Notes under the pieces: generated by a model
The model's input: only the letters and a program-made list of their open reading frames with translations
What the model was told of the DNA's origin: nothing
Databases searched by the model: none
Program-made: the position numbers and the translations under genes
Shown here: positions 1 through 64,000 of the stretch, piece by piece
Position numbering within the stretch: position 1 is the first letter of the stretch
Layout of the letters: each line of letters starts with the position of its first letter
Assembly (NCBI GenBank): GCA_034669905.1
Contig: JAXMOL010000007.1
Coordinates: forward strand, 128,970 to 192,969
Length of the DNA: 64,000 nucleotides
Reading direction: 5' to 3'
DNA from: Candidatus Hydrogenedentota bacterium
GTDB lineage: Bacteria > Hydrogenedentota > Hydrogenedentia > Hydrogenedentales > JAEUWI01

Positions 1-97
1 AGACCAGCCCAATGACCCCGAAGCCGACCAACATAGTCAGGCCAAACTTTCGGCGGGCGGTCGTGTCGGGTTTCCAATCGATTGTAACGAGAGACAT
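1..97 (-). CDS. SxtJ-like small membrane protein, partial (N-terminal 32 aa; runs off window start)
   Basis: Minus-strand ATG at 95-97 gives MSLVTIDWKPDTTARRKFGLTMLVGFGVIGLV. This is the protein typically paired with a carbamoyltransferase and a DUF5989 protein. Confidence 0.45.
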   Translation of the reverse strand, partial: MSLVTIDWKPDTTARRKFGLTMLVGFGVIGLV

Positions 98-125
98 GGT
101 GGCGTGCTCCTGAAGGGCTGTCGGC

Positions 126-287
126 CTAAAACAGCGTATAAATAAAGGGTGCCGCTGCGGTGCCCCCAAAGAGGACCAACAGGGTCAGGGCAAGCACCAC
201 GATAAGGATAGGCACCATCCAATACACCTTGTTGGTTCTTATATAGAGAATAAACTCACTCAGGATTCCCGGTCGCTTCGTGGCCAT
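126..287 (-). CDS. DUF5989-family small membrane protein (53 aa)
   Basis: MATKRPGILSEFILYIRTNKVYWMVPILIVVLALTLL is hydrophobic. The gene lies immediately downstream of the carbamoyltransferase, the conserved position for this family. The track ORF is longer; the ATG at 287 fits the known short family. Confidence 0.55.
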   Translation of the reverse strand: MATKRPGILSEFILYIRTNKVYWMVPILIVVLALTLLVLFGGTAAAPFIYTLF

Positions 288-371
288 GGGGTCCGCTCTC
301 CTAACGCGTTTTGTCGTGTCTTGTGTTCCGGTGCTGACGCTCGGCGGTGTACCGCAGTGCACCGTCCCGCA

Positions 372-2321
372 TTAATCCAGCTTAAACTGTTTCTTGTAGG
401 CTTCCGCACCCTCCATTGGCGCTTGTTCCGACTTGATGCAAAGGCAATTTTCCAATATCAACACATCCATATCGGAAAACATGAAGCACCGATAGGCTTC
501 TTCCGGTGTGCCGACAATGGGTTCCCCCCGGATATTGAAGGAGGTGTTGATCACCATCGGACAACCCGTGCGCGATTCAAAGGCCTTGATAAGACGATAA
601 TACCGTGGGGACTGGTCTTCGTTCACGGTCTGAATGCGGGCGGAATAGTCGACGTGCGTGACCGCAGGGATGTCTGAGCGGGCCTCGTTGACCAGGTCAA
701 TACCAAACAAGCCACCCTTTCCCGGTGGCAGGCGGCGGGCCTCGGCCACGGGTGCGACGATCAGCATATAGGGGCTTTCGCCCTCGAGCTCGAAATAATC
801 GGCGGCCCGTTCTTCCAGACAGCTCGGCGCAAACGGCCGAAAGGACTCACGAAATTTGATCTTTCGATTCATCGTGGATTGAAGGGTCGGGTTCCGCGGG
901 TCTCCGAGTATACTGCGTCCACCCAACGCCCGGGGACCGAACTCCATTCGTCCTGCGAAATGTCCCACGATCTGACCCGCTTCCAGGTGGGTGGCCACGG
1001 TATCCAGCAATTCCGCTTCGGATTCGAAATGGATGTAGCGCGCACCCATGCGATCGAGCTGCGCTCGGATTTCTTCATCAGAATACGAAGGGCCCAGATA
1101 GCTGCCCTGTTGTTGGTCCGTAGTCGTAACGTACCGTTCGTGGCCCATAATCTGGTGCCATGCGAAGCATGCCGCACCCAACGCACCCCCGGCATCGCCT
1201 GCGGCCGGTTGAATCCAGATCTTCTTGAAGGGCCCGTCGCGCAGCAGCGCTCCATTGGCGACGCAGTTGAGGGCGACCCCGCCGGCGAGGCACAGATGGT
1301 CCAGCCCGGTTTTCTGGTGGACGTGGGTTGCGATTCGGAGCACCACTTCTTCCAATACCACCTGAATGCTTCGGGCCAGATCCATTTCCCGCTGGGTGAT
1401 GGGGGACTCAGGCTTCCGCGGTTCCCCCCCGAAGAGCCGGTGAAAATGTTTGCTCGTCATGGTGAGGCCACTGCAGTAGTTGAAATAGCGTTGGTCTAAC
1501 CAGAAGGAACCGTCATCGTGCACCGAAATAAGATGTTCCCGGATGAGATCGGCATAGCGGGGTTCACCATAGGGCGCGAGTCCCATGAGTTTGTATTCGC
1601 CCGAATTCACCCGGAATCCCGTGTAGTAGGTAAAGGCGCTGTAAAGGAGGCCCAACGAGTGGGGGAAGTGTATTTCCTTTTCAAGGCGGAGGTGATTGCC
1701 CCGTCCCACGCCCCAGCTGGTTGTGGTCCATTCCCCGACGCCATCCAGCGTGATGACGGCCGCCTCTTCAAAGGGCGAAGGGAAAAAAGCGCTGGCGCCG
1801 TGGGACTCGTGGTGCTCGGTAAAGTAGATCGGTCCCGAATACTGGTTCCTGAGGCCCCCGTCGATTTCGCGCGGCAGAAATAGTTTTTCACGGACCCACA
1901 GGGGCAAGGCCATCATGAAAGAGCGGAGCCCGAAGGGAGCGGTGGCCAAATAGGTCTCAAGAATGCGTTCAAATTTCAGTAGGGGCTTGTCGTAAAAAAC
2001 GACGGCATCCAGGGATTCGGGGCCGATGCCTGCGGATTCCAGGCAGTAGGCTACGGCATGGGTGGGGAAGGCCGCATCGTGCTTGATGCGGGTAAAACGT
2101 TCTTCCTGTGCCGCGGCGAGGATTACACCATCGCCCAACAGGGCCGCGGCGCTGTCGTGGTAAAAGGCCGATATGCCAAGTACGTAGATAATGACTCTAT
2201 ATCTCCAACAGGAATCAGGGGGAAACAGGGATGGGGCAGCGTGAAGTGTGGTCCCTGTGCGGAGGCGCGACTCAGGCCTTTCGCACCTTGCCGTCCGGGT
2301 CGGGCAAACCGCCCAGGGCAT
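372..2321 (-). CDS. NodU/CmcH-family carbamoyltransferase
   Basis: GISAFYHDSAAALLGDGVILAAAQEERFTRIKHD N-terminal signature. The C-terminal carbamoyltransferase domain is conserved. The ATG at 2321 adds a 42-aa Arg-rich non-conserved leader and overlaps the upstream gene by 50 nt. The true start may be non-canonical near 2195. Confidence 0.85.
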   Translation of the reverse strand: MPWAVCPTRTARCERPESRLRTGTTLHAAPSLFPPDSCWRYRVIIYVLGISAFYHDSAAALLGDGVILAAAQEERFTRIKHDAAFPTHAVAYCLESAGIGPESLDAVVFYDKPLLKFERILETYLATAPFGLRSFMMALPLWVREKLFLPREIDGGLRNQYSGPIYFTEHHESHGASAFFPSPFEEAAVITLDGVGEWTTTSWGVGRGNHLRLEKEIHFPHSLGLLYSAFTYYTGFRVNSGEYKLMGLAPYGEPRYADLIREHLISVHDDGSFWLDQRYFNYCSGLTMTSKHFHRLFGGEPRKPESPITQREMDLARSIQVVLEEVVLRIATHVHQKTGLDHLCLAGGVALNCVANGALLRDGPFKKIWIQPAAGDAGGALGAACFAWHQIMGHERYVTTTDQQQGSYLGPSYSDEEIRAQLDRMGARYIHFESEAELLDTVATHLEAGQIVGHFAGRMEFGPRALGGRSILGDPRNPTLQSTMNRKIKFRESFRPFAPSCLEERAADYFELEGESPYMLIVAPVAEARRLPPGKGGLFGIDLVNEARSDIPAVTHVDYSARIQTVNEDQSPRYYRLIKAFESRTGCPMVINTSFNIRGEPIVGTPEEAYRCFMFSDMDVLILENCLCIKSEQAPMEGAEAYKKQFKLD

Positions 2322-3594
2322 TGCGGGTGTCCATAATCAGCGCCGCGTGCTTCAGGATAAAGGGGTAATCGTAGTCGCTGTGATCCGTGACCACCAGGAT
2401 GCAGTCCTGCGAGGCGAGAAAGCGTTCGGTCAAGGGCTGACTCTCCATCGCGGGAATATCGGGCCAACGCCGCATCTTCGGGAGGACGGCGATATGGGGG
2501 TCGTTGTAGGTGACGTTTACCCCCTTTTTTAACAGACGCCGGATAAGCTCAAAGGTGGGGCTTTCCCGCGGGTCATCCACGTCCTTTTTGTAGGCCGCTC
2601 CCAGAATACAAATGCGACTTCCCCGCAAGGCCTGGCCCTGGTCATTCAGGGCGTCTGCAAGGCGGGAAACGACGTAGTTTGGCATGCTGGTGTTGATTTC
2701 GCCCGCCAGTTCAATGAAGCGGGTAGTCAGGCCGGCCTGTCGTGCAATCCAACTCAGATAGAAGGGGTCAATGGGGATGCAATGGCCCCCCAGGCCCGGC
2801 CCCGGGTAGAACGCCTGGAAACCAAAGGGCTTGGTCTTTGCCGCATCAATGACTTCCCACACATCGATGTCGAGCCGGTCGAAGATGACTTTGAGTTCAT
2901 TTGCCATCGCGATATTCACCGCGCGGTAGGTGTTCTCCACAATTTTCGCGGCCTCCGCCACGTCGCAGGACGAAACCTGTACGATCTTGACGATGGCCTC
3001 CTGATACAGGGCGACGGTCAGTTCCGTAGAGGCATCATCGTAGCCACCGACCAGCTTGGGAATGCCGTCGGCCGAGTAATCCGAGTTGCCGGGATCTTCC
3101 CGTTCGGGGCTGTAGGCCAGGAAGAAATCCTTTCCGACCGTCAGTCCGCTGCGTTCGAGGATGGGCAACATGACGTTGCGGGTGGTGCCGGGGTAGGTCG
3201 TGCTCTCCAGCACCACCAACTGGCCCGGGCGAAGTCGCTTCGCAATGGCCGCGCAGGTGGACTCCACATAGCTCAGGTCCGGCTCCCGGCCCTGACCCAG
3301 GGGGGTAGGCACACAAATGAGCAAGACGTCAGCCTCATCGAGCCGCCCCATGTCATCCGTCGCCGTGAACTTACCACTGGCAATCCAGTCCTGGAGCCAC
3401 GCCGAGGGCACATGCTTGATGTAACTGTTTCCCGCCCGAAGCGACTCCACTTTGTGGTTGTCGGTGTCGTAACCAATGACGGAATAGCCCGCATTGATAA
3501 AGGCGCGAATCAGGGGAAGGCCCACATAGCCGAGTCCGATAATACCGACGGAGACCGATTTTCGCTGAATTCGATCAAGCAATTGCTCGTGCAT
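2272..3594 (-). CDS. UDP-sugar dehydrogenase (UDP-GlcNAc/UDP-ManNAc 6-dehydrogenase, TviB/WbpA/WecC-like)
   Basis: N-terminal Rossmann motif VGIIGLGYVGLP. Length of 440 aa and overall pattern match the UDP-glucose/GDP-mannose dehydrogenase family. Confidence 0.85.
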   Translation of the reverse strand: MHEQLLDRIQRKSVSVGIIGLGYVGLPLIRAFINAGYSVIGYDTDNHKVESLRAGNSYIKHVPSAWLQDWIASGKFTATDDMGRLDEADVLLICVPTPLGQGREPDLSYVESTCAAIAKRLRPGQLVVLESTTYPGTTRNVMLPILERSGLTVGKDFFLAYSPEREDPGNSDYSADGIPKLVGGYDDASTELTVALYQEAIVKIVQVSSCDVAEAAKIVENTYRAVNIAMANELKVIFDRLDIDVWEVIDAAKTKPFGFQAFYPGPGLGGHCIPIDPFYLSWIARQAGLTTRFIELAGEINTSMPNYVVSRLADALNDQGQALRGSRICILGAAYKKDVDDPRESPTFELIRRLLKKGVNVTYNDPHIAVLPKMRRWPDIPAMESQPLTERFLASQDCILVVTDHSDYDYPFILKHAALIMDTRNALGGLPDPDGKVRKA

Positions 3595-3680
3595 AACTAT
3601 CGATTTCCGTAGGCCACCCTTCGGAAAGGGCGGCTGCCTGTGTCAAAACGGGGATTTCGGTTGCTCGGGAGTTGCCCGCC

Positions 3681-5549
3681 CTAATCCGCTTCACGAACAA
3701 ATTTTGCGCCGCAAACGAGTACACTACATACCAGGAAGGCCCCTACCATGGCCATCAATACCAGTTTGCTTCGCGACGGGGCCACTTTGTTGGGATTGGC
3801 CTGCGCCTGATAAAGGATAGCCGTGCCTGTTTGCGTGGCATTCTCCGTCGAAAACTCGAGCAGGGCTACTTCTTCCGCCTTGGAGGCGAGGGCCGTCCGC
3901 ACGTTCTTGGTCTTGTCCGATTCCCGGGTCAGCGCGTCAATCTGGAGTTCGAAATCCGAGATACTCCTATCCAGTGCGTTGGCTTCTTCCGTCAATCGAT
4001 CACGCAATTCGCTGCGGGTTTTCCGGTCCGCCTGACTGCGAAGGTTTTTGAGGGTTAACTCTTCGACGACCTTGGCCTCTTCAAGATAGTCATCTCGAAG
4101 CAGGGCAAGTGAAGTCTTCGTAGCCTCCAGTGCGGTGGTTCGGCGGTCCAGCTCCTCGGTTATCATGTCGATCTCGCTCTCCAGTTCTTCGGTGAGCTGC
4201 ATGACCGCCTCTTCGCTGCGTTCCAACTGGACCGTACTCCCACGCAGTGTCTCGGCTTTGGAGGTCAATTCGACGATGGTTTCCCGCGTCGATTGATAGA
4301 GGGGATTCAATGTTTCAGACTTGAGAGGGACCAACATGTCGGGGTTGGGTCCGTCTTCCTTGTCCCGGTTGAGATAGAGATCCCACAAGGCGTCATCGGT
4401 TATGGCCTTATTGAGCGTGATGGTCTCCGTAATGTCTTTGAGCTGCTCGGTGAGGGCCGAGAGGGCGGTTTCCACCGCAGGAAGCTCATCGTCCACCTTG
4501 GCTTTTTCCGCCAGAATACGCTCCATGTCGATTTGGCTGTGCTCAAATCGTTTCTCTTTTCCCAGAAGATTCTGTTCCCGCCGGAATTTTCGCAGGGCTT
4601 CCGTCTGGCGCACCTTCTGCTCCGATAGATCCAGTACTTTCTTCGCCTGATCGGAAAGATTTTCCAGGGGGAAGGGGTAGGGTTCGTTCTTCAGCAGCGC
4701 GTCTTCCGCCACGGTGCCAATCCACTCGTTGTCTACCCGCTGCTCTTTAATACGGGCCTCTCCCTCTTCGATGGCGACTTCATTGACCGCGAGTTCAATG
4801 TCGATGTCGAGGATTTCGTCTTCCAGCATACTGATCTTTTTCGTCAGCGTGGCCAGGCGGGCTTTCTTTAAGGTCAGGCTCGCTTCCAGTTCCTTCTCCG
4901 CCAGGGTGCTCTCCAACTCCTCCAGGGACTCGTTCGACTTCTTATACATGTCGCCGATGAAGGCTCCCAGCGCTTCGACGCCCTTGGTGTAAATTTCGCT
5001 GCTTCGGGTCTCCACCAGCGATGCCCACTCATTGGCGATACGTTCGGCATCGGTAGCCGATTCGGCACGGGCCTTGAGAATGAGGATGGGCAGAATGTCG
5101 GAGCCACCCGCCGCACGGGATTGCTGCTTCTTAATTTCCGTTCGCAGGGTGCCCTGAAACTCCCGAAAACGGCCATCTTTACTCTGATTCTTTTCGGCAT
5201 CGAGCACCAGGATGCCCTTTTCCAGCAGGGTTTCAAAGAGGGTCCAGGTAATCTCCGTGGACTCCGTCAGGGCCTGCAGCGTCTCCACCGTGAGGGTTGG
5301 GACGTCCCGAGGGGCCGGATTTTCTTCGGCGCGGTCAATGGGACGGGGGGGCTCGCGTACGATGAGGGCCGCAGAAGACTCGTACAGATTCGGCTTGGTC
5401 AGGCTATAGGCCGCCGCCAGTATGCCCACCAGCAGCGTGGTACCGATTAACGTCCATTTCCATCGGAAGAGCTCGCGGAGGATTTCGCCCAAATCCAATT
5501 CATCATACTGTTCGTGCTCTTCGACTGCCTTGGCCATGCATTGCTCCAA
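3681..5549 (-). CDS. Polysaccharide co-polymerase (Wzz/GumC-like chain-length determinant, no kinase domain)
   Basis: N-terminal Wzz-like segment with a TM (WKWTLIGTTLLVGILAAAY). Long coiled-coil periplasmic region. C-terminal TM (VLMAMVGAFLVCSVLVCG). No Walker motifs. Confidence 0.75.
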   Translation of the reverse strand: MEQCMAKAVEEHEQYDELDLGEILRELFRWKWTLIGTTLLVGILAAAYSLTKPNLYESSAALIVREPPRPIDRAEENPAPRDVPTLTVETLQALTESTEITWTLFETLLEKGILVLDAEKNQSKDGRFREFQGTLRTEIKKQQSRAAGGSDILPILILKARAESATDAERIANEWASLVETRSSEIYTKGVEALGAFIGDMYKKSNESLEELESTLAEKELEASLTLKKARLATLTKKISMLEDEILDIDIELAVNEVAIEEGEARIKEQRVDNEWIGTVAEDALLKNEPYPFPLENLSDQAKKVLDLSEQKVRQTEALRKFRREQNLLGKEKRFEHSQIDMERILAEKAKVDDELPAVETALSALTEQLKDITETITLNKAITDDALWDLYLNRDKEDGPNPDMLVPLKSETLNPLYQSTRETIVELTSKAETLRGSTVQLERSEEAVMQLTEELESEIDMITEELDRRTTALEATKTSLALLRDDYLEEAKVVEELTLKNLRSQADRKTRSELRDRLTEEANALDRSISDFELQIDALTRESDKTKNVRTALASKAEEVALLEFSTENATQTGTAILYQAQANPNKVAPSRSKLVLMAMVGAFLVCSVLVCGAKFVREAD

Positions 5550-5779
5550 TAATCTGCGCGGGTGTCGGGGCGGTGACGTGTCACAAGGGCCGCATCCGAT
5601 ACCGAGTTAAATTTTCTCACGGGGCACGAGACGGAAATCACCCGTTCCCATGGGTTTGGACGTTTTCACCGGGCCGCAATTTACGGCCCCGTTCGTATGG
5701 ACCCGATTCTATCACGCCCGTTCCAAACACTTCCAAACCGGGGATTTGCCGTTGATCGATTGGTAAGCTGCCGACTATA

Positions 5780-7447
5780 ATGGCGCGGCAAGGGAGTCCC
5801 TTTGATCCCGATCCCTATTTTTTTCTGAAAAAACGTCGGAAAGGCCCCCAGGTGACCGAAATCTTGCTGCTGAAAATAGTTGCTGGACTCTTTTTTGGCT
5901 GCCTGGTCGCCACGGTGATCTTGATTCCACTGGTCATGCGCCTGGCCCGAAAGGTCGGTGCGGTGGATCAGGGCGGGTACCGGAAGGTATTCGAGGGGGC
6001 CATGCCCCTGCTGGGTGGGCTCGGTATCGCGTTGCCACTGTTGGTGGCCGGCACGTTGGCGAGCGCTGCTGGATACCTGCTGCTTTGGGGCAACAACTGG
6101 AAGTGGCTCCTTCAGCATTACCCCGACCACTTCGACTTTCTCTACAGCCTCGCCTCCTACAACCGGAACGACCTGCTGCTCCTCGTGCTGGGCGGTATTG
6201 CCATTCTGGTTCTGGGGCTCGTCGACGATACCCGCGGTATGCGGGCCCGGTGGAAGCTTCTGGGGCAAGTAGGCGTGGCCGCTTTCGTTTGTCTCGCCGG
6301 TTATGGGCTGAATACGGTAGCCCTTCCTTTTGTCGGGACCATCGAATTGGGCTTTCTGTTGGGAAGCCTGCTGACCATGTTCTGGATTGTGGGCATGATC
6401 AACGCCTTTAATCTCATTGACGGTGTGGATGGGCTTGCGTCCGGAATCGCACTCGTGGGCGTAATCGCCCTGGTAACCCTGGGCTTTCTCCAGGAAAACA
6501 CCTACGTGACCTTCGTCGGTGCGGCGATGGCGGGGTGTTTGCTCGGTTTCCTGATCTACAATTTCCCGCCCGCCCGCATCTTTATGGGCGATACAGGCAG
6601 CATGTTTATCGGATTCACCCTGGCTGCCATGTCGCTCATGGGCTCCCAGAAGTCGGAAACGGCGGTCATTCTGCTCACGCCGACCCTGGCCCTCAGCTTT
6701 CCTATTTTCGAAACCCTGATCTCTATCGTGCGGCGCTATTTGCGAGGGGTCCCCATCTTTGCGGGGGACAACCACCATACCCACCATCGACTGCTGGGCA
6801 AAGGATACTCCCAGCCCCGCGTGGTCTTGACCCTCTATGGGGTCGCTGCGTGCCTGGCCACAGCCGCCGTGCTGTCGGCCCTGATTCCCATCAACTCCCC
6901 CTGGAGCGGCGTGCCCTACGCCCTCTACGCCGGGGCCCTGGTATATATCGCCTGGTTGGCCGGGTATCTTCGGCCCACCGCCTTCCGCACCATTTTTGAG
7001 CGGCGTCAGAAAAACCGTTTGTACCATGCGCTTGCGGCCTACGCCAAGCTCTGCCTCGACAATCATGGCGGGTGTGTGGAACGGCGCCTCTTGTTGGAGC
7101 TCTGCCGGCACGAGCTGGGACTCCGCTACCTGGAGGTGCAGTTGGAGGGCGGCGCACGCCTGATGGCGTCGGAGGGCGTGCCGGCACACGTGGCCACCCT
7201 GGCGTCGGCGGAGAAGCTTCGTGTGAAGTCATCCGATGATAAGGATGTCTTCCTCTACTATGCCTTCGTGGAAGTGCCTTCCGACAATCATCGCCAGGAC
7301 GTGATAGCCTGTCTTGCGGGCATATTCGACCAGTGTATCACTGATCATGCGGGGAATCAGGGGGAAATCGAGTTGGCAGGGATTGAGGACGATGCCCCAG
7401 ACCGGTCAACCGAAATATTGCCCGTCTCCGAGCCCGGGTCTTCCTGA
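5780..7447 (+). CDS. MraY/WecA-family (GT4) polyprenyl-phosphate HexNAc-1-phosphate transferase with C-terminal extension
   Basis: Motifs LGLVDDTRGM and NAFNLIDGVDGLASG. Multiple TM segments. About 190 extra C-terminal residues after the last TM. Confidence 0.8.
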   Translation: MARQGSPFDPDPYFFLKKRRKGPQVTEILLLKIVAGLFFGCLVATVILIPLVMRLARKVGAVDQGGYRKVFEGAMPLLGGLGIALPLLVAGTLASAAGYLLLWGNNWKWLLQHYPDHFDFLYSLASYNRNDLLLLVLGGIAILVLGLVDDTRGMRARWKLLGQVGVAAFVCLAGYGLNTVALPFVGTIELGFLLGSLLTMFWIVGMINAFNLIDGVDGLASGIALVGVIALVTLGFLQENTYVTFVGAAMAGCLLGFLIYNFPPARIFMGDTGSMFIGFTLAAMSLMGSQKSETAVILLTPTLALSFPIFETLISIVRRYLRGVPIFAGDNHHTHHRLLGKGYSQPRVVLTLYGVAACLATAAVLSALIPINSPWSGVPYALYAGALVYIAWLAGYLRPTAFRTIFERRQKNRLYHALAAYAKLCLDNHGGCVERRLLLELCRHELGLRYLEVQLEGGARLMASEGVPAHVATLASAEKLRVKSSDDKDVFLYYAFVEVPSDNHRQDVIACLAGIFDQCITDHAGNQGEIELAGIEDDAPDRSTEILPVSEPGSS

Positions 7448-7474
7448 GCTTTCGGGGAGGGCGCGGTCATCTGC

Positions 7475-7681
7475 CTAGTGAAGGCAGGGGATTTGGCCAT
7501 CACCGGTGCTGCGGCGGTACTCTTCCGCCACCGTCATCAACGACCCCAGCACCACGTGCTCCAGTGAAACACCGAGTTCGTCCGCGTAACGTTTCAGCGT
7601 GGATTCCAAGGTCGGCTGGGCTTCCAGGATTTTTTGGGCGGCGCTCTTTACCTCTTCGCTGATCATAAGGGGTGCGGACAT
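7475..7681 (-). CDS. hypothetical small protein (68 aa)
   Basis: ORF starting MSAPLMISEEVKSAAQKILE. The track ORF extends further upstream into the eda 3' end, so a trimmed start was chosen. Confidence 0.3.
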   Translation of the reverse strand: MSAPLMISEEVKSAAQKILEAQPTLESTLKRYADELGVSLEHVVLGSLMTVAEEYRRSTGDGQIPCLH

Positions 7682-7745
7682 CGTTACGGGCCTTTCCAAG
7701 GTTGTTTGCGTTACTACTCCCTTATCGACCTGAGCGAGAATTTCT

Positions 7746-8402
7746 TTAATGGCCCGACCGGGCACGTGCCACGGCCTCGGAGAAGCGCACGGCCCGCGTT
7801 CGTATTTCGTCGAACTTGCCAGCTCCAATAAGGGCATTCGACACCAGGGCCGACCCGACCCCTACGGCAGCAACGCCGGCCTGAATGAAGGTGTGGACAT
7901 TGTCGGCGTCGATGCCACCTGTTGGCACCATCGGGATTTGGGGCATGGGCGCGCTCACCGCCTTGATATAGTCCAGCCCACCCAGTGTTGCTGGAAACAC
8001 CTTGATCAAATCGCCGCCCAATTCCCACGCCCGCAGGATTTCCGTCGGAGTAAAGGCACCCGGTAAGACCGGGGTTCCATAACGCCTCCCGGTTCGAATG
8101 GTTTCCTCATCCGTAATCGGACAGACCAGGTATTCTGCCCCGGCACCGATCGCCAGGCGGGCCGTTTCTCGATCCAACACACTTCCAGCGCCGAGAAGAA
8201 CATCCGCCCCGGCCAGTTCCTTGCGGGCCGCAGCGATAGCGTCCAGCGCTCCCGGCGTGGTCATGGTAACTTCCACACAGTGTATGCCCCCTTCGACCAG
8301 CGCCATGACCGTGCGCACCAGCGCGTCTCCGCCTTGGTCGGCCCGAATGATGGCGATTACACCCTTTTGTTTCAGATACATTACACGGTCGTGGTGGTCC
8401 AA
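7746..8402 (-). CDS. eda: KDPG / 4-hydroxy-2-oxoglutarate aldolase
   Basis: GVIAIIR...VEVTMTTPGALDAI...GAGSVL...LVCPITDEE...KVFPA pattern typical of Eda. Length 218 aa. Confidence 0.85.
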   Translation of the reverse strand: MDHHDRVMYLKQKGVIAIIRADQGGDALVRTVMALVEGGIHCVEVTMTTPGALDAIAAARKELAGADVLLGAGSVLDRETARLAIGAGAEYLVCPITDEETIRTGRRYGTPVLPGAFTPTEILRAWELGGDLIKVFPATLGGLDYIKAVSAPMPQIPMVPTGGIDADNVHTFIQAGVAAVGVGSALVSNALIGAGKFDEIRTRAVRFSEAVARARSGH

Positions 8403-8518
8403 TGGAGGGCTCCTTTGCCTGGGAAAGTGCGTTGCCGGATGAAACGCGGGATATGCTATGCTCGCTTCTCAATGTGCATTAGCAAGGATTATGACAAACT
8501 CCGAGAAAGGACTGCACC

Positions 8519-9709
8519 ATGTGCTTCCCGACCGCCTTCCCGACCTCCCATAAAGCCAACCCGTTGCCTGTCCTGGGAGCGGTTCTTTTTCTCCTCGTCG
8601 GCACCCTGGCCACGGCCCAGGCCGACCCCGCGCCGGGTTACACCATTCCCATTGTAGACATATCCGCGCAGACGGAGCGTCAGGTCGTGGTGGATCGGGA
8701 AGAAGGGCAATATCTTGGACATCCGACCACCGTCTTGCTGGAAGACAACACCACCATGATCGCGGTTTACCCCAAAGGCCATGGGCGTGGCCCCATCGTG
8801 ATGAAGCGCAGCACGGACGCCGGTTTGACGTGGAGCGATCGATTGCCGGTCCCTGAAAACTGGGCAAGCTCCAAGGAAGTTCCGACCATCCACCGCGTCA
8901 TTGACCCCCAGGGCGTCAAGCGATTGATCATGTTCTCCGGTCTGTATCCCATTCGTATGGCCGTTTCCGAAGACGACGGCGCCACCTGGTCGCCCCTGAA
9001 ATCTATTGGAGACTTCGGTGGCATCGTGGCCATGGGCTGTGTGGAGCGTCTGAAAAATGGCAACTATATCGCACTCTTTCACGACGATGGTCGTTTCATC
9101 AGTGGCAGTGGATCGAAGGCCGCCCCGCCCGAAGGGGGCCCTGTATTTAAGGTCTATCAGATCGAGTCCAAAGATGGTGGGCTGACCTGGGGCGGGCTTC
9201 GCGTTATCGCGACCCATCCCGAAGCCCATCTGTGCGAACCGGGTATTTTTCGTTCCCCCGATGGCAATCAATTGGCCGTTCTCCTGCGCGAGAACAGCCG
9301 GAAGTTCAATTCGTTTCTGATCACCTCCGAAGATGAAGGGGCTACCTGGTCGGAGCCCCGTCAGGTCCCGGCCTCCCTCACCGGCGATCGACACACGGGC
9401 AAATATGCCCCCGACGGCCGTCTCTTCATCTCGTTCCGGGATACCACGCGTCAGAGTCCGACCAAAGGGGATTGGGTCGGCTGGGTTGGCACCTATGACG
9501 ATATCGTCAACGGACGGGACGGCCAATACCGTGTCCGGATTATGGACAATCACAAAGGGGCGGACTGCGCCTATCCTGGCGTAGAGGTGCTCCCCGATGG
9601 AACCTTCGTGACGACGACCTATGGGCACTTTGCACCCGATGCGAAGCCCTATGTGGTCAGCGTGCGTTTCACCCTCGAAGAGTTGGATACCTTGCTGGCT
9701 ACACAGTAG
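8519..9709 (+). CDS. Secreted BNR/Asp-box repeat glycoside hydrolase (sialidase-like)
   Basis: Signal peptide. Four Asp-box motifs: STDAGLTWS, SEDDGATWS, SKDGGLTWG, SEDEGATWS. Confidence 0.8.
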   Translation: MCFPTAFPTSHKANPLPVLGAVLFLLVGTLATAQADPAPGYTIPIVDISAQTERQVVVDREEGQYLGHPTTVLLEDNTTMIAVYPKGHGRGPIVMKRSTDAGLTWSDRLPVPENWASSKEVPTIHRVIDPQGVKRLIMFSGLYPIRMAVSEDDGATWSPLKSIGDFGGIVAMGCVERLKNGNYIALFHDDGRFISGSGSKAAPPEGGPVFKVYQIESKDGGLTWGGLRVIATHPEAHLCEPGIFRSPDGNQLAVLLRENSRKFNSFLITSEDEGATWSEPRQVPASLTGDRHTGKYAPDGRLFISFRDTTRQSPTKGDWVGWVGTYDDIVNGRDGQYRVRIMDNHKGADCAYPGVEVLPDGTFVTTTYGHFAPDAKPYVVSVRFTLEELDTLLATQ

Positions 9710-9799
9710 CGGCGCGCTGCCGAATGTATCGGGCAGCCAGGAGGCCGTGTCCGCAGCCGGACACCCAACGTACACACCAAGATTACAGGCGTTAATTCC

Positions 9800-12130
9800 A
9801 TGAAATTCAGATTGATTGTATGCACGTTTTTGCTCGCCCTGGGGTCAGGAGGCGTTTCCGCAACCGAGTTGGGGGACGTCGCATTCCGACAGGCGCTCCT
9901 CGATGTCGAAACAGACCTGCGCCTCATGTGTGTTGCAGCCCATCCGGATGACGAAGACGGAGCGACCCTGTCCTATTACCGAATGCTTCACGGCATCGAA
10001 ACCCACGCGGTAATTGCGACGCGGGGGGAAGGTGGTCAAAACGAAAAGGGGCCCGAGCTCTACAATGCGCTTGGCGTGATTCGTACCCGCGAGATGCGCG
10101 CCGCTGCCGCCATCGAGGGGGCCCAGCTCCATTTCTTGAATCTGCCGGAATTCGGGTATTCCAAGACGGCCGAAGAGACCCTCGAAATCTGGGGGGAACA
10201 GGTCGCCCTGGAGCGTATGGTGCGGGTCATCCGTGAAACGCGGCCCCACGTCATAATCACCAACCACGGCCGTCTTAAAGACCACGGTCACCACCAGGCC
10301 ATTGGGGCCATTCTTCAGCGCGCCTTCGATGTCGCGGGTGACCCGAGTCAGTTTCCGATCCACCGCAGTCAGGGGCTGGAGCCCTGGCAGCCCTTGCGCC
10401 TCTACATCCGGGATTTCAAGGGCAGCGAAGGGGCGGTGGCCAACGATATCGCCACCCTGGAGCCCATTCGGGGAAAAACGATCGCAGAAATTGCGGCCAG
10501 TGCCCTGGAAGTCCATGAATCCCAGGGGATGCGCTTCTTCATTGACCTCCTCCTGTCGACCCAGCCGCGCTCCTTCTATCAGCTCGTGTTGAACAAGCGC
10601 GTCGGGGACGTGACCGCGAAGCTCACCGGAAGAGGGCCCCTGTTTGAAGGGTTGCCGTGGGTGGAAGATGAGAATCGCCCCCAGTTGGATTCCCGTACCG
10701 TCAGCCGGGAAGCGGCGAAACCGGTCCTCCTGTCCTGGCTCGCCGCGAACGAAGATATGCGCACCGGTTCCTTCGATGAACGGGCCCGTTGGGCGGCGGT
10801 CAATCGGGCCGCCATCCAGGCGGTGGAACTGCGGCTCACGACCTCGTTGAGTGATTCGGTGGCGACACCGGGACAAGATGTAAGCATTTCGGCTTCCTTG
10901 ATTGACTTCGGCGAGCAGGATAGCATCGTCGCGGATATGGAGTTGACCCACCACCATGGTTTGAACGCCCTCGGCCGCCAGAAGGTGGAGGCTCCCCTTC
11001 ATCGCACCGGCACCGCCCAGGGCGAGTTCAAGGTGGCAATCACAGCGGATGCGGACCTGACCTTGCCGCACGCGCCCCGTCTGTTCGACGCCCATTTTCT
11101 GGAGCCACAATTGTCCATTGATGCGGAAGTCATCTGTGGCAATGCCCTGCTCCATCTTACGGCGCCCGTTTATCTCGACGTGGCGGCACCCCTCACCATC
11201 GCATGTCCAGACGCGCCCCTTCTGGTGCGTCCGGCGAATGCCGGGGCCTTCCCGGTTCGACTGCTCGTCACCAACAATACGCCCGACGCATTGGCGGAAT
11301 TCCTGAGTCTCGTCGTACCAGACGGTTGGCAGGTGACGCCGAAGCGGCAATCCCTTTCTCTGGCGCGAGAAGGGGAACAACGCTTTGCCACCTTTTCCGT
11401 CACCCCGCCCGAAGGCGTAGCACCCGGGGATTACCCGTTGGCGGCCCAGGTTGTGGGAGCAACCACATCTACCGAAATTGCGCTGCGTGTAGTCGATGTG
11501 GCGGTGCCGGAGGCGATTCGCGTCGGCGTAATCCAGAGTTACGACGATACCTTCGTGACGACCCTGGAGAAGCTGGGTGTGCCCCACGAGACGCTCCAGA
11601 TCGAGGATTATGTGGAAGAGCGGCTGGATGCCTTCACGGCCATCATTGTGGACATTCGCGCCTACCAGTACCGACCTGATCTGGTGGCCAACAATGCGTC
11701 GTTGCTCGACTATGTGGCCCGCGGGGGCACCCTGCTTGTCATGTACCAGAAGACCTTCGACTGGAATGATTCCTACGCGCCCTATCCCATTACCTTGTCG
11801 CGTAACCGTGTGACCCGTGAGGATGCGCCGATCACGATGCTCGAACCCGCGCATCGGCTCTTTACGACGCCCAACCAAATCGGAGCGGGCGATTGGTCAG
11901 GCTGGCTACAGGAACGGGGACTCTATTTTCCGGTGACCTGGTCCGCAGAGTATACACCGCTGATCGCCACGGCCGATCCGGGAGAAGAGTTGCCTCCCGG
12001 CTCCTATCTCGTGGCCACCCATGGTAAAGGGCAGTATGTGTATACCGCGCTCGGCTGGTATCGTCAACTGCGGATGCTTCATCCCGGTGCCCTGCGCTGT
12101 TTTGCCAATATGCTCACGCCTGCCCCCTGA
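9800..12130 (+). CDS. Secreted multidomain PIG-L (LmbE) family deacetylase
   Basis: Signal peptide. AAHPDDEDG and HGHHQA PIG-L motifs. Central NEW3-like beta domains. C-terminal glutamine-amidotransferase-like/ThuA-like domain. Confidence 0.75.
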   Translation: MKFRLIVCTFLLALGSGGVSATELGDVAFRQALLDVETDLRLMCVAAHPDDEDGATLSYYRMLHGIETHAVIATRGEGGQNEKGPELYNALGVIRTREMRAAAAIEGAQLHFLNLPEFGYSKTAEETLEIWGEQVALERMVRVIRETRPHVIITNHGRLKDHGHHQAIGAILQRAFDVAGDPSQFPIHRSQGLEPWQPLRLYIRDFKGSEGAVANDIATLEPIRGKTIAEIAASALEVHESQGMRFFIDLLLSTQPRSFYQLVLNKRVGDVTAKLTGRGPLFEGLPWVEDENRPQLDSRTVSREAAKPVLLSWLAANEDMRTGSFDERARWAAVNRAAIQAVELRLTTSLSDSVATPGQDVSISASLIDFGEQDSIVADMELTHHHGLNALGRQKVEAPLHRTGTAQGEFKVAITADADLTLPHAPRLFDAHFLEPQLSIDAEVICGNALLHLTAPVYLDVAAPLTIACPDAPLLVRPANAGAFPVRLLVTNNTPDALAEFLSLVVPDGWQVTPKRQSLSLAREGEQRFATFSVTPPEGVAPGDYPLAAQVVGATTSTEIALRVVDVAVPEAIRVGVIQSYDDTFVTTLEKLGVPHETLQIEDYVEERLDAFTAIIVDIRAYQYRPDLVANNASLLDYVARGGTLLVMYQKTFDWNDSYAPYPITLSRNRVTREDAPITMLEPAHRLFTTPNQIGAGDWSGWLQERGLYFPVTWSAEYTPLIATADPGEELPPGSYLVATHGKGQYVYTALGWYRQLRMLHPGALRCFANMLTPAP

Positions 12131-12212
12131 GTCTTGGTTGATACGGGGTATTCGACCGAGAGAATCCAGAATTACTTGTCCGTCGGCGCGGAAATCCTGT
12201 GCTATAGTGTAA

Positions 12213-13673
12213 GTGGCCGGGCAGGTTCGCAGTGAGACGGAAGCCACTGTCCAGGGAATTTCAGGTGGAAGGGTCGTATCATTGAGGCATAACATTCTCA
12301 TCGTAGACGATGCGGAAATGAACGTAAAGATACTCGATCGCATGCTATCCGAGCTGGGCCATTGCATTGTGCCCGCCTACTCGGGCGAAGAGGCGCTTGC
12401 GCTTGCTGACAAGCATGACTTTTCGGTCGTGCTGCTCGACGTCAAGATGCCCGGGATGGACGGATACGAAGTGGCCCGGCGTCTCCGTGAAAAAACGGCA
12501 CCGAATTATCTTCCCATCCTCTTCGTAACCGCCTCGGCCGACCAGGAGGTCGAAGTAACCGATGGGTATACGTCCGGCGGTGTGGATTATCTGATCAAGC
12601 CGGTTAAGCCCGCGATCGTGCGCCGAAAGGTAGAGATTTTCTGCCAACTCCAGGAGAAGGAAAAGCAGATTGGTGCCCAGTTAACCCGTATCGAAGCGCA
12701 GAAAGCCCAGCTGGAAACCCAGTTGGATGAAATGCGCCTGCTGGAATCGGCCCGCGTAGAGAGTGAAATTCGTTATCGCTCGCTGGTGAGCCTCTCTCCC
12801 CAGCCCATCATCGTACAAGTCGGTGGAGAGTTGGTTTTTTACAATACGTCGGCCATGCACCTGTTCGGGGTCTTCGAAGATTCTGCGATGACGGGGCGAC
12901 CATTTCATAGCTTCGTTGTTGAGGAAGACCGACACGGCGTACAGCAGTGGATCGAGGAGATAGAGCGACGAGGAGGGCGCAGCGAGCCTATCGAGTGCAC
13001 CTTAGAGTCCCATGATCCCACCCGGGAAAAGCGGCAGGTGGAACTGCACGCCTGTTGCATCCTCTATGATGATAAAGAGGGGGTGCAGATGGCCATTCAA
13101 GATGTTACCGAGCACAAAATCATGGCCGAGAAGTTGCGCACGTTATCACAGGTGGACGGGCTGACCGGCGTCTGGAATCGGCGCAGTTTTGATGAGCAGA
13201 TTGAAAAAGAGATCCGGCGCCACATTCGCAGCGAAAAGTCGTTGGGGCTCATCATGATCGATCTTGATCAGTTTAAGAAATTCAACGACAATTATGGCCA
13301 TCATGAAGGGGATGGTTGTCTCAAAGGGACTGCGGATGCCATGCAGAAGGTGTGCGCCCGACCCGCCGACATGGTATCCCGTTACGGCGGGGAAGAGTTC
13401 GTTGTGCTACTTCCAGAAACCGGTGCGGAAGGGGCCAAACACCTGGCCTCCAGGCTGGTGGCCGAGGTCCATGCATTGGGGATCCGCCACGAACACAACC
13501 GTGGTCACGGGGTGGTGACCATCAGTTGTGGCGTGACGTCTCAGGTTCCCGGTCGCGATGCGACGCCCGCGCAATTCATCGAAGCGGCGGACGGCGCCCT
13601 TTATTTTACGAAGCAGAATGGCGGCAATGGCGCGTATCTGGACACCGAGGCCAATACTTCGGTGGATTCGTAA
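12213..13673 (+). CDS. Response regulator receiver-PAS-GGDEF diguanylate cyclase
   Basis: REC domain (ILIVDD...LLDVKMPGMDG). Coiled coil and PAS. GGDEF domain (RYGGEEFVVLL). Confidence 0.85.
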   Translation: MAGQVRSETEATVQGISGGRVVSLRHNILIVDDAEMNVKILDRMLSELGHCIVPAYSGEEALALADKHDFSVVLLDVKMPGMDGYEVARRLREKTAPNYLPILFVTASADQEVEVTDGYTSGGVDYLIKPVKPAIVRRKVEIFCQLQEKEKQIGAQLTRIEAQKAQLETQLDEMRLLESARVESEIRYRSLVSLSPQPIIVQVGGELVFYNTSAMHLFGVFEDSAMTGRPFHSFVVEEDRHGVQQWIEEIERRGGRSEPIECTLESHDPTREKRQVELHACCILYDDKEGVQMAIQDVTEHKIMAEKLRTLSQVDGLTGVWNRRSFDEQIEKEIRRHIRSEKSLGLIMIDLDQFKKFNDNYGHHEGDGCLKGTADAMQKVCARPADMVSRYGGEEFVVLLPETGAEGAKHLASRLVAEVHALGIRHEHNRGHGVVTISCGVTSQVPGRDATPAQFIEAADGALYFTKQNGGNGAYLDTEANTSVDS

Positions 13674-13685
13674 GAGGTGTTTCCC

Positions 13686-15338
13686 CTAGGCGGGGGCAAC
13701 GACCCGGATTATCCGGTGCGCCCGAAATACCTGCCCAAACATGTCGGTCGTTTCGACCTCGATGAGGTGATAGCCGACCTTCATGTTTGCCGGTAGATTG
13801 GCCTTCCAGAGGTGGGCGGTTTCGCGGGGCCCGGGGGTGCTGCGACCCACCAGGTGGGCCCGCTTGTTAAAGCTCTTCTTCAGTGCCTTCGTGTCGGGCG
13901 TTTCCACGCCATCCAGTTGGGCGAATTCGGCCGCGATGGCCATTTCCCGTTCATGATTTGCCACCACATAGGGGTCTTTTCCGTCAAAGCGCGTCATGGG
14001 GCGCCACGCTTCCTCACCCTGAAGGCGCATACGGGCTGTAGAGCGCTCGGACCCAGCGAATATGTTGGCAATGACCTCCGTATTGCCCGATTCTGCCGGC
14101 GTCACCGATTCGGGGGCCGCGATGTGCATTTGGTAATCTGCCGGGCGGCGGGCCGCTTTGTAGCGAATGCTGTAATCGGCCCCATCAAAGGTAATAATGG
14201 CGTAGCCATTGGGCGTGCCATCCGACATGGTTGTATGAGGGATGCCCAATTCATCGAAGCTGCCGGTCCACCAGGCGCCGCAGGCGGTGCCCTGTACCAG
14301 ATGATGGTGTTTGTCTTCACGGGGCCAGTCTTCCGCGGCTCCGAGGAAGAAGTGGCCCTGGCGATGCCAATGGGCCGCGATCGTAAAGTTCTTGGGGAAG
14401 GGCTTGAGTAACTCAAACAACTGCGCCCGGTCCACCACATCCTGCAGCGGGATGTGCATGACTGCCACGACCAGATGATCCTTGGGCACCAACGCCAGGT
14501 CCGCTTCAATGAATGCGAGTTGGTCGGCACCCAGTTCCCCATGATAGCGGCGGTTTTCGACTTCCCAGTAGATGTCGTTTAAGACCAGGAAATGGACCTT
14601 GCCATGATTAAAACTGTAGTAGGGCGGGCCGAATACGCGGGTGTACGTTTCCGCCTCATGGGCGTAGTCCGGGGTGTCGTAATTGATGTCGTGGTTGCCG
14701 ATAACATGGTGCCAGGGCATGCCCAGGAGGCCCACGCTCTGTGCAATCTCCGGTTGCATGGCCAGGTTATCAAATACCAGATCGCCCAGGGTGAGACCAA
14801 AGGCCGCGTCGACCCCGATCAGTTCTTCCAGGACGTCATGGGATATGAAATCCACTTCCTGTTGATTACGCGGCTGCGTATCGCCAAAACACACCACGTC
14901 GAAACTCCCCGACTCGGACTGGGGGGTCAGGGGGAAGTCAATGGCCTCTGGCAGATCGCCGGTTGGGGCGATCCCGGGAAACTTGTAGTCCGGCGACCCG
15001 GTTGGCCGGTGCACGTAGAAGTGGCGGGGCAGCGAGGTGACCGGATCGAGCGCCACCTGCCACTGGGAGGGTTTGATGACGAACACGATGCCTTCATCGC
15101 CGATCTCCAGCGTGTAGCGGCCCGCCGCGTCTGTCGCGACGACCGCCGTGCCATTGGATACGCCCACATTGGCGATACCAGGTTCCGAGGCATCACGGGT
15201 GCCATTGTGGTTCTGGTCGTGGAAAACCTGCCCGGAGATGGTAGCGGCCGTTGCGCTGCTCGCACAGAGCAGGGCGGCCAAATAGCGGGAAGGGGCTACC
15301 AATGAACGAAAGGGTATCAGCATGTTGAGGAACTCCAA
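13686..15338 (-). CDS. Secreted calcineurin-like metallophosphoesterase with N-terminal Ig-like/SdrD-B-like domain
   Basis: Signal peptide. Motifs GDTQ, GDLVFD, GNHD and HxH-type motifs. Confidence 0.75.
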   Translation of the reverse strand: MEFLNMLIPFRSLVAPSRYLAALLCASSATAATISGQVFHDQNHNGTRDASEPGIANVGVSNGTAVVATDAAGRYTLEIGDEGIVFVIKPSQWQVALDPVTSLPRHFYVHRPTGSPDYKFPGIAPTGDLPEAIDFPLTPQSESGSFDVVCFGDTQPRNQQEVDFISHDVLEELIGVDAAFGLTLGDLVFDNLAMQPEIAQSVGLLGMPWHHVIGNHDINYDTPDYAHEAETYTRVFGPPYYSFNHGKVHFLVLNDIYWEVENRRYHGELGADQLAFIEADLALVPKDHLVVAVMHIPLQDVVDRAQLFELLKPFPKNFTIAAHWHRQGHFFLGAAEDWPREDKHHHLVQGTACGAWWTGSFDELGIPHTTMSDGTPNGYAIITFDGADYSIRYKAARRPADYQMHIAAPESVTPAESGNTEVIANIFAGSERSTARMRLQGEEAWRPMTRFDGKDPYVVANHEREMAIAAEFAQLDGVETPDTKALKKSFNKRAHLVGRSTPGPRETAHLWKANLPANMKVGYHLIEVETTDMFGQVFRAHRIIRVVAPA

Positions 15339-15373
15339 GTTGGAATAGAATAGAACGTCAGGGTGTTAGCCCG

Positions 15374-15406
15374 TTGAACCTACCCCAGCAGGTGTAGTAG
15401 GTTCAA
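15374..15406. promoter_or_regulatory. perfect 10-bp inverted repeat TTGAACCTAC-N13-GTAGGTTCAA in divergent promoter region
   Basis: Lies between the metallophosphoesterase start (15338, minus strand) and the tpx start (15479, plus strand). Confidence 0.35.
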
Positions 15407-15478
15407 GACGGAAAAACTAACCACTACAGCAAAGTCCGCCCGGAAGGGGGGCTGATGCTAACCCAGGAGAAACCTACC

Positions 15479-15994
15479 ATGAGCGAACGTACCGGTGAAT
15501 TGACCTTCAAAGGTGGCCCTTTGACCCTCCTTGGAAGTCGTGTGTCTGTGGGGGCTCCCGCGCCGGAGTTCACCTTGCTGGCCAACGATCTCTCCCCTGT
15601 GACGTTGGCAGACTCTGCCGGAAAGGTGCGACTGCTCAGTGTGGTGCCCTCCCTCGACACCGGTGTTTGTGATGCCCAGACCCGTCGTTTCAACGAAGCG
15701 GCCGCCGAATTGGGCGACAACGTGGTGGTCTTGACCATCAGTGCTGACCTGCCCTTTGCCCAGGCCCGTTGGTGTGGTGCCGCCGGAGTGGATCAGGTGC
15801 AGACCCTCTCTGACCATTTCGACCTTAATTTCGGAGACAGCTATGGCGTCCACATCAAAGAACTGCGCCTGGATACGCGGGCAATTTTCGTGGTGGATTC
15901 CAGTGGCACCATCGTCCATGCGGAATACGTACCTGAAATGACCGATCATCCCGACTACGACGCTGCGCTGGCCGCTGCCAAGGCCGCGAGCTAG
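15479..15994 (+). CDS. tpx: Thiol peroxidase (atypical 2-Cys peroxiredoxin Tpx)
   Basis: [15 protein letters not shown] active-site context. About 171 aa. The start at [10 protein letters not shown] was chosen over the longer track ORF. Confidence 0.85.
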
Positions 15995-16018
15995 TCGATA
16001 TTTCAACCGAAATTGGTT

Positions 16019-16068
16019 TCGGGGGCCCCTGCAACGCCTGGCGTTCGGGGGCCCCCGATCTGTATTTA
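16019..16068 (+). terminator. rho-independent terminator after tpx
   Basis: Long GC hairpin CGGGGGCCCCTGCAACGCC..GGCGTTCGGGGGCCCCCG followed by a T-rich tract. Confidence 0.45.
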
Positions 16069-16255
16069 ATGATATTTTCCCTTCCCAGACACGCTAACCC
16101 CGTGTATAATAAGGTCTTTCATTGTATGTCGTGTCGGATTAAGTGACATCGGCCCCCTGATCGGGCGGCAAAACAGGGGCAGAAGGGGCGTGTTTGACGC
16201 GTGTGACCGTGAATAGGCATTATATAGGCCCCAACTGTTGGAGTGAAAAGGCTGC

Positions 16256-16996
16256 ATGAATATGGATTATCAGGCGGGCGATGCCCATCAAGAAAAGCTC
16301 GACGCAGATGCCGTCTGTATTCAATGTGGCACCGTAAACTCCGAGGGCACCCTGCTTTGCAAGGTTTGTGGTAACAACCTTCGTGATCAGCGTGTTCGTC
16401 GTCTCGCCTCGGATCAGGCCCTCGAATCGGCTACCGCCGGGCCCCGCCGCAAGGTTTGGGCTTCCGCGCTACTCTTCGTGCTGGCGGTGGCGTTAATTAT
16501 TTCGACCCTCTTCAATCAGGACATGATTGTAAGCTGGCTTATGGATGTTCAGGCAGGTACCCACCTGGGACCTGCCGATCTCTGGAATGGTGCGCCGAGT
16601 ACGGCACTGGACGAGCTTGCCGATGGGCTTGGCGCCGAACTGCCCCCCGAAGAGTTGGCGCTTCAGACACGCGAAGCACCCAGTCCGGGGGACTCTATGA
16701 GTGGTAAGTATGTATTGTTTTCAAACGAGCGCTATGTGGGGGTGGCCAACGTTCGCGAAACAGGAAATTCCCTTCAATTAGTTGCGGTACTGGGTACCGG
16801 GGAGGAGCTGCGGGGGCTGGCTACCCTGCAGGGGGACTATTACGTGATGGTGCCAGAGTCGGGGGGCATCGAATTGGGACGTCGAATTATTGCCGTTCAA
16901 GGCGTTGCGTCCCCCGTGGCCAGTGGTGTCGTAGAATGTGTGGGAGACGACAGCCGAAGCCGCTATACGTGTATGGCCTATCGGCTCCCCGCCTGA
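16256..16996 (+). CDS. hypothetical membrane-anchored protein with N-terminal zinc-ribbon
   Basis: CIQCG...CKVCG pair, then a TM (ALLFVLAVALIISTLF), then a soluble domain. Confidence 0.6.
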   Translation: MNMDYQAGDAHQEKLDADAVCIQCGTVNSEGTLLCKVCGNNLRDQRVRRLASDQALESATAGPRRKVWASALLFVLAVALIISTLFNQDMIVSWLMDVQAGTHLGPADLWNGAPSTALDELADGLGAELPPEELALQTREAPSPGDSMSGKYVLFSNERYVGVANVRETGNSLQLVAVLGTGEELRGLATLQGDYYVMVPESGGIELGRRIIAVQGVASPVASGVVECVGDDSRSRYTCMAYRLPA

Positions 16997-17114
16997 CCCC
17001 TCCTTAATTAGCAAAGCCCCAGTCCGGGGACCATGGTGCAACACCGACGGCTCGTTGCACCGTATCCCGTTACCCTCGAAAAACCCTGGTGGTTTTTCCG
17101 GAGTCTGAAAACCC

Positions 17115-18035
17115 ATGTCAAAACCCGGATTCATGAATCGGCTCAAGAGCAAGCTGGAGAAGACGCGCACCAATCTGGTGGGCAACGTCAAGCGCGCGAT
17201 GGGTCGGCCCCACATCGACGAAGAGGCCTTTACCGCCCTGGAAGAAACCCTGATCGCAGCCGACGTTGGCGTGAGTACGACCCTCCAGATTGTGGAGGAC
17301 ATGCGCGCCGCCGTCACGGAAAAAAATCTGCAGGATGGGGAGGCCCTTATTGCCCAGCTGAAGGAAGAGCTCAAGACCCTGCTGGCACCGGGCGATCACG
17401 AACTCCATTGGTCGACATCCGAAGGGCCCCATGTGACCCTGGTGATGGGCGTAAATGGCTCCGGCAAGACAACGACCACCGGTAAACTGGCGGCAAAGCT
17501 CACTTCGGAGGGCAAGAATGTACTGCTGGGTGCGGCGGACACCTTTCGGGCCGCTGCCGCGGAACAGTTGCAGATTTGGGGCGAGCGGAGTGGTGCGACC
17601 GTCATCAGCCACCAGGAGGGTGCCGACCCGGCTTCCGTCGCCTTTGACGCCGCCGATGCCGCCGTGGCCCGCTCCGTCGACAACCTGCTTATTGATACGG
17701 CCGGCCGCCTGCACAACAAAGTAAACCTCATGGAAGAACTCAAGAAGATTCAGCGGGTCATCCAGCGTCGGATTCCGGCGGCTCCCCACGAAGTCTTGCT
17801 GGTGCTCGATGCCACTACGGGCCAGAACGGTCTCGAACAGGCCCGTCAGTTTACCGAGGCCATCGCGGTGACAGGTATCATCCTGACCAAGCTGGATGGC
17901 ACCGCCAAAGGTGGCATGTTGATTGCCATTCAGCGAGAGCTTGGTATTCCCATCAAGATGATCGGTATCGGCGAGGGGGTGGATGATCTGGATGTCTTCG
18001 ACGCCGAAGAATTTGTTGAGGCATTGTTCTCCTGA
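17115..18035 (+). CDS. ftsY: Signal recognition particle receptor FtsY
   Basis: NG domain with GVNGSGKTTT and DTAGR motifs. The 652-aa antisense ORF 17118-19076 is an artefact. Confidence 0.9.
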   Translation: MSKPGFMNRLKSKLEKTRTNLVGNVKRAMGRPHIDEEAFTALEETLIAADVGVSTTLQIVEDMRAAVTEKNLQDGEALIAQLKEELKTLLAPGDHELHWSTSEGPHVTLVMGVNGSGKTTTTGKLAAKLTSEGKNVLLGAADTFRAAAAEQLQIWGERSGATVISHQEGADPASVAFDAADAAVARSVDNLLIDTAGRLHNKVNLMEELKKIQRVIQRRIPAAPHEVLLVLDATTGQNGLEQARQFTEAIAVTGIILTKLDGTAKGGMLIAIQRELGIPIKMIGIGEGVDDLDVFDAEEFVEALFS

Positions 18036-18158
18036 CCCGGTGACCTGCCGTACCCCAATGCGCCCCGGCGGTTTGCATCGTTTCGTAACCGGCGGTAGAA
18101 TACCCCACGCTGTCCCCCCCAAGCATACCCGTTTCCGCGCCAGGAAGGAGTAGAATCT

Positions 18159-19559
18159 ATGGCCCTGTGTTTTTACGACACACTTTCCCGAAAAAAAGAA
18201 GTCTTTGAACCCCTCGAATCCGGGAAGGTGGGTCTCTACACCTGTGGGCCCACGATCTACAACTATGCCCACATTGGCAATTTCCGGGCCTACATGTTTG
18301 AAGATCTGCTGAGCCGCTACCTCCAGTTTCGGGGGTATCAGGTGCGACACATCATGAACCTGACCGACGTGGAAGACAAGCTCATCCGCACCTGTCGCGA
18401 GACGGGGGAGTCGCTTCAAACCCTCACCACGCGCTATGCCAATGCCTTCTTCGAAGACCTGGATACCTTGGGCATCCAGCGTGCCGAAGCCTATCCCGCG
18501 GCCACTGATCACATCGATGAGATGGTGGCTATGATCAAAACCCTGCGGGAAAAGGGCCATACCTATGAGGTCGACGGGAGCATCTATTTTCGCCTGAGCT
18601 CCTACGAAGACTATGGCAAGCTCAGTCACATGGATTTGGAAGAACTGCGTGACGGTGCCAGTGGCCGGGTGGACAATGACGAATATGAGGCCGATTCGGC
18701 CCGCGATTTCGTCTTGTGGAAGGCCTATGTCGAAGAAGACGGCGACGTGTTCTGGGAAACGGAACTGGGGAAAGGCCGTCCCGGGTGGCACATTGAGTGT
18801 TCTGCCATGAGCGTCAAATACCTGGGCGAGCACTTCGATATCCACTGTGGTGGCGTGGACAATATCTTCCCGCACCACGAAAATGAAATTGCCCAGTCCT
18901 GCTGTGCGACGGGGGCGCAGTTCGTCAATTACTGGCTTCACTGTGCGCACCTCGTCGTCGACGGGAAAAAAATGTCCAAGTCGCTGGGGAATTTCTATAC
19001 CCTGCGCGATCTGGTGGAGAAGGGGATCGACCCCGTGGCGATACGCTGGGTATTGATTTCCACCCACTATCGTCAACCCAATAACTTCGCCTTTGATGCC
19101 GTGGACGCCGCGAAGCAGGCCCTGCAGCGCATCCGTGACTTTCGCCGTCGCCTGACCGAGTGTCAGGGGGCCGGGGAAGCGCTCCAGCCTGAGTGCACGG
19201 CGTGCGAAGAAGAATTCATCAAGGCGATGGATGACGATCTGAATATTTCTGGTGCCCTCGGGGCCGTATTCGAATTTGTACGGGCCGTGAATAAGGCGCT
19301 GGACGAGGGACGTGCCGGTGCGGAGGGGGCAAAGAATGCCCTGGCCCTCCTGGATCGGCTTAATGAGGTCACGGGGCTCTTTGGCGACGCCGATGGCGCA
19401 GAGGAGGCCCCCGAAGCGATTATCGCGCTGGTCAATCAGCGGCAGCAGGCGCGTCGGGACAAGGATTTCGCCCTGGCGGATGAGATTCGTGATCGACTCG
19501 CGGCAGAAGGCTGGGTTATCGAAGATACGCCTGATGGCGCCCGCGTAAAGCGGATATAG
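18159..19559 (+). CDS. cysS: Cysteine--tRNA ligase
   Basis: HIGN and KMSKS motifs. 466 aa. Confidence 0.92.
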
Positions 19560-19623
19560 GCGACCGGCGCGGGAACAGGTGAATCCCGGCGGGGAACCTT
19601 TGCTGTCGCTTCGGGTTTAAGCA

Positions 19624-20214
19624 GTGGACGATGAGGTTCGCCCCGGTATGAGCGAAATCGAAGATTGGGCGTTGGTAGCCCGCGCGCAGGGGGGCGATAT
19701 GGACGCCTTCCACGTGCTGATTGTGCGCTATCAACGGCCAGTTGTTCATTTCTGTTTTCGCATGCTCCAATCGGAGCAGGACGCGGAAGACGTGGCCCAG
19801 GAAGTCTTTGTCCGGGTCTATCGTTATCTGGGTCGCCTCACGCCACAGGCAAAGTTCTCGACGGTACTCTTCGGTATTGCCCGAAATCTCTGCCTGAATT
19901 TTATCCGGGATATGAAACGTCGTGGACGCGGTATGGGCCAGCCCCTGGATTCCCAGCCTGAGCTGGAGTCCAGCGTGCGCTCGCCGTCTCAGGAAGTCCA
20001 CCTGAGAGAAGTAGAGGCCTGTATCGCAGCGGCGATGTCCGAGTTGTCCGATGACCATCGTATGGTGCTGTACCTTCGCGACGTGGAGGGCCTGGATTAT
20101 GATGGCATCGCCCAGGTTATGAAGTGTCGTAAGGGCACGGTTCGAAGTCGCTTGGCCCGGGCCCGTGAGCAATTGCGCCAACACCTGATTCACTATGGAG
20201 ACGACCTGCTATGA
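19624..20214 (+). CDS. ECF (sigma-70 family) RNA polymerase sigma factor
   Basis: Region 2 and region 4 ECF pattern. 4-nt overlap with the downstream anti-sigma gene. Confidence 0.85.
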   Translation: MDDEVRPGMSEIEDWALVARAQGGDMDAFHVLIVRYQRPVVHFCFRMLQSEQDAEDVAQEVFVRVYRYLGRLTPQAKFSTVLFGIARNLCLNFIRDMKRRGRGMGQPLDSQPELESSVRSPSQEVHLREVEACIAAAMSELSDDHRMVLYLRDVEGLDYDGIAQVMKCRKGTVRSRLARAREQLRQHLIHYGDDLL

Positions 20215-20855
20215 GCACGCCCCATGTGCTGGACGAGTTGTCCGCCTATATCGACGGTGAGAGCCGGAATGCACCGGCGATCGCCCGCCATCTTCAGTCT
20301 TGTCCGGAGTGCGCCCGGCGGCATGTGGAATTGTCCAAACTCACCCGACACGTCCATGCCCTGCCCGCACCGGAAGTGCTCCCCTCGTTTGCGGCCCGCG
20401 TCGTGGCACGTCTTGACCAGGCCGACGCCCCACCCCGATGGCATGATCGTTTCCTCGTTCAGCATGCCCTCCCCACGGCCTGGGCCCTGGCCGCCGTGTT
20501 GCTCATCGTGGGCACGGCCTATGTCGTCATTCAGGAGGTGGAATCCCGTTCCGACCTGCCCTCAGTCGCGGAATCATCCCCGGCGCCCGTCGAACCCGAC
20601 CCGGAAGTCCTCGCCCGTATCCTGGATATGGGAATTTGGGAAGGGCCCTTCGGTGAAGACGAAGCGGAGGTCGCCGAGGAATCGGTGGATCTCAGCGTGG
20701 AACTGCTGATTGATTCCCTGGCCGCCATCGCGGGGGACGCCGAGACGGGCGAGTGGTACGAAGAGGAAGACCTGATGGCCGTTATGGAGGCCCTGGCCCA
20801 GGAAGATGTCCAGGTGTTGAGTGAACTGGCCCGGAACCACTGGGACGAAGGATAA
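20211..20855 (+). CDS. Zinc-finger anti-sigma factor (membrane)
   Basis: HLQSCPECARRH motif, a single TM, and coupling to the ECF sigma gene. Confidence 0.7.
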   Translation: MSTPHVLDELSAYIDGESRNAPAIARHLQSCPECARRHVELSKLTRHVHALPAPEVLPSFAARVVARLDQADAPPRWHDRFLVQHALPTAWALAAVLLIVGTAYVVIQEVESRSDLPSVAESSPAPVEPDPEVLARILDMGIWEGPFGEDEAEVAEESVDLSVELLIDSLAAIAGDAETGEWYEEEDLMAVMEALAQEDVQVLSELARNHWDEG

Positions 20856-21485
20856 GTGATGAAACGATTGGTAATCACCCTGTTGGTACTGAGCGGCTGG
20901 GCAGGTGGTGTGTGGGCGGCGCCCGAATCGCCTTCCCCGGGCACCCCTTCTGGCAGCAAAGGAAATGCGGAAAGCCGTCAATTGCTCGAGGAAATCCTCA
21001 TGGCGCGATTGACCCGCGAATTGGCCCTGGAAGATGAGCAGGCTGTGCTTCTGGTTCGCCATATGACCGAGTTCCGGGATCGTATGGCGGCGCTGCGTCG
21101 GGAGCGGGGCGAAAAAATGCGGGCCCTTCGACAGGTCGTGCGGGAAAGTAATGACGAATCCCGTATACAGCAGCTGATGGACGAAGTGCGGGCAGTCAAT
21201 GAAAAGAGCATGGCGGCCCGTAATGACGTGCTCGACTTTGACGGCTTCGAAATGACTACCTGGCAAAAGGCCCGACTCCTTGTATTTCTCAACGACTTTG
21301 AGGCCGACATGCGGCGTCTGTTGCGTCGGGCACAGGAACATCGTGCCAAAGAAACGGGCCGCCCCGCGCGGGGAGGCGGCGAAGGGCTTGCCGGGGGGCA
21401 TCGCGAAGACAAAAGGGGCCCCGCTGCAGGTTCGAAAGAACCCAACGAAAAGGAAGGCTCGAACGCCCCCGCACCATCCGGTTGA
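20856..21485 (+). CDS. periplasmic coiled-coil protein (Spy/CpxP-like?) of the ECF operon
   Basis: Signal peptide, helical repeats, low-complexity basic tail. Confidence 0.5.
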   Translation: MMKRLVITLLVLSGWAGGVWAAPESPSPGTPSGSKGNAESRQLLEEILMARLTRELALEDEQAVLLVRHMTEFRDRMAALRRERGEKMRALRQVVRESNDESRIQQLMDEVRAVNEKSMAARNDVLDFDGFEMTTWQKARLLVFLNDFEADMRRLLRRAQEHRAKETGRPARGGGEGLAGGHREDKRGPAAGSKEPNEKEGSNAPAPSG

Positions 21486-21551
21486 TGTCGCCATCCAATG
21501 CTGTGATACCATGCCCATCGACGCGCCCACGGAAGTTTTAAGGAGTAATCG

Positions 21552-22352
21552 GTGGAATATCTAAACGCAATCCTGTTGGCGGTGGTGGAGGGGATCACAG
21601 AATTCTTGCCGGTCAGTAGTACAGGCCATCTGATTCTCGCCGAATCACTCCTTCAACTCGGCGAAGACAAAGCCTTCACGAACGCCTTTATCGTAATCAT
21701 TCAGTTGCCCGCGATTCTGTCGGTGTGCATTTATTTCTGGGCAAAACTGTGGCCCATGAAAGGCGGCACCCTCGATTCAAAAACGGTGGTCCTGTGGGTG
21801 AAGGTCATCGTGGCCTTTCTGCCAGCCGTTGTCTTGGGACTGCTGTTTGACGACGTCATCGAGGCGCTCTTCAACGACACCGCAGTGGCTATCGCGCTGA
21901 TTGTGGGTGGGATCATCATTCTCCTCGTGGAACGACGTACTTATGAGGGAGCAACCGACTCCATTCATGACTTGACGTACAAACAGGCTATCTCCATCGG
22001 GTTCTGTCAGTGCCTGGCTATGATTCCGGGCACTTCCCGTTCTGGTGCCACCATTGTTGGGGGGCTTCTTCTGGGGGCGAGCCGGTCCGTGGCGGCAGAG
22101 TTTTCGTTTTTCCTCGCCATTCCCACCATGGTGGGTGCGACGACCTACACGATGTACAAGATCACGAAGAACGGATTGGAGTTTACGACCCATCAGTGGA
22201 CGCTCATTGCCATTGGTTCGATCGTGGCCTTCCTCGTGGCCTATGCCGTGGTCGCCTTCCTGATGGCATTTATCCAGAAACACTCCTTTAATGTTTTTGG
22301 CGTGTATCGAATCGTCATTGGCGTGATCGTGTTGTTGTTGGTGGCCACCTGA
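21552..22352 (+). CDS. uppP: Undecaprenyl-diphosphate phosphatase
   Basis: MEYLNAILLAVVEGITEFLPVSSTGHL start is canonical BacA/UppP. 266 aa. Confidence 0.92.
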   Translation: MEYLNAILLAVVEGITEFLPVSSTGHLILAESLLQLGEDKAFTNAFIVIIQLPAILSVCIYFWAKLWPMKGGTLDSKTVVLWVKVIVAFLPAVVLGLLFDDVIEALFNDTAVAIALIVGGIIILLVERRTYEGATDSIHDLTYKQAISIGFCQCLAMIPGTSRSGATIVGGLLLGASRSVAAEFSFFLAIPTMVGATTYTMYKITKNGLEFTTHQWTLIAIGSIVAFLVAYAVVAFLMAFIQKHSFNVFGVYRIVIGVIVLLLVAT

Positions 22353-22363
22353 CGGGTCCCTGA

Positions 22364-22831
22364 TTGATAAGGAAATGTGCTATGACCGCCCCGGAAACAG
22401 AAGAAGCCTCAGCGGCGTCACAACAGTTGGTGCTGGCCGGCATTCTCGTGATGCCCCTGGCCTACGTCGTCGCGGCCTACATCCTCCATGCCATTGACGT
22501 GCTGCCAACAGAGGGCTTCGCAGCATTGGACTCCCAGACCACCCTGCTGCTGGCAGGTGTGTTCCTGCTCTCCTGCATCCTGAGCGCCGTGGTCTCGCCC
22601 GTGCTCAAGAAAAAAATCCTGCAGGCCGGCGAAGTGGAGGGGAGCTTGGATCGTCAGACCCGCTTCAAAGCCTCTATGCTTGCCATGGCGACCTCCGAAT
22701 CGGGCGCCGCTCTCGGGCTTGTGCTGATCTTGCTGACCGGCAACTTACTTTATGGCACCCTCTTGTGCGCCCTGTCTTTTGCGGTAACCTGCTTCCACTT
22801 TCCACGCCGTCGTTGGTTGGAAGAAGGATAG
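22364..22831 (+). CDS. hypothetical membrane protein
   Basis: Four predicted TM helices. No recognisable motifs. Confidence 0.5.
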   Translation: MIRKCAMTAPETEEASAASQQLVLAGILVMPLAYVVAAYILHAIDVLPTEGFAALDSQTTLLLAGVFLLSCILSAVVSPVLKKKILQAGEVEGSLDRQTRFKASMLAMATSESGAALGLVLILLTGNLLYGTLLCALSFAVTCFHFPRRRWLEEG

Positions 22832-22891
22832 GTGCTTCGTTGGTGCTTCCTGCGTGGACCGCGCTGAGGTGGGGAGTGCATAGGTATTTTG

Positions 22892-22921
22892 TTGACAGTG
22901 AGCGTCCGAAAACGCTACAGT
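22892..22921 (+). promoter_or_regulatory. putative sigma-70 promoter for the downstream glycan cluster
   Basis: TTGACA followed by an 18-nt spacer and TACAGT. Confidence 0.25.
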
Positions 22922-23055
22922 TAGGCTGATTGTGTGTCAGTATTCGTATAATCATGCGCATGGACCTCGGGGGTTGTTTGGCGCCCTTTGGGTCCGCTGT
23001 CGAATCACCGTAGGACGTTATCTCTGTATGCCGTCGCACCACCAGGAAAACTGAC

Positions 23056-24240
23056 GTGGCCGTCTTGTCTAAACGACACGAAATTCTCAACGCTGCCTTG
23101 CGCGTCTTTCTCGATCTCAGTTGTATCGTGGGCGTGTACTGCGCCACCGTGTGGCTTGTGATTGGCGAAGAGACCGGTTACGTGCACCAGCTTCAAAACG
23201 GTTTGCCCTATGTGGAAGCCATGGTCGTGGTCTGGTTTCTCGTCGCCGCCGATCAGCGCTTGTTCTTGTCCCGCCGGAGTGAAGCCCTGGTGGCCTTGCT
23301 CTTCTCGGTTGCCAAGGCCTTTTTTACCGCGTTCTTGTTTACCGTATTCATTGTGGCCCTGTTTCTTCAGGAAGATCTTAACCGTACCTTCCTCTTCCTC
23401 TTCGGTTTCTTTGTGCTCTTTGGACTGTTAGCATTTCGCTTGATCCTCGGTCTGAGCCTGTGGAATCTGCGCCGACGTGGCTTTAACTCCCGTCGCATCC
23501 TGATTATCGGGAGCAACGAACGGACCCAAAAACTCGTGGGTATCCTCCATGCCAACGAGCACTACGGCTACCACGTGGAGGGCTTCCTGGAACATGACCA
23601 AGACCGGCGTCACCATCTGGAGTCCCTCGATGTACCCTACCTGGGCGACATTGAAGAATTGGACAAAGTGCTGATCAACCGGGTGATCGACGCGGTCTAC
23701 ATCGCGCTGCCCGTCCGCTCCCACTATGAAATGATCCAAAGCGCGGCCCACCTCTGCGAAGGGGTTGGCGTTTCGGTCCGATTCATGGCCGATCTCTTTC
23801 CCCTGCGAATGGCAACGAGTGATTTGTCCCGCGTCGGCGATGTGCCACTCCTGACCCTCTCCACCGAGTCCGAAGTGCAGCCGCCTTTCGCCCTTCACCG
23901 GGCCATCGACATGGGGGTGTCCCTGCTGTTGCTGGTTTTTCTTTCACCGATTTGTCTCCTGGTGGCACTCGCCATTAAAATTGATTCACGGGGACCGGTG
24001 TTAGTGCGTCGTCCCCGTCTGGGTCCGGGAGGTCATGCCTTCCAGGATATTGTATTTCGCACGACCGTCGGGGCATCATGGGGGGATAGCGATGCCACGC
24101 TGACGCGGGTGGGGAGAATCCTGCGCCGCTACGGCATCGACGAATTGCCCCAATTGCTAAATGTATTATCCGGTGACATCAGCCTTGCAGGCCCCACGCA
24201 CTCCGGTGCCCAGGGTGGCAAGGTGGATAGCCCGGTCTGA
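23056..24240 (+). CDS. Polyprenyl glycosylphosphotransferase paralog, C-terminally truncated/degenerate (likely inactive)
   Basis: Aligns with the next gene through the membrane and linker region. The KFRSM motif is VFRTT, GDISLAGPTH replaces [10 protein letters not shown], and the ORF then stops, so the PGxTGxWQ catalytic tail is missing. Confidence 0.7.
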   Translation: MAVLSKRHEILNAALRVFLDLSCIVGVYCATVWLVIGEETGYVHQLQNGLPYVEAMVVVWFLVAADQRLFLSRRSEALVALLFSVAKAFFTAFLFTVFIVALFLQEDLNRTFLFLFGFFVLFGLLAFRLILGLSLWNLRRRGFNSRRILIIGSNERTQKLVGILHANEHYGYHVEGFLEHDQDRRHHLESLDVPYLGDIEELDKVLINRVIDAVYIALPVRSHYEMIQSAAHLCEGVGVSVRFMADLFPLRMATSDLSRVGDVPLLTLSTESEVQPPFALHRAIDMGVSLLLLVFLSPICLLVALAIKIDSRGPVLVRRPRLGPGGHAFQDIVFRTTVGASWGDSDATLTRVGRILRRYGIDELPQLLNVLSGDISLAGPTHSGAQGGKVDSPV

Positions 24241-24312
24241 TACGGCGTGGGGCGCGCAGATGCGTTCCAGAAAGGGCATTGGGGCGGGGCCCACAACGTG
24301 TAGTACAGGGAT

Positions 24313-25788
24313 TTGAGGAGACCATACGGGCCTGTGTCTGAGAGTAAACCAAGAAAAAGGGTCGTGCCGCCATTCGTACTGGCGCTACTGGACACCTGCT
24401 GCATTGTAGGCGCTTTCGCTACGGCCATACACTGGTCCACGGAGCTCTACGAGCCGCTCCTGCCCGCCGTCAAATCGAACCTGCTCTACCTCCTCGTCGT
24501 TATTCTCGTCTGGTTTGCCGCCGCCCTGGAGCGCCATTTGTGGAGCCCCACCCGGCGACAGGATGTGGTGCACTACCTGGCCACGGTGACCAAGGCCGTC
24601 GGCGACGCCTGTGTCTTTTGTGTATTCGTCATGGTCCTTTTCACCCGTAGTGGCGTGAACGAAGAGGGTCAAAGCTACGGCGGCCTGGACCATACCTTTC
24701 TCGTCGTTTTTTGCGCAACCACCCTCATCTATTTGCTGGTGTTCCGTCTCAGCCTACGGCTGATTGTACGAGAGCTTCGCAACCTCGGTATTAATACCCA
24801 TCGGGTCCTTATCGTGGGGGCCAACGAGCGCACCGTCCACTTGATTCAGGTGTTGAAGATGCAAACGGGTCTCGGGTATACCCTCGAAGGTGTACTGGAC
24901 GATGAAGCCGGTCGCTGTGAGGAAACCGATGCAACCGGCGTACCCTATCAGGGAAAGATCGCTACACTGAAGGATCGGCTTGTACAGGGTGAAATCGACG
25001 AGGTCTACATCAGCCTTCCGGTTCGCTCGCGCTATGAAGAGATCCAGGAAATCGCCCACCTCTGTGAAGGTGCGGGCGTGCCCGTCCATCTGGTCGCCGA
25101 TCTGTTTCCCATGCGAGTCGCCACGAGCCGCCTGATGCACCTGGAAGATATTCCCCTGCTGAACCTCTCGACCATTCCCGAGGCGCACGGGAAGGTCTTT
25201 ATGAAGCGGGCAATGGATTTCGTGGGGTCGACACTCCTGTTGATTGCACTCGCTGTTCCCCTGACCGTCCTTGCCATCCTCGTGAAGCTGGATTCCAAAG
25301 GGCCCGTCTTCTTCCTCCAGGAACGGGTCGGACAGAACCAACGCCGCTTCAAGATGATCAAGTTTCGTTCCATGATTGTGAATGCCGAAGAGGTTCAGGC
25401 GGCGCTCCTCGATCAAAATGAAATGGACGGTCCGGTCTTCAAAATAAAGAACGATCCCCGCATTACCCGGCTGGGTCGCTTTATCCGGAAGTACAGTCTG
25501 GATGAGTTTCCCCAACTCTTCAATGTCTGGCGCGGTGAAATGAGTCTGGTGGGCCCACGGCCCCCCATTCCTTCGGAGGTGGAGCAATACACCTGGAGCC
25601 AGCGACGTCGCCTGAGCATTAAGCCCGGCATGACCGGCTCCTGGCAGGTCAGTGGCCGCAATGAGGTGGGCTTTGAGGAGTGGGTCGAGATGGATCTGGA
25701 CTATATCGATTCCTGGTCCATTGGTCTTGATATTCTGATCCTGCTCAAGACCTTTCGGGCGGTCGTAGCGGGCCGCGGCGCCTCGTAG
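24313..25788 (+). CDS. Polyprenyl glycosylphosphotransferase (WbaP/EpsB-like bacterial sugar transferase)
   Basis: [25 protein letters not shown] and [10 protein letters not shown] motifs. Confidence 0.88.
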
Positions 25789-26154
25789 CTACCGACTGGG
25801 CTTTCGGGTCGGCGCGCACGTGCGGCAGCTCTTCGACGTGTTATTCCCCCTTCGGGCCGCGTCTGTCATGACGTGGGAAACCGGCACTTGTGCACGGGGC
25901 ATTTCGTCTGGCAGGATTAGGTAGCTAAGAGCGCTATACCCGCCAAAATGGGCAAGAACACGTTGGGGTAGCAGGTGCTAATTTCGGGGCGTACGAAGGC
26001 AGACCCGTTGGGGTGCGGAAGCGCACTGACGCGGGCGTGGCGGCAGCGAGATGAAATCGGCGAAAGGCACCGGCGACAGCGGGTTGCCCTCTCCGGGGTT
26101 GTATACTCCGACGGGTAGTGTGCTATGGTTTTATCGCATCACGAGGAGTGTATA

Positions 26155-28000
26155 CGTGTATCAAATTACCGCGAAATCGGGCAATTCCAAGGGGACTTCC
26201 TGGGTTGTGGAGCACGCACCTCTTGTCTTCGGGCGGGATATGAATTGCGATATCAAGGTGAGTGATCCGCTCGTTTCCAGGCGCCATTGTGAAGTGGCGC
26301 TGGCGGATGGAAAAGTAACCCTTCGGGATCTGGGTAGCAGCAATGCCACATTCGTCAATGGCGAGCCCATCTCAGAGGCGGATCTGGCCGCTGGCGATGA
26401 AGTGGCCGTCGGAAGTGCTGTTTTTCTGGTCACGCGGGTCCGTGAAGTTGGTACCCAGACACCGCCGCCCTCCCAGGGGAATTCGCCCACTTCTTCCCTG
26501 ATCATCGGCGAGCCGGTCTATATGAAACGGGATAGCGAGACCTTGTTCTCTCAGGCCCGCCCCCGCACGGGGGAGGATCTGGCCGATCTGTTCACACTCA
26601 GTCGCGCCCTGAGTGAGGCAAGTACGACCTCGGGATTGATCACGGCATTAATCCAGCGGGTCGCGGAACGCTTTGAGCCCGAAGCGGTATGCGTCGCCCT
26701 CCATCATGCGACGGACGGTACGATGACCTGCTTCCCCCCCGGCAGCGAAAACAACTTTTTGTCCAAGACGTCTCCAGCGGAGATGGTAAACACCGTATCC
26801 ACCCGGCAGCGTGGGATGCTGATACCAGAGAGTTGTCGGAGCCAGGGCGAGGCCGGTATGCGGACCACCGCTGCCGCGCCCATAATTCTGGGAAATGATG
26901 TTATCGGGGCATTGCTCGTGCAGGCGACTTCCCCGGCAAAGATCTATGATGAGACCGACCTCGAATTCCTCATGGCCCAGGCCCTGACTACGGCACCGTA
27001 TTTCCGCGCAATCGAACGGATGGAACTACTGGAGCGAGAAAACCGACGCCTGGTGACCAGCGCGGCCGAAGGGCTGGCCATTATTGGCAAGAGTGACGTT
27101 ATTAACAGGGTCCGTACCCTGGCAAAAGACTGCGCCCGCTCCGATATGAATGCGCTGATTCTCGGCGAGACGGGAACCGGAAAAGAGCTGGTGGTCAGCA
27201 TGATTCACCGCCTGTCTGATCGCTCCGACCATCCCCTGACCATCATTAACTGTGCCGCCATTCCGGCGGAATTGTTGGAAAGTGAATTGTTCGGGTATGA
27301 ACGTGGTGCCTTCACCGGTGCCCATGGGCAAAAGAAGGGCACCTTCGAAGAGAGCGATGGCGGTACCCTGTTCCTCGACGAACTTTGCGATCTGAGCCTG
27401 CCCAATCAGGCACGCCTTCTGCGCGTGATTGAGACCGGCGTGTTTCGACGTCTCGGCGGTCAGGCAGACATTACCGTGAACGTGCGGGTGATTGCCGCAA
27501 CCAATAAGTCCATTTCCGACGAAGTAGATGCAGGGCGTTTCCGACGGGACCTGTATCACCGGCTCAATACCTTCGAGATCGTGATACCGCCCCTCCGAGA
27601 GCGGCGTTCCGACATTGCTGTTCTGGCGGAGCACTTTCATCGCGTGGCGCAAGAGCGCCTGGGCTATCGCACCATGGGTTTTTCTGCGGAAGCCATCGAA
27701 TACCTCAACAATCAGCCGTGGCCGGGCAACGTCCGGGAGCTGCGCAACGTGGTCGAGCGTGCCATGGTGGTCGCGCCTTATGATGCGATTCGACCAGAAG
27801 ACCTGCAGCGAGATGTGGTGTACCGGGCCGAACGCAAGACCGACACCGAGCCCATACTCACGTTGGCGGAAATGGAAAAGCGCCAGATCATCAAGGCGCT
27901 GAACCGCCATGACGGTAATGTGAAGGCGGCTGCAGAGACCTTGGATATCGGACGAAGCACCCTCTATCGCAAAATTGGCGAGTACGATCTGCCCAGTTAA
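26155..28000 (+). CDS. FHA-GAF-sigma-54 activator (AAA+)-Fis HTH transcriptional regulator
   Basis: FHA domain (VFGRDMNCDIKVSDPLVSRRHC). GAF domain. GETGTGKE Walker A. GAFTGA sigma-54 contact motif. C-terminal HTH. The GTG at 26155 is preferred because of an AGGAG Shine-Dalgarno 7 nt upstream. Alternative ATG at 26051. Confidence 0.88.
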
Positions 28001-28269
28001 TGGTCACTTTCCATGGGCGGAGGGGGCTTCCCCTGCAAGCATTTTCCCTGGCTGGGCGTTTTCGGACGTGGCGGCAAAAAAAGATGTGGTGTCGAAAAAA
28101 TTCGTAAGTCATTTTATATCAGTGGTTTGTCGGGTGTTTTCGCTTACGTGCCGGTTTTCAGCATCTTTCCAAGAAGTAGGGGCCTTCGACAAGGTAGGTG
28201 CCCAATTCTTGACGATGGGGCCCCCCTTCCCCTGCGCGCCCCGTGCCTTTCGGCTTTTCTGCGGGACTT

Positions 28270-28284
28270 TTCTCAAAATGAGAA
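28270..28284 (+). promoter_or_regulatory. candidate enhancer (UAS) palindrome TTCTCAAAATGAGAA
   Basis: Perfect 6-bp inverted repeat with a 3-bp spacer, about 105 bp upstream of the sigma-54 -24 element. Confidence 0.35.
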
Positions 28285-28380
28285 CGCATCTGTCTCGAAT
28301 CGGATTTCGCCCCCTCCCCCGTTACCGATAACCTGAGGGACTTTCGGCCTTCCTTCTCAAAAAGTACGCGATAGCGTACT

Positions 28381-28396
28381 TGGCATCCTAATTGCA
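28381..28396 (+). promoter_or_regulatory. sigma-54 (-24/-12) promoter TGGCATCCTAATTGCA
   Basis: GG and GC dinucleotides with exact consensus spacing (TGGCAC-N5-TTGCA). Immediately preceded by the palindrome AGTACGCGATAGCGTACT at 28363-28380. Confidence 0.6.
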
Positions 28397-28497
28397 TAGG
28401 CTCTATCAGGTCCACAGTAGGCTGGTGTGTCAGCAGAAGTCTGTGGATCTGAGAGACTTTCCCATCCCGGGAGGGGCGTAGTCAGGAGTTCCCCAGT

Positions 28498-28674
28498 ATG
28501 TTTACCATCGAGTCAGAAAAACCCAGTGATGAGTACACGACCTCGCGTATGAAAAAATGGTACATGGTCCAGTTCAAAGGCTATGAGGTCGTGGATGAGC
28601 GCGAGGTGCCCAAAGTGACCTCCCAGGGACGGTTGACCTATGAGTGTCGTTGGTATCTCCGCCAGGTATCGTGA
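28498..28674 (+). CDS. small ORF (58 aa) downstream of the sigma-54 promoter
   Basis: AGGAG 9 nt upstream of the ATG. Encodes MFTIESEKPSDEYTTSRMKKWYMVQFKGYEVVDEREVPKVTSQGRLTYECRWYLRQVS. Below the 60-aa track cutoff. Confidence 0.4.
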   Translation: MFTIESEKPSDEYTTSRMKKWYMVQFKGYEVVDEREVPKVTSQGRLTYECRWYLRQVS

Positions 28675-28724
28675 GGCGCACCGCCGATTAACCCGTCTTC
28701 ACTGCGCAGGGTCAGGCGCACCCC

Positions 28725-31658
28725 TCAGTCGGCGGGGGGGAGTGCGGCCATCTCCGCGCGCAGCCGCGCCCGTCCTTCGTCGCTCAGGCCTTCGGATTGC
28801 AGCAGTGTGTCATACTTGGCACGGGCCTCTGCGTTGCGCCCGGATTGGGCCAGTGCTTTCGCCAGGGCCCACTGGGTGTCTACGTGCTGGGGGAAACTGA
28901 TTTCACTCGCTTCGAGCAGCGTCACCGCCTCCTTTACCCGCCCCGTTCGAATCATGGTGTCGGCCCAGTGAACCGCGGTGATGGCCTTGCGCTCGTCCGC
29001 GAGGCACACGTGGGCAACCTGAAAAAGTCGGTCGGCCACGCCATATTCCTGGATACCCGCCGAAACGATGCCCAGATTCAGCGCACTTTCACAGGGCGCA
29101 TTACCGGCATCGGCAGCCCCCTGATAGGTTTCATGCAGCATCCGCGCGGCCCAGCCGTAGACTTCCTGGGGTTTCAGCGGGTTATCCACAGGGTGGGTAC
29201 GTACGCCTGCAAGCAAAACCCGGCTGGCCTGATCGAGCTGCTCCACACCACCGGTCAATACGGCGTGTACGGCCGCGACCTGGGGGAGGGGCTCGATGTC
29301 CAAGCCAGCCAGCGTGTCACAGACCGCCAGAATGGTTTCTTTTAACCGGGGTACCTGGTTCTGCTCGTAGGCGAAGCCGGCAAAACGACTCCAGGTCGCC
29401 GGACGCATGGGGCCTGCATTCAAGGAGGCGACGTAGGCATCCCCTGCACTGGTGACGTCCTGATAGCCTTCAAGGTGTACGGTGGCAAGCCAATCGAATG
29501 CGATGGCCAACCCTTCATCGGCACCCGTGTCGTCGCCACTCCGCTGGGCGAGCTGGAGTTCGTCAATCATACGATAGAGGGCGTCCCGCATGGGGCCGAA
29601 GTCGCCGCTTTCCCGGGCGAAGGTCAGGAAGAGTTCCCAGGAGCGGTTGTCCCGTCCCTGATCGGCCTGCACCGCACCGAGGAGCGCCCGCTCAGTGGCC
29701 GCCGGGTCGCCGAGACTGGATTCAATACGGGCAATCATACGGTAGAGATCGCCGGCATTCTCAGCACCATGATCGATGGCCTGTTTCAGGTAGTTCCGCG
29801 CTTCCAACCAATGGGCATTCGCGACCGCCGGATCGGCGTTGGGGGTAAAGCTCCGCTCAATGATAGCGGCAATGGATTCGACCCGCCCAAGCGTTTCTTC
29901 GGCAATAGGGAAGCGGGGCGCGGCTTCCAGGACGTGTTGGGCATGCATCCGCGCTTCGTCCAGATAGCCCTTGGCTTCCGTAGCCCCGGCCGCCCCTTGC
30001 TGCATGGCCTGCTGGGCGAGGAGAAGGCTGGCCCGGGCCATGGGAAGGCGGGTCAGCAGGTAGTAGGGGTTCTGCTCCAGGGAACGGTTGAAATGGGGAC
30101 GGCTTTCGCCGAGTTTGCCCTCATCTACGAGGGTCATGCCAATACGCCGTGAGGCGTGCCAGTTCCAGGGGGCAGCTGCTTCCGCGCGGGCGTAGGCTTC
30201 CCGTGCCGTGGCCAGCTCCCCGTCGGCGTGGGCCCGCATGCCCGTGTAGAAATGATATTCGCCCGCGAAGTCTTTGGTTATCTGTCGGGTGCTTAGTACC
30301 AGCAGCAGGATGAAGGCCACGCGGGCACCATGGCGCTGCCACGCCGGAGCCTGCTTTTCTGCGGCCGCTTCCGATGCCCAGAGCCCGTCCAGTATTCCCA
30401 GTAACAAGAAGAAGACGGCCGCCGTTACGGGAACCCGCAGGTTAAACCCGAAGAGTCCGTCGATAGCAAAGGCGGTAAAGAGGGCCGCCAGGGTGAAGCC
30501 CATGCGGCGTTGCCCGGGGGTGCTGTTTCGTGCGACGTAGAGGAGGCTGTAGCTGATACCCAGCAACAGGGTGGCCAGGTAGAGGCCGGCGGCCGCAAGC
30601 CCGCCGTCGATACCCATCTCGATGAGGTCATTGTGGACGTGGCCATTCATCCGTATTTCCTGGGCGAACCAATCCTGTTCGAAGGGCGTCCAATAGGGGG
30701 CATAGGCCAGTCCGTAGACCGCCGGCCCATGGCCCAGCAGGGGCGCGTCCAGCAGCATGTTGGTGGCACTGACGTAAGATTGATAGCGGAGGAGGAGGGA
30801 GAGGTCCAGGGGAAAGGCGTAGCCGGTTCGGGTGTAGGTCCAATACATGGCGCCTGCCAGGGCGGTTATTCCCAGCACGGCCACGAGGGATACGGTCGTC
30901 ACCACGGCGCCCGTGGGGCGTTTCGGGTGGCGAAGCAGGGCATAGCCCACGGCGACCAGCACCGCGGCGCCGGCCAGGGCAATCCAACCGGCCCGTTGAT
31001 CGGTGCGGTAAAGATGAAACAAGAGGAAGGGGAGGAGCCACGGCGTCCAGCGGTAGCCCATACGGTAGAGCCCAATCACCATGATGACCGCCAGAATGAG
31101 GGCATGGGCGGCGTAGTTGGGGTTACCGAAGGTGGCGGGCAAATTGGTGTAGGTGTCGCTGGTGGTGTCTTCCCAGGGGAAGGGATCGAGCCCGGAGAAT
31201 TGCATCACCGCATAGAGGGCAGCCACGGTCATGGCCACGCAAAAGATCGCAAAAAAACGGGTGACCTGTGCCGTGGTGTGAAAGACCTGACTGGCAAGCC
31301 AATAGAGGGCGAAGAGGGAGAAGAAGCGCCCCGTCTCCAGCAGGCTGATAGCACGGAATTCCGAAAACAAGGCGCTGACCAGGAAGAATCCCAGCAGGCA
31401 GAGGAGCACTTCCCGGAAGACGGGTGGACGACGCAAGGGGATGCGGGTAATCCACGTCAGTACGACATAGCTTCCTGTCAGGATAAGAGCGGCCCAACCG
31501 GTGAGGAGTTCCTTGATGTGAATGGTGGGATCGTTGGTGCCAAAATACATAATGAGCACGAGGGTAAACAGGAAGACGCCCAGCGCGGCGCGGTAGCCGG
31601 TGGCCAGCTTGGAAGACGATTCGGTCACGAAGTTCTCCTGGGGAGTTTGTATCGGCAC
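28725..31658 (-). CDS. O-antigen ligase/Wzy-like polymerase domain protein fused to a long TPR-repeat region
   Basis: N-terminal half has about 12 TM helices with Wzy_C-like loop. C-terminal half (about 450 aa) is TPR/helical repeats. Confidence 0.8.
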   Translation of the reverse strand: MPIQTPQENFVTESSSKLATGYRAALGVFLFTLVLIMYFGTNDPTIHIKELLTGWAALILTGSYVVLTWITRIPLRRPPVFREVLLCLLGFFLVSALFSEFRAISLLETGRFFSLFALYWLASQVFHTTAQVTRFFAIFCVAMTVAALYAVMQFSGLDPFPWEDTTSDTYTNLPATFGNPNYAAHALILAVIMVIGLYRMGYRWTPWLLPFLLFHLYRTDQRAGWIALAGAAVLVAVGYALLRHPKRPTGAVVTTVSLVAVLGITALAGAMYWTYTRTGYAFPLDLSLLLRYQSYVSATNMLLDAPLLGHGPAVYGLAYAPYWTPFEQDWFAQEIRMNGHVHNDLIEMGIDGGLAAAGLYLATLLLGISYSLLYVARNSTPGQRRMGFTLAALFTAFAIDGLFGFNLRVPVTAAVFFLLLGILDGLWASEAAAEKQAPAWQRHGARVAFILLLVLSTRQITKDFAGEYHFYTGMRAHADGELATAREAYARAEAAAPWNWHASRRIGMTLVDEGKLGESRPHFNRSLEQNPYYLLTRLPMARASLLLAQQAMQQGAAGATEAKGYLDEARMHAQHVLEAAPRFPIAEETLGRVESIAAIIERSFTPNADPAVANAHWLEARNYLKQAIDHGAENAGDLYRMIARIESSLGDPAATERALLGAVQADQGRDNRSWELFLTFARESGDFGPMRDALYRMIDELQLAQRSGDDTGADEGLAIAFDWLATVHLEGYQDVTSAGDAYVASLNAGPMRPATWSRFAGFAYEQNQVPRLKETILAVCDTLAGLDIEPLPQVAAVHAVLTGGVEQLDQASRVLLAGVRTHPVDNPLKPQEVYGWAARMLHETYQGAADAGNAPCESALNLGIVSAGIQEYGVADRLFQVAHVCLADERKAITAVHWADTMIRTGRVKEAVTLLEASEISFPQHVDTQWALAKALAQSGRNAEARAKYDTLLQSEGLSDEGRARLRAEMAALPPAD

Positions 31659-31857
31659 GCCCCTGGATTGCTATGGGGGCGGAAGGTATGGGTTTCAATA
31701 CGGTGAGGGGAATGCTAGCACTGCCCTTGCGGACTTCGCAATGATCCCAGGTGCAGCCGGGGCGCCCCGGGGCCTTCTCTTCCCCGGCACGGGGCCAATC
31801 TGATACCATGTCGCGACATACCCCATTGATCCATCACGTGCCAGGAAAGCCTCTGAA

Positions 31858-32631
31858 ATGACCACGGATAGTATCCAGATTGTCGAAGAAACGGTCCCGA
31901 CCATTCCGCAGGGAGCCCACCAGTATTTTCTGGGCCTGAGCGGTGCTGGATTCATCGTGTTGATGGCGGCCCTTGTCGGCTATGGGGTCTACGGTGAGCG
32001 CATTACCTCGGGTCTCGACGAGGCCTGCGCGGAAGCCTTTCTTGATGCAGGTCAGAAGCTGGAGGCTGTGGGCAATCACACCCAGGCCATTCAGAAATAC
32101 CGTCAGGCTCTGGCCGGCAATATTCATGATGACGCCCTCCGCCATCGCTGTGGACGCTCTATCGGTGACCTGTTACTTCGTGAAAAGCGCTATGGCGAGG
32201 CCGTCGCGGCCTATCAGGTGCTGCCCCCGGAAGCCTTTCAAGAGGCTGGTTCCTATACGGGCTATGTGACAGCCCTGTGGAGCCTCGGCAATACGGCAGA
32301 GGCCATACAGCTCGGAACCCTGTGGTTGAACAGGGCTATCGAGGAAGCAAACACGGAGCAGGAGCTCTGGGCACGGGACATCCTCATGCGCGCCGCCGAT
32401 CAATCGGGCGACCCCGCTACGGCCCTGGAGCATGGGCGACGTATCATCGCCTTGGACCCGGGTAGCGATGCCGGGCTCTACACGGCGCAGGTGATGCAGC
32501 GGCAAGGCGACCTGCCCGGTGCCCGCGCCCAGTTGGAAGCCTTCCTGGCAGTGTGCGAAAAACCCGCCCTTCAAAAGGCGGCCCGCGAGGTTCTCGCCAC
32601 CGTCAACGCGGCGTCCGAACCGTCGAGTTAG
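31858..32631 (+). CDS. membrane-anchored TPR repeat protein
   Basis: One TM followed by TPR repeats. Confidence 0.65.
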   Translation: MTTDSIQIVEETVPTIPQGAHQYFLGLSGAGFIVLMAALVGYGVYGERITSGLDEACAEAFLDAGQKLEAVGNHTQAIQKYRQALAGNIHDDALRHRCGRSIGDLLLREKRYGEAVAAYQVLPPEAFQEAGSYTGYVTALWSLGNTAEAIQLGTLWLNRAIEEANTEQELWARDILMRAADQSGDPATALEHGRRIIALDPGSDAGLYTAQVMQRQGDLPGARAQLEAFLAVCEKPALQKAAREVLATVNAASEPSS

Positions 32632-32634
32632 TAC

Positions 32635-33825
32635 GTGTCTGAGCCCCGGAGAAGCGTCCCTGTGAAGCCCCAACGGCCCATCCGCATTGCCTTTTGCCAC
32701 TATACTGCCGACGTTTGTGGGGGCTCGGACCGCTCCCTCTTTGACCTGGTTACCCACCTGGATCGCAGTGCCTTTACGCCCTATGTAATTCTTAAGACCG
32801 GCGATCCCCTGGCCGACGCGTATCGGGAGGCGGGCTGCACCGTCGCCGAAATTCCCTTCGTACCCCCCCGGCGCGCACTCGAGTGGGGGAAGTTGCTGGC
32901 ATTCTTCGGACTGTTCTGGCCCCATGTCTTGCGCGTGGTCTGGACCCTCCTTCGCTGGCGGATTGATGTGGTGCACGTAAACACCATCAATAACCTTCAG
33001 GGGGCTGTGGCGGCGCGGCTCGCATTCCGTCCCCTGGTGTGGCACGTGCGCGAACTGGTGCCCCAATCCCGTGCTGACGCCATGCTGCGAAAGGCGGTTG
33101 CCTTACTTGCCACCCGTGTCGTGGCCAATTCCCCGGCGGTGGCGGCTACCTTGACGGCCAGTGGGGAGCGGGTGCAGACCATTCTCAATGGCATCGATCT
33201 CACGGAGTACCCGGAAACGCTTCCCGACACACGATCGCGCTTTACGGAGCAGCCCCTTATCGTGTGTGTAGGGCGACAGGAGCCCTGGAAAGGCCAACAT
33301 GTCCTCGTGGAGGCCCTGCCGGCCATCCTTGCCGCCCACCCCGAGGCCCGGTGTTGGTTTGTCGGGGGCGGCGCTGTGAACAAACCCGAGTATGCCCCGG
33401 GCCTGGCGACACGCTGTGAAGCCCTGGGGATTTCCGCGCAGGTAACCTTTACCGGGATTCGTCATGATATCCCCGCGATTTTGGGTCAGGCCGCCGTGCT
33501 GGTTCTGCCTTCGGTTACGCCCGAGCCCTTTGGTCGCACCCTGGTAGAAGGGATGGCGGCGGGTTGTGCCGTGGTGGCGACGGCTGCAGGGGGGCCACTC
33601 GATATTGTGGAGAATAACGTGTCGGGCGTGCTGGTATCGCCCGATGAGTCCGAGGCCCTCGCTCGCGCCATTAATGCGTTGTTGGATGACCCCCAGGGCG
33701 CACAGGCGATGGGCGTTGCGGGACAGATTCGGGCCCGGCGCCACTTTTCGCTGGACCGTCTCGTGGCCGAAATGGCAGAACTTTTCAGCAATGTGTATAC
33801 TAGGTCCTTTCCAAAGTCCCCGTGA
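32635..33825 (+). CDS. GT4-family glycosyltransferase
   Basis: EPFGRTLVEGMAAGCAVVAT EX7E-type motif. GT-B fold. Confidence 0.85.
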   Translation: MSEPRRSVPVKPQRPIRIAFCHYTADVCGGSDRSLFDLVTHLDRSAFTPYVILKTGDPLADAYREAGCTVAEIPFVPPRRALEWGKLLAFFGLFWPHVLRVVWTLLRWRIDVVHVNTINNLQGAVAARLAFRPLVWHVRELVPQSRADAMLRKAVALLATRVVANSPAVAATLTASGERVQTILNGIDLTEYPETLPDTRSRFTEQPLIVCVGRQEPWKGQHVLVEALPAILAAHPEARCWFVGGGAVNKPEYAPGLATRCEALGISAQVTFTGIRHDIPAILGQAAVLVLPSVTPEPFGRTLVEGMAAGCAVVATAAGGPLDIVENNVSGVLVSPDESEALARAINALLDDPQGAQAMGVAGQIRARRHFSLDRLVAEMAELFSNVYTRSFPKSP

Positions 33826-33891
33826 ATCAGCGGGGTTTAAAATTGTCGATGGAATGGTGCAACGCACCAATCCCATATGAAGGAGTGAAAC

Positions 33892-34818
33892 ATGGCAAAG
33901 ATTCTCGTAACGGGCGGTGCTGGATTCATCGGGTCGCACATAGTCGACACCTATATAGCGGCCGGCCACGATGTGGCTATTATCGATGACCTGAGCACGG
34001 GCACCCGGGAAAACCTGAATCCGGCGGCCTCGTTTCACGAACTGGATATTCGCTCGGAAAAAGTGGCAGAAGTGTTCGCCGCAGAGAAACCCGAGATCGT
34101 CAATCACCTGGCCGCCCATATCGATGTGCGCCGCAGTGTGGAAGAGCCCCTTTTTGATGCGGACATCAATATCCGTGGTGGCCTGAATATCCTCGAAAAT
34201 TGTGTGAAGCACGGCGTCAAGAAAGTGCTGTTTTCCTCCACAGGCGGTGCAATCTACGGCGTGCAGAAAAACCTGCCCGCCTCCGAGTCGGCGAATCCCG
34301 AGCCGGAATGCCACTATGCAACCAGCAAATTGAGCTTTGAGCACTACCTGGGGCTTTATAACCGCCTCTATAAACTGGACTACACGGTCCTGCGTTTCCC
34401 CAACGTCTATGGACCCCGCCAGCGTCCTGATGGCGAAGCGGGCGTGTGCTCCATCCTGGCGGGACTCATGCTCGACGGAAAGACCCCTACCTTGTTTGGC
34501 CACGGTACGCCCCTCCGCGACTACATCTACGTGGGTGATATTGCCCGGGGCAACCTCCTCGCGCTGGAAAAGGGCTCGGGCCAGATTATTAACCTGGGTT
34601 CGGGAAAAGGCACCTCGGTACTGGAGCTTTTCAATGTCTTGAAGGACGCCCTTGGTTTCGATCAGGACCCGATTCTGGCCGACTTGCGTCCCGGAGAAGT
34701 TCAGGAAAGCTATATTACCGGCGATTTGGCCAAGGAAGTGCTTGGCTGGACCCCCGAGATGCCCCTGGAAACGGGACTGCGCGAGACGGCCGAGTACATT
34801 CGCAAGCAGCGCGGGTAA
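33892..34818 (+). CDS. NAD-dependent nucleotide-sugar epimerase/dehydratase (GalE-like)
   Basis: VTGGAGFIGSH Rossmann motif. YxxxK motif present. 308 aa. Confidence 0.85.
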   Translation: MAKILVTGGAGFIGSHIVDTYIAAGHDVAIIDDLSTGTRENLNPAASFHELDIRSEKVAEVFAAEKPEIVNHLAAHIDVRRSVEEPLFDADINIRGGLNILENCVKHGVKKVLFSSTGGAIYGVQKNLPASESANPEPECHYATSKLSFEHYLGLYNRLYKLDYTVLRFPNVYGPRQRPDGEAGVCSILAGLMLDGKTPTLFGHGTPLRDYIYVGDIARGNLLALEKGSGQIINLGSGKGTSVLELFNVLKDALGFDQDPILADLRPGEVQESYITGDLAKEVLGWTPEMPLETGLRETAEYIRKQRG

Positions 34819-34968
34819 TCCGGACACCAGGAATTGCCGCAACCTGTTGACTGCCAGTATATTGCGCGATTGATCCGCCCTCTGGTAAACTATTGTCACG
34901 CGGTGTCGGTGCGGTATGCCGACCCGTAATGCCCCAAACTCCGTCTGAAGAGACGCGGGTGGGGGCGT

Positions 34969-36357
34969 GTGTCCGGTCAACAGGAGGAAGCGTGCGTGGT
35001 AGGCCTTCGGGAACAGCAAGGGGTCCGTGCCCTTTCACTGGCGACCGATCTGTTGCTTTACTATGCGGCCCTCAGTGTGGCGACTTTGTCACGCTGGGAT
35101 ATCTTGACCCAGGTGGATTTCGTGCTCCTGCAGCGCGACCGGCTCATCTGTGTGGTCATTTTCCTGCTCGCATCCATCATGTTGGGCCGACTCAATCTGG
35201 CCCGACTGACCGACCGCTTTGACCTGATTTACCACACCCTGGTGGCCCTGGCCGTCACGGGCGTGGTAACCCTCGTGCTGGTGACCCTGCTGCCGGCCGA
35301 GCTTCGCATGATTTCCCGCCGTGAGTTGGTACTGAGTGTGCCGATTGCCGCCTGCTTTCTCGGGGTCTGGCAATACGCGTCGGCGGGCATGATTTCCCGC
35401 TTCACCAGTCTGCACCGCCTGTTTTATGTGGTGGGTGATGGCGATGAGGCCCGACGTATCGCGGCAGAAATTGCCAACGATCCTTCGGCCTTTTCCGATG
35501 CCGTCTGTGTGAGTTTTGAAGGGTTGCGGGTCGAGTGCGCCCGTCTGGATACCACCCTGGGCCCCGATCATGCCAGCGTCAAGAGCGTTATCATCTGCAC
35601 GGGAGATGCCCAGGAAAGCGTGCTCCACGAGCTGCTCGAGTTCTGTGAACAGCGTTTCCGGGATACCTTCGTTCACCCGACCCTGACCAACGCCTTGCTC
35701 TTGCACCACGGCAATCTGATGCCCGTCGCAGGGATTCCCCTCGTGCGTGTGGCGGGCGAGCAGTCCTCCAGCCCCTATCTCTACGCCAAGCGGACGACCG
35801 ACGTGCTCGTGTCGTTGATTGGGCTGACCCTGGCGTCGCCCATTTGTCTGGTGACGGCCATCGCCGTGAAATTGACCTCTCCCGGGCCCGTGTTTTACGC
35901 CCAGCAGCGGCTGACCAAGGGCGGGCGTCCCTTCACCATCTACAAGTTTCGCTCGATGCGGGCCGATATGGAGTTGAAGGATGCCTCCGGTCACGTGTTG
36001 GCCCAGCCCGATGACCCCCGCATTACGCCCGTGGGCCGCTTCATTCGCAAGCACCGTATCGACGAAATTCCCCAGCTCTATAACGTGCTTGTAGGCGATA
36101 TGAGTTTGGTGGGGCCCCGGCCGGTCTGGAAGGAATTCTACGACCAGCAGCGGGAAGAATTGCCCCTGTTCGACCGTCGATTGGTGGTACGCCCCGGCTT
36201 GGCCAGTCTTTCCCATGTGCTGGGTTCCTACTCCTCTACACCGGAAGATCGCCTGCGCTATGATCTGGTCTATATCAACACCCTCTCTTTCGATGTGGAT
36301 TTGCGGGTGCTGCTGTCGACCGTGCGCGTGGTCCTGAGCGGGCGGGGAGCCCAATAA
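34969..36357 (+). CDS. Polyprenyl glycosylphosphotransferase (third paralog)
   Basis: IYKFRSM, DEIPQL and [10 protein letters not shown] motifs. Confidence 0.85.
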   Translation: MSGQQEEACVVGLREQQGVRALSLATDLLLYYAALSVATLSRWDILTQVDFVLLQRDRLICVVIFLLASIMLGRLNLARLTDRFDLIYHTLVALAVTGVVTLVLVTLLPAELRMISRRELVLSVPIAACFLGVWQYASAGMISRFTSLHRLFYVVGDGDEARRIAAEIANDPSAFSDAVCVSFEGLRVECARLDTTLGPDHASVKSVIICTGDAQESVLHELLEFCEQRFRDTFVHPTLTNALLLHHGNLMPVAGIPLVRVAGEQSSSPYLYAKRTTDVLVSLIGLTLASPICLVTAIAVKLTSPGPVFYAQQRLTKGGRPFTIYKFRSMRADMELKDASGHVLAQPDDPRITPVGRFIRKHRIDEIPQLYNVLVGDMSLVGPRPVWKEFYDQQREELPLFDRRLVVRPGLASLSHVLGSYSSTPEDRLRYDLVYINTLSFDVDLRVLLSTVRVVLSGRGAQ

Positions 36358-36358
36358 G

Positions 36359-37030
36359 ATGAGTCGGGCTTCCTTTCGAAAACCCGGTCGCGTGCTGACT
36401 ATCTGGGGCATCTGCTGTGTAGCTTTCGCCAGTCTTCTGGGTGTCTACGATGTGGTCCTGGCGCGCTATGCCGATGAACTCCGCGAAAACGATTACCGCA
36501 CCTATCTCGGTTTGGCGGCCGTGCACCTGGAAGACAAGGATTATCTGGCCGCGTTGAAACAGGTCGATCAGGCCCTCGTCCTGGCGCCGGAAAACCCCGA
36601 GCCCTATGCCTACGCCGGCGGCATTCATTACCGCCTGAAACATTGGGAGCGCGCTATCGAGCATCTTCAGGCGGCCATTGCCCACGGGGATAGCTCCCGT
36701 GGTCCCCGTATGGATATCGTCTGGTCTCTCATTGAGTTGGGGCGCTTCGAAGAGGCCGCCGCGTTGGGCGAGACCTACGCCGAAGAAGTGGACGACAACA
36801 CAGCCTTGCTTCAGTATGTCGCCGAGGCCTACCTCCGCGCAGAGCAACCGGCGAAGGCCATTCCCGTCCTGGAGCGGGCGCTGGAGGCCTCTCCGGACAA
36901 TCTCTATCAGCTCAGCCGCCTCGCGACAGCCTACGGCGATGTGGGGAATGCGGCGGGCAAGGCCGAGATGCAAGCGCGCATCGACGCCATCCACGATGCC
37001 ATTGGCCAGATGGGCACACGGGTCCAATGA
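36359..37030 (+). CDS. membrane-anchored TPR repeat protein
   Basis: N-terminal TM followed by TPR repeats. Confidence 0.65.
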   Translation: MSRASFRKPGRVLTIWGICCVAFASLLGVYDVVLARYADELRENDYRTYLGLAAVHLEDKDYLAALKQVDQALVLAPENPEPYAYAGGIHYRLKHWERAIEHLQAAIAHGDSSRGPRMDIVWSLIELGRFEEAAALGETYAEEVDDNTALLQYVAEAYLRAEQPAKAIPVLERALEASPDNLYQLSRLATAYGDVGNAAGKAEMQARIDAIHDAIGQMGTRVQ

Positions 37031-37992
37031 GCATGTCGACCGAGGGTGCCACCAGGGCGCCCGGTGTTTCCCTGCTTTGCGTCGTGAAAAACGGGGCACC
37101 CTACCTAGAGCGGGGCCTTCCCCTTCTCCGTGCCCAGGTCTATGACGGCCCCGTGGAAATCATTTGTGTCGATTCCGGGTCCACCGATGAGACCCTCGCG
37201 CTTATGAAAGAACACGGCGCCCACATCCACGAAATAGCACCCGAAGCATTTCACCACGGTCGGACCCGCAACCTGGCCGCTTCGCTGGCCTCCCACGAAA
37301 TCCTGGTGTGTCTCTCGCAGGACGCTATCCCCACCGACACCGACTGGCTGCGCCATCTCGTCGCCCCTTTCGAAGATCCCCGCGTCGGTGCGGTCTATGG
37401 AAAGCAGACCGCGCCACCCGACATGGGATTACGTCGTCGCCAGGGATTGGCCAGTGAATATCCCGACGTGCGCCAGGTGCGTGACCCCGAGGCCATCACC
37501 GCCTACACGCCCGGCCATTTTCGATTCTCCAATGCCAACGCGGCCGTGCGCAAATCCTGCTGGGAGCGTTTCCCCTGGGATGAATCCGTCTTGCTGGCGG
37601 AAGACCAGGGCTTCTGTCGCGACGTGCTCTACGATGGCAGGGTCGTCATTTATGAACCGAAGGCCGAAGTGATTCATGGACATGACCGCAGCCTGCTCGG
37701 GGAATTTAAATACGCCTTCGACAACGGGGTGTCCCTGTCTCGTCTGGGGATCTTGAATAATCCCGACGTGGGGGGAGAACTGGGTTATGGCCTGCGGCGG
37801 ATGAAGACAGACCTGGGCTACTTTGCGCGCAAGGGCCGAATCGACTGTGTGGCGATCTCTTTGCTTTCCTTCGCCCTGCGCTACGTGGCCGTGCAGTTGG
37901 GGAAGCGAGAAGGGCAATTGCCTGCGTGGTTCTTACGCCGCTTTTCCGAGATGCACCAGAAGATGGGGACTGCACCGACGTCACGTAGGTGA
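37027..37992 (+). CDS. GT2-family glycosyltransferase
   Basis: SLLCVVKNGAPYL...DSGSTDET...QDA GT-A signature. Confidence 0.82.
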   Translation: MSMSTEGATRAPGVSLLCVVKNGAPYLERGLPLLRAQVYDGPVEIICVDSGSTDETLALMKEHGAHIHEIAPEAFHHGRTRNLAASLASHEILVCLSQDAIPTDTDWLRHLVAPFEDPRVGAVYGKQTAPPDMGLRRRQGLASEYPDVRQVRDPEAITAYTPGHFRFSNANAAVRKSCWERFPWDESVLLAEDQGFCRDVLYDGRVVIYEPKAEVIHGHDRSLLGEFKYAFDNGVSLSRLGILNNPDVGGELGYGLRRMKTDLGYFARKGRIDCVAISLLSFALRYVAVQLGKREGQLPAWFLRRFSEMHQKMGTAPTSRR

Positions 37993-38054
37993 CACAACGA
38001 CGCAATCGTTTGGGCGGAACAGGTGACGGTGGTCGGGGACAGAATATCAGCCAG

Positions 38055-38208
38055 TCGGGGCTGTCCCCCTCTTACACAGCCACGCGACATGCACCCCGTA
38101 CCCATTCAGCATTTCCTAGACCTTGAAGCCTTGCCCGGATACGCCCCTTCAGCTTGTCGACCAGCCGGGGTTAGTGCGCGTGTCGTTTGAGAGGGGGACA
38201 GCCCCGAC
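38055..38208. repeat. MITE/REP-like unit bounded by perfect 18-bp inverted repeats (GTCGGGGCTGTCCCCCTC / GAGGGGGACAGCCCCGAC)
   Basis: The two arms are exact reverse complements, 118 bp apart. Confidence 0.55.
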
Positions 38209-38401
38209 GTCCGGGTGAATGGGTGTTTTCCGAGTAGCCCGTTTTCGCCCATGGGCGTATATGGCTTCGGCCAGATCGTAGCGTCGGTGCAGTCCCCGGG
38301 GACAGCCCCGACGTCCGGGTGAATGGGTGTTTTCCGAGTAGCCCGTTTTCGCCCATGGGCGTATATGGCTTCGGCCAGATCGTAGCGTCGGTGCAGTCCC
38401 C
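38191..38401 (+). repeat. tandem duplication (2 x ~104 bp) of a palindromic intergenic repeat unit
   Basis: Units 38194-38297 and 38298-38401 are near-identical. Each starts GGGGACAGCCCCGAC and ends CGTCGGTGCAGTCCCC. Confidence 0.8.
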
Positions 38402-38405
38402 GCGC

Positions 38406-39272
38406 CTACGCGGTGGCGGCGAGGTAGGCCTTCAGGGCGTCGCGCCAGGGGGGCATGATGTCGAGGTTCTGTGCCTGGGCATGGCGGTTCTCAAGGACCG
38501 AATAGGCCGGCCGCCGGACGGGGGACTGAAACTCTGCCGACGTCGTGGCCGTGAGCTGGACCTGCGTGTTGGTTTCCTCAAAGATTGCCTGCGCAAACTC
38601 ATACCACGAGCATGCGCCCTGACACGTGGCGTGGTAGAGTCCTGGCTCGCCCTTTTCCGCCAGGAGCCGCATCTGTTTGGCGAGGGCACCGGTAAAGGTG
38701 GGCGTGGTGATTTCGTCGGTGACCACCTTAACCTCCGGACGGGTGGCGGCGAGGTGGAGCATAGTGCCGATAAAGTTTCGGCCCCCCTTGGCCCGACAGG
38801 CCGCCTCCCCATAGATGGCTGCCGTGCGCACGATGAGGTGGTCGTCCAACACCGAAGCGATGAGGTGTTCGCCCGCCAATTTACTCGCCGCATAGACACT
38901 CAGCGGTTGGGGGCGGTCCGTCTCGACGAAGGGCTCGGTGGCGCCATCGCCGAAGACATAATCGGTGCTCACGTGGAGCATGCGTGCGCCAATGGCCTTA
39001 CAGGTGACGGCGAGATTCCGCGCGCCCGTCGCGTTGACGCCAAAGGCCAGGGCCGGGTCTTGCTCGCAGAGGGCCACGTTGTGGGCGGCGGCCGTATTGA
39101 CGACGATATCGGGGCGGATTTCTTCCAGGAGGGCCGTGACTGCCGGTCCGTCGGTCACATCGAGGATATGGCCCTCTCCATCCAGGTCGGCACGGTGCAA
39201 TTCGGTGTCGGAAAACACCGCACAAAGGTCATGCCCCAATTGGCCTTCTGAACCTACGATTAAGACCCGCAT
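38406..39272 (-). CDS. rmlD: dTDP-4-dehydrorhamnose reductase
   Basis: MRVLIVGSEGQLG start. RmlD substrate-binding domain pattern. 289 aa. The ORF extension to 39425 was not used. Confidence 0.85.
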   Translation of the reverse strand: MRVLIVGSEGQLGHDLCAVFSDTELHRADLDGEGHILDVTDGPAVTALLEEIRPDIVVNTAAAHNVALCEQDPALAFGVNATGARNLAVTCKAIGARMLHVSTDYVFGDGATEPFVETDRPQPLSVYAASKLAGEHLIASVLDDHLIVRTAAIYGEAACRAKGGRNFIGTMLHLAATRPEVKVVTDEITTPTFTGALAKQMRLLAEKGEPGLYHATCQGACSWYEFAQAIFEETNTQVQLTATTSAEFQSPVRRPAYSVLENRHAQAQNLDIMPPWRDALKAYLAATA

Positions 39273-39644
39273 CGTGCTGCTCCTTCTGTGGGGGAGTGGT
39301 GCCCGCCGTTGGGGAAGGGGTACATCTCGCCCGTCCCAATGCCTGAAGCCAGTATGGCACAGGATTTCGAGAGGGGGCAACCACTGCGGGGGGAGAATCT
39401 CCCTATCGTGTATCTCAAACGGCAACCTATCTCAGGGACTGTCTCGCCCCTGGTGATGACGCCTTGGCGACGTAGGCGATGGACGGCTATTGTCATAGCG
39501 ACAGGGAAGAACACGGGATAGGGCGTGGCCGTCCCGTCGTTAGCGAAGTTTGCGGCGGGTCAGTCCTCGTCACGACAGGACACCCACCGCCGTCAGCGTT
39601 TTACGGCGCAGGATATGCCGACCTCTCGCCCACCTCCAGTGAAA

Positions 39645-40226
39645 TTACACTTCGGATGTTCTGATGGTCAGGTAGGTATCGTCGTCCATGGCCGACAGGA
39701 CGATTACGCGCGCGTTATCGGTCCAGAATTTACAAAGCTGAGCCAGGTTGATTTCCAGCAGATCAAAAGGGGCACAGCGTGTCACCACAAAAAAGTTCTG
39801 TTGAAATGTTGCGGGCCAAATGAAATTTTTAACTAAGCTGCGCTCTTCACTTGTATGGCAGGTATAGACATAGTCGAAGGAGCGCACTGTTTTCTTTGAC
39901 CTACCATGGGTATTCATCTTTGCTGTCCGAACGAGCCGTTCGACTCCAACCAAACAACAATCTTTGTCGTTGTCCAGAAAGTCGATGAGAAAACAAGATA
40001 TCCCATCCAGGAGCAGGGCTTCATCCCATCCACGTGATTGGGAGAGGTCTAGATGGAGCGGGGTTTCGCCATCGAAATTTTCGGGAGTCAATAGGCGTAC
40101 TTCCCGATGGCCCAGTTCGAGATTGTCATACAGCAGTTCGAACAGGTTGCTGAAATTCTGGTTGTATACGACTTCGACGCGCTCCTGCGCAGATTGCACG
40201 CTTAACTCCATAAATTTAGTGCTCAT
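39645..40226 (-). CDS. hypothetical protein, low-GC orphan (possible immunity/SUKH-like)
   Basis: About 48% GC against 62% in the flanks. No recognisable catalytic motifs. Confidence 0.5.
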   Translation of the reverse strand: MSTKFMELSVQSAQERVEVVYNQNFSNLFELLYDNLELGHREVRLLTPENFDGETPLHLDLSQSRGWDEALLLDGISCFLIDFLDNDKDCCLVGVERLVRTAKMNTHGRSKKTVRSFDYVYTCHTSEERSLVKNFIWPATFQQNFFVVTRCAPFDLLEINLAQLCKFWTDNARVIVLSAMDDDTYLTIRTSEV

Positions 40227-40455
40227 GAATCAAACTCCCTATGCCCGCTATTTCGACTCTCCGCGAGGCCCCGTATCAACCCTTCACCAACCTCCATCGT
40301 TTCGCGCGACCACTCCACAATAACCAATGGGTAGCCTGCAGGCCAACGGAAATATCCCACACCACAACCCCTAACCTGACGGACCAGAAAGCCCCATGCT
40401 ATACTTGCGCCTTCGTCGTGGTTCATTCTTTCCTCGTGCAAAAAGGTGTTGGTTC

Positions 40456-41617
40456 CGTGTCCCCTATCGCTGTTGCGGCCGATTTAAGTTGTCTGATTTC
40501 CCGCCCCATGACGGGCGTGGGCTACTACACCCGCAATATCTTTCAGGAACTGGACCGCAGCGCCGTGGACCTGCGTCCTATCGCGGCATCGGCCCAACCC
40601 CGTCCCGATGATTTGGACGGCTGTCTCGGGGCCGACCAGGCGTTGCCAACCTACCGCTTTCCCACCCGGTGGAAAAACACCCTGTGGACCCGTGCCGAAT
40701 GGCCGCCCATCGAATGGCTCACCGGAAAGTGCGATATCGTCCATGGCGGCTTCCATCTCCTGCCCCCGTCCCGAAAGGCCAAGCGGGTGGTCACCGTTTT
40801 CGATTTGGCCGGTATGCGGCGGGAAGCCATTCACGACGACGCAGACCAGGCCATGCACCGCCGCCTGCTGGCCCATGCCATCCCCCGGGCCGATGGTATC
40901 TTCGCCATTTCGCAGAGTTGTCGCCAGGATGTCATCGAACTATTGGGGGCCGACCCCGCCAAGGTCTACGTAGTCCCCGGTGGGGTCTTCCTCGATGAAT
41001 TCGAAGCAGCCCCCGACGGTGCCCGTATGAAGGCCCTGCGCGCGACCCACGGTATCCGGGGTGACTTTCTCATCCACCTTGGTACCCTGGAGCCGCGCAA
41101 GAATCTCGCCCGCCTCGTGACGGTCTACGCTCGGCTGGCCGAACGCCATGGGGACCTGCCCCAACTGGTCCTGGCGGGGGGGAAGGGCTGGATGTATGAG
41201 CCCATCTTCGAGGCCATCGAATCCCACGGCCTGACGGACCAGGTCATCTGCACGGGCTACCTTTCCCGCGAAGATGCCGTGACCCTTCTGCACCATGCCC
41301 AGGCCTGTGTCTATCCCTCGCTGTACGAAGGCTTCGGATTGCCCGTGCTGGAGGCCATGGCGGCCCGGACGCCGGTGCTGACCTCCAACGTGTCCTCCCT
41401 CCCCGAAGTCATCGGCGATACGGGGATTCTCGTGGAGCCCGAAGACGAAGCCAGTCTGGAAGTCGGATTGACCCGCCTCCTCTTCGAGCGAGACGACGAA
41501 GGCGACCGGATTGCCGCCGCGTCGGAACGGGCCCAGGGGATGACCTGGCGGCACAGCGCACAGCGCCTCCTTCAGTCCTACCGTGATGTGTTGGACGGCG
41601 TGGGGTATGCCCCATGA
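40456..41617 (+). CDS. GT4-family glycosyltransferase
   Basis: GT-B pattern with EX7E (YEGFGLPVLEAMAARTPVL). The GTG at 40456 with an upstream AAAGG is preferred over the track ATG at 40241, which would abut the divergent gene. Confidence 0.78.
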
Positions 41618-43104
41618 CGGAAACTTCGGAGAAACGGCTCGCCCGGGAAACAGCGAAGGTCGGGGTGAACGTCGGCCTGCTATTGGCCGCCCGCATCGCC
41701 GGACTTGCCATGAGCCTCGTCCAACTCGGAATTATCTTTCGCTCCCTGGGGCTTTCCGCTCAGGGCGAATACCAAGCGGCCTTTAATTTTGCATCCCTCT
41801 TCACCGTCTTTGCGACCCTGGGCATTCAGCGCCTCCTGGTCCGCGATATTGCCCGGGACCCCAAGGTGGCGTGGTCCTATGTGTGGACCGCCCTGTCGGT
41901 CGTAACAGTCCTTTCCACGCTATGCATGACGGCCATGTATTTCCTCAAGCGGGATTCAGGGAGTGCCGACCTCGTGTTGTGGGCGGGGGCCTATGTGGTG
42001 GTGACCTGGGCCTTGCAGCAGCCTTTCGAAGCCCTCTTGATAGCCCGGGAGCGGATGGGGCTGGTGGCCCTGCTCAATGGGGTGGCTGCTGCCCTGAAGC
42101 TTGGCGCCGTGTGGGCCTGCTTTGACCCACCCATCCCGCCGAGCGACTATGTCTATGACCCCGTTTCGGTGCACCAGGTGGTCGCCGTGGCCAATGGGGT
42201 CGGGTTGCTCTGTTTCATCGCGGTGGCCATGACCCTGGGCGGGGTGACGTGGCCCCGCTTGCGCCTTCGGGCGGCCCTTTCGCAGGTAAGGGAATGTTTC
42301 CCTTTCGCCCTGGCCATGCTCTGCAGTTGGGTCTATTTCAAATCCGACATGGAACTGTTGCATCATTTTCGCGGCAGCAGCGATGCGGGAATCTATGCCC
42401 CCGTACAAAAGCTCATGGAACCCCTCCTCATGGTGGCGGGACTCTGGGGTACGGCCATCTTTCCCGCCTTGTGTCGCCTTTCCCACACGGATGCGGAAGG
42501 CTTCGCCCATATCAAGGCGACCTCCGTGCGACTTGCCCTGTTGCTGGCCTGTCCCATGGCCGTCGGACTCGGATTGTTAGCGCGCCCCATCTTACTCTTG
42601 CTGACCGGGGGCGAGACGGACTTGTTGGAGTCCATTTACGTATTGCAGATTGTGGCCATTATCCTGCCGCTTTTTTATCTTAATGGGATTGGACAGGAGT
42701 TTCTCTATGCCGCCCATCGCAACGCCTTCGTGGTCATTGCCTATCTGGTGGCCGGCATCGTGAGTGTAGGGCTCAACCTGTGGGCCATTCCCCAATACGG
42801 CGTGGTGGGCCTGGCGTGGGTGGCGGTCGTCGCAAATGGCGTCGTGAGCCTGTTTTTCTGCGTCGGTATGCGGCAGGAGATCGACTTTGGCGGGCTCGTC
42901 GTTCTGCTCGTCAAGACCGCCATCGCCTGTGGCTTCATGTGGGTGGTGGCCTGGTACGGCGCGGCACTCCATCTCCTCGTCGGGATTGCGGCGGGCGCGG
43001 TGTGTTACGGGCTTGTCCAGTGGTTTCTGGGCACGCTCAATAAACAGGAGCGGGCCCTGGTTCTTCATGCGGCGGAAGGACTTCGGGCTAAGTTGGGGCG
43101 TTGA
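41614..43104 (+). CDS. Wzx-like polysaccharide flippase (MOP superfamily)
   Basis: About 12-14 TM helices. Polysacc_synt-like N-terminus. Confidence 0.8.
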   Translation: MTETSEKRLARETAKVGVNVGLLLAARIAGLAMSLVQLGIIFRSLGLSAQGEYQAAFNFASLFTVFATLGIQRLLVRDIARDPKVAWSYVWTALSVVTVLSTLCMTAMYFLKRDSGSADLVLWAGAYVVVTWALQQPFEALLIARERMGLVALLNGVAAALKLGAVWACFDPPIPPSDYVYDPVSVHQVVAVANGVGLLCFIAVAMTLGGVTWPRLRLRAALSQVRECFPFALAMLCSWVYFKSDMELLHHFRGSSDAGIYAPVQKLMEPLLMVAGLWGTAIFPALCRLSHTDAEGFAHIKATSVRLALLLACPMAVGLGLLARPILLLLTGGETDLLESIYVLQIVAIILPLFYLNGIGQEFLYAAHRNAFVVIAYLVAGIVSVGLNLWAIPQYGVVGLAWVAVVANGVVSLFFCVGMRQEIDFGGLVVLLVKTAIACGFMWVVAWYGAALHLLVGIAAGAVCYGLVQWFLGTLNKQERALVLHAAEGLRAKLGR

Positions 43105-43115
43105 TTCAAAGCCGG

Positions 43116-43222
43116 GAGGGGGACAGCCCCGACTATCGAATACGCTACCCCCTATTGACGTCACCTATTCCGCCCACACGGTAGACTCGCACGACGTGAG
43201 ACACAACGTCGGTGCAGTCCCC
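43116..43222 (+). repeat. third copy of the GGGGACAGCCCCGAC ... CGTCGGTGCAGTCCCC palindromic repeat
   Basis: Same terminal motifs as the 38.2 kb units with a different internal sequence. Located 12 bp after the flippase stop. Confidence 0.65.
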
Positions 43223-43264
43223 GGCATCGCGTGGCACGACGTAATCTTTCCAGTCTTGCCAATA

Positions 43265-44434
43265 TTATTTCGGCGGCCGTTGGGGCGTCTTTCGTTTCTC
43301 TGTGCTCCGCGTGCCGGTGGGAAAGTCCGGGAACGTGGGGAAGGTGGGCCCCGTCGATTTTTCCGTACCTTGCTTCGATTCGGGCCGGGGGAACTCGGGG
43401 AAGGCAGGGGCCACGGGCCGCTGGGGAATGGTCATGTTGGGGCGGGCGGCAGCGCCGGGTGATTCCACCTCGGGTCGGGCCATACGCTGCTGCATCCGCA
43501 GTGCAGGGTGACTCATATCGAGGGGCGGCAAGGTGGGCGGTTTCATTTTCGGTGGCCAGGGTTCCGCATCGGCGGCCTGGAGATCCTGCAGGGTGGCCAG
43601 ATGCTGTCGTAACTGCTCGGGATCCTGCAGCAGCTGGTTGATGAAGGGCCCATATTCCTGGGCCAGCAGCGGGTCCCGATGAATGAGTCGATTCCAGTAG
43701 CGTATCCAGGGGCGTGTCTCATCGTTGCGTGCCCGGTTGATATTCCGCAAGTGCCAGAGCCAGAGTTCCCGGGGATGCTGGTAGAGCTCCGTGGGCAGGG
43801 CTGCACCCGAATCCAACGTGGCGGCCCCCAGTTTTTCCAGTTGCTCCCACCAGGGGAGCACGGACTCGTAGGCCTCCGGGGTGTCGAGTACCGCCTGAAA
43901 AGCCGTGCGCAGGGAAGCCATCCACTCCGGGGCCTCCAGGAAAGCATCGTAGGCCCCCTGCAGGGCTTCGGGCAGGGGGCGGACCTGGCTGGGGTTGGTG
44001 AGAAAGCGCATGGCCACATCGGGGTGGCCCCGCAGATACTGGACCGCCCGGGTCATCTCGGGGCTGGCCTTGGCCTTGTCGAGCTCCGTGCGGACCAGGT
44101 TCTCCACGGCGTTACGGAGGGCGGGGTTTTCCCGCAACTGGGCATAAAACGTATCGAACCGGGATTGGGCCTCGGGGCTTTCACCCAGGACCTCGTCAAA
44201 CTGGGTGTCCAGATTACGCAAGGACGGCTGAGAACGTGCCCGCCACCAGGCCGTCTCGGTAGCCGCCAGTTCCGGCAGGCGGGCGAGTTCTTTCAAGTAG
44301 CCCACGTGATTGGGCAGGGCCGCAGGCTCCTCCTGCAGGAAAGCACGGAGGGCAGGGGGAAAGGGGGCGGCAGGCCTGGGCGGGACCGGTCCGTCCGCCG
44401 CCAACAGCCAACAGAAGACCCCGACCCACATCAT
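43265..44434 (-). CDS. hypothetical secreted helical-repeat protein with Pro-rich C-terminus
   Basis: Signal peptide. Repeated helical motifs. PEFP/PTFP low-complexity tail. Confidence 0.55.
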   Translation of the reverse strand: MMWVGVFCWLLAADGPVPPRPAAPFPPALRAFLQEEPAALPNHVGYLKELARLPELAATETAWWRARSQPSLRNLDTQFDEVLGESPEAQSRFDTFYAQLRENPALRNAVENLVRTELDKAKASPEMTRAVQYLRGHPDVAMRFLTNPSQVRPLPEALQGAYDAFLEAPEWMASLRTAFQAVLDTPEAYESVLPWWEQLEKLGAATLDSGAALPTELYQHPRELWLWHLRNINRARNDETRPWIRYWNRLIHRDPLLAQEYGPFINQLLQDPEQLRQHLATLQDLQAADAEPWPPKMKPPTLPPLDMSHPALRMQQRMARPEVESPGAAARPNMTIPQRPVAPAFPEFPRPESKQGTEKSTGPTFPTFPDFPTGTRSTEKRKTPQRPPK

Positions 44435-45738
44435 GCCAAATCAAGCTCCGCTGCCAGATCGAGTACGGTAAAGCGATTGCGGAGGAACCGCGCCCGGGCC
44501 TGGCCGTTGTGGTATTCGGCTGTGCTCACGCTCAGTGCTTCGGGCGTGATGGGGCCACCGGCCGCCTGGATGCAGGCCGCCACGGTCGCAGCGGGTTGGA
44601 GCTCCTTGCGGGCTTCTTCCCGAAGTCGGGGCAGCTGATATTTGAGGGCTTCGATTTCGGCCAGGAAGGCCTCGTGGCCCAGCCGTTTCTCATGCCATTG
44701 GGCGCGCACTTCCGCACCCACCGTCTCGCCCCAGTCGGAGGCGATGGCGGCTTCAATGTGGGCCTCATCGGTCTGGGCCCGCCAGAGGGCTTCTCCATCG
44801 AGGCGCTCGGGATCCTGCTTGAGGATTTTCTCCCAGAGTCCCAAGGTGTAAATGGTGGCCACCCCCACCTGCGCGCCGTGCAGATCCTGGCCCGTGTTAT
44901 ACAGGGCATGTTTCATGTCGAGATAGTGGGAGATGAGGTGTTCCCCGCCCGAAGCGGGTGCGGAGGAACCGGCGATGACCATGCCGAAGCCGCTGAGGAG
45001 GAGGGCCTCCAGCACGAGGTGGATACCTGCCGGATCGCCCGTGCCAATGGACGTGGCTTCGCGAAAGAGCCGCTCCTGGATGCCGTCATTGAATTCCCGG
45101 GGGCGATCGCAGTAATAGCCGCCTCGGAGTAAGTGGCAGGCCCGCCAGTCGGCCGCCGAAGAACACTTGGAAAGGAAATCGGCCACACCGGCAGCGGCCA
45201 TGGGTTGTGGCGCCGTCGCCACCACGTCGGGGTCGGCAAAGACCCCTAAGGCCGGGGTGCACGGCAGGGTGCGCTTCAGACCACGGACCTTGAGTGCCAC
45301 AATGGCGGAGGTGTAGCCATTCATGGAGGCTGCCGTGGGGTAGAGGAGCACGGGCTTCCGCTGTCTGCTGCCCGCGTCTTTCGCGAGGTCGCACAAGGTG
45401 CCGGAGCCGATGGCAATGTAGCCGTCTGCGTCCTGGCCCGCTGCGGCCACTTCGTCGGCCCGCTCCTGGGTCGCTTCAAAGGCTTCTGCGGGGTAGGTCG
45501 AGGAGAGGATGGAAATACCCATATCGGCCAGGGCCTCGTGAACCCGATTTTGCGCTGCCGCCAGGGTATTTTCATCGGCGACGACCAGGCAGGTCTTCAG
45601 CCCCTTGTCGCGGGCGAAGGTTGCGAGGGCCACGGCTGCGTCGGACCCGATGGAGCAGCGTTCAATGGGGAGTTCGTGGCGTTGACCGCATTCGCAGTCA
45701 AAGGCGGTGCCGAGGGTATGCCATCCCAGGGTTTTCAT
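44431..45738 (-). CDS. Iron-containing alcohol dehydrogenase / DHQS-like family protein (glycerol-1-phosphate dehydrogenase-like)
   Basis: GSGTLCDLAK glycine-rich NAD motif. Conserved metal-binding His in the C-terminal half. 4-nt overlap with the downstream gene. Confidence 0.65.
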   Translation of the reverse strand: MKTLGWHTLGTAFDCECGQRHELPIERCSIGSDAAVALATFARDKGLKTCLVVADENTLAAAQNRVHEALADMGISILSSTYPAEAFEATQERADEVAAAGQDADGYIAIGSGTLCDLAKDAGSRQRKPVLLYPTAASMNGYTSAIVALKVRGLKRTLPCTPALGVFADPDVVATAPQPMAAAGVADFLSKCSSAADWRACHLLRGGYYCDRPREFNDGIQERLFREATSIGTGDPAGIHLVLEALLLSGFGMVIAGSSAPASGGEHLISHYLDMKHALYNTGQDLHGAQVGVATIYTLGLWEKILKQDPERLDGEALWRAQTDEAHIEAAIASDWGETVGAEVRAQWHEKRLGHEAFLAEIEALKYQLPRLREEARKELQPAATVAACIQAAGGPITPEALSVSTAEYHNGQARARFLRNRFTVLDLAAELDLA

Positions 45739-45918
45739 GGGGTGTGCTTTCTAAAGTCGGTTGCGAGACAAGGAGCCAGAGGTAGGGGGCCCCGGTACCT
45801 TCAGTATAGCAAAGAAGCCGGGGAGGGCGGAAAGTAAACCTGCCGACAGTCGCCAAGGAACCGTCGATTGGGGGGGCGTCATTCCATGGTGCGCCGGGCG
45901 CAGGAAGCACACGCGGGT

Positions 45919-46434
45919 TCAGGAGGTGGAAACGTCTGGCCGGTTGACCCGTTGTACCGTCTCAATTTTTTTGAGCTTCCGCCACAGGGTGTTCCGTCCA
46001 ATCCCCAGGACCCGCGCCGTCTTCGCCTGGTTGTTCTTGCACCGACGGAGCGTCTCAAGGATATGCTCGGCCTCTACGTCTTCCAGGGTGCGGAAGGATT
46101 CTTCCCGGTGGGAGGCAATCGGGCTATTGCCCTTCTGTTGCTCCAGGGCACGCTGGACCATGAGCCCGGCTTCACCGGGTTGGAAGGGGAGAAAGATATA
46201 GCCGTAGACGCCGGCTCGCATGGCGCGCAGGGTGGCGGGCAGGCGCTCCGCATTGGAAAGCAGCAGGACCGTTGTGTCGGGGCCTACTTGCTCCGTCGCC
46301 CAAACGGGATCATCGGAAATGAGCAGCGAAAGGCCCGCCTCCCCATCCACGATTTGATGGCCCTCGGCCTCCAACATGACCTTGAGGGTCATGCGGATCG
46401 CCGGGTCCGCTATATGAAATCCTACCTGTCCCAT
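45919..46434 (-). CDS. atypical receiver-like domain + Fis-type HTH regulator (NtrC-like lacking AAA+ domain)
   Basis: C-terminal AKTARVLGIGRNTLWRKLKK HTH_8. N-terminal CheY-like fold without the canonical DD pair. Confidence 0.55.
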   Translation of the reverse strand: MGQVGFHIADPAIRMTLKVMLEAEGHQIVDGEAGLSLLISDDPVWATEQVGPDTTVLLLSNAERLPATLRAMRAGVYGYIFLPFQPGEAGLMVQRALEQQKGNSPIASHREESFRTLEDVEAEHILETLRRCKNNQAKTARVLGIGRNTLWRKLKKIETVQRVNRPDVSTS

Positions 46435-46629
46435 ACCTTGAGGTTATACCGAAATGGCGCCAATGTCTACCCCAAAATGGAATTAATTGGGCAATGGGGG
46501 GGAAGGTACGGCCTTTCGTGTCAAGTAATTATGGCCGAAGGAGATGGACCGCCGGTTCCGGGGCGTCTGATGCCATTTTTGTGCCGAAATTGACACCATA
46601 ATGCCGAAAGGTGGAATATAGTCAGTACT

Positions 46630-47244
46630 ATGGATGATTTTATGGAACAAATCGAACGGTACCGGGACGAGTTCTACCGGTACACCCTGCGCACCTTATG
46701 GGACTCGGGCATGGCGGATGATGTCTTCTCCTCGGCAGTTCTGGCCGCGTGGGAGAATCAGCATAAGTTTACGCCCGGGACCAATTTCCGGGCGTGGATG
46801 TATCGCATCATCACCAACAAGTGCTATGTGGCCAACCGGCACACGGGCCGCACACCGGCGCCCATCGATGATGTGCCCGAGTCGGCCTTCCTCGATTTGT
46901 CGGACGACCGGGGCTACTACGATGTCCTCCATCGGCCCGACGAAGTGTTGGAGGAGTGTGGTGAAGAAGTACACCGCGCCATGGCCAATCTCTCCCCCTC
47001 CCAACGAAAATGTCTGATGCTCCGCGGCGTGGAGAAATTCTCCTACAAAGAGATCGCGGAGATTATGGACATTCCCGTTGGAACGGTGATGACCCACCTT
47101 TCCCGGGGGCGCGCGAAAATGCGCAAGGAATTATTGGATTACGCCCAGCAGCAGGGCATCGTAAGAAACATGCCTCGGCTTATTCCGAAGCAGGGCCGCG
47201 ATGATGAACGTCGGGCCAACGTAAGTGGCGGTAACGCATCATGA
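46630..47244 (+). CDS. ECF RNA polymerase sigma factor
   Basis: Region 2 (WMYRIITNK) and region 4 (YKEIAEIMDIPVGTVMTHLSRGR). Confidence 0.82.
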   Translation: MDDFMEQIERYRDEFYRYTLRTLWDSGMADDVFSSAVLAAWENQHKFTPGTNFRAWMYRIITNKCYVANRHTGRTPAPIDDVPESAFLDLSDDRGYYDVLHRPDEVLEECGEEVHRAMANLSPSQRKCLMLRGVEKFSYKEIAEIMDIPVGTVMTHLSRGRAKMRKELLDYAQQQGIVRNMPRLIPKQGRDDERRANVSGGNAS

Positions 47245-48005
47245 CTATGGACGAACGTGGAAAGCGATGGATGGCCTACATGGATGGCCAGATGAGCGCG
47301 TCGGAATCCCTGGAATTTGAGCGCTCCCTCTCCTCCGAAGACAAAAAACGCCTGGCCGAAGAAGTACGCCTCGAATCGGAAATCTGTGATCGCCTGGCAG
47401 GCCAGGAATGTTGCCCCAAAGCCCTCTGGAATTCACTGGCCCTGAAGATGAATAACCAGGAACCTCCTGCACGGGAACGTATCACCGGCTGGCAACGTTG
47501 GGTGGTGGCGGCGGCTTCGATTGCAACGATTATCACCACCAGCGTGGTGCTCTATCAGGACATGGAAACGCCGCCCCAGAACCTCTCCGGCCTGGAGATT
47601 TCCGAAGCGACCCTCACGGAATTTGCGAGCCAGATCGAGGTGCCCGGCACCCGGGAGGCCACCCAGCGTTTTCTGGATGACCACAACCTGCAGTTGCGGA
47701 TGGTCGGTCTCGATTCACCCGAATTGAAGACCCAGCATCCGATCAAGCTGCTCGGCGCCTGCATGGGGAAATGTCCCGATGGGGCGGTTATCGAAGTGCG
47801 GCTGACCTGTTGCGATGAACCCATTAAACTGCTCATCGCCAAAGAAGGCACCAGTGGAGCCCGCCTGATCGAAAAGGCCATCAAATGTGGCACCGTCCAA
47901 GCCAGCCGCGTTTCCGATGGCGTCGTGACGGCCCTGGTAGGTGACATTCACGGCAATGTGGATCTCCTCAACCTGCTCCAGCCCCGCGCCGGAAATATCG
48001 TGTAG
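47241..48005 (+). CDS. putative membrane anti-sigma factor
   Basis: 4-nt overlap with the sigma gene. N-terminal anti-sigma-like helix. One TM. Confidence 0.6.
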   Translation: MTMDERGKRWMAYMDGQMSASESLEFERSLSSEDKKRLAEEVRLESEICDRLAGQECCPKALWNSLALKMNNQEPPARERITGWQRWVVAAASIATIITTSVVLYQDMETPPQNLSGLEISEATLTEFASQIEVPGTREATQRFLDDHNLQLRMVGLDSPELKTQHPIKLLGACMGKCPDGAVIEVRLTCCDEPIKLLIAKEGTSGARLIEKAIKCGTVQASRVSDGVVTALVGDIHGNVDLLNLLQPRAGNIV

Positions 48006-48178
48006 CAAGCACCGGAAAATATTCCATACATTGCGCGCCCCGAAGGCTCTTCTTCGGGGCGTTTTTCATTGCGCCCGGCAAGGGTTTGAGGCATCCACAG
48101 GCCGAGGGCTATGATGGCCCACCGCGCACCCAGGCGCCATGACCATTCATACACCGCACCAAACCGGGGAGTTCTCCA

Positions 48179-49315
48179 ATGTCCATACGCCGTTTTCTTG
48201 TTACCATCACCCTGCTCGCCCTTTGCGCCGTCGGGACCGCCCGCGCAGACGAAGCCCTCACCCAGGCGGAGGAACAACGGACCGATGCCTATGCCCTCCA
48301 GCTGGAAGACTATCTGAGTGAATTGCTGGTGGAGGGCTATGATGCCCGGGCCGACGCCGCCTGGAACCGGGACTACACCAGCGAGGCGGCCTTCCTCCAG
48401 AGCGTCGCACCCAACCGGGAGCGGTGGCGTGACCTCCTCAGTCCCTTGCCCCTGGAGGCAACCGGCCCGCTGGAATCGACCCCCTACCAACCCCTCGCCG
48501 AGCTACAGGCCCAATGGTTGCGCGTGCCCCTCGGCGGACTCTACGCCGAGGCCCTACTCGTGGTGCCCACCACGGGCGAAGGCCCCTTCCCCCTCGTCAT
48601 CGCCCAGCACGGCATCGGCAGCTACCCCGAACTCATCTTTGGCCTCAACGACAAGAGCGGCAACTACCACGCCTATGGCAGCGAGCTGGTGAAAGCCGGC
48701 TTTGCCGTCCTCGCGCCCCTGAACCTCCGGAGCATGGCCCGGCGCAACCGCGTCGAACGGCTTTGCCGCCTCGCCGACACCACCCTGCCCGGCATTGAAT
48801 TCACCCGTGTGCAGCGCCTCCTCGACGAAGTGCTTCAGGACCCCCGCATCGACGCCGACCGCGTGGGCATGTGGGGCCTCTCCCTCGGCGGCCTGGCCAC
48901 CATGTTTTGGACGCCCCTCGAACCCCGCATCAAGGCCAGCGTAGTCGCCGGCTGGTTTAACCACCGCCGCAACAAAATGGTGCACACCGACAAGCGCTAC
49001 TCCTGCTTCCTCGACACCACCGAAGAACACGCCTTCTTTCGCGGTTGGCTCACCGAATTTACCGACCACGACGTGGTCAGCCTTATCTGTCCCCGACCCC
49101 TCCTCATCCAGACCGGAAAGAAAGATGGCATCGCCTGGTGGCCCATGGTGGAAGAAGAGTTCGCCATCGCCAAAACCCACTATGAAAAGCTCGGAATCGC
49201 CGAGCGCGCCGAGCTTGACCTCCAGGATGTGGGACACGAGGCCCACGTGGAAAGCGGCGTACGTTTTCTACGCCACTGGCTGGTCGAAAATTTTACGGCG
49301 TTGGACAAAAAATAG
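48179..49315 (+). CDS. Secreted alpha/beta hydrolase (dienelactone hydrolase/acetylxylan esterase-like)
   Basis: Signal peptide. GLSLGG nucleophile elbow. Confidence 0.72.
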   Translation: MSIRRFLVTITLLALCAVGTARADEALTQAEEQRTDAYALQLEDYLSELLVEGYDARADAAWNRDYTSEAAFLQSVAPNRERWRDLLSPLPLEATGPLESTPYQPLAELQAQWLRVPLGGLYAEALLVVPTTGEGPFPLVIAQHGIGSYPELIFGLNDKSGNYHAYGSELVKAGFAVLAPLNLRSMARRNRVERLCRLADTTLPGIEFTRVQRLLDEVLQDPRIDADRVGMWGLSLGGLATMFWTPLEPRIKASVVAGWFNHRRNKMVHTDKRYSCFLDTTEEHAFFRGWLTEFTDHDVVSLICPRPLLIQTGKKDGIAWWPMVEEEFAIAKTHYEKLGIAERAELDLQDVGHEAHVESGVRFLRHWLVENFTALDKK

Positions 49316-49334
49316 CGATTCCAACTTGACATCA

Positions 49335-49362
49335 CTGCCGATACTTTAATAAACTACGCGTC
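49335..49362 (+). promoter_or_regulatory. putative sigma-70 promoter for the tRNA pair
   Basis: Perfect TTGACA followed by a 15-16 nt spacer and TAATAA. Confidence 0.35.
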
Positions 49363-49367
49363 CCGGT

Positions 49368-49443
<76 letters not shown>

Positions 49444-49460
49444 TTATTTTACCTCTTTGC

Positions 49461-49536
49461 GCTGGAATAGCTCAGTCGGTAGAGCGCTTCACTCGTAATG
49501 AAGAGGTCCGGGGTTCGATTCCCCGTTCCAGCCCCA
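49461..49536 (+). tRNA. tRNA-Thr (CGU)
   Basis: Acceptor GCTGGAA/TTCCAGC. Anticodon loop CTCGTAA. GGTTCGATTCC T-arm. Encoded CCA. Confidence 0.88.
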
Positions 49537-50824
49537 GTAAATGCCTGCCACGAAACGACTTACATAGATAGTTGTTTTGTGGTTTTTATTTGTCTGGCCT
49601 TCGTTATCGCCCCGTTATCTTTGATTTCCGGGATTAGCCCCCTTCCTGAACTATTCCTCGCGGGTGTTTTTGCCATCTTCGACTGCTGACTTGTCTCTCT
49701 ATTCCCGACTGATTCCCTTTCCCTCCTTGGGGTGCCTGAAGGGCTTCATTCCGTCCGCTCCACTTCCTGAGACTTCCCGAGTCGACCGCCACATTCGGCC
49801 ACGAGCCGGGCAGTCATTTACCCTTCCTGGGTCGTCACGGTAGATCGTCGACCACTCCTCCTGCGGTCGTATTGAACGACAGACTATCAATCGCCCGGAT
49901 ACCGACGCAGAGAATCACCATGGCACGACTACCTGGGTCGCCTGTAAGCCCCTACAGTGAAATGTCTTAGGTATGGTTGTTTAGGTCGAGAAAACGCGTT
50001 ACGGGGCATCCTGGGGCTTCTGAGAGGGTGTGAGTTCCATTGTCAGGCGGTCTATTGCTGCGGGATTGTCTCGGGCACTTGGGTTGTGTGCTCTTGCACA
50101 TCTGCCGGAACGGATTGATGGCCCTGAAGTGGAACATGCATTTCGGAAACGTTCCTTCTTGGCCTGGACAACGCCTGGGCCCCGGAATTCATCCCAGAGA
50201 GCCTCCGTCCACAGGCCCGAACTGCCCCATGTTGCCCGTTTTTCACTGGCTGCGTGCCCCAAATGCCCGTAATTACCCTGATTTTTCGTTCCAGAGACTC
50301 CGATTTCCTTCCTGCACGTCCAATGGCACGCTTTGCCATCCTTCGAAGGGCTCAAACGGGGGTGGAGAGGAAGGCGAACCAACACAAACCGACATTTCTG
50401 AGAGAAAGGAAGCTCGCTACGCTCACGCAAGATTGGTCCAACGGGACGCTGCGGACTGGCTGCGCCAATCCTCGCTTTAGGAGATCAACCTACCGCTGCG
50501 GCACGTCTCCGCTTCGCTGCGACACGCCTCGCCTTCGGCAGGGTTAAAAGGTGTCAACAAGTTGACCGGGGGTAGGGGGGGCAGCTGCGCTTACCGGCAT
50601 AGTCAGCACCTGGATTACAAAATCTGGCAATTTTTAAGATGGGGTTTGCTGCTCGGGGTCTTCCAGTACGGAAACAGTGTGCGCACACGGGGAGTCCGTG
50701 TGCGCTCAAAGTAGCCACACCTTCCACTCCTCCTGTGGCATTCCGGCTGCGTTGACAGTCTGGGGCGGAACCCTTATCATGGCGCGATATTCTTGATTCA
50801 GGTTACGACGTAAAGGGGGAATCG

Positions 50825-51592
50825 ATGAGCGACCACAGCGAAGCACCAACAAACGAGGAACACAGTCCGTGGTTTACACAACTCTGGGTTGTCTTGGTCA
50901 TTATCGCTGTCGTCCTATTTATTCAGTGGGGTGCATGGTGTTGGATTGAGGGGCGATATCCAACAGGCGAAGAACGTGCATTCTTTGGGGATATGTTCGG
51001 GGCCGTGAACACGCTGTTCTCGGGGCTTGCCTTCTCCATTCTTGCTTGGACCATGCTCTTGCAGCGGGAAGAACTGAAGCTCCAGCGTCGTGAGCTCCAG
51101 GAAAATCGCACCGAGTTGAAACGGACGGCAGATTCCCAACGCGACATGTTGAAAATCGCAAAACAGGAACAGGCAGACCGAGAGGCCCGAGAGTACAGGG
51201 CGGCCACACTACTCTTAAGTCGTTGGAAGAGAGATGGCAATACGCTCAATAGCGATGGCGGCTTCGAGAGCTGGCGTTTTTCCGCAACGAACCTCGGCGA
51301 GGTAGTGTCCAACGTCGAACTCTCGATGGTCAGTATGTCCGGAGTTGGGAACTATGAATTCGATTGTGACCTGATAGTACCGAAAGGGGGGAAATTGGAC
51401 CTGTTGATTTGGGTGGAGCACAGCAACTCTTCGAAAGGGATTGAGAATTGGCTCTCACTGGAGTTTTTGATTAACTACGTGGATGGCAATGGCCGCAATC
51501 GGCAGCAAAAGTACGTATTGAATACTGGAGAAGAATCAATATCCTGTACACATCTGGGAATTGATGAAGAAGAAGACGTCTTTTCCGGGTAA
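50825..51592 (+). CDS. hypothetical 2-TM coiled-coil membrane protein (paralog A)
   Basis: TM1, then GDMFGAVNTLFSGLAFSIL TM2, then a coiled coil and a C-terminal beta-rich domain. About 50% GC. Confidence 0.6.
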   Translation: MSDHSEAPTNEEHSPWFTQLWVVLVIIAVVLFIQWGAWCWIEGRYPTGEERAFFGDMFGAVNTLFSGLAFSILAWTMLLQREELKLQRRELQENRTELKRTADSQRDMLKIAKQEQADREAREYRAATLLLSRWKRDGNTLNSDGGFESWRFSATNLGEVVSNVELSMVSMSGVGNYEFDCDLIVPKGGKLDLLIWVEHSNSSKGIENWLSLEFLINYVDGNGRNRQQKYVLNTGEESISCTHLGIDEEEDVFSG

Positions 51593-51660
51593 CACCCAGC
51601 TTGTGAAAGCTCTAGAGAAGACGTTGAAACAACGTTTCCGACCAAGGGGAAGAATTAACT

Positions 51661-52362
51661 ATGAAATCGAATGGGCAGCATGAGGGATTCACGCTAACCT
51701 CCAAAAAATTGGACGGATACATCGCAGCAATTGTTACGATTTGGCTCGTCGCCACGATTGGAATACCGGTCTTTTCCTGGTTGTCGCCAGACATTGAGCT
51801 TGGAGATTTCGCGTTGCTGGGGGATAGTCTTGGCACCATTAACGCCTTTTTCTCTGCGCTGGCCGTGATTGTGGTGGTGCTGAGCCTTCGACTTCAACAA
51901 AGGGAGATCGAAGAGACCTTGGCGTTGATGCGCGCCGAGCGTTCGGAAGAGAAGGACCGCCAGTTTCGTGCGGCAACACCAATCTTGATCTCCGGGAACT
52001 TTAGACATTTGAGTGAAACGGGAGGTGGTTCCGCAATGCACTGCCTGTTGACCAATAATGGCCAGACAATATTTGATCCGACGATGACCGTTTCGAACGC
52101 CGAGGACCTAGAGCATATATCGGTAGAAACCAAGGCAGATACGATCTTGCCTAACAATTCCCATATCCAGGTTATCGTAAAGCCGATGGTAGCGTCTCAA
52201 AGCCTTCCGAAACACCTCACGATTTGTTTGACCTTGCAATGTTTTGATATCGATGGGCGCAAGCGAACGCTGCACTTTGAAGGTCGGCCCGTCGTTACGG
52301 AAAAGCTGAAGCTGACTGCCTACGATTTTCTTCCTGACTGGGGTGGTGATCGAAGCGCTTAG
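51661..52362 (+). CDS. hypothetical 2-TM coiled-coil membrane protein (paralog B)
   Basis: Same architecture and shared motifs (GDSLGTINAFFSALAV, LQQREIEE, RQFRAAT) as paralog A. Confidence 0.6.
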   Translation: MKSNGQHEGFTLTSKKLDGYIAAIVTIWLVATIGIPVFSWLSPDIELGDFALLGDSLGTINAFFSALAVIVVVLSLRLQQREIEETLALMRAERSEEKDRQFRAATPILISGNFRHLSETGGGSAMHCLLTNNGQTIFDPTMTVSNAEDLEHISVETKADTILPNNSHIQVIVKPMVASQSLPKHLTICLTLQCFDIDGRKRTLHFEGRPVVTEKLKLTAYDFLPDWGGDRSA

Positions 52363-52593
52363 TCCCCATGTAAACGACCAATCCACGGGCGTAAGCAGGG
52401 GCTATCGGTGGCTGTCTTTTCCCCCGCAGGCGATGGTATCATCGCAGGCGGTTTTTATATTCGGTTGGCCGGTGTCTTTCTGGCATGTTTGTATCGGGTG
52501 AGGCGAGGGTGAGGGTGTGTGCAAGGCCTGTGCCTCTTGCGTGGGGTGGATACCGGCGGCGTGTCGGGTGTGGGCCGGTTTTTGGGAGAGCGC

Positions 52594-54147
52594 ATGAATA
52601 CGAATGGTAATGAAATTGAATCCCGCCTGTGGGCGGCGGCGGATGAGCTGCGGGCGAATTCGAAGCTGAAGTCGTCGGAGTATGCCGCCCCGGTGTTGGG
52701 GCTGGTCTTCCTCCGCTTTGCAGACCACAAGTTCCAGGTGGCGGCGAAGGAATTGGAAGGCCAAGGCGGCGGACGGCGCAAGATTGGCCCGACGGATTAT
52801 CAGGCTCAGGGCGTGCTCTATCTGCCCGAGGCGGCCCGCTTTTCCACCCTCATCCAGATGCCCGAAGGCGGCAACATCGGCGCGGCCATCAACGACGCCA
52901 TGCGCGCCATTGAGACGGAGAATTCCGACCTCAAAGATGTCCTCCCCAAGACCTACAACCGCTTTGAGAACACCCTCCTCAAAGAACTCCTCAAGACCAT
53001 GAACTCCATCCCCATGGACATCCAGGGGGACGCCTTCGGTAAGATTTATGAGTATTTCCTGGGCCACTTCGCCATGAGCGAGGGCCAGAAGGGCGGCGAG
53101 TTCTTCACGCCCACGGCCATCGTCCAGTTGATTGTCGCCATCATCGAGCCCTTCCACGGGCGCATCTACGACCCCGCCTGCGGCTCCGGCGGCATGTTTG
53201 TCCAGTGCGCACGCTTCGTCACCGAGCACCAGCAGAACCCCAGCGCGGAATTGAGCGTCTTCGGCCAGGAAAAGACGGACGAAACCGTCCGCCTCGGCAA
53301 GATGAACCTCGCCGTCCACGGCCTCAGCGGCGACATCCGCGAGGGCAACACCTACTACGAAGACCTCCACCAGGCCCCCGGCAAGTTCGACTTCGTCATG
53401 GCCAATCCCCCGTTCAACGTGGACCGGGTGGACAAAGACCGCCTTAAGGACGACCCCCGCTTCCCCTTTGGTATGCCGCGCACGGACAATGCCAACTACC
53501 TCTGGATTCAGATGTTCTACAGTGCCCTGAGCGCCACGGGCCGGGCGGGCTTTGTCATGGCCAATTCCGCCTCCGATGCGCGCGGTTCCGAGCTGGACAT
53601 CCGCCAGCAGTTGATCCAGGCCCGCGCCGTCGATGTGATGGTAGCCGTGGGCTCAAATTTCTTCTACACCGTCACCCTGCCCTGCACCCTGTGGTTCTTC
53701 GACAAGGGCAAGGCGAAGACGCCCCGCGCCGACCAGGTCCTCTTCCTCGATGCCCGCCACCTCTACCGGCAGATCGACCGCGCCCACCGCGACTGGACAC
53801 CCGACCAAATCGAATACCTCGCCAACATCGCCCGCCTCTATCGCGGCGAGGCCGTGGAAAACCTCCACGGCGGCGCCGACTTGTTGGAAGAGCACTTTGG
53901 CAAAAATCCGAAATACACCGACGTGCCCGGCCTCTGTAAGGTCGCCACGCTGGACGAAATCGAGGCCCAGGGCTGGAGCCTCAACCCCGGTCGCTACGTG
54001 GGCGTCACCGCCCGTGAGGAGGACGACTTCGACTTTCTGGAGCGCCTGGAGGAGCAGAACGAGGAGCTGGAACTTCTAAACGTCGAGGCGCGGGAACTGG
54101 AAGAGCGGATCGCGGAAAATGTGGTGCAGTTGTTGGAGGCGGACTGA
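52594..54147 (+). CDS. hsdM: Type I restriction-modification methyltransferase subunit
   Basis: HsdM_N-like start ([13 protein letters not shown]). N6-MTase NPPF motif (MANPPFN). The ATG at 52594 with a GGGAGAG Shine-Dalgarno is preferred over the track ATG at 52519. Confidence 0.9.
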
Positions 54148-55970
54148 TGACGAGAGAAGTCCAATGGACACGTAAAACGGTGCTTGACTTGCTAGAAAAC
54201 GTTATCGATTACCGTGGAAGGACGCCACCAAAATCGGATACTGGCATACCATGTCTCTCAGCCGCCAACGTCAAGGGGGGCGTCGTCACAATAAAGGACA
54301 AGTTTGTTTCCCAAGAAGTATACGAGAAATGGACAACGAGGGGTTATGTTCGTCCGGGAGATGTTTTAATAACGACTGAAGCCCCGGTAGCTGAGGTCGC
54401 TCTGCTACCTGGGGATCAGACTTATCTCATTACCCGTCGAGTTATGGCCCTCCAAGTCAACCGTTCTGTGGCAGACAACAAGTTTCTCATGTACAGTCTG
54501 CTGCTGGACGATAACAAGAAACAGCTTGAGGGACTCTCCCACGGAGCCACGGTGCCAAGGTTATTCAAGGAAGACATCTTGGACTTCAAGTTACTGGTTC
54601 CGCCCCTGGCGACGCAGCGGAAGATCGCGGCGGTCCTCTCGGCCTACGACGACTTGATCGAGAACAACCTGCGGCGGATCAAGATTCTGGAGGCGATGGC
54701 GCAGAACCTCTACCGCGAGTGGTTCGTCAAGTTCCGCTTCCCCGGCCACCAGCACGCCCGCTTCGTGGACTCCCCCCTGGGGCCCATTCCCGAGGGCTGG
54801 GAGGTGAAGACGCTGGGGGAAATCGCGACTATAACTATGGGCCTTTCCCCGAAAGGTGATACCTATAACAACGAAGGCGACGGTACGCCGTTGGTAAATG
54901 GTCCAGTTGAATTCGGCGAACGATTTACGAAACGGGTCAAATGGACAACTTCACCAAAGAAACTTTGTAGTGAAGGTGACCTTGTTGTTTGTGTAAGAGG
55001 ATCGACAACGGGAAAATACGTAAAGAGCGATGGCGTGTATTGTTTGGGTCGTGGTGTTTGCGGACTAAGCAGTGAATATCAGTGTTTCCTAGACCAACTC
55101 TTCGAGAGCGAATTGTATACTCTCCTCGGCATGACAAGTGGTTCTACGTTTCCGAGCTGGACCGGACCACAATTAAAATCTCATAAGGTGCTTGTCCCTC
55201 ATGTAAATTTGCGTGCAGAATTCGACAAAGCAATTCAACCTATGAACGCAGCGGTCTTCAAATACACGCGGAAAAATGCGGTCCTCCGCCAAACCCGCGA
55301 TCTCCTCTTGCCCAAGCTCATCTCTGGCGAACTGGACGTATCCGAGCTGAACATCACCGTCCCCGAGGAGCTGGCCGCCAGCCCCGCCCCTTTGGAAGAC
55401 ACCGGTAGCCCGGCGCAGGTAACGGCACCCAAAGCGAGCCCCGCCCCCGCCCCGAAGGCCGCCGAGGAACCGGAAGCCTACAGAGAAGGCGACACGGAAG
55501 CCCCCACGGCCCCGCGCCCCATTGAGGACTGGGACACCGACGACGTGATGGCGGCCTTCCGCCAGGCCGCCCGGAAGACGGGCCAGACGGACCGCGCCAC
55601 CCTCCTCAAGGCCGTGTCCCGTGAACTGGGCTATGGCCGACTGGGTCCGAAGATGAAGACCGTATTGAAAGGGCACCTCAAGGCCGCCATCCGCCGTCAC
55701 ATCATCGGCACCGACGGCGGTGCCACGGTGTGGCCCGAAACGGTCACCATGGACGAATTCGAGCGCGACGAGCTCGTGGCCACCTTCCGTTCCGTCATGA
55801 AGAAGGGCCCCCGCTACGACCGGGAGGACATCCACCGCGCCGTCGCCAACTACCTCGGCTTCCGCCGCCTCACCGAAAGCGTAAAAGCCCCCATCAAGTC
55901 CGCCATCAACGGAGCGATAAGGCGGGGTGTGCTGGGTTATGAGGGAGATGTGTTGTGGCGGGAAGAGTGA
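54147..55970 (+). CDS. hsdS: Type I R-M specificity subunit with ~200-aa C-terminal extension
   Basis: Two target-recognition domains flank conserved LPPL..Q..I...L and central repeat helices. Residues from about 405 form a Pro/Ala-rich linker plus a basic helical domain of unknown function. Confidence 0.85.
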   Translation: MTREVQWTRKTVLDLLENVIDYRGRTPPKSDTGIPCLSAANVKGGVVTIKDKFVSQEVYEKWTTRGYVRPGDVLITTEAPVAEVALLPGDQTYLITRRVMALQVNRSVADNKFLMYSLLLDDNKKQLEGLSHGATVPRLFKEDILDFKLLVPPLATQRKIAAVLSAYDDLIENNLRRIKILEAMAQNLYREWFVKFRFPGHQHARFVDSPLGPIPEGWEVKTLGEIATITMGLSPKGDTYNNEGDGTPLVNGPVEFGERFTKRVKWTTSPKKLCSEGDLVVCVRGSTTGKYVKSDGVYCLGRGVCGLSSEYQCFLDQLFESELYTLLGMTSGSTFPSWTGPQLKSHKVLVPHVNLRAEFDKAIQPMNAAVFKYTRKNAVLRQTRDLLLPKLISGELDVSELNITVPEELAASPAPLEDTGSPAQVTAPKASPAPAPKAAEEPEAYREGDTEAPTAPRPIEDWDTDDVMAAFRQAARKTGQTDRATLLKAVSRELGYGRLGPKMKTVLKGHLKAAIRRHIIGTDGGATVWPETVTMDEFERDELVATFRSVMKKGPRYDREDIHRAVANYLGFRRLTESVKAPIKSAINGAIRRGVLGYEGDVLWREE

Positions 55971-56131
55971 TGTGGCGACTCTTGCTCTTTCAATACCTAG
56001 AGCCGTTAGCCAATTAACCCTAGAAATGAGAGTAGAGTTCAATGCTCAAGGGAAAGTGTAAAGAGTCTCGGAGTAGGCTACGTGAAGACACTCCGGATGC
56101 GACAGGCTCAGTTTAGGCCCAAAACGATCTT

Positions 56132-56920
56132 ATGTACGGAGGCACAATGGTTCCATTTGAAGATGACAATACAAAGGCCTATGTTTATCTCTTGCGAATC
56201 GAAATTGCCCTACGAGAGCTTCTTCGAGCTTCGCTCGAATCCGAATTCGGGCAATCCTGGAGAAAAAGGCTCCCTGGCGAACTGTTGAAAAAGATCAAAT
56301 CTTCGCAGTCAGAAGAGCATCGTCCCCAGTTTGATTTCGTCCGTTTGGGGCCGCTCTACTACTTGACATTTGGAGAATTACTTATCCTTCTTAAACAAAA
56401 ATCGGGGCAATCCGTAGCTCAACGTTTGGGTGGAGATGGAATCCTTAAGCAACTAGAATGTGTCTTCTCGCCACGCAATGCGATTTGCCACTCGCGACCT
56501 GTATCGTCGGTAGGGTTACAAGCAATAAGCTTGCTCTATGTTGAGATAGAGACAGCACTTTCAAAGGAGGTCTTGGTCCAGCTCGTATCGCAACCAGATA
56601 CGGGGCTCACTCAAGTCGATGTTGCCAAGGGCCTCGTTCCCGCCCTCAAAAACTTCATGGCCGATTTGCCAAATCTACCGTCCACACTCCCGGTTCCTGA
56701 AGCGTTTGTAACTGCGAAGAATCAGTTCTGGTGGGCGGACGATGAGCTTGCTGGATTCGATCGTTCACGAGTCGAAGCCGTGATTGGCCTGGTTCGTGAC
56801 TACAACAACCTTCCTGTTGGTGTTGGATCTGCTGGAACACGACTCACATTCTGCGAGCGGAATGCCCTCAAAGAACGGATTAAAGACGCAATAGCCGAGT
56901 TGGAGAGTACGACACTATGA
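56132..56920 (+). CDS. Swt1-like HEPN domain protein (predicted RNase)
   Basis: FGQSWRKRLPGELLKKIK...FGELLILLK...LKQLECVFSPRNAICHSRPV matches the Swt1-HEPN layout with an R-x4-H motif. About 48% GC. Confidence 0.6.
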   Translation: MYGGTMVPFEDDNTKAYVYLLRIEIALRELLRASLESEFGQSWRKRLPGELLKKIKSSQSEEHRPQFDFVRLGPLYYLTFGELLILLKQKSGQSVAQRLGGDGILKQLECVFSPRNAICHSRPVSSVGLQAISLLYVEIETALSKEVLVQLVSQPDTGLTQVDVAKGLVPALKNFMADLPNLPSTLPVPEAFVTAKNQFWWADDELAGFDRSRVEAVIGLVRDYNNLPVGVGSAGTRLTFCERNALKERIKDAIAELESTTL

Positions 56921-59196
56921 GTCAGCAAAAAAAACAAAAACTCCCTCCAAACCCATTCAAACTCAAACCAATCAGAAATCTTGAGGACTTGGCAGGGCGT
57001 TCACAGGAGCGAAAGAAGATACGATATTACCTAAATCTTACTGCCTCGGGGGATAGTCCGCACTTGGCCTTGATCGGGCAGAGAGGTGTGGGCAAGACGA
57101 GTTTACTCAACGGGGCAGAGTCTATCGCAAGAGAGTTGAAACTACATCCAGTACGCTTGGACATGAACGAGCTGAAGGCAGAATCTCCAGGGAGGTTTTG
57201 GCAGGACTTGTACCAGGGTTTGGCCTTGTCAATGGCCAAAGTAGGATGTTGGGGTGGTGAGCAGGGAAAACTCTATGGTGAACTCTTAAGAATGATTCAC
57301 TCTCGACAACCAGGAGATATCGAGAATGCAGTAATACAGATTCCGTACCTATTTTCATGCCACCAAGGAGACATAGACAGTTTTGAATGTCCGGATGCTC
57401 TCGTGGTCAACGATATTAATATCTGTTTAACGGAGTTGAAGACTAAAGGGTTTGCCGGCATCGCTTTGCTAATTGATGAAGCCGATTGCTTGGGTAAGAA
57501 CGTTGCGCTAATTCAGATGTTCCGTAATATCTTTCAAGCCGTCGAGGGCTGCTCTCTGGTCCTGGCGGGAACCGAGGCTGTGTTCCCGTCACTATCGGAA
57601 GTTTTTTCGCCGATTCCGCGACAGTTTCATCGAATTGATGTGAAGCCATTTGCCGACATGTCGGATACGATGGAACTAGCTACCAGACCTCTTCGGGAGG
57701 CGGACAGTCGAATTCTTCCAGATTTCGAGTCATGCAAAGAGTTACACGCGCTGTGCGGGGGGGCACCTGATGAAATCCAACTCTATTGCCATCACATGTA
57801 TCGTAGCGTAGAGGATGACTCCTCCGAGTCAATGACTCTGTCGCCACAGGTTTTTCGCGAAGTGCTTTGCGCGTACCGTGCGAACACTCCAGAAAACCTC
57901 GACTCAGTCCTAAACGCAATTGAACGATTGCCGGACAGACTGCTATTTCGCTCAAGGTGGGTGTCACGAAGGGAACTGACGCTTGAAGAGAATATTCAGG
58001 TTACAACGCTAATTGCCGAACTTGATGATAGTGAAGAACTACTAGAGGAAAAAAAGAAGCAAATTTCCGAAGAGATTTCCGAGGGGTATCAAATCCTTTT
58101 TAATGCTGGGATTACCAGTGCTAGCAACCGTATTCGGCTTGCGGGAACCCCCCTAACTTCGGGGTTCTGGAAGTCATTTGTTAAGGCGGAAAGAAATGCG
58201 AAGTGGTCTTGGAACGACAATTCCTTCGCAGAGAACTTGGAACGCATATTTGCTCGTGCGATAAACAAGACCTGCGGACAACTACCTATTATCAATATTC
58301 CCCAAAAGGATGATGCTATCAGGAAATTGGCCAAACTTCGCGAGGGAAAATCTGTCAGTGAGATTGATGATGCTTTTGGGGCGCTCCTATTCACTTGCCT
58401 TATCGCCCGAGAAACCAATGCTACAACGGCTGTTGACTTGGGCCTTGAAATGGAATCTTGCTTCGGTCGCCGAAACTTTGTGGTGCGATTACTTGAGACG
58501 AAGGGAACAAAACTCCAAAAGGACGCGGTCATCCGATGGCTAGATACTCGAAAGTCGATGCTTGACGACTACCGAATCTCTCTATCACTCACACAATTTG
58601 AGCATTGGACAGTTCCTACGAATGAAGAATTGCATAGACTCGGGAGACTTTCGGGACATCAGTTTTTTCTAGACGAATTCGGACCGTCAGAAATGGAGAT
58701 TGCGGTCGATAAGTTTGGGTCTGGAGACGTCCAAGGTTGTATCGATCTGTTCGAACGAATGCTTGCAGACAAGGAAGATCCCCACATCCGAAATAACTTG
58801 GCTTTCTGTCAAATAGTCACCGGGAATATTCAGGATGGACTAGAAAATGCCGACCGAGCACTTCAAGTCGATAATCTTCCACTTTTTGAATTGAATAAGG
58901 GAGTCGCAGAGATCCTTTTGGGCGATTCTGAGTCGGGGCTTGAATCTCTACGTCACGCACTTGAGCGACTCCGTTCGTTAGATGATCCGGACGCTTTCGA
59001 AGCTAGTTACAATATGGTTATTTCGGAGAATGGCGTCGAAGTAAGTTGTCATGAGAATCTGCCTGTTGACGCTGCGCTCCTACTAAATCTCTATCGAATT
59101 GGTGAGCTATCGGAATCAGAACTACAGGAGGAATTGAGCAGAAGGAATCCCGACAGTGTTTCTGATTGGATGGCCATCGTGCTCGGGCCTAAGTAG
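56917..59196 (+). CDS. AAA_16/STAND-type P-loop NTPase with C-terminal TPR-like repeats
   Basis: LAGRSQERKKIRYYL then Walker A GQRGVGKTS. Walker B ALLIDEADCL. C-terminal helical/TPR repeats. 4-nt overlap with the HEPN gene. About 47% GC. Confidence 0.7.
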   Translation: MSQQKKQKLPPNPFKLKPIRNLEDLAGRSQERKKIRYYLNLTASGDSPHLALIGQRGVGKTSLLNGAESIARELKLHPVRLDMNELKAESPGRFWQDLYQGLALSMAKVGCWGGEQGKLYGELLRMIHSRQPGDIENAVIQIPYLFSCHQGDIDSFECPDALVVNDINICLTELKTKGFAGIALLIDEADCLGKNVALIQMFRNIFQAVEGCSLVLAGTEAVFPSLSEVFSPIPRQFHRIDVKPFADMSDTMELATRPLREADSRILPDFESCKELHALCGGAPDEIQLYCHHMYRSVEDDSSESMTLSPQVFREVLCAYRANTPENLDSVLNAIERLPDRLLFRSRWVSRRELTLEENIQVTTLIAELDDSEELLEEKKKQISEEISEGYQILFNAGITSASNRIRLAGTPLTSGFWKSFVKAERNAKWSWNDNSFAENLERIFARAINKTCGQLPIINIPQKDDAIRKLAKLREGKSVSEIDDAFGALLFTCLIARETNATTAVDLGLEMESCFGRRNFVVRLLETKGTKLQKDAVIRWLDTRKSMLDDYRISLSLTQFEHWTVPTNEELHRLGRLSGHQFFLDEFGPSEMEIAVDKFGSGDVQGCIDLFERMLADKEDPHIRNNLAFCQIVTGNIQDGLENADRALQVDNLPLFELNKGVAEILLGDSESGLESLRHALERLRSLDDPDAFEASYNMVISENGVEVSCHENLPVDAALLLNLYRIGELSESELQEELSRRNPDSVSDWMAIVLGPK

Positions 59197-59223
59197 ACAA
59201 ACGATTCAAGGGCAGCATTCAAT

Positions 59224-62200
59224 ATGTCTTATACTTACAGCGAAGACGCCCTGGTGGAACAACCGGCGATTGCCCTGCTCGGGGAACTGGGTTGGGAGAC
59301 GATGAACGCCTATCAGGAGTTTGCCCATGGGGCGAGCGTGCTGGGCCGGGAAACCCGGAATGAAGTCATCCTGACACAACGGTTGCGTCCGGCGTTGGAG
59401 CAGTTAAACCCGGAGTTGCCCCCGGCGGCCATCGATGAAGCCGTGACGGCCCTGCAACGGGACCGCTCGCGCATGAGCCGGGTGGCGGCCAACAAGGAAA
59501 TTTACCACGCCCTCAAGAATGGGGTCCGTGTCACGGTTCCGGACCCCGAGGGGGACGGCGAGATGGTGGCCTTGGTGCGGGTGGTGGACTGGGACATCCC
59601 GGAAAACAATGACTTTCTGCTTTGCTCTCAACTTTGGGTCGCAGGCGAGATGTATACCCGTCGCCCGGACCTCGTGGGCTTCGTCAATGGCCTGCCCCTG
59701 CTCTTTATCGAGCTGAAGGCGGCGCACAAGGGGCTGGAATCGGCCTATAAGGGCAATCTGCGGGATTACAAGGACACTATCCCCCACCTCTTCTGGGCGA
59801 ACGCCCTGATTATCCTTTCCAACGGCAGCGAAAGCCGCCTGGGGAGTGTCTCGGCGGGTTGGGAACACTTTGCCGACTGGAAGAAGATTGGCAGCGAGGA
59901 AGAGACCGCGACGATTTCCCTGGAGACCATGTTGCGGGGAACCTGCGCGCCGGAGCGCTTTCTGGATATTGTGGAGAACTTCACCCTCTTCCAGGATGTG
60001 CCGGGCGGTCAGGTGAAGCTGGTCTCGAAGAACCACCAGTATCTCGGTGTGAACAGCGCCCTGGAAGCCTTGGCGAACGTGCAGGAGCGGGGCGGGCGTC
60101 TGGGCATATTCTGGCACACCCAAGGCAGCGGCAAGAGTGTGTCCATGGTCTTTTTTGCCCAGAAGGTACTCCGCCGGGTTCCCGGCAACTGGACCTTTGT
60201 CGTGGTGACCGACCGCAAGGAACTGGATACCCAGATTTACAAGAATTTCGTCTCGTCGGGCGTGGTCACCGAGGAAGGTGCCCAGGCCACGAGCAGCGCA
60301 GGCTTGCGGCAACTCCTCGCGGAAGACCACCGCTATGTCTTCACCCTGATTCATAAATTTCGGACGGAGCCGGGCACGGCGCACCCCGTGCTCTCTACGC
60401 GTAGCGATATTATCGTCATTGCCGACGAGGCCCACCGGAGCCAATATGACACGATGGCGCTGAACATGCGCACGGCGCTGCCCAATGCCGCCTTTCTGGC
60501 CTTCACCGGCACCCCCCTGATTGTGGGCGAGGAAAAGACGCGGGATGTCTTTGGGGACTATGTCAGCGTCTACGACTTCCGCCAGTCGGTGGAAGACCGG
60601 GCCACGGTTCCGCTGTATTACGAGAATCGCATTCCCGAGCTCCAGTTGGTGAATGAGCATATCAATGAAGACATGGAACGCCTGCTGGAAGACGCGGAGC
60701 TCGACGAGGAGCAGGAGAAGAAGCTGGAGCGGGAGTTTGCGCGGGAATATCACCTGATTACGCGGGACGAGCGTCTGGAGGCCGTGGCCAAGGACCTCGT
60801 GGACCACTTCATTGCGCGGGGATTCCAGGGCAAGGCCATGATGATCTGCATCGACAAGGCCACGGCGGTGCGGATGTATGACAAGGTACAGCGGGCGTGG
60901 GCGGAGCGGCTGGCGGAGGCGGAGGCCGATTTTGACGCGTGGTGTGAGCTGCCCGGCTACGTGATGGGCCCGGAGGAGGAGCCCCCCGAATTGCAGCATG
61001 AGCAGGCGCTGAAGGACCGGATACGTTCGCTCAAGGAGATCGACATGGCGGTGGTGGTGTCGCAGGCCCAGAATGAGATTCGGGATATGAAGGCGAAGGG
61101 GCTGGATATCCTCCCCCACCGGAAGCGCATGGTGGAGGATGACCTGGAAACGAAGTTCAAAGACCCGAAGGATGATCTCCAACTGGTTTTTGTCTGCGCC
61201 ATGTGGATAACGGGCTTTGACGTGCCGAGTTGTTCCACGCTCTATCTGGACAAGCCTATGCGGAACCACACGCTCATGCAGACGATAGCGCGGGCCAACC
61301 GCGTCTTTGCGGGCAAGGTCAACGGGTTGATTGTGGACTATGCGGGGGTGTTCCGAAACCTGGAGAAGGCCCTGGCCATCTATGGCGGAGGTGGTGCCAC
61401 GGAGGGCGGCGAGGACGCAGGTGGTGGGAATCCGGTGGCCGATAAGGGCGTGCTGGTCACGGCGCTGACAGAGGTGATTGCGGAGACCCGCGCCTTGTGC
61501 GAAGAACACGCGGTGGACCTTTTGGCCATCCATGAAGCCGAGGGCTTTGACCGTATCAAGTTAATGGAGGATGCTGTCGAGGCGCTGTTGGTAACTGAAG
61601 CTGTAAAGCGGCGCTACCTGGACCTTTCAAACGGCGTGAAACGGCTCTATAAGGCCATCTTGCCCGATGATTCGGCGGAGGCCTTCGCGGGGGATGTGTT
61701 TGCTATTCAATACGTCGCCGAAAAGATTCGGGCCAAGACCGAAGCGCCGGACATTTCGAGTGTGATGCAGGATGTGGAGGAGCTGCTGGACCAATCCATT
61801 GCCACGGAAGGCTATGTGATTCGCGAAGGCAAGGCGGACTACGGCGAAGAACACTGGATCGACCTGAGCAATGTGGACTTCGACGCGCTTGCTGCCCGGT
61901 TCAAAATCGGGCGCAAGCGAACGATGAGCGAGCAGCTCAAGGTAAGCGTCGCGCAGAAGGTTATCGACATGGTGCGGCAAAACCGGACCCGCATCGATTT
62001 CATGGAGCGTTTCCAGGCGATGATTGATGCCTACAACGCGGGCAGTCTGAATGTCGAAGAATTCTTTAGCCAGTTGGTGGCCTTTGCCCGGAGCCTGGAT
62101 GAGGAAGAACAACGGGGCGTAAGCGAAAACCTGACTGAAGAAGAACTGGTCATCTTTGACCTGTTGACGAAGCCTGCTATTGAGCTGTCGGAAAAGGAAC

Positions 62201-62445
62201 GGGAGAAGGTGCGGTCGGCGGCCCGGGAAATGCTGGAAACGCTCAAGGCGGGCAAGCTGGTCCTTGATTGGCGCAAGCGGCAACAATCACGGGCCGAAGT
62301 ACGCGTGGCCATTGAGACCGTACTGGATGCGCACCTGCCGAGAGCCTACACGCCGGAGCTTTTCGAGCAGAAAGCCACGGAAGTCTTTCAGCACGTCTAC
62401 GAAGCGTACTACGGGGCGGGGCGCGGTGTGTATTTTGGCGCGTAG
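59224..62445 (+). CDS. hsdR: Type I restriction endonuclease subunit
   Basis: HsdR_N (FIELKAAHKG). SF2 helicase motifs (WHTQGSGKS, DEAHRSQ). C-terminal DUF3387-like region. 1073 aa. The 709-aa antisense ORF 59404-61533 is an artefact. Confidence 0.92.
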   Translation: MSYTYSEDALVEQPAIALLGELGWETMNAYQEFAHGASVLGRETRNEVILTQRLRPALEQLNPELPPAAIDEAVTALQRDRSRMSRVAANKEIYHALKNGVRVTVPDPEGDGEMVALVRVVDWDIPENNDFLLCSQLWVAGEMYTRRPDLVGFVNGLPLLFIELKAAHKGLESAYKGNLRDYKDTIPHLFWANALIILSNGSESRLGSVSAGWEHFADWKKIGSEEETATISLETMLRGTCAPERFLDIVENFTLFQDVPGGQVKLVSKNHQYLGVNSALEALANVQERGGRLGIFWHTQGSGKSVSMVFFAQKVLRRVPGNWTFVVVTDRKELDTQIYKNFVSSGVVTEEGAQATSSAGLRQLLAEDHRYVFTLIHKFRTEPGTAHPVLSTRSDIIVIADEAHRSQYDTMALNMRTALPNAAFLAFTGTPLIVGEEKTRDVFGDYVSVYDFRQSVEDRATVPLYYENRIPELQLVNEHINEDMERLLEDAELDEEQEKKLEREFAREYHLITRDERLEAVAKDLVDHFIARGFQGKAMMICIDKATAVRMYDKVQRAWAERLAEAEADFDAWCELPGYVMGPEEEPPELQHEQALKDRIRSLKEIDMAVVVSQAQNEIRDMKAKGLDILPHRKRMVEDDLETKFKDPKDDLQLVFVCAMWITGFDVPSCSTLYLDKPMRNHTLMQTIARANRVFAGKVNGLIVDYAGVFRNLEKALAIYGGGGATEGGEDAGGGNPVADKGVLVTALTEVIAETRALCEEHAVDLLAIHEAEGFDRIKLMEDAVEALLVTEAVKRRYLDLSNGVKRLYKAILPDDSAEAFAGDVFAIQYVAEKIRAKTEAPDISSVMQDVEELLDQSIATEGYVIREGKADYGEEHWIDLSNVDFDALAARFKIGRKRTMSEQLKVSVAQKVIDMVRQNRTRIDFMERFQAMIDAYNAGSLNVEEFFSQLVAFARSLDEEEQRGVSENLTEEELVIFDLLTKPAIELSEKEREKVRSAAREMLETLKAGKLVLDWRKRQQSRAEVRVAIETVLDAHLPRAYTPELFEQKATEVFQHVYEAYYGAGRGVYFGA

Positions 62446-62485
62446 TGGATTGTATAAAGAAAAGAACATTCTGGGAGTTTAGTGC

Positions 62486-62665
62486 GTGTCGATAATTCTG
62501 ATGCTCAATATGAAGGGTGGCGTGGCAAAGACGACCAACGCCGTGGCGATTGCGGAGTGCCTGGCGGACCAAGGGCGAAAGGTGCTGGTGATTGACGCCG
62601 ACCATCAGTGCATGGCGAGTGAGCTCTTAATTGGGGAAGACCGGCTTCTTCGGTGTGAGAAGTGA
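62486..62665 (+). pseudogene. truncated ParA/MinD-like ATPase (N-terminal 59 aa only)
   Basis: Deviant Walker A MKGGVAKTT...VLVIDADHQ followed by an early stop. Confidence 0.5.
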
Positions 62666-63186
62666 AGAGGATCGCTCTGTTTGTGTCATCCGCCTCTACA
62701 CGGGTCAAAACTGCCGATAGTCCCTGCCTGAGAACTGTCCACTGCACTTGAGTAAACCTTATCCGTAAACCTTAGCATTAGTAGTTCAGAGCTTTTCAGG
62801 TATCCGTAGGTAATAGAGAAGGGGGGAAGTGGAGTCGCGTATTTATGTACTTCAAGTGCCATAAGCCTCCGAAACTTGGTCCCCATGGGTTGTCTTGCGG
62901 CTTTTGCGTAGTCTTCAGGTCTTGAGCAAGTAAAACGGTAGCCTATCTAGAGTAATGATTTATCGGAGTTATAAGTCGAGTGGTGAATGCTTGAGAATAT
63001 TTTCAGGACCTTCCCCAATAAATCGTAGTCTTTTTCTGTAAGTTCCTTTCCCCCAGTCACCTACCGGTGTGGAGAAGTGGAACGGGCATTTTTTGGGTAA
63101 TGTTTATAAGATTTGAAGCGGACTCCTCTTTGGGTCAGAATTTGGTTGTCAAAGGCCTAAGTCTAACCCTACCAAGGAGCCCGCCC

Positions 63187-63711
63187 ATGAATAGTAGCAA
63201 GATTGCCTTCAATTTGCGCAAGCGTATCGGTCGTTTTTCGGGTAATGTCTCTAAGAGCCTTTGTTTACCGGCCCAACACTTCGTCGGTGATATGGTTTAC
63301 GGGATTCAGGCGTCGCAGTCGGTGATGCTCTCGGAAGTGGGAAGGGCGTTGGAGGAAGATATCGCGATGATTAAGACGGAGGAGCGTCTTTCACGCAATC
63401 TACAGCGCCCTGACCTGGAAGATACGGTTCAGGACAATGTAATGGCCATGGCAGCAGGGCATATCGGCCAGGACACCCTACTCATTATTGACCCAAGTGA
63501 TATCACCAAAAAGTACGCCAAAAAGATGGAGTATCTGTCGACCGTTCGTGATGGGAGCGCGCACGATTTTGGTCAGGGTTACTGGACGTTGCATATTGTG
63601 GGAACCGACCTGGATTCCAAGAAGATCGTGCCCTTGTATCAACGGTTAAGAAGTGGACCCCGAAAACTGGACAGTGCGTTAAGTGTATCTCCTGACGTAT
63701 TCTTTCAATGA
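63187..63711 (+). mobile_element. IS4-family (IS10-like) transposase N-terminal fragment
   Basis: LLIIDPSDITKK...DGSAHDFGQGYWTLH matches the IS10 LVVDWSDIREK first-Asp region. The rest of the DDE domain is absent. Confidence 0.5.
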
Positions 63712-63724
63712 AGGAGATAGAAAT

Positions 63725-64000
63725 ATGCGACGTAAACGACGGAATCATGCCCCGGCATTTAAGGCAAAAGTAGCGTTGGCGGCTTTGTCCGAAGAAGGCA
63801 CCTTGGCAGAGTTGGCGGAACGCTTTGATGTACACCCGAACCAGGTGAAGCAGTGGAAACAGCAGCTTTCTGAGCAAGCGGTTGGTGTCTTTGACTCGAC
63901 GGATGACACTCGTCGGTTGAACGAGGCCGACACGGAAAAGCTCCACGCCAAGATTGGACAGCTGACGCTTGAAAATGATTTTTTAGCCAAAGCGCTCGGG
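63725..64000 (+). mobile_element. IS3-family transposase orfA (HTH), partial at window end
   Basis: AAGGAG Shine-Dalgarno. Encodes [48 protein letters not shown]...[15 protein letters not shown] (Transposase_8/IS3 OrfA pattern). Confidence 0.7.

Follow-up and report, generated by a model that had tools for sequence, protein, structure and literature searches.

We find that the first of three phosphoglycosyl transferase (PGT) genes in a 64,000-nucleotide stretch of Candidatus Hydrogenedentota DNA (hereafter the window) encodes a short protein, ORF1 or S, which is probably a conserved, catalytically inactive paralog of the large monotopic PGTs (Lg-PGTs) and works with the full-length Lg-PGT encoded next to it, ORF2 or L. 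Large PGTs control entry into the synthesis of O-antigen, capsule and exopolysaccharide. The sequence-only reading of this DNA had proposed that ORF1 is either a recent pseudogene or a retained non-catalytic paralog acting as a scaffold or regulator. Our results support the second option, and sharpen it to an obligately linked partner of the adjacent PGT, because the adjacency of the two genes is invariant and natural S-L fusions are found repeatedly. The genes are the following:

23056..24240, + strand: ORF1 (S), 394 aa, a tail-less and presumably non-catalytic Lg-PGT paralog
24241..24312, + strand: spacer between S and L, 72 bp (93 bp with the GTG start at 24334), containing two in-frame stops
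24313..25788, + strand: ORF2 (L), a full-length Lg-PGT, catalytically complete as judged from its residues
34969..36357, + strand: ORF3, a full-length PGT of 462 aa, within a glycosyltransferase sub-cluster and outside the S-L unit

All three ORFs that the sequence-only reading had listed are present, and its description of ORF1 is accurate in several respects. ORF1 aligns with ORF2 through the linker (37% identity from aa 7 to aa 380 of ORF1, reaching the SLxGP motif), carries the degenerate VFRTT (aa 333-337) as well as GDISLAGPTH (aa 373-382), and stops before the PGxTGxWQ segment, ending at aa 394, 14 residues past SLxGP. The ten-residue motif that had been quoted as replaced by GDISLAGPTH belongs to ORF3, however, and ORF2 has one of eleven residues. 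Pfam finds in ORF1 a complete CoA_binding_3 domain (the DUF, PF13727; 75.6 bits against a cut-off of 25) and a partial Bac_transf match (PF02397; 90.3 against a gathering score of 27) covering profile positions 2-107 of 179, the last ~72 positions being absent, while the match in ORF2 spans positions 1-178. ORF1 falls below every NCBIfam cut-off (for TIGR03025, 229.6 against 295.55), which ORF2 (413.2 bits) and ORF3 (332.6 bits) exceed for the same model. The catalytic residues of ORF2 are all there (K350, R383, D397-E398, R416, PGMTGSWQ and D461), with DX13P instead of DX12P as an oddity. ORF2 measures 491 aa from the TTG at 24313 and 484 aa from the GTG at 24334; the latter is the probable start according to the gene call in a 94%-identical locus (L009), and an SD-like GAGGAG lies ahead of it at 24315-24320. 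ORF3, whose 39-40% identity to ORF1 and ORF2 is confined to the catalytic domain, retains the K, R, DE, R and D residues and has PGLASLSH where PG.TG.WQ is expected; it is a third PGT, independent of the S-L unit.

The protein encoded by ORF1 can be divided into six parts, all on the + strand:

23056..23475, + strand: four-helix transmembrane bundle, aa 1-140 (AF2 helices 2-35, 42-66, 78-103 and 110-140)
23482..23784, + strand: cytoplasmic DUF, a Rossmann-like domain (PF13727), aa 143-243, with the motifs IIGSNERT and HLCEGVGV.VR
23785..23871, + strand: beta-hairpin region, aa 244-272 (ADLFPLRMATS...PLLTLS), counterpart of the domain-swapped dimerisation hairpin of WbaP
23890..23991, + strand: re-entrant membrane helix with DX12P (D285...P298), AF2 helix 279-310
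23992..24195, + strand: degenerate remainder of the PGT catalytic domain, covering its first ~55% (residue table and Foldseek), with VFRTT (24052-24066), DATLT (24091-24105), DELPQ (24139-24153) and GDISLAGP (24172-24195)
24196..24237, + strand: short C-terminal tail ending K-V-D-S-P-V (24220-24237), with predicted disorder (pLDDT ~30)

The AF2 model of ORF1 places the Rossmann-like domain at 146-243, and its best structural match in Foldseek is WbaP (8T53). Of the PglC chains, which are 185-193 residues long, only ~105 columns align with the remnant. To score the catalytic residues we used the checklist of PMC12802240, which also defines DX12P and describes D168 as a stabiliser of the re-entrant helix. 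The equivalents of K59, R88 and R111 are gone from ORF1, which has V333 (in VFRTT), DATLT and a GPTH without Arg at the positions of KFRSM, DPR.T and GPRP, and the C-terminal third is missing together with the PG.TG.WQ block and the equivalent of D168. The earlier description of ORF1 as lacking the catalytic C-terminus is imprecise, because the D93-E94 dyad of PglC falls in the retained part, where ORF1 still has D362-E363. The same picture holds across the family. Among 59 free S proteins, K59 is found in 6, R88 in 7, R111 in 9 and the Asp of the dyad (D93) in 47, as it is in 18 of 25 fused S modules; the D168-equivalent column is missing in all 59. In L, by contrast, K59, R88, D93, E94, R111 and D168 are each present in 70 of 70 proteins. 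We infer from these residues that catalysis by S has been lost, although ORF1 may possibly have kept some binding of Mg2+ or undecaprenyl phosphate (Und-P), or an unusual activity.

These remains could also be taken to mean that S is still an enzyme, one that would rely on its dyad and re-entrant helix to catalyse, for instance, a partial reaction or another kind of phospho-transfer without the C-terminal nucleotide-sugar-binding part, and would give the locus three initiating activities. ORF1 does keep, besides D362-E363, the DX12P helix (59 of 59 free S have the Pro, and 54 of 59 the Asp), the invariant Arg of 'FR' and the TRxG...DELPQ block, and purifying selection acts on the core of the remnant among close relatives (dN/dS 0.017). 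Yet H, E, N, Q or V stands in place of the nucleophile Asp in 12 of 59 free S and 7 of 25 fused modules, K59, R88 and R111 are mostly lost along with the C-terminal third, no part of S is less conserved across the family than the remnant (within-family identity 0.39, against 0.80 in L), and some lineages, described below, have deleted it entirely. We therefore regard an enzymatic S as very improbable.

The absence of the last ~72 Bac_transf positions and the degeneration of several conserved motifs would also be expected if ORF1 were a recent pseudogene, or a sequencing or assembly artefact, of a normal full-length PGT gene. The remaining evidence leaves this explanation a negligible probability. 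No frameshifted tail of ORF1 exists in the window, because a tblastn search of the whole 64 kb with the last 86-87 residues of ORF2 and of ORF3 matches only those two genes, and the gap is just 72 bp; the check for a frameshifted remnant in 24241-24312 or downstream, which the sequence-only reading had called for, thus found none. The spacer contains neither a terminator-like site nor a coding remnant. The short form occurs in about 60 orthologs, from 94% down to ~40% identity, all of them in Candidatus Hydrogenedentota, and a comparison of 60 short with 70 long forms yields no intermediates. Short forms have a single ancient origin: 59 of 60 are monophyletic in 19/20 bootstraps, and in a tree that includes the fused modules all 20 of 20 bootstraps group the 46 S modules together as a clade. 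Further, S is under purifying selection as strong as that of its catalytic neighbour (dN/dS 0.024 for S against 0.028 for L, at a near-saturated dS of ~1.3-1.5). Every region of S stays below 0.06, from 0.007 in the DUF, its most constrained region, to 0.044 in the tail. The same stop position and K[VIM]DSPV end recur in dozens of independent assemblies, the end being common to orthologs as distant as ~48% identity, and chimeric assemblies are implausible across ENA, JGI, NCBI and Logan. A genuine broken long form that we did find, P0118, looks different from S, as it keeps KFRSM and DPRMT. The suggestion of a recent pseudogene is therefore refuted. The accompanying idea that a widely conserved short form might have an intact catalytic Asp elsewhere is borne out for the conservation, but a substitute catalytic apparatus is absent.

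Three further proteins (P0330, P0331 and P0371) were considered as independent tail-less families and rejected: they keep the catalytic motifs and end abruptly, and therefore look like long forms cut at contig ends. An exact-sequence look-up of ORF1 returned no identical record; its nearest relatives are in L009 (94% aa identity) and in L011, a Candidatus Hydrogenedentota MAG (95% over the best segment). Databases give proteins of this ~400-aa type such names as 'sugar transferase' or 'hypothetical protein'; reconstructions of glycan pathways from Hydrogenedentota genomes should leave them out of the tally of initiating transferases.

In every locus examined S lies directly upstream of L. In eight of eight loci with differing outer flanks, L begins 17-106 bp after S on the same strand, and the adjacency is found in at least 15 species-level genomes. 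Distances among S proteins co-vary with those among L proteins (r = 0.96, 44 pairs). In three loci (L018, L021 and L048) S, a linker and L form a single ORF, and such S-L fusions make up ~28 protein clusters of 852-909 aa from independent ENA, JGI, NCBI and Logan assemblies, requiring at least three fusion or fission transitions. The comparison with orthologous clusters suggested by the sequence-only reading thus shows that both the short form and its position before L recur, and it revealed the fusions. In the minimal fused variant the whole catalytic remnant of S has been deleted: S residues ~4-268 (transmembrane bundle, DUF and hairpin) are followed by a linker of ~20-30 residues and a full L, so that the chain has two CoA_binding_3 stretches and one Bac_transf. 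This S part corresponds exactly to the dimerisation unit of WbaP (PMC10942596). Read-through or recoding between S and L as separate genes was considered and rejected, since the two genes share a frame in only 7 of 19 unfused pairs (p = 0.46) and two in-frame stops separate the genes in the window.

The elements that hold WbaP dimers together are well preserved. TMH3 of S (aa 78-103) is strongly conserved (within-family identity 0.47, against 0.42 in the partner L), and the ADLFPLRMATS...PLLTLS hairpin segment is conserved in S and L alike. In the AF2 model of the ORF1 monomer the hairpin has a pLDDT of 42-57, and the WbaP monomer hairpin is also of low confidence (PMC10942596); in a natural fusion (P0122) the S-module hairpin is more confident (54-71) and its strands are predicted at 255-259 and 262-267. 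The fusion model reaches a pTM of 0.67 over 880 residues. Together, the pTM and pLDDT values point to a predicted intramolecular pseudo-dimer within the fusions, although two fused chains might dimerise with each other instead, S against S' and L against L'.

S and its partner have also diverged from solo L proteins in opposite ways. S keeps 83% of the solo-L-conserved columns of the DUF and paired L 69% (for R242, 100% against 9%; for V210, 87% against 2%), whereas in the catalytic core S keeps 48% and paired L 94%. The changes in the DUF of the partner L could be adaptation rather than loss. This reciprocal degeneration suggests one set of functions shared by two proteins, and it bears on another explanation of S, as a stand-alone non-catalytic membrane protein that is co-transcribed with L and forms no WbaP-type dimer with it, for instance a homodimeric nucleotide sensor, an Und-P binder or sequesterer, or a scaffold for Wzx, Wzy or GT proteins. 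Such a protein would be compatible with the retention of all homodimerisation elements (TMH3, DUF and hairpin) and with a re-entrant helix still potentially able to bind polyprenyl phosphate, and adjacency and co-divergence prove co-inheritance only. The repeated covalent fusion of S to L, including a variant in which the dimerisation unit is joined by ~20-30 residues, is nevertheless hard to explain without an intimate S-L association, and we consider a stand-alone role unlikely. The origin of the pair is a separate matter. S is no closer to its own partner (35% identity to paired L, 37% to solo L) and the monophyly of paired L is unstable in NJ bootstraps, so that S cannot be presented as the sister of its partner, and an origin by tandem duplication is therefore not demonstrated.

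The surroundings of the S-L unit are less constant than the unit itself, and contain the following features:

21552..22352, + strand: UppP/BacA undecaprenyl-diphosphatase gene (NCBIfam)
22364..22831, + strand: gene for a 155-aa membrane protein without a family match
22892..22921, + strand: sigma-70-like promoter match TTGACA-18-TACAGT, a weak one (3 sites against 2.3 expected in the scanned region)
26051..28000, + strand: gene for an FHA-GAF-sigma54 activator (NCBIfam), downstream of L

The UppP/BacA gene and its neighbour occur in the same order in L001, L003 and L010, and are not conserved in L004, L006 and L008; the activator gene is syntenic in L001, L003 and L010, as judged by Pfam labels, and possibly regulates the locus. 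A gap of 224 bp precedes ORF1. A sigma54 promoter there was rejected as a candidate, because the -24/-12 pattern is not enriched (78 matches against 67 +/- 8 expected), and no good -24/-12 site was found upstream of ORF1.

We propose that S and L form a heterodimer that would be held together by a WbaP-type interface. In this Hydrogenedentota lineage, three substrate-orienting residues and the C-terminal third of the catalytic domain would have disappeared from an ancient duplicate that retained its four-helix bundle, DUF, hairpin and re-entrant helix, and an asymmetric S-L heterodimer would, as the most likely arrangement, replace the L-L homodimer. L would move sugar-1-phosphate onto undecaprenyl phosphate. 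S would contribute the second half of the dimer and a better-preserved DUF of ancestral type, a domain that in WbaP is a sensor of uridine nucleotides, and would therefore serve as a scaffold or allosteric subunit, its DUF having a presumed regulatory role. The earlier view that multiple initiating transferases indicate several glycans or redundancy would then stand for ORF2 and ORF3, but not for ORF1 and ORF2, which would be one functional unit. A stronger version of this proposal is tentative, and we would not expect all of it to hold: that S-L is the first monotopic PGT to be hetero-oligomeric, its dimer being obligately asymmetric and arisen by duplication, degeneration and complementation, in which L is inactive or unstable without S, S has the only ancestral-type allosteric nucleotide-sensing DUF, and the conserved, disordered KVDSPV tail docks onto or completes L, in the manner of NgBR's RxG tail with DHDDS. 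A literature search that covered subscription papers in part, so that an earlier mention is possible, found no PGT pseudoenzyme, truncated PGT paralog or PGT-PGT fusion.

The purpose of Lg-PGT dimerisation and the role of the conserved DUF are recent questions (WbaP structure, 2024; EpsZ-EpsW, 2025). A lineage in which one protomer has been cut down to transmembrane bundle, DUF and hairpin, whether or not a dead catalytic stub remains, suggests that the dimer needs only one catalytic domain, and the reduced S would identify the minimal partner module. The S-L fusions would be natural single-chain heterodimers for structural and biochemical tests. If the stronger version holds, Lg-PGTs have already been put by nature through the 'one active site per dimer' experiment, and the fusions are ready-made constructs for work on the structure of an asymmetric Lg-PGT.

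Several known systems can be compared with S-L. In WbaP of Salmonella enterica (PDB 8T53), the prototype Lg-PGT, TMH3 and a domain-swapped beta-hairpin located where the DUF ends join two protomers, and the DUF binds UMP/UDP and mediates inhibition (PMC10942596). WbaP has the same parts as S in the same order, namely four-helix bundle, DUF (PF13727), beta-hairpin, re-entrant helix and PGT core, but it is a homodimer of two complete catalytic subunits, whereas S is degenerate and has its own gene, or in relatives is fused head-to-tail with the catalytic subunit. The remnant in S aligns with the first ~105 residues of PglC, a small monoPGT (PDB 8E37/8G1N), over the re-entrant helix, first strands and DE helix; PglC is however a complete monomeric enzyme of ~185-200 residues, and S lacks the second half of the fold. 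In Myxococcus xanthus the activity of the large monoPGT EpsZ depends on a separate non-catalytic protein, EpsW, proposed to favour EpsZ's active dimeric conformation (PMC12802240). The case offers a precedent for controlling the priming step post-translationally via dimerisation, although EpsW is an unrelated single-domain response regulator and S a degenerate PGT paralog, and EpsZ has no hairpin while S and L both do. Finally, cis-prenyltransferase has passed from a homodimer in bacteria to the NgBR/DHDDS heteromer of a catalytic subunit and an inactive paralog that activates or regulates it, with a conserved C-terminal RxG motif in NgBR that is crucial for enzymatic activity (PMC7573591, PMC12663261; bioRxiv 10.1101/139675). 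Fold and chemistry are unrelated to those of S-L, and a likeness between the KVDSPV and RxG tails is only an idea, but the heteromer shares the evolutionary logic proposed here for S-L, and lipid-carrier glycosylation is the pathway of both.

Three open reading frames (ORFs) of the window encode phosphoglycosyl transferases (PGTs): a short, tail-less paralog (S), a full-length gene adjacent to it (L), and a third full-length gene outside the S-L unit. Their coordinates, with those of the gene preceding S, are:

22364-22831, + strand, predicted membrane protein of 155 aa between UppP and ORF1, without Pfam or NCBIfam match
23056-24240, + strand, ORF1 (S), 394 aa
24313-25788, + strand, ORF2 (L), 491 aa, probably 484 aa from a GTG at 24334
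34969-36357, + strand, ORF3, 462 aa

Pairwise alignment gave 37% identity between ORF1 and ORF2, spanning ORF1 residues 7 to 380, and 39-40% between ORF3 and either of them, confined to the catalytic domain. ORF1 has a complete cytoplasmic CoA_binding_3 domain (PF13727, here DUF) but matches the Pfam catalytic domain (Bac_transf, PF02397) over profile positions 2-107 of 179 only, against 1-178 in ORF2 and ORF3. It also falls below every NCBIfam cut-off, scoring 229.6 for TIGR03025, whose threshold of 295.55 is passed by ORF2 (413.2) and ORF3 (332.6). ORF calls, Pfam matches and the positions of VFRTT (aa 333-337) and GDISLAGPTH (aa 373-382) confirm the sequence-only reading of three PGT genes with a tail-less first member. 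The frameshifted catalytic tail downstream of ORF1, named with this reading as something that would refute it, does not exist: the S-L spacer measures 72 bp, and tblastn queries taken from the C-terminal ends of ORF2 and ORF3 found no further remnant anywhere in the 64-kb window.

Among 5.8 billion proteins searched, dozens of ORF1 homologs (~390-410 aa) came to light, with identities between 94% and ~40%; wherever a source is named, it is a Candidatus Hydrogenedentes/Hydrogenedentota MAG. Of 130 unique sequences aligned, 60 stop 7-24 residues past SLxGP and 70 carry the full ~76-residue tail, with no intermediate-length forms among them; 59 of the 60 short forms make up one clade (19/20 bootstraps). 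The remaining short form, P0118, still has KFRSM and DPRMT and is a long form that really is broken. The family is small and sharply bounded, since, when 1.84 billion representative proteins were searched exhaustively with a profile, ~30 representatives scored ≥298 bits and ordinary ~470-aa PGTs started at ≤277 bits. All parts of ORF1 are under constraint: against its closest relative (94% aa identity; dN = 0.036, dS = 1.48) dN/dS is 0.024, the same as that of ORF2 (0.028), with regional values of 0.007 in the DUF, 0.017 in the remnant core and 0.044 in the tail. That value, the ~60-member short clade and a C-terminal end, K-[V/I/M]-D-S-P-V, common to orthologs down to ~48% identity refute the proposal that ORF1 is a recent pseudogene.

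The conserved features of monotopic PGTs (PglC numbering) are DX12P in the re-entrant helix, the D93-E94 dyad, K59, R88, R111 and D168 (Schwabe et al., PMC12802240). We counted the equivalent residues in 70 free L, 25 fused L modules and 59 free S.

Table. Conserved residues in L and in free S
K59: L, all; free S, 6/59
R88: L, all; free S, 7/59
D93: L, all; free S, 47/59, otherwise H, E, N, Q or V
E94: L, all; free S, 57/59
R111: L, all; free S, 9/59
D168 region: L, all; free S, absent in 59/59
Pro of DX12P: L, not universal; free S, 59/59
Arg of 'FR': L, all; free S, 59/59

ORF1 itself has D285...P298, V333 and D362-E363, and no Arg in DATLT or GPTH. Its AF2 model (pLDDT 72.9) shows four TM helices, a Rossmann-like DUF, a low-confidence hairpin and a re-entrant helix, followed by two strands, two helices and a disordered tail; the best Foldseek match is WbaP (8T53), and PglC aligned over ~105 columns only. 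Most S proteins keep a catalytic stub, presumably dead. Among the long forms, ORF2 (aa 302-316, window 25216-25260) and its 94% ortholog have DX13P, not the 'strictly conserved' DX12P, and 17/70 carry Trp at the proline column with a Pro a few residues further on. PG.TG.WQ is present in ORF2 and in 25/25 fused L modules. ORF3 has PGLASLSH (aa 409-416, window 36193-36216) in place of the PG.TG..Q-type motif of the 70 long forms; its catalytic K, R, DE, R and D are nevertheless in place, and it may be a substrate-specificity variant.

By NCBIfam and family matches and synteny, ~21.5-43 kb of the window is a Wzx/Wzy-type polysaccharide locus, in the order UppP, the 155-aa membrane protein, S, L, an FHA-GAF-sigma54 activator, a 977-aa Wzy_C/TPR protein (minus strand), a TPR protein, a GT4, an epimerase, ORF3, a TPR protein, a GT2, a GT4 and a Wzx-like flippase. 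Because ORF3 is a separate and complete PGT, the initiating enzymes of the locus number two rather than three; the earlier suggestion of multiple initiating transferases holds for ORF2 and ORF3 but not for ORF1, which fails the catalytic tests. Counterparts of the 155-aa protein (148-150 aa) occupy the same position in three homologous loci (L001, L003, L010). Sigma54 -24/-12 consensus sites with one mismatch lie at 28381-28395 (+), in a 725-bp ORF-poor gap past the activator gene, and at 31716-31730 (+), ~130 bp upstream of the TPR-GT4-epimerase-ORF3 operon; overall, such matches are not more numerous than expected by chance. Three more distant S-L loci (L004, L006, L008) differ from the UppP/FHA-activator context of the window: at 7.6-9.6 kb of each locus, their upstream genes, transcribed divergently, encode a receiver-domain protein of ~550 aa and a sigma54-dependent response regulator. 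Near the pair in L008 there are also Wza/Wzc-like genes and genes for PEP-CTERM-domain proteins.

S and L travel together. An L gene (472-493 aa) follows S after 17-106 bp on the same strand in eight loci: that of the window and seven others fetched via S orthologs of 94-40% identity, some of which have quite different outer flanks. Scanning GTDB species at one genome each gave 47 loci, all in Hydrogenedentota MAGs, at least 15 of them with the S-to-L pair, and S and L pairwise distances correlate with r = 0.96 across 44 pairs. Eight S/L loci (L018, L021, L023, L033, L038, L044, L052, L053) come from 'uncultured Nitrospiraceae' MAGs, probably taxonomic mislabels of submitted bins; otherwise S/L loci occur only in Hydrogenedentota records.

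Further, in L018, L021 and L048 a single uninterrupted ORF contains S, a Pro/Ala/Lys-rich linker (~40-65 residues) and L. The L021 fusion as query returned ~28 clusters of 852-909 aa with 44-58% identity over the full length, and since fusions are found in ENA, JGI, NCBI and Logan assemblies they are not assembly artefacts. In one of them (P0124, L018 2926-5703) the peptide SLSNGDKLC occurs twice in the linker, perhaps through local duplication or a quirk of assembly. The 46 S modules placed in a tree (20 free, 25 fused, one intermediate) are monophyletic (20/20 bootstraps) with free and fused forms interleaved, requiring at least three fusion/fission transitions by parsimony. In five unfused loci a lone in-frame stop separates S from L, so that fusion or fission is one mutation away; same-frame pairs are not in excess (7/19), and there is therefore no sign of read-through. 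A second fused architecture of 709-781 aa (P0136, P0145, P0146, P0149, P0156), with two DUF stretches and one Bac_transf, is laid out as [4 TMH + DUF + hairpin]-linker-[complete Lg-PGT], Lg-PGT denoting the large monotopic form; its N-module corresponds to S residues ~4-268, ending just past the hairpin, and the whole PGT remnant of S is gone. Similar long ORFs are seen in loci L054/L055. At the other extreme, the upstream PGT copy of L017 (2971-4278), a basal branch of the S clade with one in-frame stop before the full-length gene, is an intermediate: it retains [23 protein letters not shown] together with PGMTGLLQ, GPRPP and PGMTG being intact, and only its final ~40 residues are missing. 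The L017 copy, the S forms and the minimal fused variant together make up a degeneration series.

WbaP is a homodimer whose interface consists of the C-terminal half of TMH3 and a beta-hairpin extending the DUF sheet of the other protomer; its catalytic domains face outwards from that interface, 77 A separating the two active sites. UMP, UDP and UTP each stabilise the WbaP DUF in isolation, and WbaP is inhibited by UMP (PMC10942596). S retains these interface and DUF elements, and the S module of the minimal fused variant retains nothing else. We therefore infer that S and L form a heterodimer built on the WbaP interface, which would have one active site, in L, and S as scaffold or regulatory protomer. 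From established Lg-PGT topology, the fusions are compatible with such an arrangement: the S C-terminus and L N-terminus would both be cytoplasmic, and the swapped hairpin would end beside the partner's DUF. The AF2 model of the P0122 fusion (pTM 0.67 over 880 residues), in which the S hairpin has pLDDT 54-71 against 42-57 in the ORF1 monomer, supports the heterodimer, although not decisively.

The two partners diverge reciprocally. Mean pairwise identity in the DUF is 0.57 for S, 0.44 for L beside S and 0.55 for L without S (solo), and in the core strands 0.39, 0.80 and 0.79, respectively. Of the columns conserved in at least 80% of solo L forms, S retains 83% in the DUF and 48% in the catalytic core, and paired L 69% and 94%. 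Single DUF positions differ sharply between S and paired L (R242, 100% vs 9%; V210, 87% vs 2%; Y170, 76% vs 7%). This pattern reads as a duplication-degeneration-complementation signature, in which two proteins would share one job.

The comparative case is strong; the physical association of S with L, on which the reading turns, is inferred. The result, from a system confined to an uncultured phylum, has a direct bearing on the reason for Lg-PGT dimerisation and on the role of the DUF. In the literature searched, whose coverage is incomplete, we came across no account of PGT pseudoenzymes, of PGT paralogs without the tail or of tandem fusions between PGTs. The nearest family is the WbaP-type Lg-PGT, whose architecture ORF1 shares; unlike its members, ORF1 lacks the K59, R88 and R111 equivalents and the C-terminal third. 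In EpsW-EpsZ (PMC12802240) a non-catalytic partner is proposed to control Lg-PGT dimerisation, but EpsW is unrelated to PGTs, whereas S is a PGT paralog. Finally, in NgBR/DHDDS (PMC7573591, PMC12663261) a normally homodimeric enzyme has become heteromeric, with a single catalytic subunit paired with a dead paralog.

What the first reader, a model, noticed from the sequence alone, without database searches (positions are those of the whole stretch)
28270..28674. Near-consensus sigma-54 promoter with upstream palindrome driving a 58-aa ORF right after the FHA-GAF sigma-54 activator gene
TGGCATCCTAATTGCA (28381-28396) has GG/GC at exact -24/-12 spacing. A perfect palindrome TTCTCAAAATGAGAA sits about 105 bp upstream, a typical enhancer distance. 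A second palindrome AGTACGCGATAGCGTACT abuts the promoter. About 90 nt downstream, an AGGAG Shine-Dalgarno precedes an unannotated 58-aa ORF. This looks like a compact EBP-target unit inside a polysaccharide cluster. The small protein may be a regulator or a peptide acting on glycan synthesis or export.
Basis: seen in the sequence. Interest (0 to 1): 0.75.

Follow-up and report, generated by a model that had tools for sequence, protein, structure and literature searches.

The report
Conserved sigma-54 switch driving tiny protein
A sigma-54 promoter with its own activator-binding sites, next to its activator gene, drives one 58-residue protein of an undescribed family; the unit is conserved across an uncultured phylum (Hydrogenedentota), the mechanism is ordinary, and what the protein does is unknown.

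Summary
TGGCATCCTAATTGCA (28381-28396, + strand) is the only strong sigma-54 (-24/-12) element in the 64-kb window. A -24/-12 element sits at the same place in all 12 orthologous Hydrogenedentota lineages examined.

The palindrome TTCTCAAAATGAGAA (28270-28284) is the first of two tandem sites of the form TTCYCA-N3-TGRGAA. They lie 22-23 bp apart, about 130 and 108 bp upstream of the predicted start. The pair is found in 11 of 12 lineages, against a chance of about 0.008 per locus.

The FHA-GAF-AAA+-HTH activator gene lies directly upstream in every locus. It always has an intact GAFTGA loop and an almost invariant DNA-recognition helix.

The 58-codon ORF (28498-28674) is a real gene. pN/pS is 0-0.13, and 644 of 823 differences fall at codon position 3.

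The second palindrome (28362-28381) is not conserved.

The protein folds as a small beta-alpha-beta-beta domain. It has no Pfam, NCBIfam, PDB or fold match. Distant relatives exist elsewhere. Some follow a different sigma-54 promoter, and others sit beside an ECF-like sigma factor and a Ser/Thr kinase.

Verdict: a classical activator/sigma-54 unit with a new, uncharacterised small-protein output. Its link to polysaccharide synthesis rests on gene order only.

The parts
26051..28000 (+). Bacterial enhancer-binding protein (sigma-54 activator): FHA, GAF, AAA+ (Sigma54_activat, GAFTGA at residue 419, Walker A GETGTGKE), AAA lid and Fis-type HTH_8. The true start may lie about 35 codons downstream, because the orthologues are 613-622 aa.
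   Evidence: Pfam domains. It falls below every NCBIfam equivalog cut-off. GAFTGA and Walker A are invariant in 6 orthologues; the recognition-helix segment GRSTLYRK is invariant in every locus, with DIGRSTLYRK in all but L015/L016. Its C-terminus lies directly upstream of the small gene in every locus that has upstream sequence.
28176..28202 (+). Direct repeat GTAGGGGCC / GTAGGTGCC, 18 bp apart, about 200 bp upstream of the promoter. It is conserved only in the three closest lineages and its role is unknown. Membership of the unit is uncertain.
   Evidence: Alignment of the window, L018 and L005.
28270..28284 (.). Upstream activator site 1: the perfect palindrome TTCTCA-AAA-TGAGAA, centred 104 bp upstream of the T of TGG (about -130 from the predicted start).
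   Evidence: Sequence. It is the only zero-mismatch match to TTCYCANNNTGRGAA in 64 kb. A homologous site lies at -90 to -105 in 11 of 12 lineages.
28292..28306 (.). Upstream activator site 2, degenerate in this genome: GTCTCGAATCGGATT, 22 bp from site 1 centre to centre (about -108 from the predicted start).
   Evidence: It aligns with better-preserved second sites in L018, L005, L002, L015, L006, L001 and L021-23. In the window it matches only 6 of 10 consensus positions, so it fell below the scan threshold.
28362..28381 (.). Palindrome AAGTACGC-GATA-GCGTACTT abutting and overlapping the -24 element. It is not conserved, so it is either a lineage-specific operator or chance.
   Evidence: Present in the window. 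It is absent from the aligned positions of L018 and L005. About 15% of shuffles give a palindrome with 7-bp arms.
28381..28396 (+). Sigma-54 promoter: TGGCAT-CCTAA-TTGCA, with -24 GG at 28382-83 and -12 GC at 28394-95. The predicted transcription start is near 28406-28408.
   Evidence: Weight-matrix score 22.8 bits against 13.2 for the next best site in the window. A -24/-12 element lies at the same place in all 12 lineages.
28407..28497 (+). Predicted 5' leader of about 91 nt. It has a 5'-terminal hairpin (28407-28451), a second hairpin (28457-28475) and the Shine-Dalgarno AGGAG (28484-28488).
   Evidence: Fold with z = -2.1 to -2.45 in the window. Leaders of other lineages often begin with a hairpin, but their z-scores run from -1.9 to +0.9 and the sequence is not conserved beyond close relatives. 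There is no Rfam match.
28498..28674 (+). Gene for a 58-aa cytoplasmic protein of an undescribed family (core residues 13-55, fold beta-alpha-beta-beta). It is monocistronic.
   Evidence: Orthologues at 73-97% identity. pN/pS is 0-0.13, and 644 of 823 differences are at codon position 3. AlphaFold2 pLDDT is 82.8 and 77.3. A profile search finds 48 representative clusters. There is no match in Pfam, NCBIfam, PADLOC or PDB.
28725..31658 (-). Context: a convergent 977-aa Wzy_C (O-antigen ligase/polymerase-like) membrane protein with C-terminal TPR repeats. Its stop codon lies 50 bp from the small ORF's stop codon.
   Evidence: Pfam. The convergent arrangement is conserved in most lineages. No intrinsic terminator was found between the two genes.

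Best explanation
This is a dedicated two-gene regulatory module. Its activator gene encodes an FHA-GAF-AAA+-HTH enhancer-binding protein. Immediately downstream lies that protein's own sigma-54 promoter, which drives a single 58-residue protein.

Proposed mechanism:
1. The activator binds through its Fis-type HTH to two tandem palindromic sites (TTCYCA-N3-TGRGAA), 22 bp apart, about 130 and 108 bp upstream of the start.
2. Its N-terminal FHA domain (a phosphothreonine reader, implying input from a Ser/Thr kinase encoded elsewhere) and its GAF domain (ligand or inhibitory module) gate the ATPase.
3. When active, the AAA+ ring reaches the sigma-54 holoenzyme bound at TGGCAT-N5-TTGCA by DNA looping. 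It contacts sigma-54 through its GAFTGA loop and uses ATP to open the promoter.
4. The transcript starts near 28407, carries a leader of about 91 nt, and is translated from AGGAG/ATG into the small protein.
5. That protein is a compact, aromatic-rich beta-alpha-beta-beta domain. It is the module's only local output, so it is presumably its effector. It most likely works by binding another macromolecule that controls the surrounding polysaccharide-assembly genes.

Shown here: all sequence elements, their conservation, the coding status of the ORF, and the absence of any other sigma-54 site in 64 kb.

Inferred: that the adjacent activator is the one that binds these sites, the nature of the input signals, the transcription start, and above all the target and role of the small protein.
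For: - Promoter. It is unique in the window and scores far above any other site. A -24/-12 element is kept at the same position in all 12 lineages while the flanking intergenic sequence diverges.
- Upstream sites. The pair has 22-23 bp spacing. In 11 of 12 lineages site 1 lies at -90 to -105 from the T of TGG, with site 2 22-23 bp downstream; in L012 the pair lies further upstream, at -165/-143. Chance is about 0.008 per locus. In the window's first site both arms carry the matching C-to-T / G-to-A change, so the symmetry is preserved.
- Activator. GAFTGA and Walker A are intact, and the recognition-helix segment GRSTLYRK is invariant in every locus (DIGRSTLYRK in all but L015/L016), matching the conserved sites. 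Its gene is directly upstream of the small gene in every locus, even where the downstream neighbour differs.
- ORF. Synonymous sites are near saturation (pS 0.57-1.0) and pN is 0-0.12. The confident fold is reproduced with a shallow and a deep alignment.
- Polysaccharide context. The block truncated Bac_transf / Bac_transf / activator / small gene / convergent Wzy_C-TPR is kept down to the most distant orthologues, e.g. L021. The window cluster extends to glycosyltransferases, an epimerase and a flippase.
- Literature. Sigma-54 has been linked broadly to control of the cell exterior and exopolysaccharide (PMC3162934, title and abstract).
Against: - There are no transcript, binding or expression data.
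- rpoN is not in the window, and its presence in the genome could not be checked.
- The window's second upstream site is degenerate (6 of 10 positions). One lineage (L012) has its sites displaced to -165/-143.
- No Ser/Thr kinase gene lies in the window.
- Nothing links the small protein physically to polysaccharide enzymes. The activator/small-gene pair persists next to a restriction enzyme gene in L012/L013. Distant family members lie in unrelated contexts.
Confidence: 0.72

Rival explanations
1. The small protein is not an effector of glycan synthesis. It is a feedback partner of its own activator: an anti-activator or co-activator that binds the FHA, GAF or AAA+ domain, as PspA does for PspF or HrpV for HrpS. 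The true regulon of the activator would then lie elsewhere in the genome.
For: The activator and small gene are inseparable in all loci, regardless of the downstream neighbour. The family has an invariant Ser and a nearly invariant Thr just before the helix, and the activator carries a phosphothreonine-reading FHA domain. Distant homologues sit beside a Ser/Thr kinase.
Against: No other sigma-54 site or upstream-site match exists in 64 kb, so no other local target is visible. Distant homologues occur without any enhancer-binding protein gene nearby. The Thr-x-Ser can be explained more simply as a beta-strand residue plus a helix N-cap.
Confidence: 0.15
2. The main regulatory output is the RNA. 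With no terminator, sigma-54-driven transcription reads through the short ORF into the 3' end of the convergent Wzy_C-TPR gene. It would then lower that gene's expression by antisense pairing or transcriptional interference. This could act alongside the protein.
For: No intrinsic terminator was detected around 28675-28724. The convergent gene ends 10-70 bp after the ORF in most lineages.
Against: The ORF is under strong purifying selection at the amino-acid level. The unit is retained where another gene is inserted (L001/L019) or where the neighbour is a restriction enzyme gene (L012/L013). The terminator scan is a simple consensus scan that can miss terminators.
Confidence: 0.1
3. A different enhancer-binding protein, encoded elsewhere, activates this promoter. 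The adjacency of the FHA-GAF activator gene would then be only syntenic.
For: No binding data exist. Bacteria often encode many such activators.
Against: Adjacency holds in every locus across deep divergence. A near-invariant recognition helix is matched by a conserved site motif. Cognate activator genes next to their sigma-54 targets are the usual arrangement (established knowledge).
Confidence: 0.06
4. The promoter-like string is a chance match and the ORF is transcribed from elsewhere.
For: An exact consensus match appears in 11 of 100 shuffles of the window.
Against: The element is conserved in 12 lineages against a diverged background. No sigma-70-like promoter was found in the region.
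Confidence: 0.02

Closest known systems
Classical enhancer-binding-protein / sigma-54 units with tandem upstream sites (NtrC at glnAp2, NifA at nif promoters, PspF at pspA, ZraR at zraP); from established knowledge
   Same: A -24/-12 promoter; two dyad-symmetric sites roughly 100-140 bp upstream; an activator with AAA+ domain, GAFTGA loop and C-terminal Fis-type HTH; the activator gene next to its target.
   Different: The sensory region is FHA plus GAF rather than a receiver domain. The protein fails every NCBIfam equivalog cut-off (NorR 331 vs 476, PEP-CTERM regulator 319 vs 503, NifA 306 vs 529). The site motif TTCYCA-N3-TGRGAA is its own. The only local target is a single 58-codon gene.
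FHA-domain enhancer-binding proteins of Myxococcus xanthus (Jelsbak, Givskov and Kaiser 2005, PNAS 102:3010; seen only as a reference in PMC12288465; content from memory)
   Same: An FHA domain fused to a sigma-54 activator, which implies control by Ser/Thr kinase signalling.
   Different: Different phylum; an extra GAF domain; a conserved dedicated small-protein target. No homology beyond the shared domains was tested.
LuxO-Qrr and GlrR-GlmY type circuits (an activator drives a sigma-54 promoter whose product is a small regulator); from established knowledge, LuxO reviewed in PMC4878744
   Same: The logic: a dedicated activator next to a sigma-54 promoter that makes one very small product, which would then carry the signal onward.
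   Different: Here the product is a translated, folded protein under purifying selection, not a small RNA. There is no Rfam match.
PEP-CTERM/exosortase regulator PrsR and other sigma-54 control of exopolysaccharide loci (PMC1569441, PMC3162934)
   Same: A sigma-54 activator embedded in an exopolysaccharide locus that also contains TPR proteins.
   Different: No receiver domain. The activator scores below the TIGR02915 cut-off. No exosortase or PEP-CTERM genes were seen among the window proteins scanned.
Alba-like and other small basic beta-hairpin nucleic-acid binders
   Same: They are the top, though weak, structural neighbours. The small size, the long beta-hairpin and the basic core (core pI 9.5; distant members pI 10-11) also fit.

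Membership tests
Sigma-54 (-24/-12) promoter | GG and GC dinucleotides separated by exactly 10 nt, within the TGGCAC-N5-TTGCW consensus | tested here: met
   TGGCATCCTAATTGCA at 28381-28396. It departs from TGGCAC-N5-TTGCW only by T for C at position 6 (TGGCAT for TGGCAC), so 10 of the 11 specified positions match.
Sigma-54 (-24/-12) promoter | Intergenic, oriented toward a downstream gene, and conserved in orthologous loci | tested here: met
   It lies 117 bp upstream of the ATG on the same strand. A -24/-12 element is at the equivalent position in all 12 lineages.
Sigma-54 (-24/-12) promoter | Activator-binding sites about 80-150 bp upstream | tested here: met
   Tandem dyads centred 104 and 82 bp upstream of the T of TGG. 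The pair is present in 11 of 12 lineages.
Sigma-54 (-24/-12) promoter | The genome encodes sigma-54 (rpoN) | not testable with these tools
   rpoN is not among the window proteins scanned. Whole genomes of relatives could not be searched. It is implied only by the intact GAFTGA activator.
Sigma-54 (-24/-12) promoter | Transcript starts about 12 nt downstream of the GC, dependent on rpoN and the activator | not testable with these tools
   This needs 5'-end mapping or reporter assays.
Bacterial enhancer-binding protein (sigma-54 activator) | AAA+ Sigma54_activat domain with Walker A and the GAFTGA sigma-54 contact loop | tested here: met
   PF00158 E = 1.7e-64. GAFTGA at residue 419 and GETGTGKE, invariant in 6 orthologues.
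Bacterial enhancer-binding protein (sigma-54 activator) | C-terminal Fis-type helix-turn-helix | tested here: met
   PF02954 E = 2.1e-15. The recognition-helix segment GRSTLYRK is conserved in all loci.
Named activator equivalogs (NorR, NifA, NtrC, PrsR/PEP-CTERM regulator, PspF and others) | Score above the NCBIfam equivalog cut-off | tested here: not met
   All 25 listed hits are below their cut-offs, e.g. NorR 330.8 vs 476 and TIGR02915 318.8 vs 502.6.
Any described protein family, for the 58-aa protein | Significant match to a Pfam, NCBIfam or PADLOC model, or to a PDB sequence | tested here: not met
   No hits in NCBIfam or PADLOC. Pfam gives only sub-threshold noise (THSD1_N E = 0.011, 15.9 bits vs cut-off 27). 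The best PDB sequence hit has E = 0.13.
Alba / IF3-C-like nucleic-acid-binding fold, for the 58-aa protein | Significant structural superposition with the same topology | tested here: not met
Known RNA families (leader or small RNA) | Rfam covariance-model match | tested here: not met
   No match at E <= 1 in 27900-28800.

The most novel reading that the evidence does not exclude
The 58-aa protein may represent a new, widespread class of small cytoplasmic output proteins wired directly to alternative-sigma systems that Ser/Thr kinases control. In Hydrogenedentota it is the sole target of an FHA-domain sigma-54 activator. In other, Planctomycetota-like contigs, distant homologues sit divergently from an ECF-like sigma factor gene paired with a giant Ser/Thr kinase-WD40 protein. 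In yet another lineage a homologue follows an independent sigma-54 promoter. The protein, perhaps via its conserved Thr-x-Ser, would relay or feed back kinase signalling onto envelope or polysaccharide functions.
Probability: 0.15. Interest if true: 0.7.

Novelty: new member of a known kind. Interest (0 to 1): 0.42.

Why it matters
This gives a candidate phylum with very little experimental genetics one cleanly defined regulatory circuit, with activator, binding motif, promoter and product all mapped. That circuit can be rebuilt in a heterologous host.

It also flags a conserved small-protein family that has no annotation in any library searched. The family is repeatedly placed under dedicated alternative-sigma control. 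If this protein controls the neighbouring Wzy-type polysaccharide machinery, it would be a new kind of small regulator of envelope glycan assembly.

The regulatory mechanism itself is textbook. The value lies in the unknown effector and in the well-conserved binding motif, which allows the regulon to be predicted in complete genomes.

Tried and rejected
- Rfam on 27900-28800: no family, so no known riboswitch or small RNA.
- Consensus scans for sigma-70 promoters and terminators: none in 27800-28900.
- Leader RNA: the window's leader folds somewhat better than shuffles (z = -2.1 to -2.45). Leaders of other lineages do not (z = -1.9 to +0.9), and their sequence is not conserved. I therefore do not claim a conserved RNA element.
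- Second palindrome as an operator: rejected as a conserved feature.
- Other targets of the activator in the window: none. The one-mismatch promoter matches at 17912, 24174, 8481 and 52520 are at chance frequency (5 found, 4.06 expected). They either lie inside genes or break the GG. The two-mismatch matches to the site motif are also at chance level.
- The other 649-aa ORF (372-2321) as a paralogous activator: it is a NodU-like carbamoyltransferase.
- Paralogues of the small gene in the window: none.
- Is sigma-54 control a general property of the wider family? No. It holds for one further lineage (L028/L029) but not for L024-27 or L030-33.
- Locus searches with broad alignments failed for lack of a conserved stretch. 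The metagenome scan returned only four loci.
- The ~300-aa exported proteins that follow distant homologues have no relative in the window.
- Literature searches found nothing describing this module or this protein family.

Full report
**1. What is in the sequence**

- TTCTCAAAATGAGAA is at 28270-28284.
- AGTACGC-GATA-GCGTACT is at 28363-28380. It actually has 8-bp arms and spans 28362-28381.
- TGGCATCCTAATTGCA is at 28381-28396, with GG and GC at the canonical spacing.
- AGGAG is at 28484-28488, 9 nt before the ATG.

The upstream protein is FHA + GAF + Sigma54_activat + AAA lid + HTH_8. It has GAFTGA and Walker A intact.

On statistics alone the promoter match is only suggestive. There is 1 match against 0.12 expected, and 11 of 100 shuffles give at least one. 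Palindromes of this size are common by chance. The case therefore rests on comparison with relatives.

**2. Where the window comes from, and its relatives**

The small protein has orthologues at 73-97% identity in metagenome assemblies and MAGs labelled Candidatus Hydrogenedentes/Hydrogenedentota. More distant orthologues, at 50-54%, occur in Hydrogenedentales, including a complete 7.9-Mb chromosome (L021, OW818658.1).

I retrieved the surrounding DNA for 12 distinct lineages. In every locus with upstream sequence, the gene directly upstream ends with the same Fis-type HTH (...GRSTLYRK...).

The larger block is kept from the window to L021:
- a truncated Bac_transf paralogue;
- a full-length Bac_transf;
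- the activator;
- the small gene;
- a convergent Wzy_C-TPR gene.

In the window this block sits in a polysaccharide cluster. The cluster includes BacA, GT4 and GT2 glycosyltransferases, an epimerase, a third Bac_transf and a Polysacc_synt/MurJ-like flippase.

**3. The promoter and its upstream sites are conserved while the rest diverges**

All 12 lineages carry a -24/-12 element 79-124 bp upstream of the ATG in the eight lineages measured:

| Lineage | Element |
|---|---|
| window, L018 | TGGCATCCTAATTGCA |
| L005 | TGGCACCCTAATTGCA |
| L002 | TGGCACTCTTATTGCT |
| L015 | TGGCACCCTTTTTGCG |
| L006 | TGGCACTGAAGTTGCT |
| L017 | TGGCATTGTAATTGCT |
| L001, L019 | TGGCGCGCTACTTGCA |
| L012 | TGGCCCGAATATTGCT |
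| L021, L023 | TGGCCTGCTTCTTGCT |
| L022 | TGGACTGCTTCTTGCT |

In an eight-lineage alignment, the invariant columns between the upstream sites and the start codon are essentially TTGGC and TTGC.

A weight matrix built from these sites scores the window site at 22.8 bits. Nothing else in 64 kb scores above 13.2.

In most lineages they are centred about 104 and 82 bp upstream of the T of TGG. The pair is detected in 11 of 12 lineages, against about 0.008 per locus in shuffles.

The window is the one locus where the pair falls below threshold. Its first site is perfect, and both arms carry the matching change that keeps the symmetry. Its second site (28292-28306) has decayed to 6 of 10 positions.

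The second palindrome at 28362-28381 is not present in the closest relatives. I treat it as lineage-specific or chance.

**4. The ORF is a real gene**

Over the gap-free 126-nt core, synonymous differences are near saturation (pS 0.57-1.0) while pN is 0-0.12. That gives pN/pS of 0-0.13. Of 823 pairwise differences, 644 fall at codon position 3.

Thirty residues are invariant among eight orthologues. AlphaFold2 gives the same compact fold with an 8-sequence and a 50-sequence alignment (pLDDT 82.8 and 77.3):
- a short strand at residues 13-14;
- a helix at 17-25;
- a long beta-hairpin at 29-40 and 46-56.

The protein has no signal peptide and no hydrophobic segment. The conserved core is basic (pI 9.5), and distant relatives are strongly basic (pI 10-11).

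**5. What the small protein is not**

**6. The wider family**

A profile search of 1.84 billion representatives finds 48 clusters at E <= 0.001. Nearly all are proteins of 47-95 aa sharing T-x-S-R-[LV]-[RK]-x-W-[WY]-[LM]...F-x-G-Y...P...G-R-[IL]-x-Y...W-x-L. Their contexts differ.
- **Three lineages (L024, L025, L026/27).** The gene is divergent from a ~240-aa ECF-like sigma factor gene, which is followed by a 1460-1494-aa Ser/Thr kinase-WD40 protein. Downstream of the small gene lies a conserved ~300-aa Tat-exported, Cys-rich protein. The shared upstream motif AGTGTAACA looks like an ECF-type promoter, not a sigma-54 promoter.
- **One lineage (L028/L029).** A tandem paralogue is preceded by a perfect TGGCACAGCGGTTGCT, with a different palindrome (GTGTACGAAATCGTACAC) about 110 bp further upstream.
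- **Four further loci.** None shows a sigma-54 motif.

Sigma-54 control is therefore a property of the Hydrogenedentota clade and at least one other lineage, not of the whole family. The recurring theme is a dedicated alternative-sigma regulator. In two context types there is also a link to Ser/Thr phosphorylation: the FHA domain here, and the kinase there. The second context type resembles the kinase/WD40/ECF expansions described in Planctomycetes (PMC8567305, PMC11032199). The taxonomic assignment of those contigs is my inference.

**7. Mechanism**

The best-supported reading is a classical enhancer-dependent switch.
1. The activator binds the two dyads.
2. FHA and GAF inputs gate its ATPase.
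3. By DNA looping, its GAFTGA loop contacts the sigma-54 holoenzyme at 28381-28396.
4. Transcription starts near 28407.
5. A monocistronic mRNA is translated into the small protein.

No other sigma-54 site or dyad match occurs in 64 kb, so the small protein is the only local output. Whatever the activator does to the surrounding polysaccharide genes would have to pass through this protein, or through read-through transcription.

The protein's own function is inferred only from gene order. I lean toward a protein-binding or nucleic-acid-binding regulator acting on the adjacent assembly genes, but I hold this weakly.

Rivals are listed separately:
- a feedback partner of the activator;
- antisense read-through into the convergent Wzy_C-TPR gene, given that no terminator was found;
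- a non-adjacent activator;
- a chance match.

**8. Comparison with known systems, and novelty**

The architecture matches NtrC/NifA/PspF-type units. FHA-containing activators are known from Myxococcus (reference seen; content from memory). Sigma-54 control of exopolysaccharide loci is well documented (PMC3162934, PMC1569441).

The activator is not an equivalog of any named regulator. What is new is the specific module: its binding motif, and a conserved one-gene output that encodes an undescribed small-protein family. Literature searches found no description of it.

I file it as a new member of a known kind, with an uncharacterised effector.

**9. Verdict**

Interest is moderate. The regulatory logic is ordinary. 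The conserved, unannotated small protein and its repeated association with alternative-sigma and Ser/Thr-kinase signalling are worth following up.

Noticed in passing
window 28176-28202: Direct repeat GTAGGGGCC / GTAGGTGCC, 18 bp apart, about 200 bp upstream of the sigma-54 promoter. It lies in a block conserved in the window, L018 and L005 only; the other lineages have shorter intergenic regions. Function unknown, possibly a site for a second regulator.
   Followed up: partly
window 23056-24240 (also L001 5026-6210, L002 4985-6169, L021 854-2104): A Bac_transf paralogue whose catalytic-domain match covers only profile positions 2-107 of 179. It always sits just upstream of a full-length Bac_transf gene. 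This looks like a conserved truncated or non-catalytic copy of the initiating sugar transferase.
   Followed up: partly
L024 5147-7174; L025 2390-4511; L026 607-7191; L027: Distant homologues of the small protein form another conserved module. A giant Ser/Thr kinase-WD40 gene and a ~240-aa ECF-like sigma factor gene lie on one strand. The small gene and a ~300-aa Tat-exported Cys-rich protein lie on the other. The shared AGTGTAACA motif lies in the divergent promoter region.
   Followed up: partly
L029 290-520 and 940-1161; L028 334-349: Two tandem paralogues of the small protein, separated by a terminator-like hairpin. Only the second is preceded by a perfect sigma-54 element (TGGCACAGCGGTTGCT), with its own palindrome GTGTACGAAATCGTACAC about 110 bp upstream.
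   Followed up: partly
L012 1046-1678, L013 929-1561: In one lineage the activator/small-gene pair is followed by an Eco29kI-type restriction enzyme gene instead of the Wzy_C-TPR gene. The pair therefore behaves as a unit independent of its downstream neighbour.
   Followed up: no
L001 10644-11858 (= L019): A 404-aa gene with no Pfam match is inserted between the small gene and the Wzy_C-TPR gene in one lineage. By eye its product looks like a coiled-coil protein with a signal peptide.
   Followed up: no
window 26051-26155: The activator ORF in the window is about 35 codons longer at its 5' end than its orthologues (649 aa against 613-622 aa). The real start is probably downstream of 26051.
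   Followed up: no
window 19624-22831: An ECF sigma factor gene, an anti-sigma gene (zf-HC2 in L001), a Metal_resist/Spy-like protein gene, BacA and a 155-aa gene of unknown function lie between cysS and the sugar transferases. Their order is the same in L001 and L002. This is a second, separate envelope-stress regulator beside the polysaccharide cluster.
   Followed up: no
window 12213-13673: A response regulator-PAS-GGDEF diguanylate cyclase gene lies about 13 kb upstream of the module. It could be relevant if the polysaccharide is under c-di-GMP control.
   Followed up: no
window 52519-62445: A complete type I restriction-modification system (HsdM, HsdS, an AAA protein and HsdR) lies at the right-hand end of the window.
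   Followed up: no
window 17912-17928: Near-palindromic TGGCATGTTGATTGCCA matches the loose sigma-54 pattern on both strands. It lies inside the FtsY/SRP54-type GTPase gene and misses the strict TGGCAY-N5-TTGCW consensus by one position. I judge it a chance match.
   Followed up: partly

Follow-up and report, generated by a model that had tools for sequence, protein, structure and literature searches.

The window, by which is meant the whole 64-kb stretch of Hydrogenedentota DNA that was analyzed, contains four complete 104-nt repeat units, and these are very probably REPIN-type non-autonomous elements of a REPIN/RAYT-type family. Units of the same build are dispersed through related genomes, occur or are missing at orthologous sites, form arrays whose size changes between strains, and adjoin a gene for a RAYT-like enzyme in four related lineages. 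The idea of dispersed REP-like or miniature mobile palindromes, offered in a first-pass annotation of this DNA, is borne out by the dispersal, by the presence or absence at orthologous sites, and by the RAYT-type gene that units bracket in relatives.

In the mechanism that we propose, each unit would comprise two inverted REP-like motifs, each a nested imperfect palindrome (GGGG-ACAG-CCCC), with a spacer of fixed length and free sequence between them, and would be spread in trans by a single-copy tyrosine transposase of the REP-associated Y1/HUH type (RAYT). This enzyme would act on the element folded as single-stranded DNA, in which the ends pair as a 15-bp stem with two conserved mismatches, and it probably recognizes and moves the units in that mismatched, folded form. 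Insertion would proceed without target duplication. In the window, U1 would have been inserted at the end of a gene for a GT2 glycosyltransferase, and U2 would have been duplicated recently in tandem.

Repeat units of the window and their anatomy

Allowing up to two mismatches, GGGGACAGCCCCGAC has 8 sites in the 64-kb window as against 0.33 expected, a number that none of 100 shuffles reaches, and these sites are the paired termini of four units that run from GGGGACAGCCCCGAC (the A-end) to GTCGGTGCAGTCCCC (the B-end) (Table 1). The first-pass annotation had counted three copies. The inverted 18-mer on which it relied is real but lies at 38054-38071 rather than 38055-38072, with its arms 119 rather than 118 nt apart, and it is the terminus of a complete unit, U1, that had been missed. 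The tandem duplication of about 104 bp that was seen at 38194-38401 was correctly identified, U2 and U3 being gapless and 100% identical over 104 nt as assembled; the copy downstream of the flippase gene is U4, and the common 3' motif, CGTCGGTGCAGTCCCC, does terminate every unit. The termini and a central TTYCGCCCA are common to the window units; elsewhere the similarity of U1 to U4 is about 74%, with U2 more divergent. Among the four units there are three unrelated interiors. A covariance model of the family gives significant scores in the 64-kb window at the four units only (77-81 bits, the opposite strand giving about 26 bits). CTCTT at the start and GAGAG at the finish of the U1-U2 spacer represent the left flank, RRGAG, that is conserved next to each of the two units. 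A doubtful degenerate unit-like match (12.4 bits, E about 0.6) was also noted at 39434-39536 on the minus strand, upstream of rmlD.

Table 1. Units, neighboring genes and related loci. Positions are those of the window unless a related locus (L number) is named.
Feature	Location	Strand	Description
GT2 glycosyltransferase gene	37027-37992	+	Native C terminus replaced by codons read from U1
U1	37965-38068	-	104 nt; B-end 37965-37979, A-end 38054-38068; covariance model R1 81.1 bits
Spacer between A-ends of U1 and U2	38069-38193		125 nt; no covariance-model match
U2	38194-38297	+	104 nt; central motif TTCGCCCA at 38244-38251; covariance model 76.9 bits
U3	38298-38401	+	104 nt; exact head-to-tail repeat of U2, zero gap
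rmlD (dTDP-4-dehydrorhamnose reductase)	38406-39272	-	Convergent with GT2; stop codon 4 nt from U3; RmlD_sub_bind 275 bits
Polysaccharide flippase gene	41614-43104	+	Upstream of U4
U4	43119-43222	+	104 nt; left flank GGGAG 43114-43118; central motif TTCCGCCCA at 43167-43175; covariance model 78.9 bits
Gene, family not assigned	43265-44434	-	Convergent, downstream of U4
Array-size locus	L107 7535-8014; L108 5028-5133; L029 5039-5489		Strain-level difference, 1 versus 4 units
L125			3 units, RAYT gene, 1 inverted unit
L126 / L127 (NCBI Hydrogenedentes MAGs)			4 / 3 units, RAYT gene, 3 / 2 units
L128/129			1 unit, then RAYT gene
TGCTAC(C/T)AT intervals	L094 1158-1205; L125 3110-3154; L126 3982-4000; L128 213-270		Between last upstream unit and RAYT start

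The region is a polysaccharide-synthesis cluster. Gene context, here and at the other loci, is based on a simple codon-usage gene finder that recovers the genes of the window with Pfam support. The convergent gap between the GT2 gene and rmlD is occupied by U1, the 125-nt spacer, U2, and U3, and U4 begins 14 nt past the flippase stop codon, ahead of the convergent gene of unassigned family. The claim that all copies are intergenic and lie at gene 3' ends holds as regards the proximity to 3' ends, but U1 overlaps the end of GT2: it covers the final 28 nt of the gene, so that the seven terminal codons (TAPTSRR) and the stop codon are unit sequence, with the preceding Gly codon straddling the boundary. 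The protein ends in ..KMGTAPTSRR* in the window versus ..KMGL* in orthologs and, judged from these sequences, the insertion of U1 is what rewrote the last GT2 codons. In-frame B-ends give the same (G)TAPTS... tail to unrelated proteins, namely GT2 (37966-37992) and an acyltransferase in L007 (about 795-812), with the C terminus of P0001 also listed, which suggests that insertions at gene ends recurrently rewrite C termini. The plus-strand open reading frame at 38319-39251, which had been suspected of being an artifact of the tandem array, is spurious, since it is antisense to rmlD with its 275-bit RmlD_sub_bind match. It should also be noted that the divergent spacer between rmlD and the GT4 gene (39273-40240) is about 970 nt long in the window versus 185-292 nt in relatives and contains an open reading frame (39645-40226, minus strand) with no Pfam match.

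Across the family, 280 units were counted in 115 DNA stretches (676 kb) of related Hydrogenedentota, taken from MAGs and metagenomes, with lengths of 96-107 nt and a mode of 104 nt. What is conserved is the two nearly invariant 15-nt ends, the RRGAG left flank, the central TTCGCCA motif, and the length (101-106 nt); GGGGAC(A/G)GCCCCGAC and its near-inverse are separated by 74 ± 2 nt in the 4 window units and in the 280 overall. In the left flank, positions -1 to -3 are G in 95%, A in 77%, and G in 71%, and this RRGAG beside the A-end may be the target or cleavage site of the enzyme. The base after the B-end is G in 88% and the sequence beyond it is unbiased. The central motif, GTTCGCCACG, lies at the exact midpoint, with a GCC core conserved at more than 90% and the form TTCGCCA(C/A)G kept across the family, and on either side of it are the two variable arms of about 33 nt. 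The A-end and B-end pair as a 15-bp stem, in which 97.9% of the stem cells are paired; compensatory changes are found at two stem pairs (C-G to U-A in 7 units and A-U to C-G in 9), giving 16 double-change cells versus 2.1 in shuffles. The mismatches are themselves conserved, the one at stem position 7 being purine-A in 131 of 134 distinct units and the other lying at position 10 or moved to 11.

The interiors have no structure beyond that stem. Folding, which had been put forward as a check on the units, brings out the terminal stem alone with no consensus interior helix, whether by single-unit folds, averaged pair probabilities, or RNAalifold (13 pairs only). In-register complementarity of the spacer arms is 0.504, versus 0.504 in shuffles, the interior-only folding energy shows no excess (mean z about 0), and a search of Rfam with 37000-44500 gave no match at E values up to 1; the reading of the units as structured RNAs is rejected by this combination of results. 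A terminator scan returned 5 matches versus 5.3 expected, none of which fits the unit stem, and no T-run follows the B-end. Target-site duplication, also proposed as a check, was not found: inspection of about 100 flank pairs revealed no direct repeats. Both the lack of target duplication and the exact boundaries of the units are deduced from flank statistics.

Dispersal, divergence, and gain and loss

The exact two-ended pattern matches 40 loci in GTDB species-representative genomes, nearly all in the MAG Co_bin.7 (Candidatus Hydrogenedentota) and three in a second MAG, and 74 loci in JGI/TARA metagenomes; the motif is therefore not confined to the two loci of the window, as it would be under the local duplication that the first-pass annotation named as the alternative. 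A scan of viral contigs with the unit pattern found no copy. Fragments of Co_bin.7 contain at least 90 units, and the window comes from a relative of this MAG, one of whose loci (L009) is syntenic with it at 89% nucleotide identity and bears the U4 ortholog. High copy number together with extragenic location is a REPIN feature that the family displays, the count within the window's own genome being 4 units in the 64 kb that were read. Logan contigs retrieved with the flippase and rmlD of the window are short and broken at units, which is where short-read contigs from the same sample break. In related genomes, the gaps between units contain further recurrent short repeats, and a second dispersed repeat, GGTGCCACCCTCAAACGGAGGAGCG..., which is absent from the window, often adjoins units there (L029 4980-5004 and 5548-5572; also L034, L056, L101, L107, L108, and L113).

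All 138 clusters of units are intergenic. Where both neighboring genes were called, 26 clusters lie between convergent, 28 between co-directional, and 2 between divergent genes; of the 138 stop codons that face a cluster, 53 are no more than 20 nt away from it and 11 overlap it, and the orientation of units relative to the upstream gene is mixed. A cluster contains up to eight units, which meet at stereotyped junctions: B-end to B-end with 0 nt between them (39 cases), A-end to A-end across 28-29 nt (21 cases), or head to tail with 0 nt, as in U2/U3. The A-A linkers have the form CTC...ACG(T)...GAG and conserve only their length and the central ACG(T). Arrays grow and shrink by local duplication and recombination. 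At one locus, strains with 99.8% identical flanks have one unit in one case and four in two relatives (Table 1), and the lone unit combines parts of the first and the last array unit in a chimera, pointing to a deletion in which direct copies recombined.

The interiors of units at different loci are about 54% identical, which is the noise level of the alignment, and pairs above 80% are almost always neighbors in one locus. Interiors are strongly G-rich or C-rich with a bimodal skew, and adjacent units have the same strand sign in 34 of 37 cases, even if inverted. The sign tracks regional skew, as measured in the flanks (Spearman 0.45) and at third codon positions (0.34), which looks like regional mutation bias on unconstrained arms, and the sequences would fit a roughly neutral drift of the arms under such a bias. 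An explanation of the skew by Rho utilization or a 3'-UTR role was discarded, the sign not following the direction of the nearest gene (a rough 12:6 tally by eye). Orthologous units diverge to different extents. Over its 104 nt, U4 differs from its L009 ortholog at 2 positions (2 of 72 in the interior), whereas for U1 and its ortholog in L042 the count is 5 of 59 interior positions, in each case far less than the 16-38% divergence at third positions; the interiors of U1 and U2 are 19% and 31% divergent from those in L048, where third positions differ by 21-34%. A locus-specific functional interior, which the low divergence of U4 and U1 might have indicated, is not upheld, since the L048 interiors diverge like third positions, and in view of this heterogeneity no selection on the arms is claimed.

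Units have been gained and lost between relatives. U1 has orthologs in L042 and L048, and relatives at 91-97% identity have U1 and one U2 in common with the window. The ortholog of U2 in L048 is a single 102-nt copy, and the U2/U3 duplication is specific to the lineage of the window; in L048 a stretch of 215 nt without relation to the 125-nt U1-U2 spacer takes its place. In more distant syntenic relatives, whose GT2 proteins are about 70-75% identical, the gap between GT2 and rmlD is 10 nt (L046/L047) or 29 nt (the JGI contig with P0003) versus 413 nt in the window, and the JGI contig has a gap of 37 nt downstream of the flippase gene. Empty orthologous sites are thus found in relatives, with no filled and empty pair that can be aligned base by base, and the changes in arrays fit recombination. 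Two observations concern the site of U4. Directly after the flippase stop in L046 (8873-8945) and L047 (4961-5033), at about 70% identity, is a different 73-nt palindromic element, GGGACAGTTTCCGAC...GTCGGTAACTGTACCC, which suggests a wider superfamily or a preferred site. Also, in the comparison of window positions 40365-45738 with L009, third-codon divergence is 11-16% in the GT4 and flippase genes but reaches 33-39% in both genes on the right side of U4, a pattern suggesting a recombination boundary at or near the unit.

The linked Y1-type transposase

The RAYT-like gene emerged from the metagenome scan. In the metagenome contig L094, one minus-strand unit and three tandem plus-strand units are followed, 48 nt on, by a gene whose product starts with MARTARIVLPGVAHHITQRGN... 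and contains the motifs NHVHLV and YVEVNPVRAG. This protein matches the Pfam family Y1_Tnp (PF01797; E 1.6e-11, 44.8 bits versus a cut-off of 23), and its sole NCBIfam match is NF047646, REP-associated tyrosine transposase (73.7 bits); the RAYT-like proteins in general score 61-76 bits to NF047646, under its 80-bit equivalog cut-off. A profile of 35 such proteins finds its best structural match in E. coli TnpA-REP (4ER8, E 4e-4), and the TnpA proteins of IS200/IS605 rank behind it. Homologs were then fetched by protein sequence alone (74%, 68%, and 85% identity) and their contigs scanned with the unit model. In all four lineages, represented by L094, L125, L126/L127, and L128/129, units lie 0-60 nt from the RAYT-like gene on every side that is available, with their B-ends toward the gene (Table 1). 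The L126 lineage has an end variant (…CCCCGCC / GGCGAGG…) in which the pairing is preserved.

A family HMM detects no RAYT gene in the window (64 kb), nor in the 40 loci that come from the closest MAG, and finds the gene in 1 of 114 unit-centered loci, which is compatible with a single-copy gene. A search of the first 313 kb with IS608, IS200, and E. coli RAYT sequences gave no transposase match. In L007 (81-1976), a part of Co_bin.7 that is syntenic with L094, the ECF sigma gene and the four units recur as in L094; the RAYT gene is absent, its position being occupied by the 3' end of the acyltransferase gene with its unit-derived ...GTAPTS codons. A conserved TGCTAC(C/T)AT, a candidate -10 promoter element, precedes the start codon of the RAYT gene, in the interval that separates it from the last upstream unit.

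Alternative explanations and relation to known repeat systems

A classical MITE, that is, a deletion derivative of a DDE insertion sequence moved as double-stranded DNA via its terminal inverted repeats, would have several features of these units: imperfect terminal inverted repeats of 15 nt, a small size, a high copy number, and presence or absence between relatives. Coordinated changes at the two ends are also expected where a single protein binds the pair of them as duplex DNA. Such an origin is nevertheless very improbable given the lack of target-site duplication in the roughly 100 flank pairs and the unrelated interiors of dispersed copies, which are unlike those of a MITE burst, and given that no larger element in which these ends enclose a DDE gene was found in 740 kb; the sole transposase that is linked to the units is of the Y1/HUH type. 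It is likewise improbable that the units are immobile, host-encoded structured RNAs or terminators at gene 3' ends. Rfam gives no match, the missing T-run and the chance-level terminator scan dispose of the terminator option of the first-pass annotation, interiors have neither conserved structure nor covariation, the orientation to the upstream gene is mixed, and relatives differ by gains and losses of units, to which a transposase gene is linked; these points are to be set against the position of units after stop codons, their near absence from divergent (promoter-only) spacers, and the ability of the 15-bp stem to form in transcripts of either strand. The units may have a secondary, co-opted effect at the RNA level, and those of the window would at most add 3' stem-loops to convergent transcripts.

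Purely local duplication within this gene cluster accounts for the exact U2/U3 pair and for the fact that close copies are usually neighbors, but hardly any credence can be given to it as the general explanation when there are three unrelated interiors among four units, and when the family's 280 units come from 115 separate pieces of DNA belonging to several MAGs and metagenomes. Integron-type attC sites resemble the units in having about 100 nt, conserved inverted ends with unpaired positions, a variable middle, and a location at gene 3' ends. By direct reading, however, the ends of the units are without the core sites RYYYAAC and GTTRRRY, and the units, which occur dispersed among housekeeping genes, follow one another in alternating orientation at distances of 0-28 nt. 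The linked enzyme is of the Y1/HUH type rather than an integron integrase, and the loci examined have neither an IntI-type integrase near the arrays nor a cassette-like periodicity of ORF plus site, so that an identity with attC sites has a negligible probability.

Within the REPIN/RAYT-type interpretation, a more specific proposal, which is tentative and itself rather unlikely, is that the family is a distinct REPIN class in which an enzyme or host factor reads the mismatched 15-bp stem, a 74-nt open loop measured by its length, and the central TTCGCCA, and that the system may have been domesticated for a role at gene 3' ends, in the protection or processing of transcripts or in chromosome structuring. 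This would explain the fixed ends, center, and length alongside drifting arms, and the persistence of units at the same sites across species. Whatever the status of that proposal, the family adds an uncultured phylum to the range of REPIN-RAYT-type systems, work on which has dealt almost exclusively with Enterobacteria and Pseudomonas, and its fixed-length open-loop spacer with a conserved center is a natural variant that gives a handle on what the transposase recognizes. There are also practical consequences. Short-read assemblies of these genomes are interrupted at units, inside which many contigs end. Units also give rise to spurious ORFs and are able to change the 3' ends of genes, as in the C terminus of GT2; annotators of Hydrogenedentota MAGs should therefore mask them. 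A literature search on repeats in Hydrogenedentes found nothing relevant.

Comparison with characterized small repeats places the family at different distances from each. Correia, ERIC, and RUP elements are also about 100-150 nt long and intergenic, with terminal inverted repeats and potential RNA stem-loops. MITEs of this type have target duplications (TA for Correia) and copies that are similar over their whole length, whereas the Hydrogenedentota family has no duplication and unrelated interiors. The BIMEs of E. coli form arrays of alternating orientation with stereotyped head-head and tail-tail linkers that grow by tandem duplication, as do the arrays described here, but they repeat a 35-nt REP and not a 104-nt doublet. 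IS200/IS605 elements and their miniature derivatives have in common with the family a Y1/HUH transposase (PF01797), imperfect-hairpin ends, the lack of target duplication, and a short conserved sequence at one end. In contrast to these elements, the transposase of the family is nearer to TnpA-REP (4ER8) than to the TnpA of IS608 or ISDra2 in the profile search, its gene is bracketed by whole units and not by simple left-end and right-end hairpins, and it is found in a single unit-centered locus of the 114, whereas units number in the hundreds.

The closest parallel is with the REPIN-RAYT systems of Pseudomonas fluorescens SBW25 (GI-GIII) and E. coli (REP/YafM). REPINs are conserved at their ends only, fall into narrow spacing classes, form tandem arrays, and have adjoining RAYTs (PMC3337134; bioRxiv 10.1101/2022.05.22.493013), and the RAREFAN definition is operational, an inverted doublet of short repeats within about 130 bp (bioRxiv 10.1101/2022.05.22.493013), to which the present family conforms. 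Both have inverted REPs with a nested imperfect palindrome (GGGGACAGCCCC in the family and GGGGGCTTGCCCCC in SBW25 GI), and they agree in copy-unique spacers between conserved ends, narrow spacing, extragenic location, tandem arrays, and lack of target duplication (PMC3337134, PMC3116915), and in the small Y1/HUH transposase gene flanked by elements, which for the present family is seen in relatives, where units lie 0-60 nt from the gene and thus inside the roughly 200 bp of the REPIN-RAYT definition, and not within the window. There are also differences. The canonical REPIN is a full-length hairpin, whereas in the Hydrogenedentota family no hairpin runs through the spacer and shared pairing is limited to the 15-bp terminal stem; the central TTCGCCA(C/A)G is conserved; and the two ends differ at two fixed positions, with a conserved flank at one end only. 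REP/TnpA-REP of E. coli has a 5' tetranucleotide of the GTAG type (PMC3479197), the counterpart of which here is RRGAG at the A-end, with just G at the B-end. The host phylum, Hydrogenedentota, is different, and the transposase is under the NCBIfam cut-off for RAYT equivalogs; a strong link to abundant REPs has been published only for RAYT Groups 2 and 3, from Enterobacteria and Pseudomonas (PMC5581495). The features shared with REPIN/RAYT systems place the family among the known REP/REPIN mobile repeats, newly seen in Hydrogenedentota.

Follow-up and report, generated by a model that had tools for sequence, protein, structure and literature searches.

A tandem pair of bacterial membrane proteins joins an AbiC-type N-terminal module to a rare Ig-like domain

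Introduction

What is the role of two adjacent, related membrane proteins whose genes lie between a pair of tRNA genes and a restriction-modification (R-M) locus? The question arises from two small genes, here called A and B, in a 64,000-nt stretch of DNA from a Candidatus Hydrogenedentota bacterium (contig JAXMOL010000007.1, positions 128,970 to 192,969), the whole of which is referred to below as the window. A first-pass annotation, made from the sequence, had placed the genes at the head of a tRNA-adjacent island and had likened their products to abortive-infection (Abi) effectors or to sensor/effector pairs. Herein, we describe the composition, architecture and relatives of the two proteins and weigh the roles that these suggest.

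Genes A and B and their genomic setting

Gene A (50825..51592, plus strand) encodes a protein of 255 aa and gene B (51661..52362, plus strand) one of 233 aa. Both ORFs have exactly the coordinates first noted for them, and a gap of 68 nt separates the two on the same strand. The proteins are distant paralogs: BLASTP aligned them at 23% identity over 211 aa (E = 2e-12), and HMMs of the N-terminal module and of the C-terminal domain each matched both proteins (E = 1e-25 to 1e-37). Together with the matching layouts of their AlphaFold2 models, these results uphold the original description of tandem paralogs with identical architecture. Solo relatives at 40-46% identity were found separately for the A-like and for the B-like lineage, and thus the pair is not the product of a recent duplication in situ.

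At 50.7% for A and 50.6% for B, the GC content is below the mean of 58.2% in the window and the 59.4% upstream of the tRNAs. Similarly, their GC3 values are 58.2% and 58.1%, and those of the flanking native genes are 69-84%. The figure of about 50% GC given for the genes by the first-pass annotation was therefore accurate, and the 62% given for the genome was an overestimate. Based on these near-identical values, which lie below those of the flanking native genes, A and B look foreign and appear to reside on DNA that was acquired horizontally and together.

Upstream of A lie the genes for tRNA-Phe(GAA) (49368-49443, plus strand) and tRNA-Thr(CGT) (49461-49536, plus strand). These had been described as directly adjacent. 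They are indeed upstream, but 1.29 kb of apparently non-coding DNA, without a convincing ORF, separates them from A. The tRNA pair may mark where the low-GC segment integrated. A search within the window for island borders, either as repeats of the tRNA 3' end or as long direct repeats, yielded nothing significant, and no integrase, att repeat or other phage gene lies beside A and B in the window. An Rfam scan of 49200-52600 detected the two tRNAs and nothing else.

Downstream of B, an R-M locus had been reported and was found to be a complete type I system (52519..62445, plus strand). It comprises HsdM (52519-54147), HsdS (54147-55970), two embedded low-GC genes and HsdR (59224-62445), with the three Hsd subunits encoded on the plus strand. 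The linkage of this system to A and B is not conserved: HsdM-like neighbours occurred in only two others of the 83 loci (L024 and L030).

Gene A starts 45 nt downstream of a sigma-70-like promoter candidate (50752..50780, plus strand) that consists of TTGACA, a 17-nt spacer and TATCAT. The candidate is the sole promoter-like match in 49500-52600 and agrees with the consensus at 11/12 positions; the call is a consensus match only, and shuffled sequence yielded a mean of 1.7 such matches.

Architecture and predicted structure

A and B share a layout of a first transmembrane segment (TM1), a second, motif-bearing segment (TM2), a helical stalk and a beta-sandwich of ~120 aa. In A, TM1 spans residues ~15-44, the TM2 motif FGDMFGAVNTLFSGLAF lies at 54-70, the charged stalk runs to ~126 and the Ig-like beta-sandwich occupies ~130-246. 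In B, the corresponding parts are TM1 at ~12-41, the TM2 motif LGDSLGTINAFFSALAV at 53-69, the stalk to ~105 and the Ig-like beta-sandwich at ~109-220. The motif of the TM2 region reads GDMFGAVNTLFSGLA in A and GDSLGTINAFFSALA in B; its presence in both proteins agrees with what had been noticed at first. Topology prediction by hydropathy found two hydrophobic segments per protein, at 15-33 and 61-79 in A and at 21-39 and 60-78 in B, likewise consistent with the two TM segments originally assigned to each.

AlphaFold2 models of the monomers were built from family alignments. The model of A (mean pLDDT 69) has a helix at 15-44, a continuous helix at 50-126 and then eight strands at 130-246. The model of B (mean pLDDT 72) has helices at 12-41 and 47-105 followed by strands at 109-220. 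The beta-sandwich has 8-9 strands in the two models, and the stalk of B is ~20 residues shorter than that of A. The C-terminal beta-rich domain proposed in the first-pass annotation is thus reproduced by the models. The coiled coil proposed with it corresponds to a long charged helix in the monomer models, and the stalk may accordingly be read as a putative coiled coil.

The distribution of charged residues bears on the orientation of the proteins. The loop between the TM segments contains 0-2 K/R residues, and the 25 residues after TM2 contain 6-7. According to the positive-inside rule, the N-terminus and the beta-domain of A and B are predicted to be cytoplasmic, with a loop of ~20 residues facing outward.

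Fold searches of PDB and BFVD with the models returned only generic Ig-like matches or uncharacterised proteins. Among known folds, the C-terminal tail of A and B resembles the Ig-like beta-sandwich of the adaptin appendage/GAE type, at 7-16% identity and with moderate model confidence. This resemblance is generic and implies no homology.

Homology of the N-terminal module to putAbiC-type proteins

A large search with A matched about 590 proteins, most of which were PF16872 (putAbiC) proteins of ~300 aa. In these matches, only the N-terminal third of A was aligned, at ~50% identity, and phmmer comparisons of A with many PF16872 proteins gave E ~1e-16. Profile comparison using hhalign (A2 vs A6) related the N-terminal module of A to the N-terminus of putAbiC-type proteins at 99.9% and E = 4.3e-31 over 88 columns, pairing residues 30-116 of A with residues 25-112 of the putAbiC-type proteins. 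In the DNA, this homologous part corresponds to 50912..51172 (plus strand) and covers the two TM segments and the juxtamembrane helix. The ~300-aa relatives themselves scored on the PADLOC models of AbiP (E = 5e-20) and AbiC (E = 2e-7).

The domain by which Pfam defines the family is located elsewhere. Positions 5-78 of the PF16872 model fall at ~199-273 of the ~300-aa relatives, in their C-terminal region, with matches of the model extending over ~193-273. This region is without counterpart in A and B, which have the beta-sandwich there instead. The PF16872 HMM, which has 80 positions and a gathering score of 22 bits, had no match in A or B even at E <= 1, and an HMM of the C-terminal half of putAbiC had none in either protein. 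Similarly, no PADLOC family matched A or B at E <= 1, AbiC (PDLC02343) and AbiP (PDLC02351) included, and the close relatives P0002, P0005 and P0009 were likewise without PADLOC match.

Scans of A and B against Pfam and NCBIfam returned only sub-threshold matches to DUF6082 and STM3941. The DUF6082 (PF19560) scores were 15.6 bits for A and 18.9 bits for B, below the gathering score of 26.7 bits, and involved profile positions 3-52 of 163. The match is weak and is centred on the TM2 motif and the juxtamembrane helix (residues 53-111 of A). Across the set, DUF6082 matches scored 15.6-21.9 bits, every one below the Pfam gathering score; one homolog, P0179, carries PF19560. In PHROGs, phrog_8999 significantly matched the N-terminus of both A and B (residues 20-100 of A, E = 1.5e-6). 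The weak matches to DUF6082, phrog_8999 and phrog_9267 all fall precisely over the TM2 motif and the juxtamembrane helix. These families are without known function and thus add no mechanism. A literature search on DUF6082, putAbiC, PF19560 and phrog_8999 found nothing.

Thus, A and B carry an AbiC-type membrane module yet fall outside the formal definitions of putAbiC, of PADLOC AbiC and AbiP, and of DUF6082. The earlier statement that no named family was recognised stands for above-threshold Pfam and PADLOC matches of A and B; it does not stand for the N-terminal module, which is tied to the AbiC/P type, to DUF6082 and to phrog_8999.

The conserved TM2 pattern of the module is G-D-x-F-G-x-x-N-x-L-F-S-G-L-A-F, followed by a charged helix with LQR-x-EL repeats. 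Nearly all of the invariant residues sit in TM2 and the juxtamembrane helix, and those named in the module are D56, N62, S66, Q80 and E83. If these segments did no more than anchor the protein, conservation of this kind would be unusual.

Few proteins carry the beta-domain

Full-length relatives of A were limited to a handful of proteins at 31-46% identity (P0002-P0005, P0013 and P0014). A k-mer-limited homology search with B retrieved only B itself; relatives emerged from an exhaustive HMMER search of 1.84 billion representatives, which gave 47 matches at E <= 1e-3, only six of them at E <= 1e-10. The full-length B-like relatives are P0122, P0123, P0125 and P0127-P0131. When metagenome contigs were scanned with the aim of finding B-like genes, only four weak loci emerged.

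Three motifs are common to the B-like relatives and the A-like proteins: RAAT-P, T-N-x-G and V/Y-D-x-x-G-x-x-R. Based on these shared motifs, the beta-domain is a genuine conserved domain, and the tail is a rare, undescribed Ig-like sandwich.

The gene was solo in all other beta-domain loci with readable flanks (L001, L002, L003, L132, L136 and L137). The closest relatives of A (P0002, P0005 and P0013) and of B (P0122, P0129 and P0131) were solo in all readable DNA. Hidden paralogs beside P0005 and P0002 were considered and rejected, as the neighbouring genes were unrelated (E > 1).

Distribution, tails and pairing of the wider module family

Using a pattern built from A-like sequences only, a scan of genome contigs, with one genome per species, confirmed 529 module loci among 185,579 species genomes, or about 0.3%. 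Many phyla are represented, with Bacteroidota occurring frequently in the best 80 of the 529. The distribution of the module is thus patchy and accessory. The neighbours in the best 80 loci, 832 proteins in all, fell into 683 clusters, and the commonest family was present in only five loci; across these loci, there was no conserved partner gene and no synteny.

The C-terminal regions in the best 80 loci were a short tail in 48, putAbiC in 17, another long tail in 13 and the Ig-like beta-domain in one, short forms being those with <= 100 aa beyond the module. When 37 'other' tails were scanned, eight proved to be divergent putAbiC, one was DUF4760, one was DUF6082 and the rest were unmatched. 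No recognisable enzyme domain fused to the module was found among the tails scanned.

The module also occurs on mobile elements. Forty viral or prophage contigs carry it, and plasmid copies are annotated as 'putative phage abortive infection protein'. A tblastn search with A of cultured phage genomes gave no match, and one with a putAbiC-type relative against plasmids recovered no Lactococcus AbiC.

These data bear on whether A and B could form an obligate two-component system, that is, a hetero-oligomer in which one protein senses and the other executes. The spacing of the genes on one strand behind a single promoter-like site is what such a system would show, and their identical GC and GC3 suggest co-acquisition. 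The difference of about 20 residues between the stalks could also be read in this way. Moreover, 3 of the 40 viral contigs contained adjacent divergent module pairs whose members were 33-39% identical, and one protein, P0144, has two modules in a single chain. However, A and B have the same complete architecture, which leaves no division of labour between them; their closest relatives are solo, with each of the two lineages having solo relatives of its own; and no second module gene was found within 8 kb in the best ~80 genome loci. We therefore consider an obligate pair unlikely. In particular, the identical, complete architectures and the solo beta-domain relatives leave the sensor/effector pair of the first-pass annotation unsupported.

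Genomic contexts of module homologs

Mobile or defence markers were present within 8 kb in 8 of the 9 informative sampled loci with precomputed annotation, a small sample that includes the window. Besides the tRNA and type I R-M system of the window, the contexts were MmeI fragments with transposases and DUF1016; an integrase with a capsid gene and an excisionase-type HTH (HTH_17); an adjoining SieB-family gene with a LexA-like repressor (L003); Abi_alpha; a resolvase with NikA and UvrD; Abi_2; and CopG with a resolvase and an integrase. The exception was P0007, a close short-form relative that is encoded between RNase H and MarC, among housekeeping genes. Among the sampled loci, the beta-domain subfamily occurred in mobile or defence-type contexts only. 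The proposal of abortive-infection effectors thus survives in flavour, through the putAbiC-homologous module and through relatives near SieB, Abi_alpha, Abi_2, MmeI fragments, integrases, resolvases and a phage capsid gene.

In the representative genomes, the picture was more mixed. The 142 immediate neighbours at 75 loci, mostly of short forms, were predominantly ordinary metabolic or housekeeping genes, including those for SAICAR synthetase, DNA ligase, deformylase and isocitrate dehydrogenase, with MscS channels in five loci. A minority matched defence models (TIR/ThsB, Schlafen-AlbA_2, SduA, PD-T4-6 and PD-Lambda-2), and strong PADLOC matches were found for only roughly 10 of the 142 neighbours, as estimated from a per-family count table. 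Defence and mobile genes may be enriched around the module homologs.

Housekeeping neighbours are what would be expected if A and B were non-defence membrane proteins with a general envelope or stress role and an incidental location in an island. The prevalence of short forms in the best 80 loci, the ordinary genes and MscS channels beside them, and the location of P0007 are all consistent with such a role. We nevertheless find it doubtful, based on the lack of synteny, on the patchy occurrence in about 0.3% of species genomes, on the presence of the module in phages and on plasmids, and on the confinement of the beta-domain subfamily to mobile or defence-type contexts. The first-pass annotation had named widespread housekeeping homologs outside mobile or defence contexts as one observation that would speak against its proposal. 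Such homologs were found in part, as short forms in the wider family, many of them in Bacteroidota; they are neither syntenic nor evenly distributed.

In viruses, the module lies outside lysis cassettes, and its neighbours are methyltransferase, ParB-like, HNH, integrase and small terminase genes. Origin as phage lysis-type proteins, holin- or spanin-like and left over from a prophage, would account for the small size of A and B, the two TM segments, the coiled-coil-like helix and the homologs in phages. It is very improbable: the 25 PHROGs assigned most often to 139 viral neighbours included no endolysin or holin family and were dominated by methyltransferases, ParB-like proteins, small terminase subunits, integrases and HNH endonucleases. 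In addition, most homologs are in non-phage chromosomal loci, and an Ig-like domain of 120 aa is no holin feature.

The same viral contexts lend something to another reading, in which A and B are superinfection-exclusion or lysogenic-conversion membrane proteins that block DNA entry or mask a membrane component without suicide of the cell, and are maybe remnants of a degraded element beside the tRNAs. Many exclusion proteins are small proteins with two TM segments, as are A and B. The module is a common feature of prophage-type viral contigs, where it lies near integrase and accessory genes, the relative in L003 adjoins a SieB-family gene, and A and B themselves are near tRNAs and of low GC. 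Against this, the charge distribution predicts a cytoplasmic beta-domain and leaves only the ~20-residue loop facing outward, and the window provides no integrase, att repeat or other phage gene beside the pair. We judge an exclusion role of this kind to be rather improbable.

Comparison with AbiC and AbiP and a proposed role

According to a 2026 FEMS review (PMC13064643), AbiC has two TM helices and AbiP has one, and the extramembrane domains of the two superimpose. AbiP depends on its TM segment as well as on its nucleic-acid-binding domain, and its trigger is the phage major tail protein, which is needed for toxicity; the mechanism of AbiC is unknown (PMC13064643).

The likeness of A and B to putAbiC/AbiC-type proteins, as judged through the PF16872 proteins, lies in the homologous N-terminal module, with its FGDMFGAVN-LFSGLAF motif and LQR-EL helix. 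Like the family of A and B, putAbiC/AbiC-type proteins are also single-gene and partner-less, with a patchy occurrence on plasmids or prophages. The two differ in that the Pfam-defining C-terminal domain is replaced by a beta-sandwich in A and B. Moreover, the extramembrane domain of the AbiC/P group is helical, whereas the C-terminal domain of A and B is all-beta in the AlphaFold2 models. With AbiP, the likeness is a functional analogy: both would be membrane-anchored single proteins with a cytoplasmic domain for recognition or binding. AbiP has one TM segment and an alpha-helical nucleic-acid-binding domain, in contrast to the two TM segments and all-beta domain of A and B, and it has no sequence match to them. 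Under a wider, architecture-based definition of the AbiC/P group by homologous N-terminal membrane segments, A and B would, on sequence, qualify as members. The 'Abi_C' of a 2026 Nat Commun paper is the PF14355/AbiJ HEPN domain and is unrelated.

On the simplest reading, A and B each stand alone and belong to a modular family in which a conserved N-terminal module is combined with interchangeable C-terminal domains. The module comprises TM1, a short acidic loop predicted to face outward, the conserved TM2 and the charged helix with LQR-x-EL repeats. In the best-known branch, the C-terminal domain is PF16872 putAbiC, of the AbiC type and related to AbiP. Each of the two genes is probably a single-protein anti-phage or mobile-element accessory gene that happens to be present twice, and not a new kind of system.

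As to function, A and B may be single-gene abortive-infection or exclusion-type factors in which the Ig-like domain provides recognition and the membrane module provides the output, a proposal that we regard as evenly poised. Of the possible roles, an Abi or exclusion role is best supported, based on the analogy to AbiP and AbiC and on the accessory, partner-less and mobile-element-borne distribution. In such a mechanism, the beta-sandwich would sense a phage-derived protein, and the signal would travel from it along the stalk to the TM2 module, which would then disturb either the membrane itself or a conserved partner within it. Carrying two diverged copies would most likely broaden the range of triggers; alternatively, the two might form a hetero-oligomer. 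The anti-phage function, the use of the membrane module as effector and the explanation for the pairing are all putative.

A more far-reaching version, which we entertain only tentatively, is that the module is a previously unrecognised, widespread membrane effector with a two-TM role like that of SLATT and with swappable cytoplasmic sensors. A and B would then be two sensors, possibly co-assembling, that serve one output.

If the modular reading is correct, then the conserved unit of AbiC, known since 1992 yet still mechanistically unexplained, would be the membrane module and not the C-terminal domain of the Pfam definition. One module would be reused with several C-terminal domains across many phyla and prophages. 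Tail swaps and mutants of the invariant residues would offer a concrete way to dissect AbiC/P-type defence. Detection based on the N-terminal module would reach past PF16872 and the PADLOC AbiC and AbiP models, which miss A and B. The locus itself is modest: a lineage-specific pair of genes, next to a type I R-M system, that encode a rare domain variant.

Duplication of the module in homologs

A HMMER search with the product of gene B recovered P0144, a homolog of 358 amino acids in which the two-TM motif module occurs twice, in tandem, within a single chain, the motifs lying at approximately residues 40-70 and 222-281. As a natural fusion of two modules, P0144 hints that the module may act as a dimer. 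Viral contigs carry the module as adjacent, divergent gene pairs at three loci: L089 (7938-9560), L122 (7806-9849), and L100 (5424-8891). Identity within these pairs is 33-39%. At L089, one copy bears the putAbiC C-terminus, which is absent from the other.

Genes adjoining the module at other loci

P0002, the closest homolog of the gene A product, is encoded in a Hydrogenedentes MAG next to an unrelated gene for a protein of 365 amino acids (locus L001, 8309-11208). Two short MmeI_C fragments flank this gene pair, as if the two genes had been inserted into an MmeI-type R-M gene or had replaced its core.

The most common neighbor of the module genes found was a gene for an MscS-type mechanosensitive channel, which directly adjoins the module gene at L020, L023, L066, L071, and L083. 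The predicted channels are of approximately 387 amino acids, and PF00924 was matched in five neighbors, from five unrelated genomes. This adjacency could be due to chance or could reflect a link to membrane stress.

Sequences surrounding genes A and B

The 1.29-kb segment from tRNA-Thr to gene A (49537-50824) has a GC content of 55%. Within this segment, no convincing ORF was found, an Rfam scan returned no match, and no integrase remnant was recognized. The segment could be the decayed end of an element or a long leader.

In the type I R-M locus, HsdS (54147-55970) carries a C-terminal extension of approximately 200 residues (~400-607) past both target-recognition domains. In this extension, a linker rich in Pro and Ala leads into a pair of ~66-residue repeats, which are arranged in tandem and share 32% identity (E = 3e-13). 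No Pfam match was obtained for the extension, and the PADLOC Specificity_I models stop at residue ~400.

Between hsdS and hsdR lie two genes of low GC content (56132-59196; 49% and 47%) whose start and stop overlap by 4 nt. One encodes a protein of 262 amino acids with a weak match to PADLOC PDC-M34B (E = 1.4e-6). The sole match of the other, of 759 amino acids, is an N-terminal P-loop (AAA_16/BrxC-D-like). Together, they may constitute a two-gene defense cassette nested inside the type I R-M operon.
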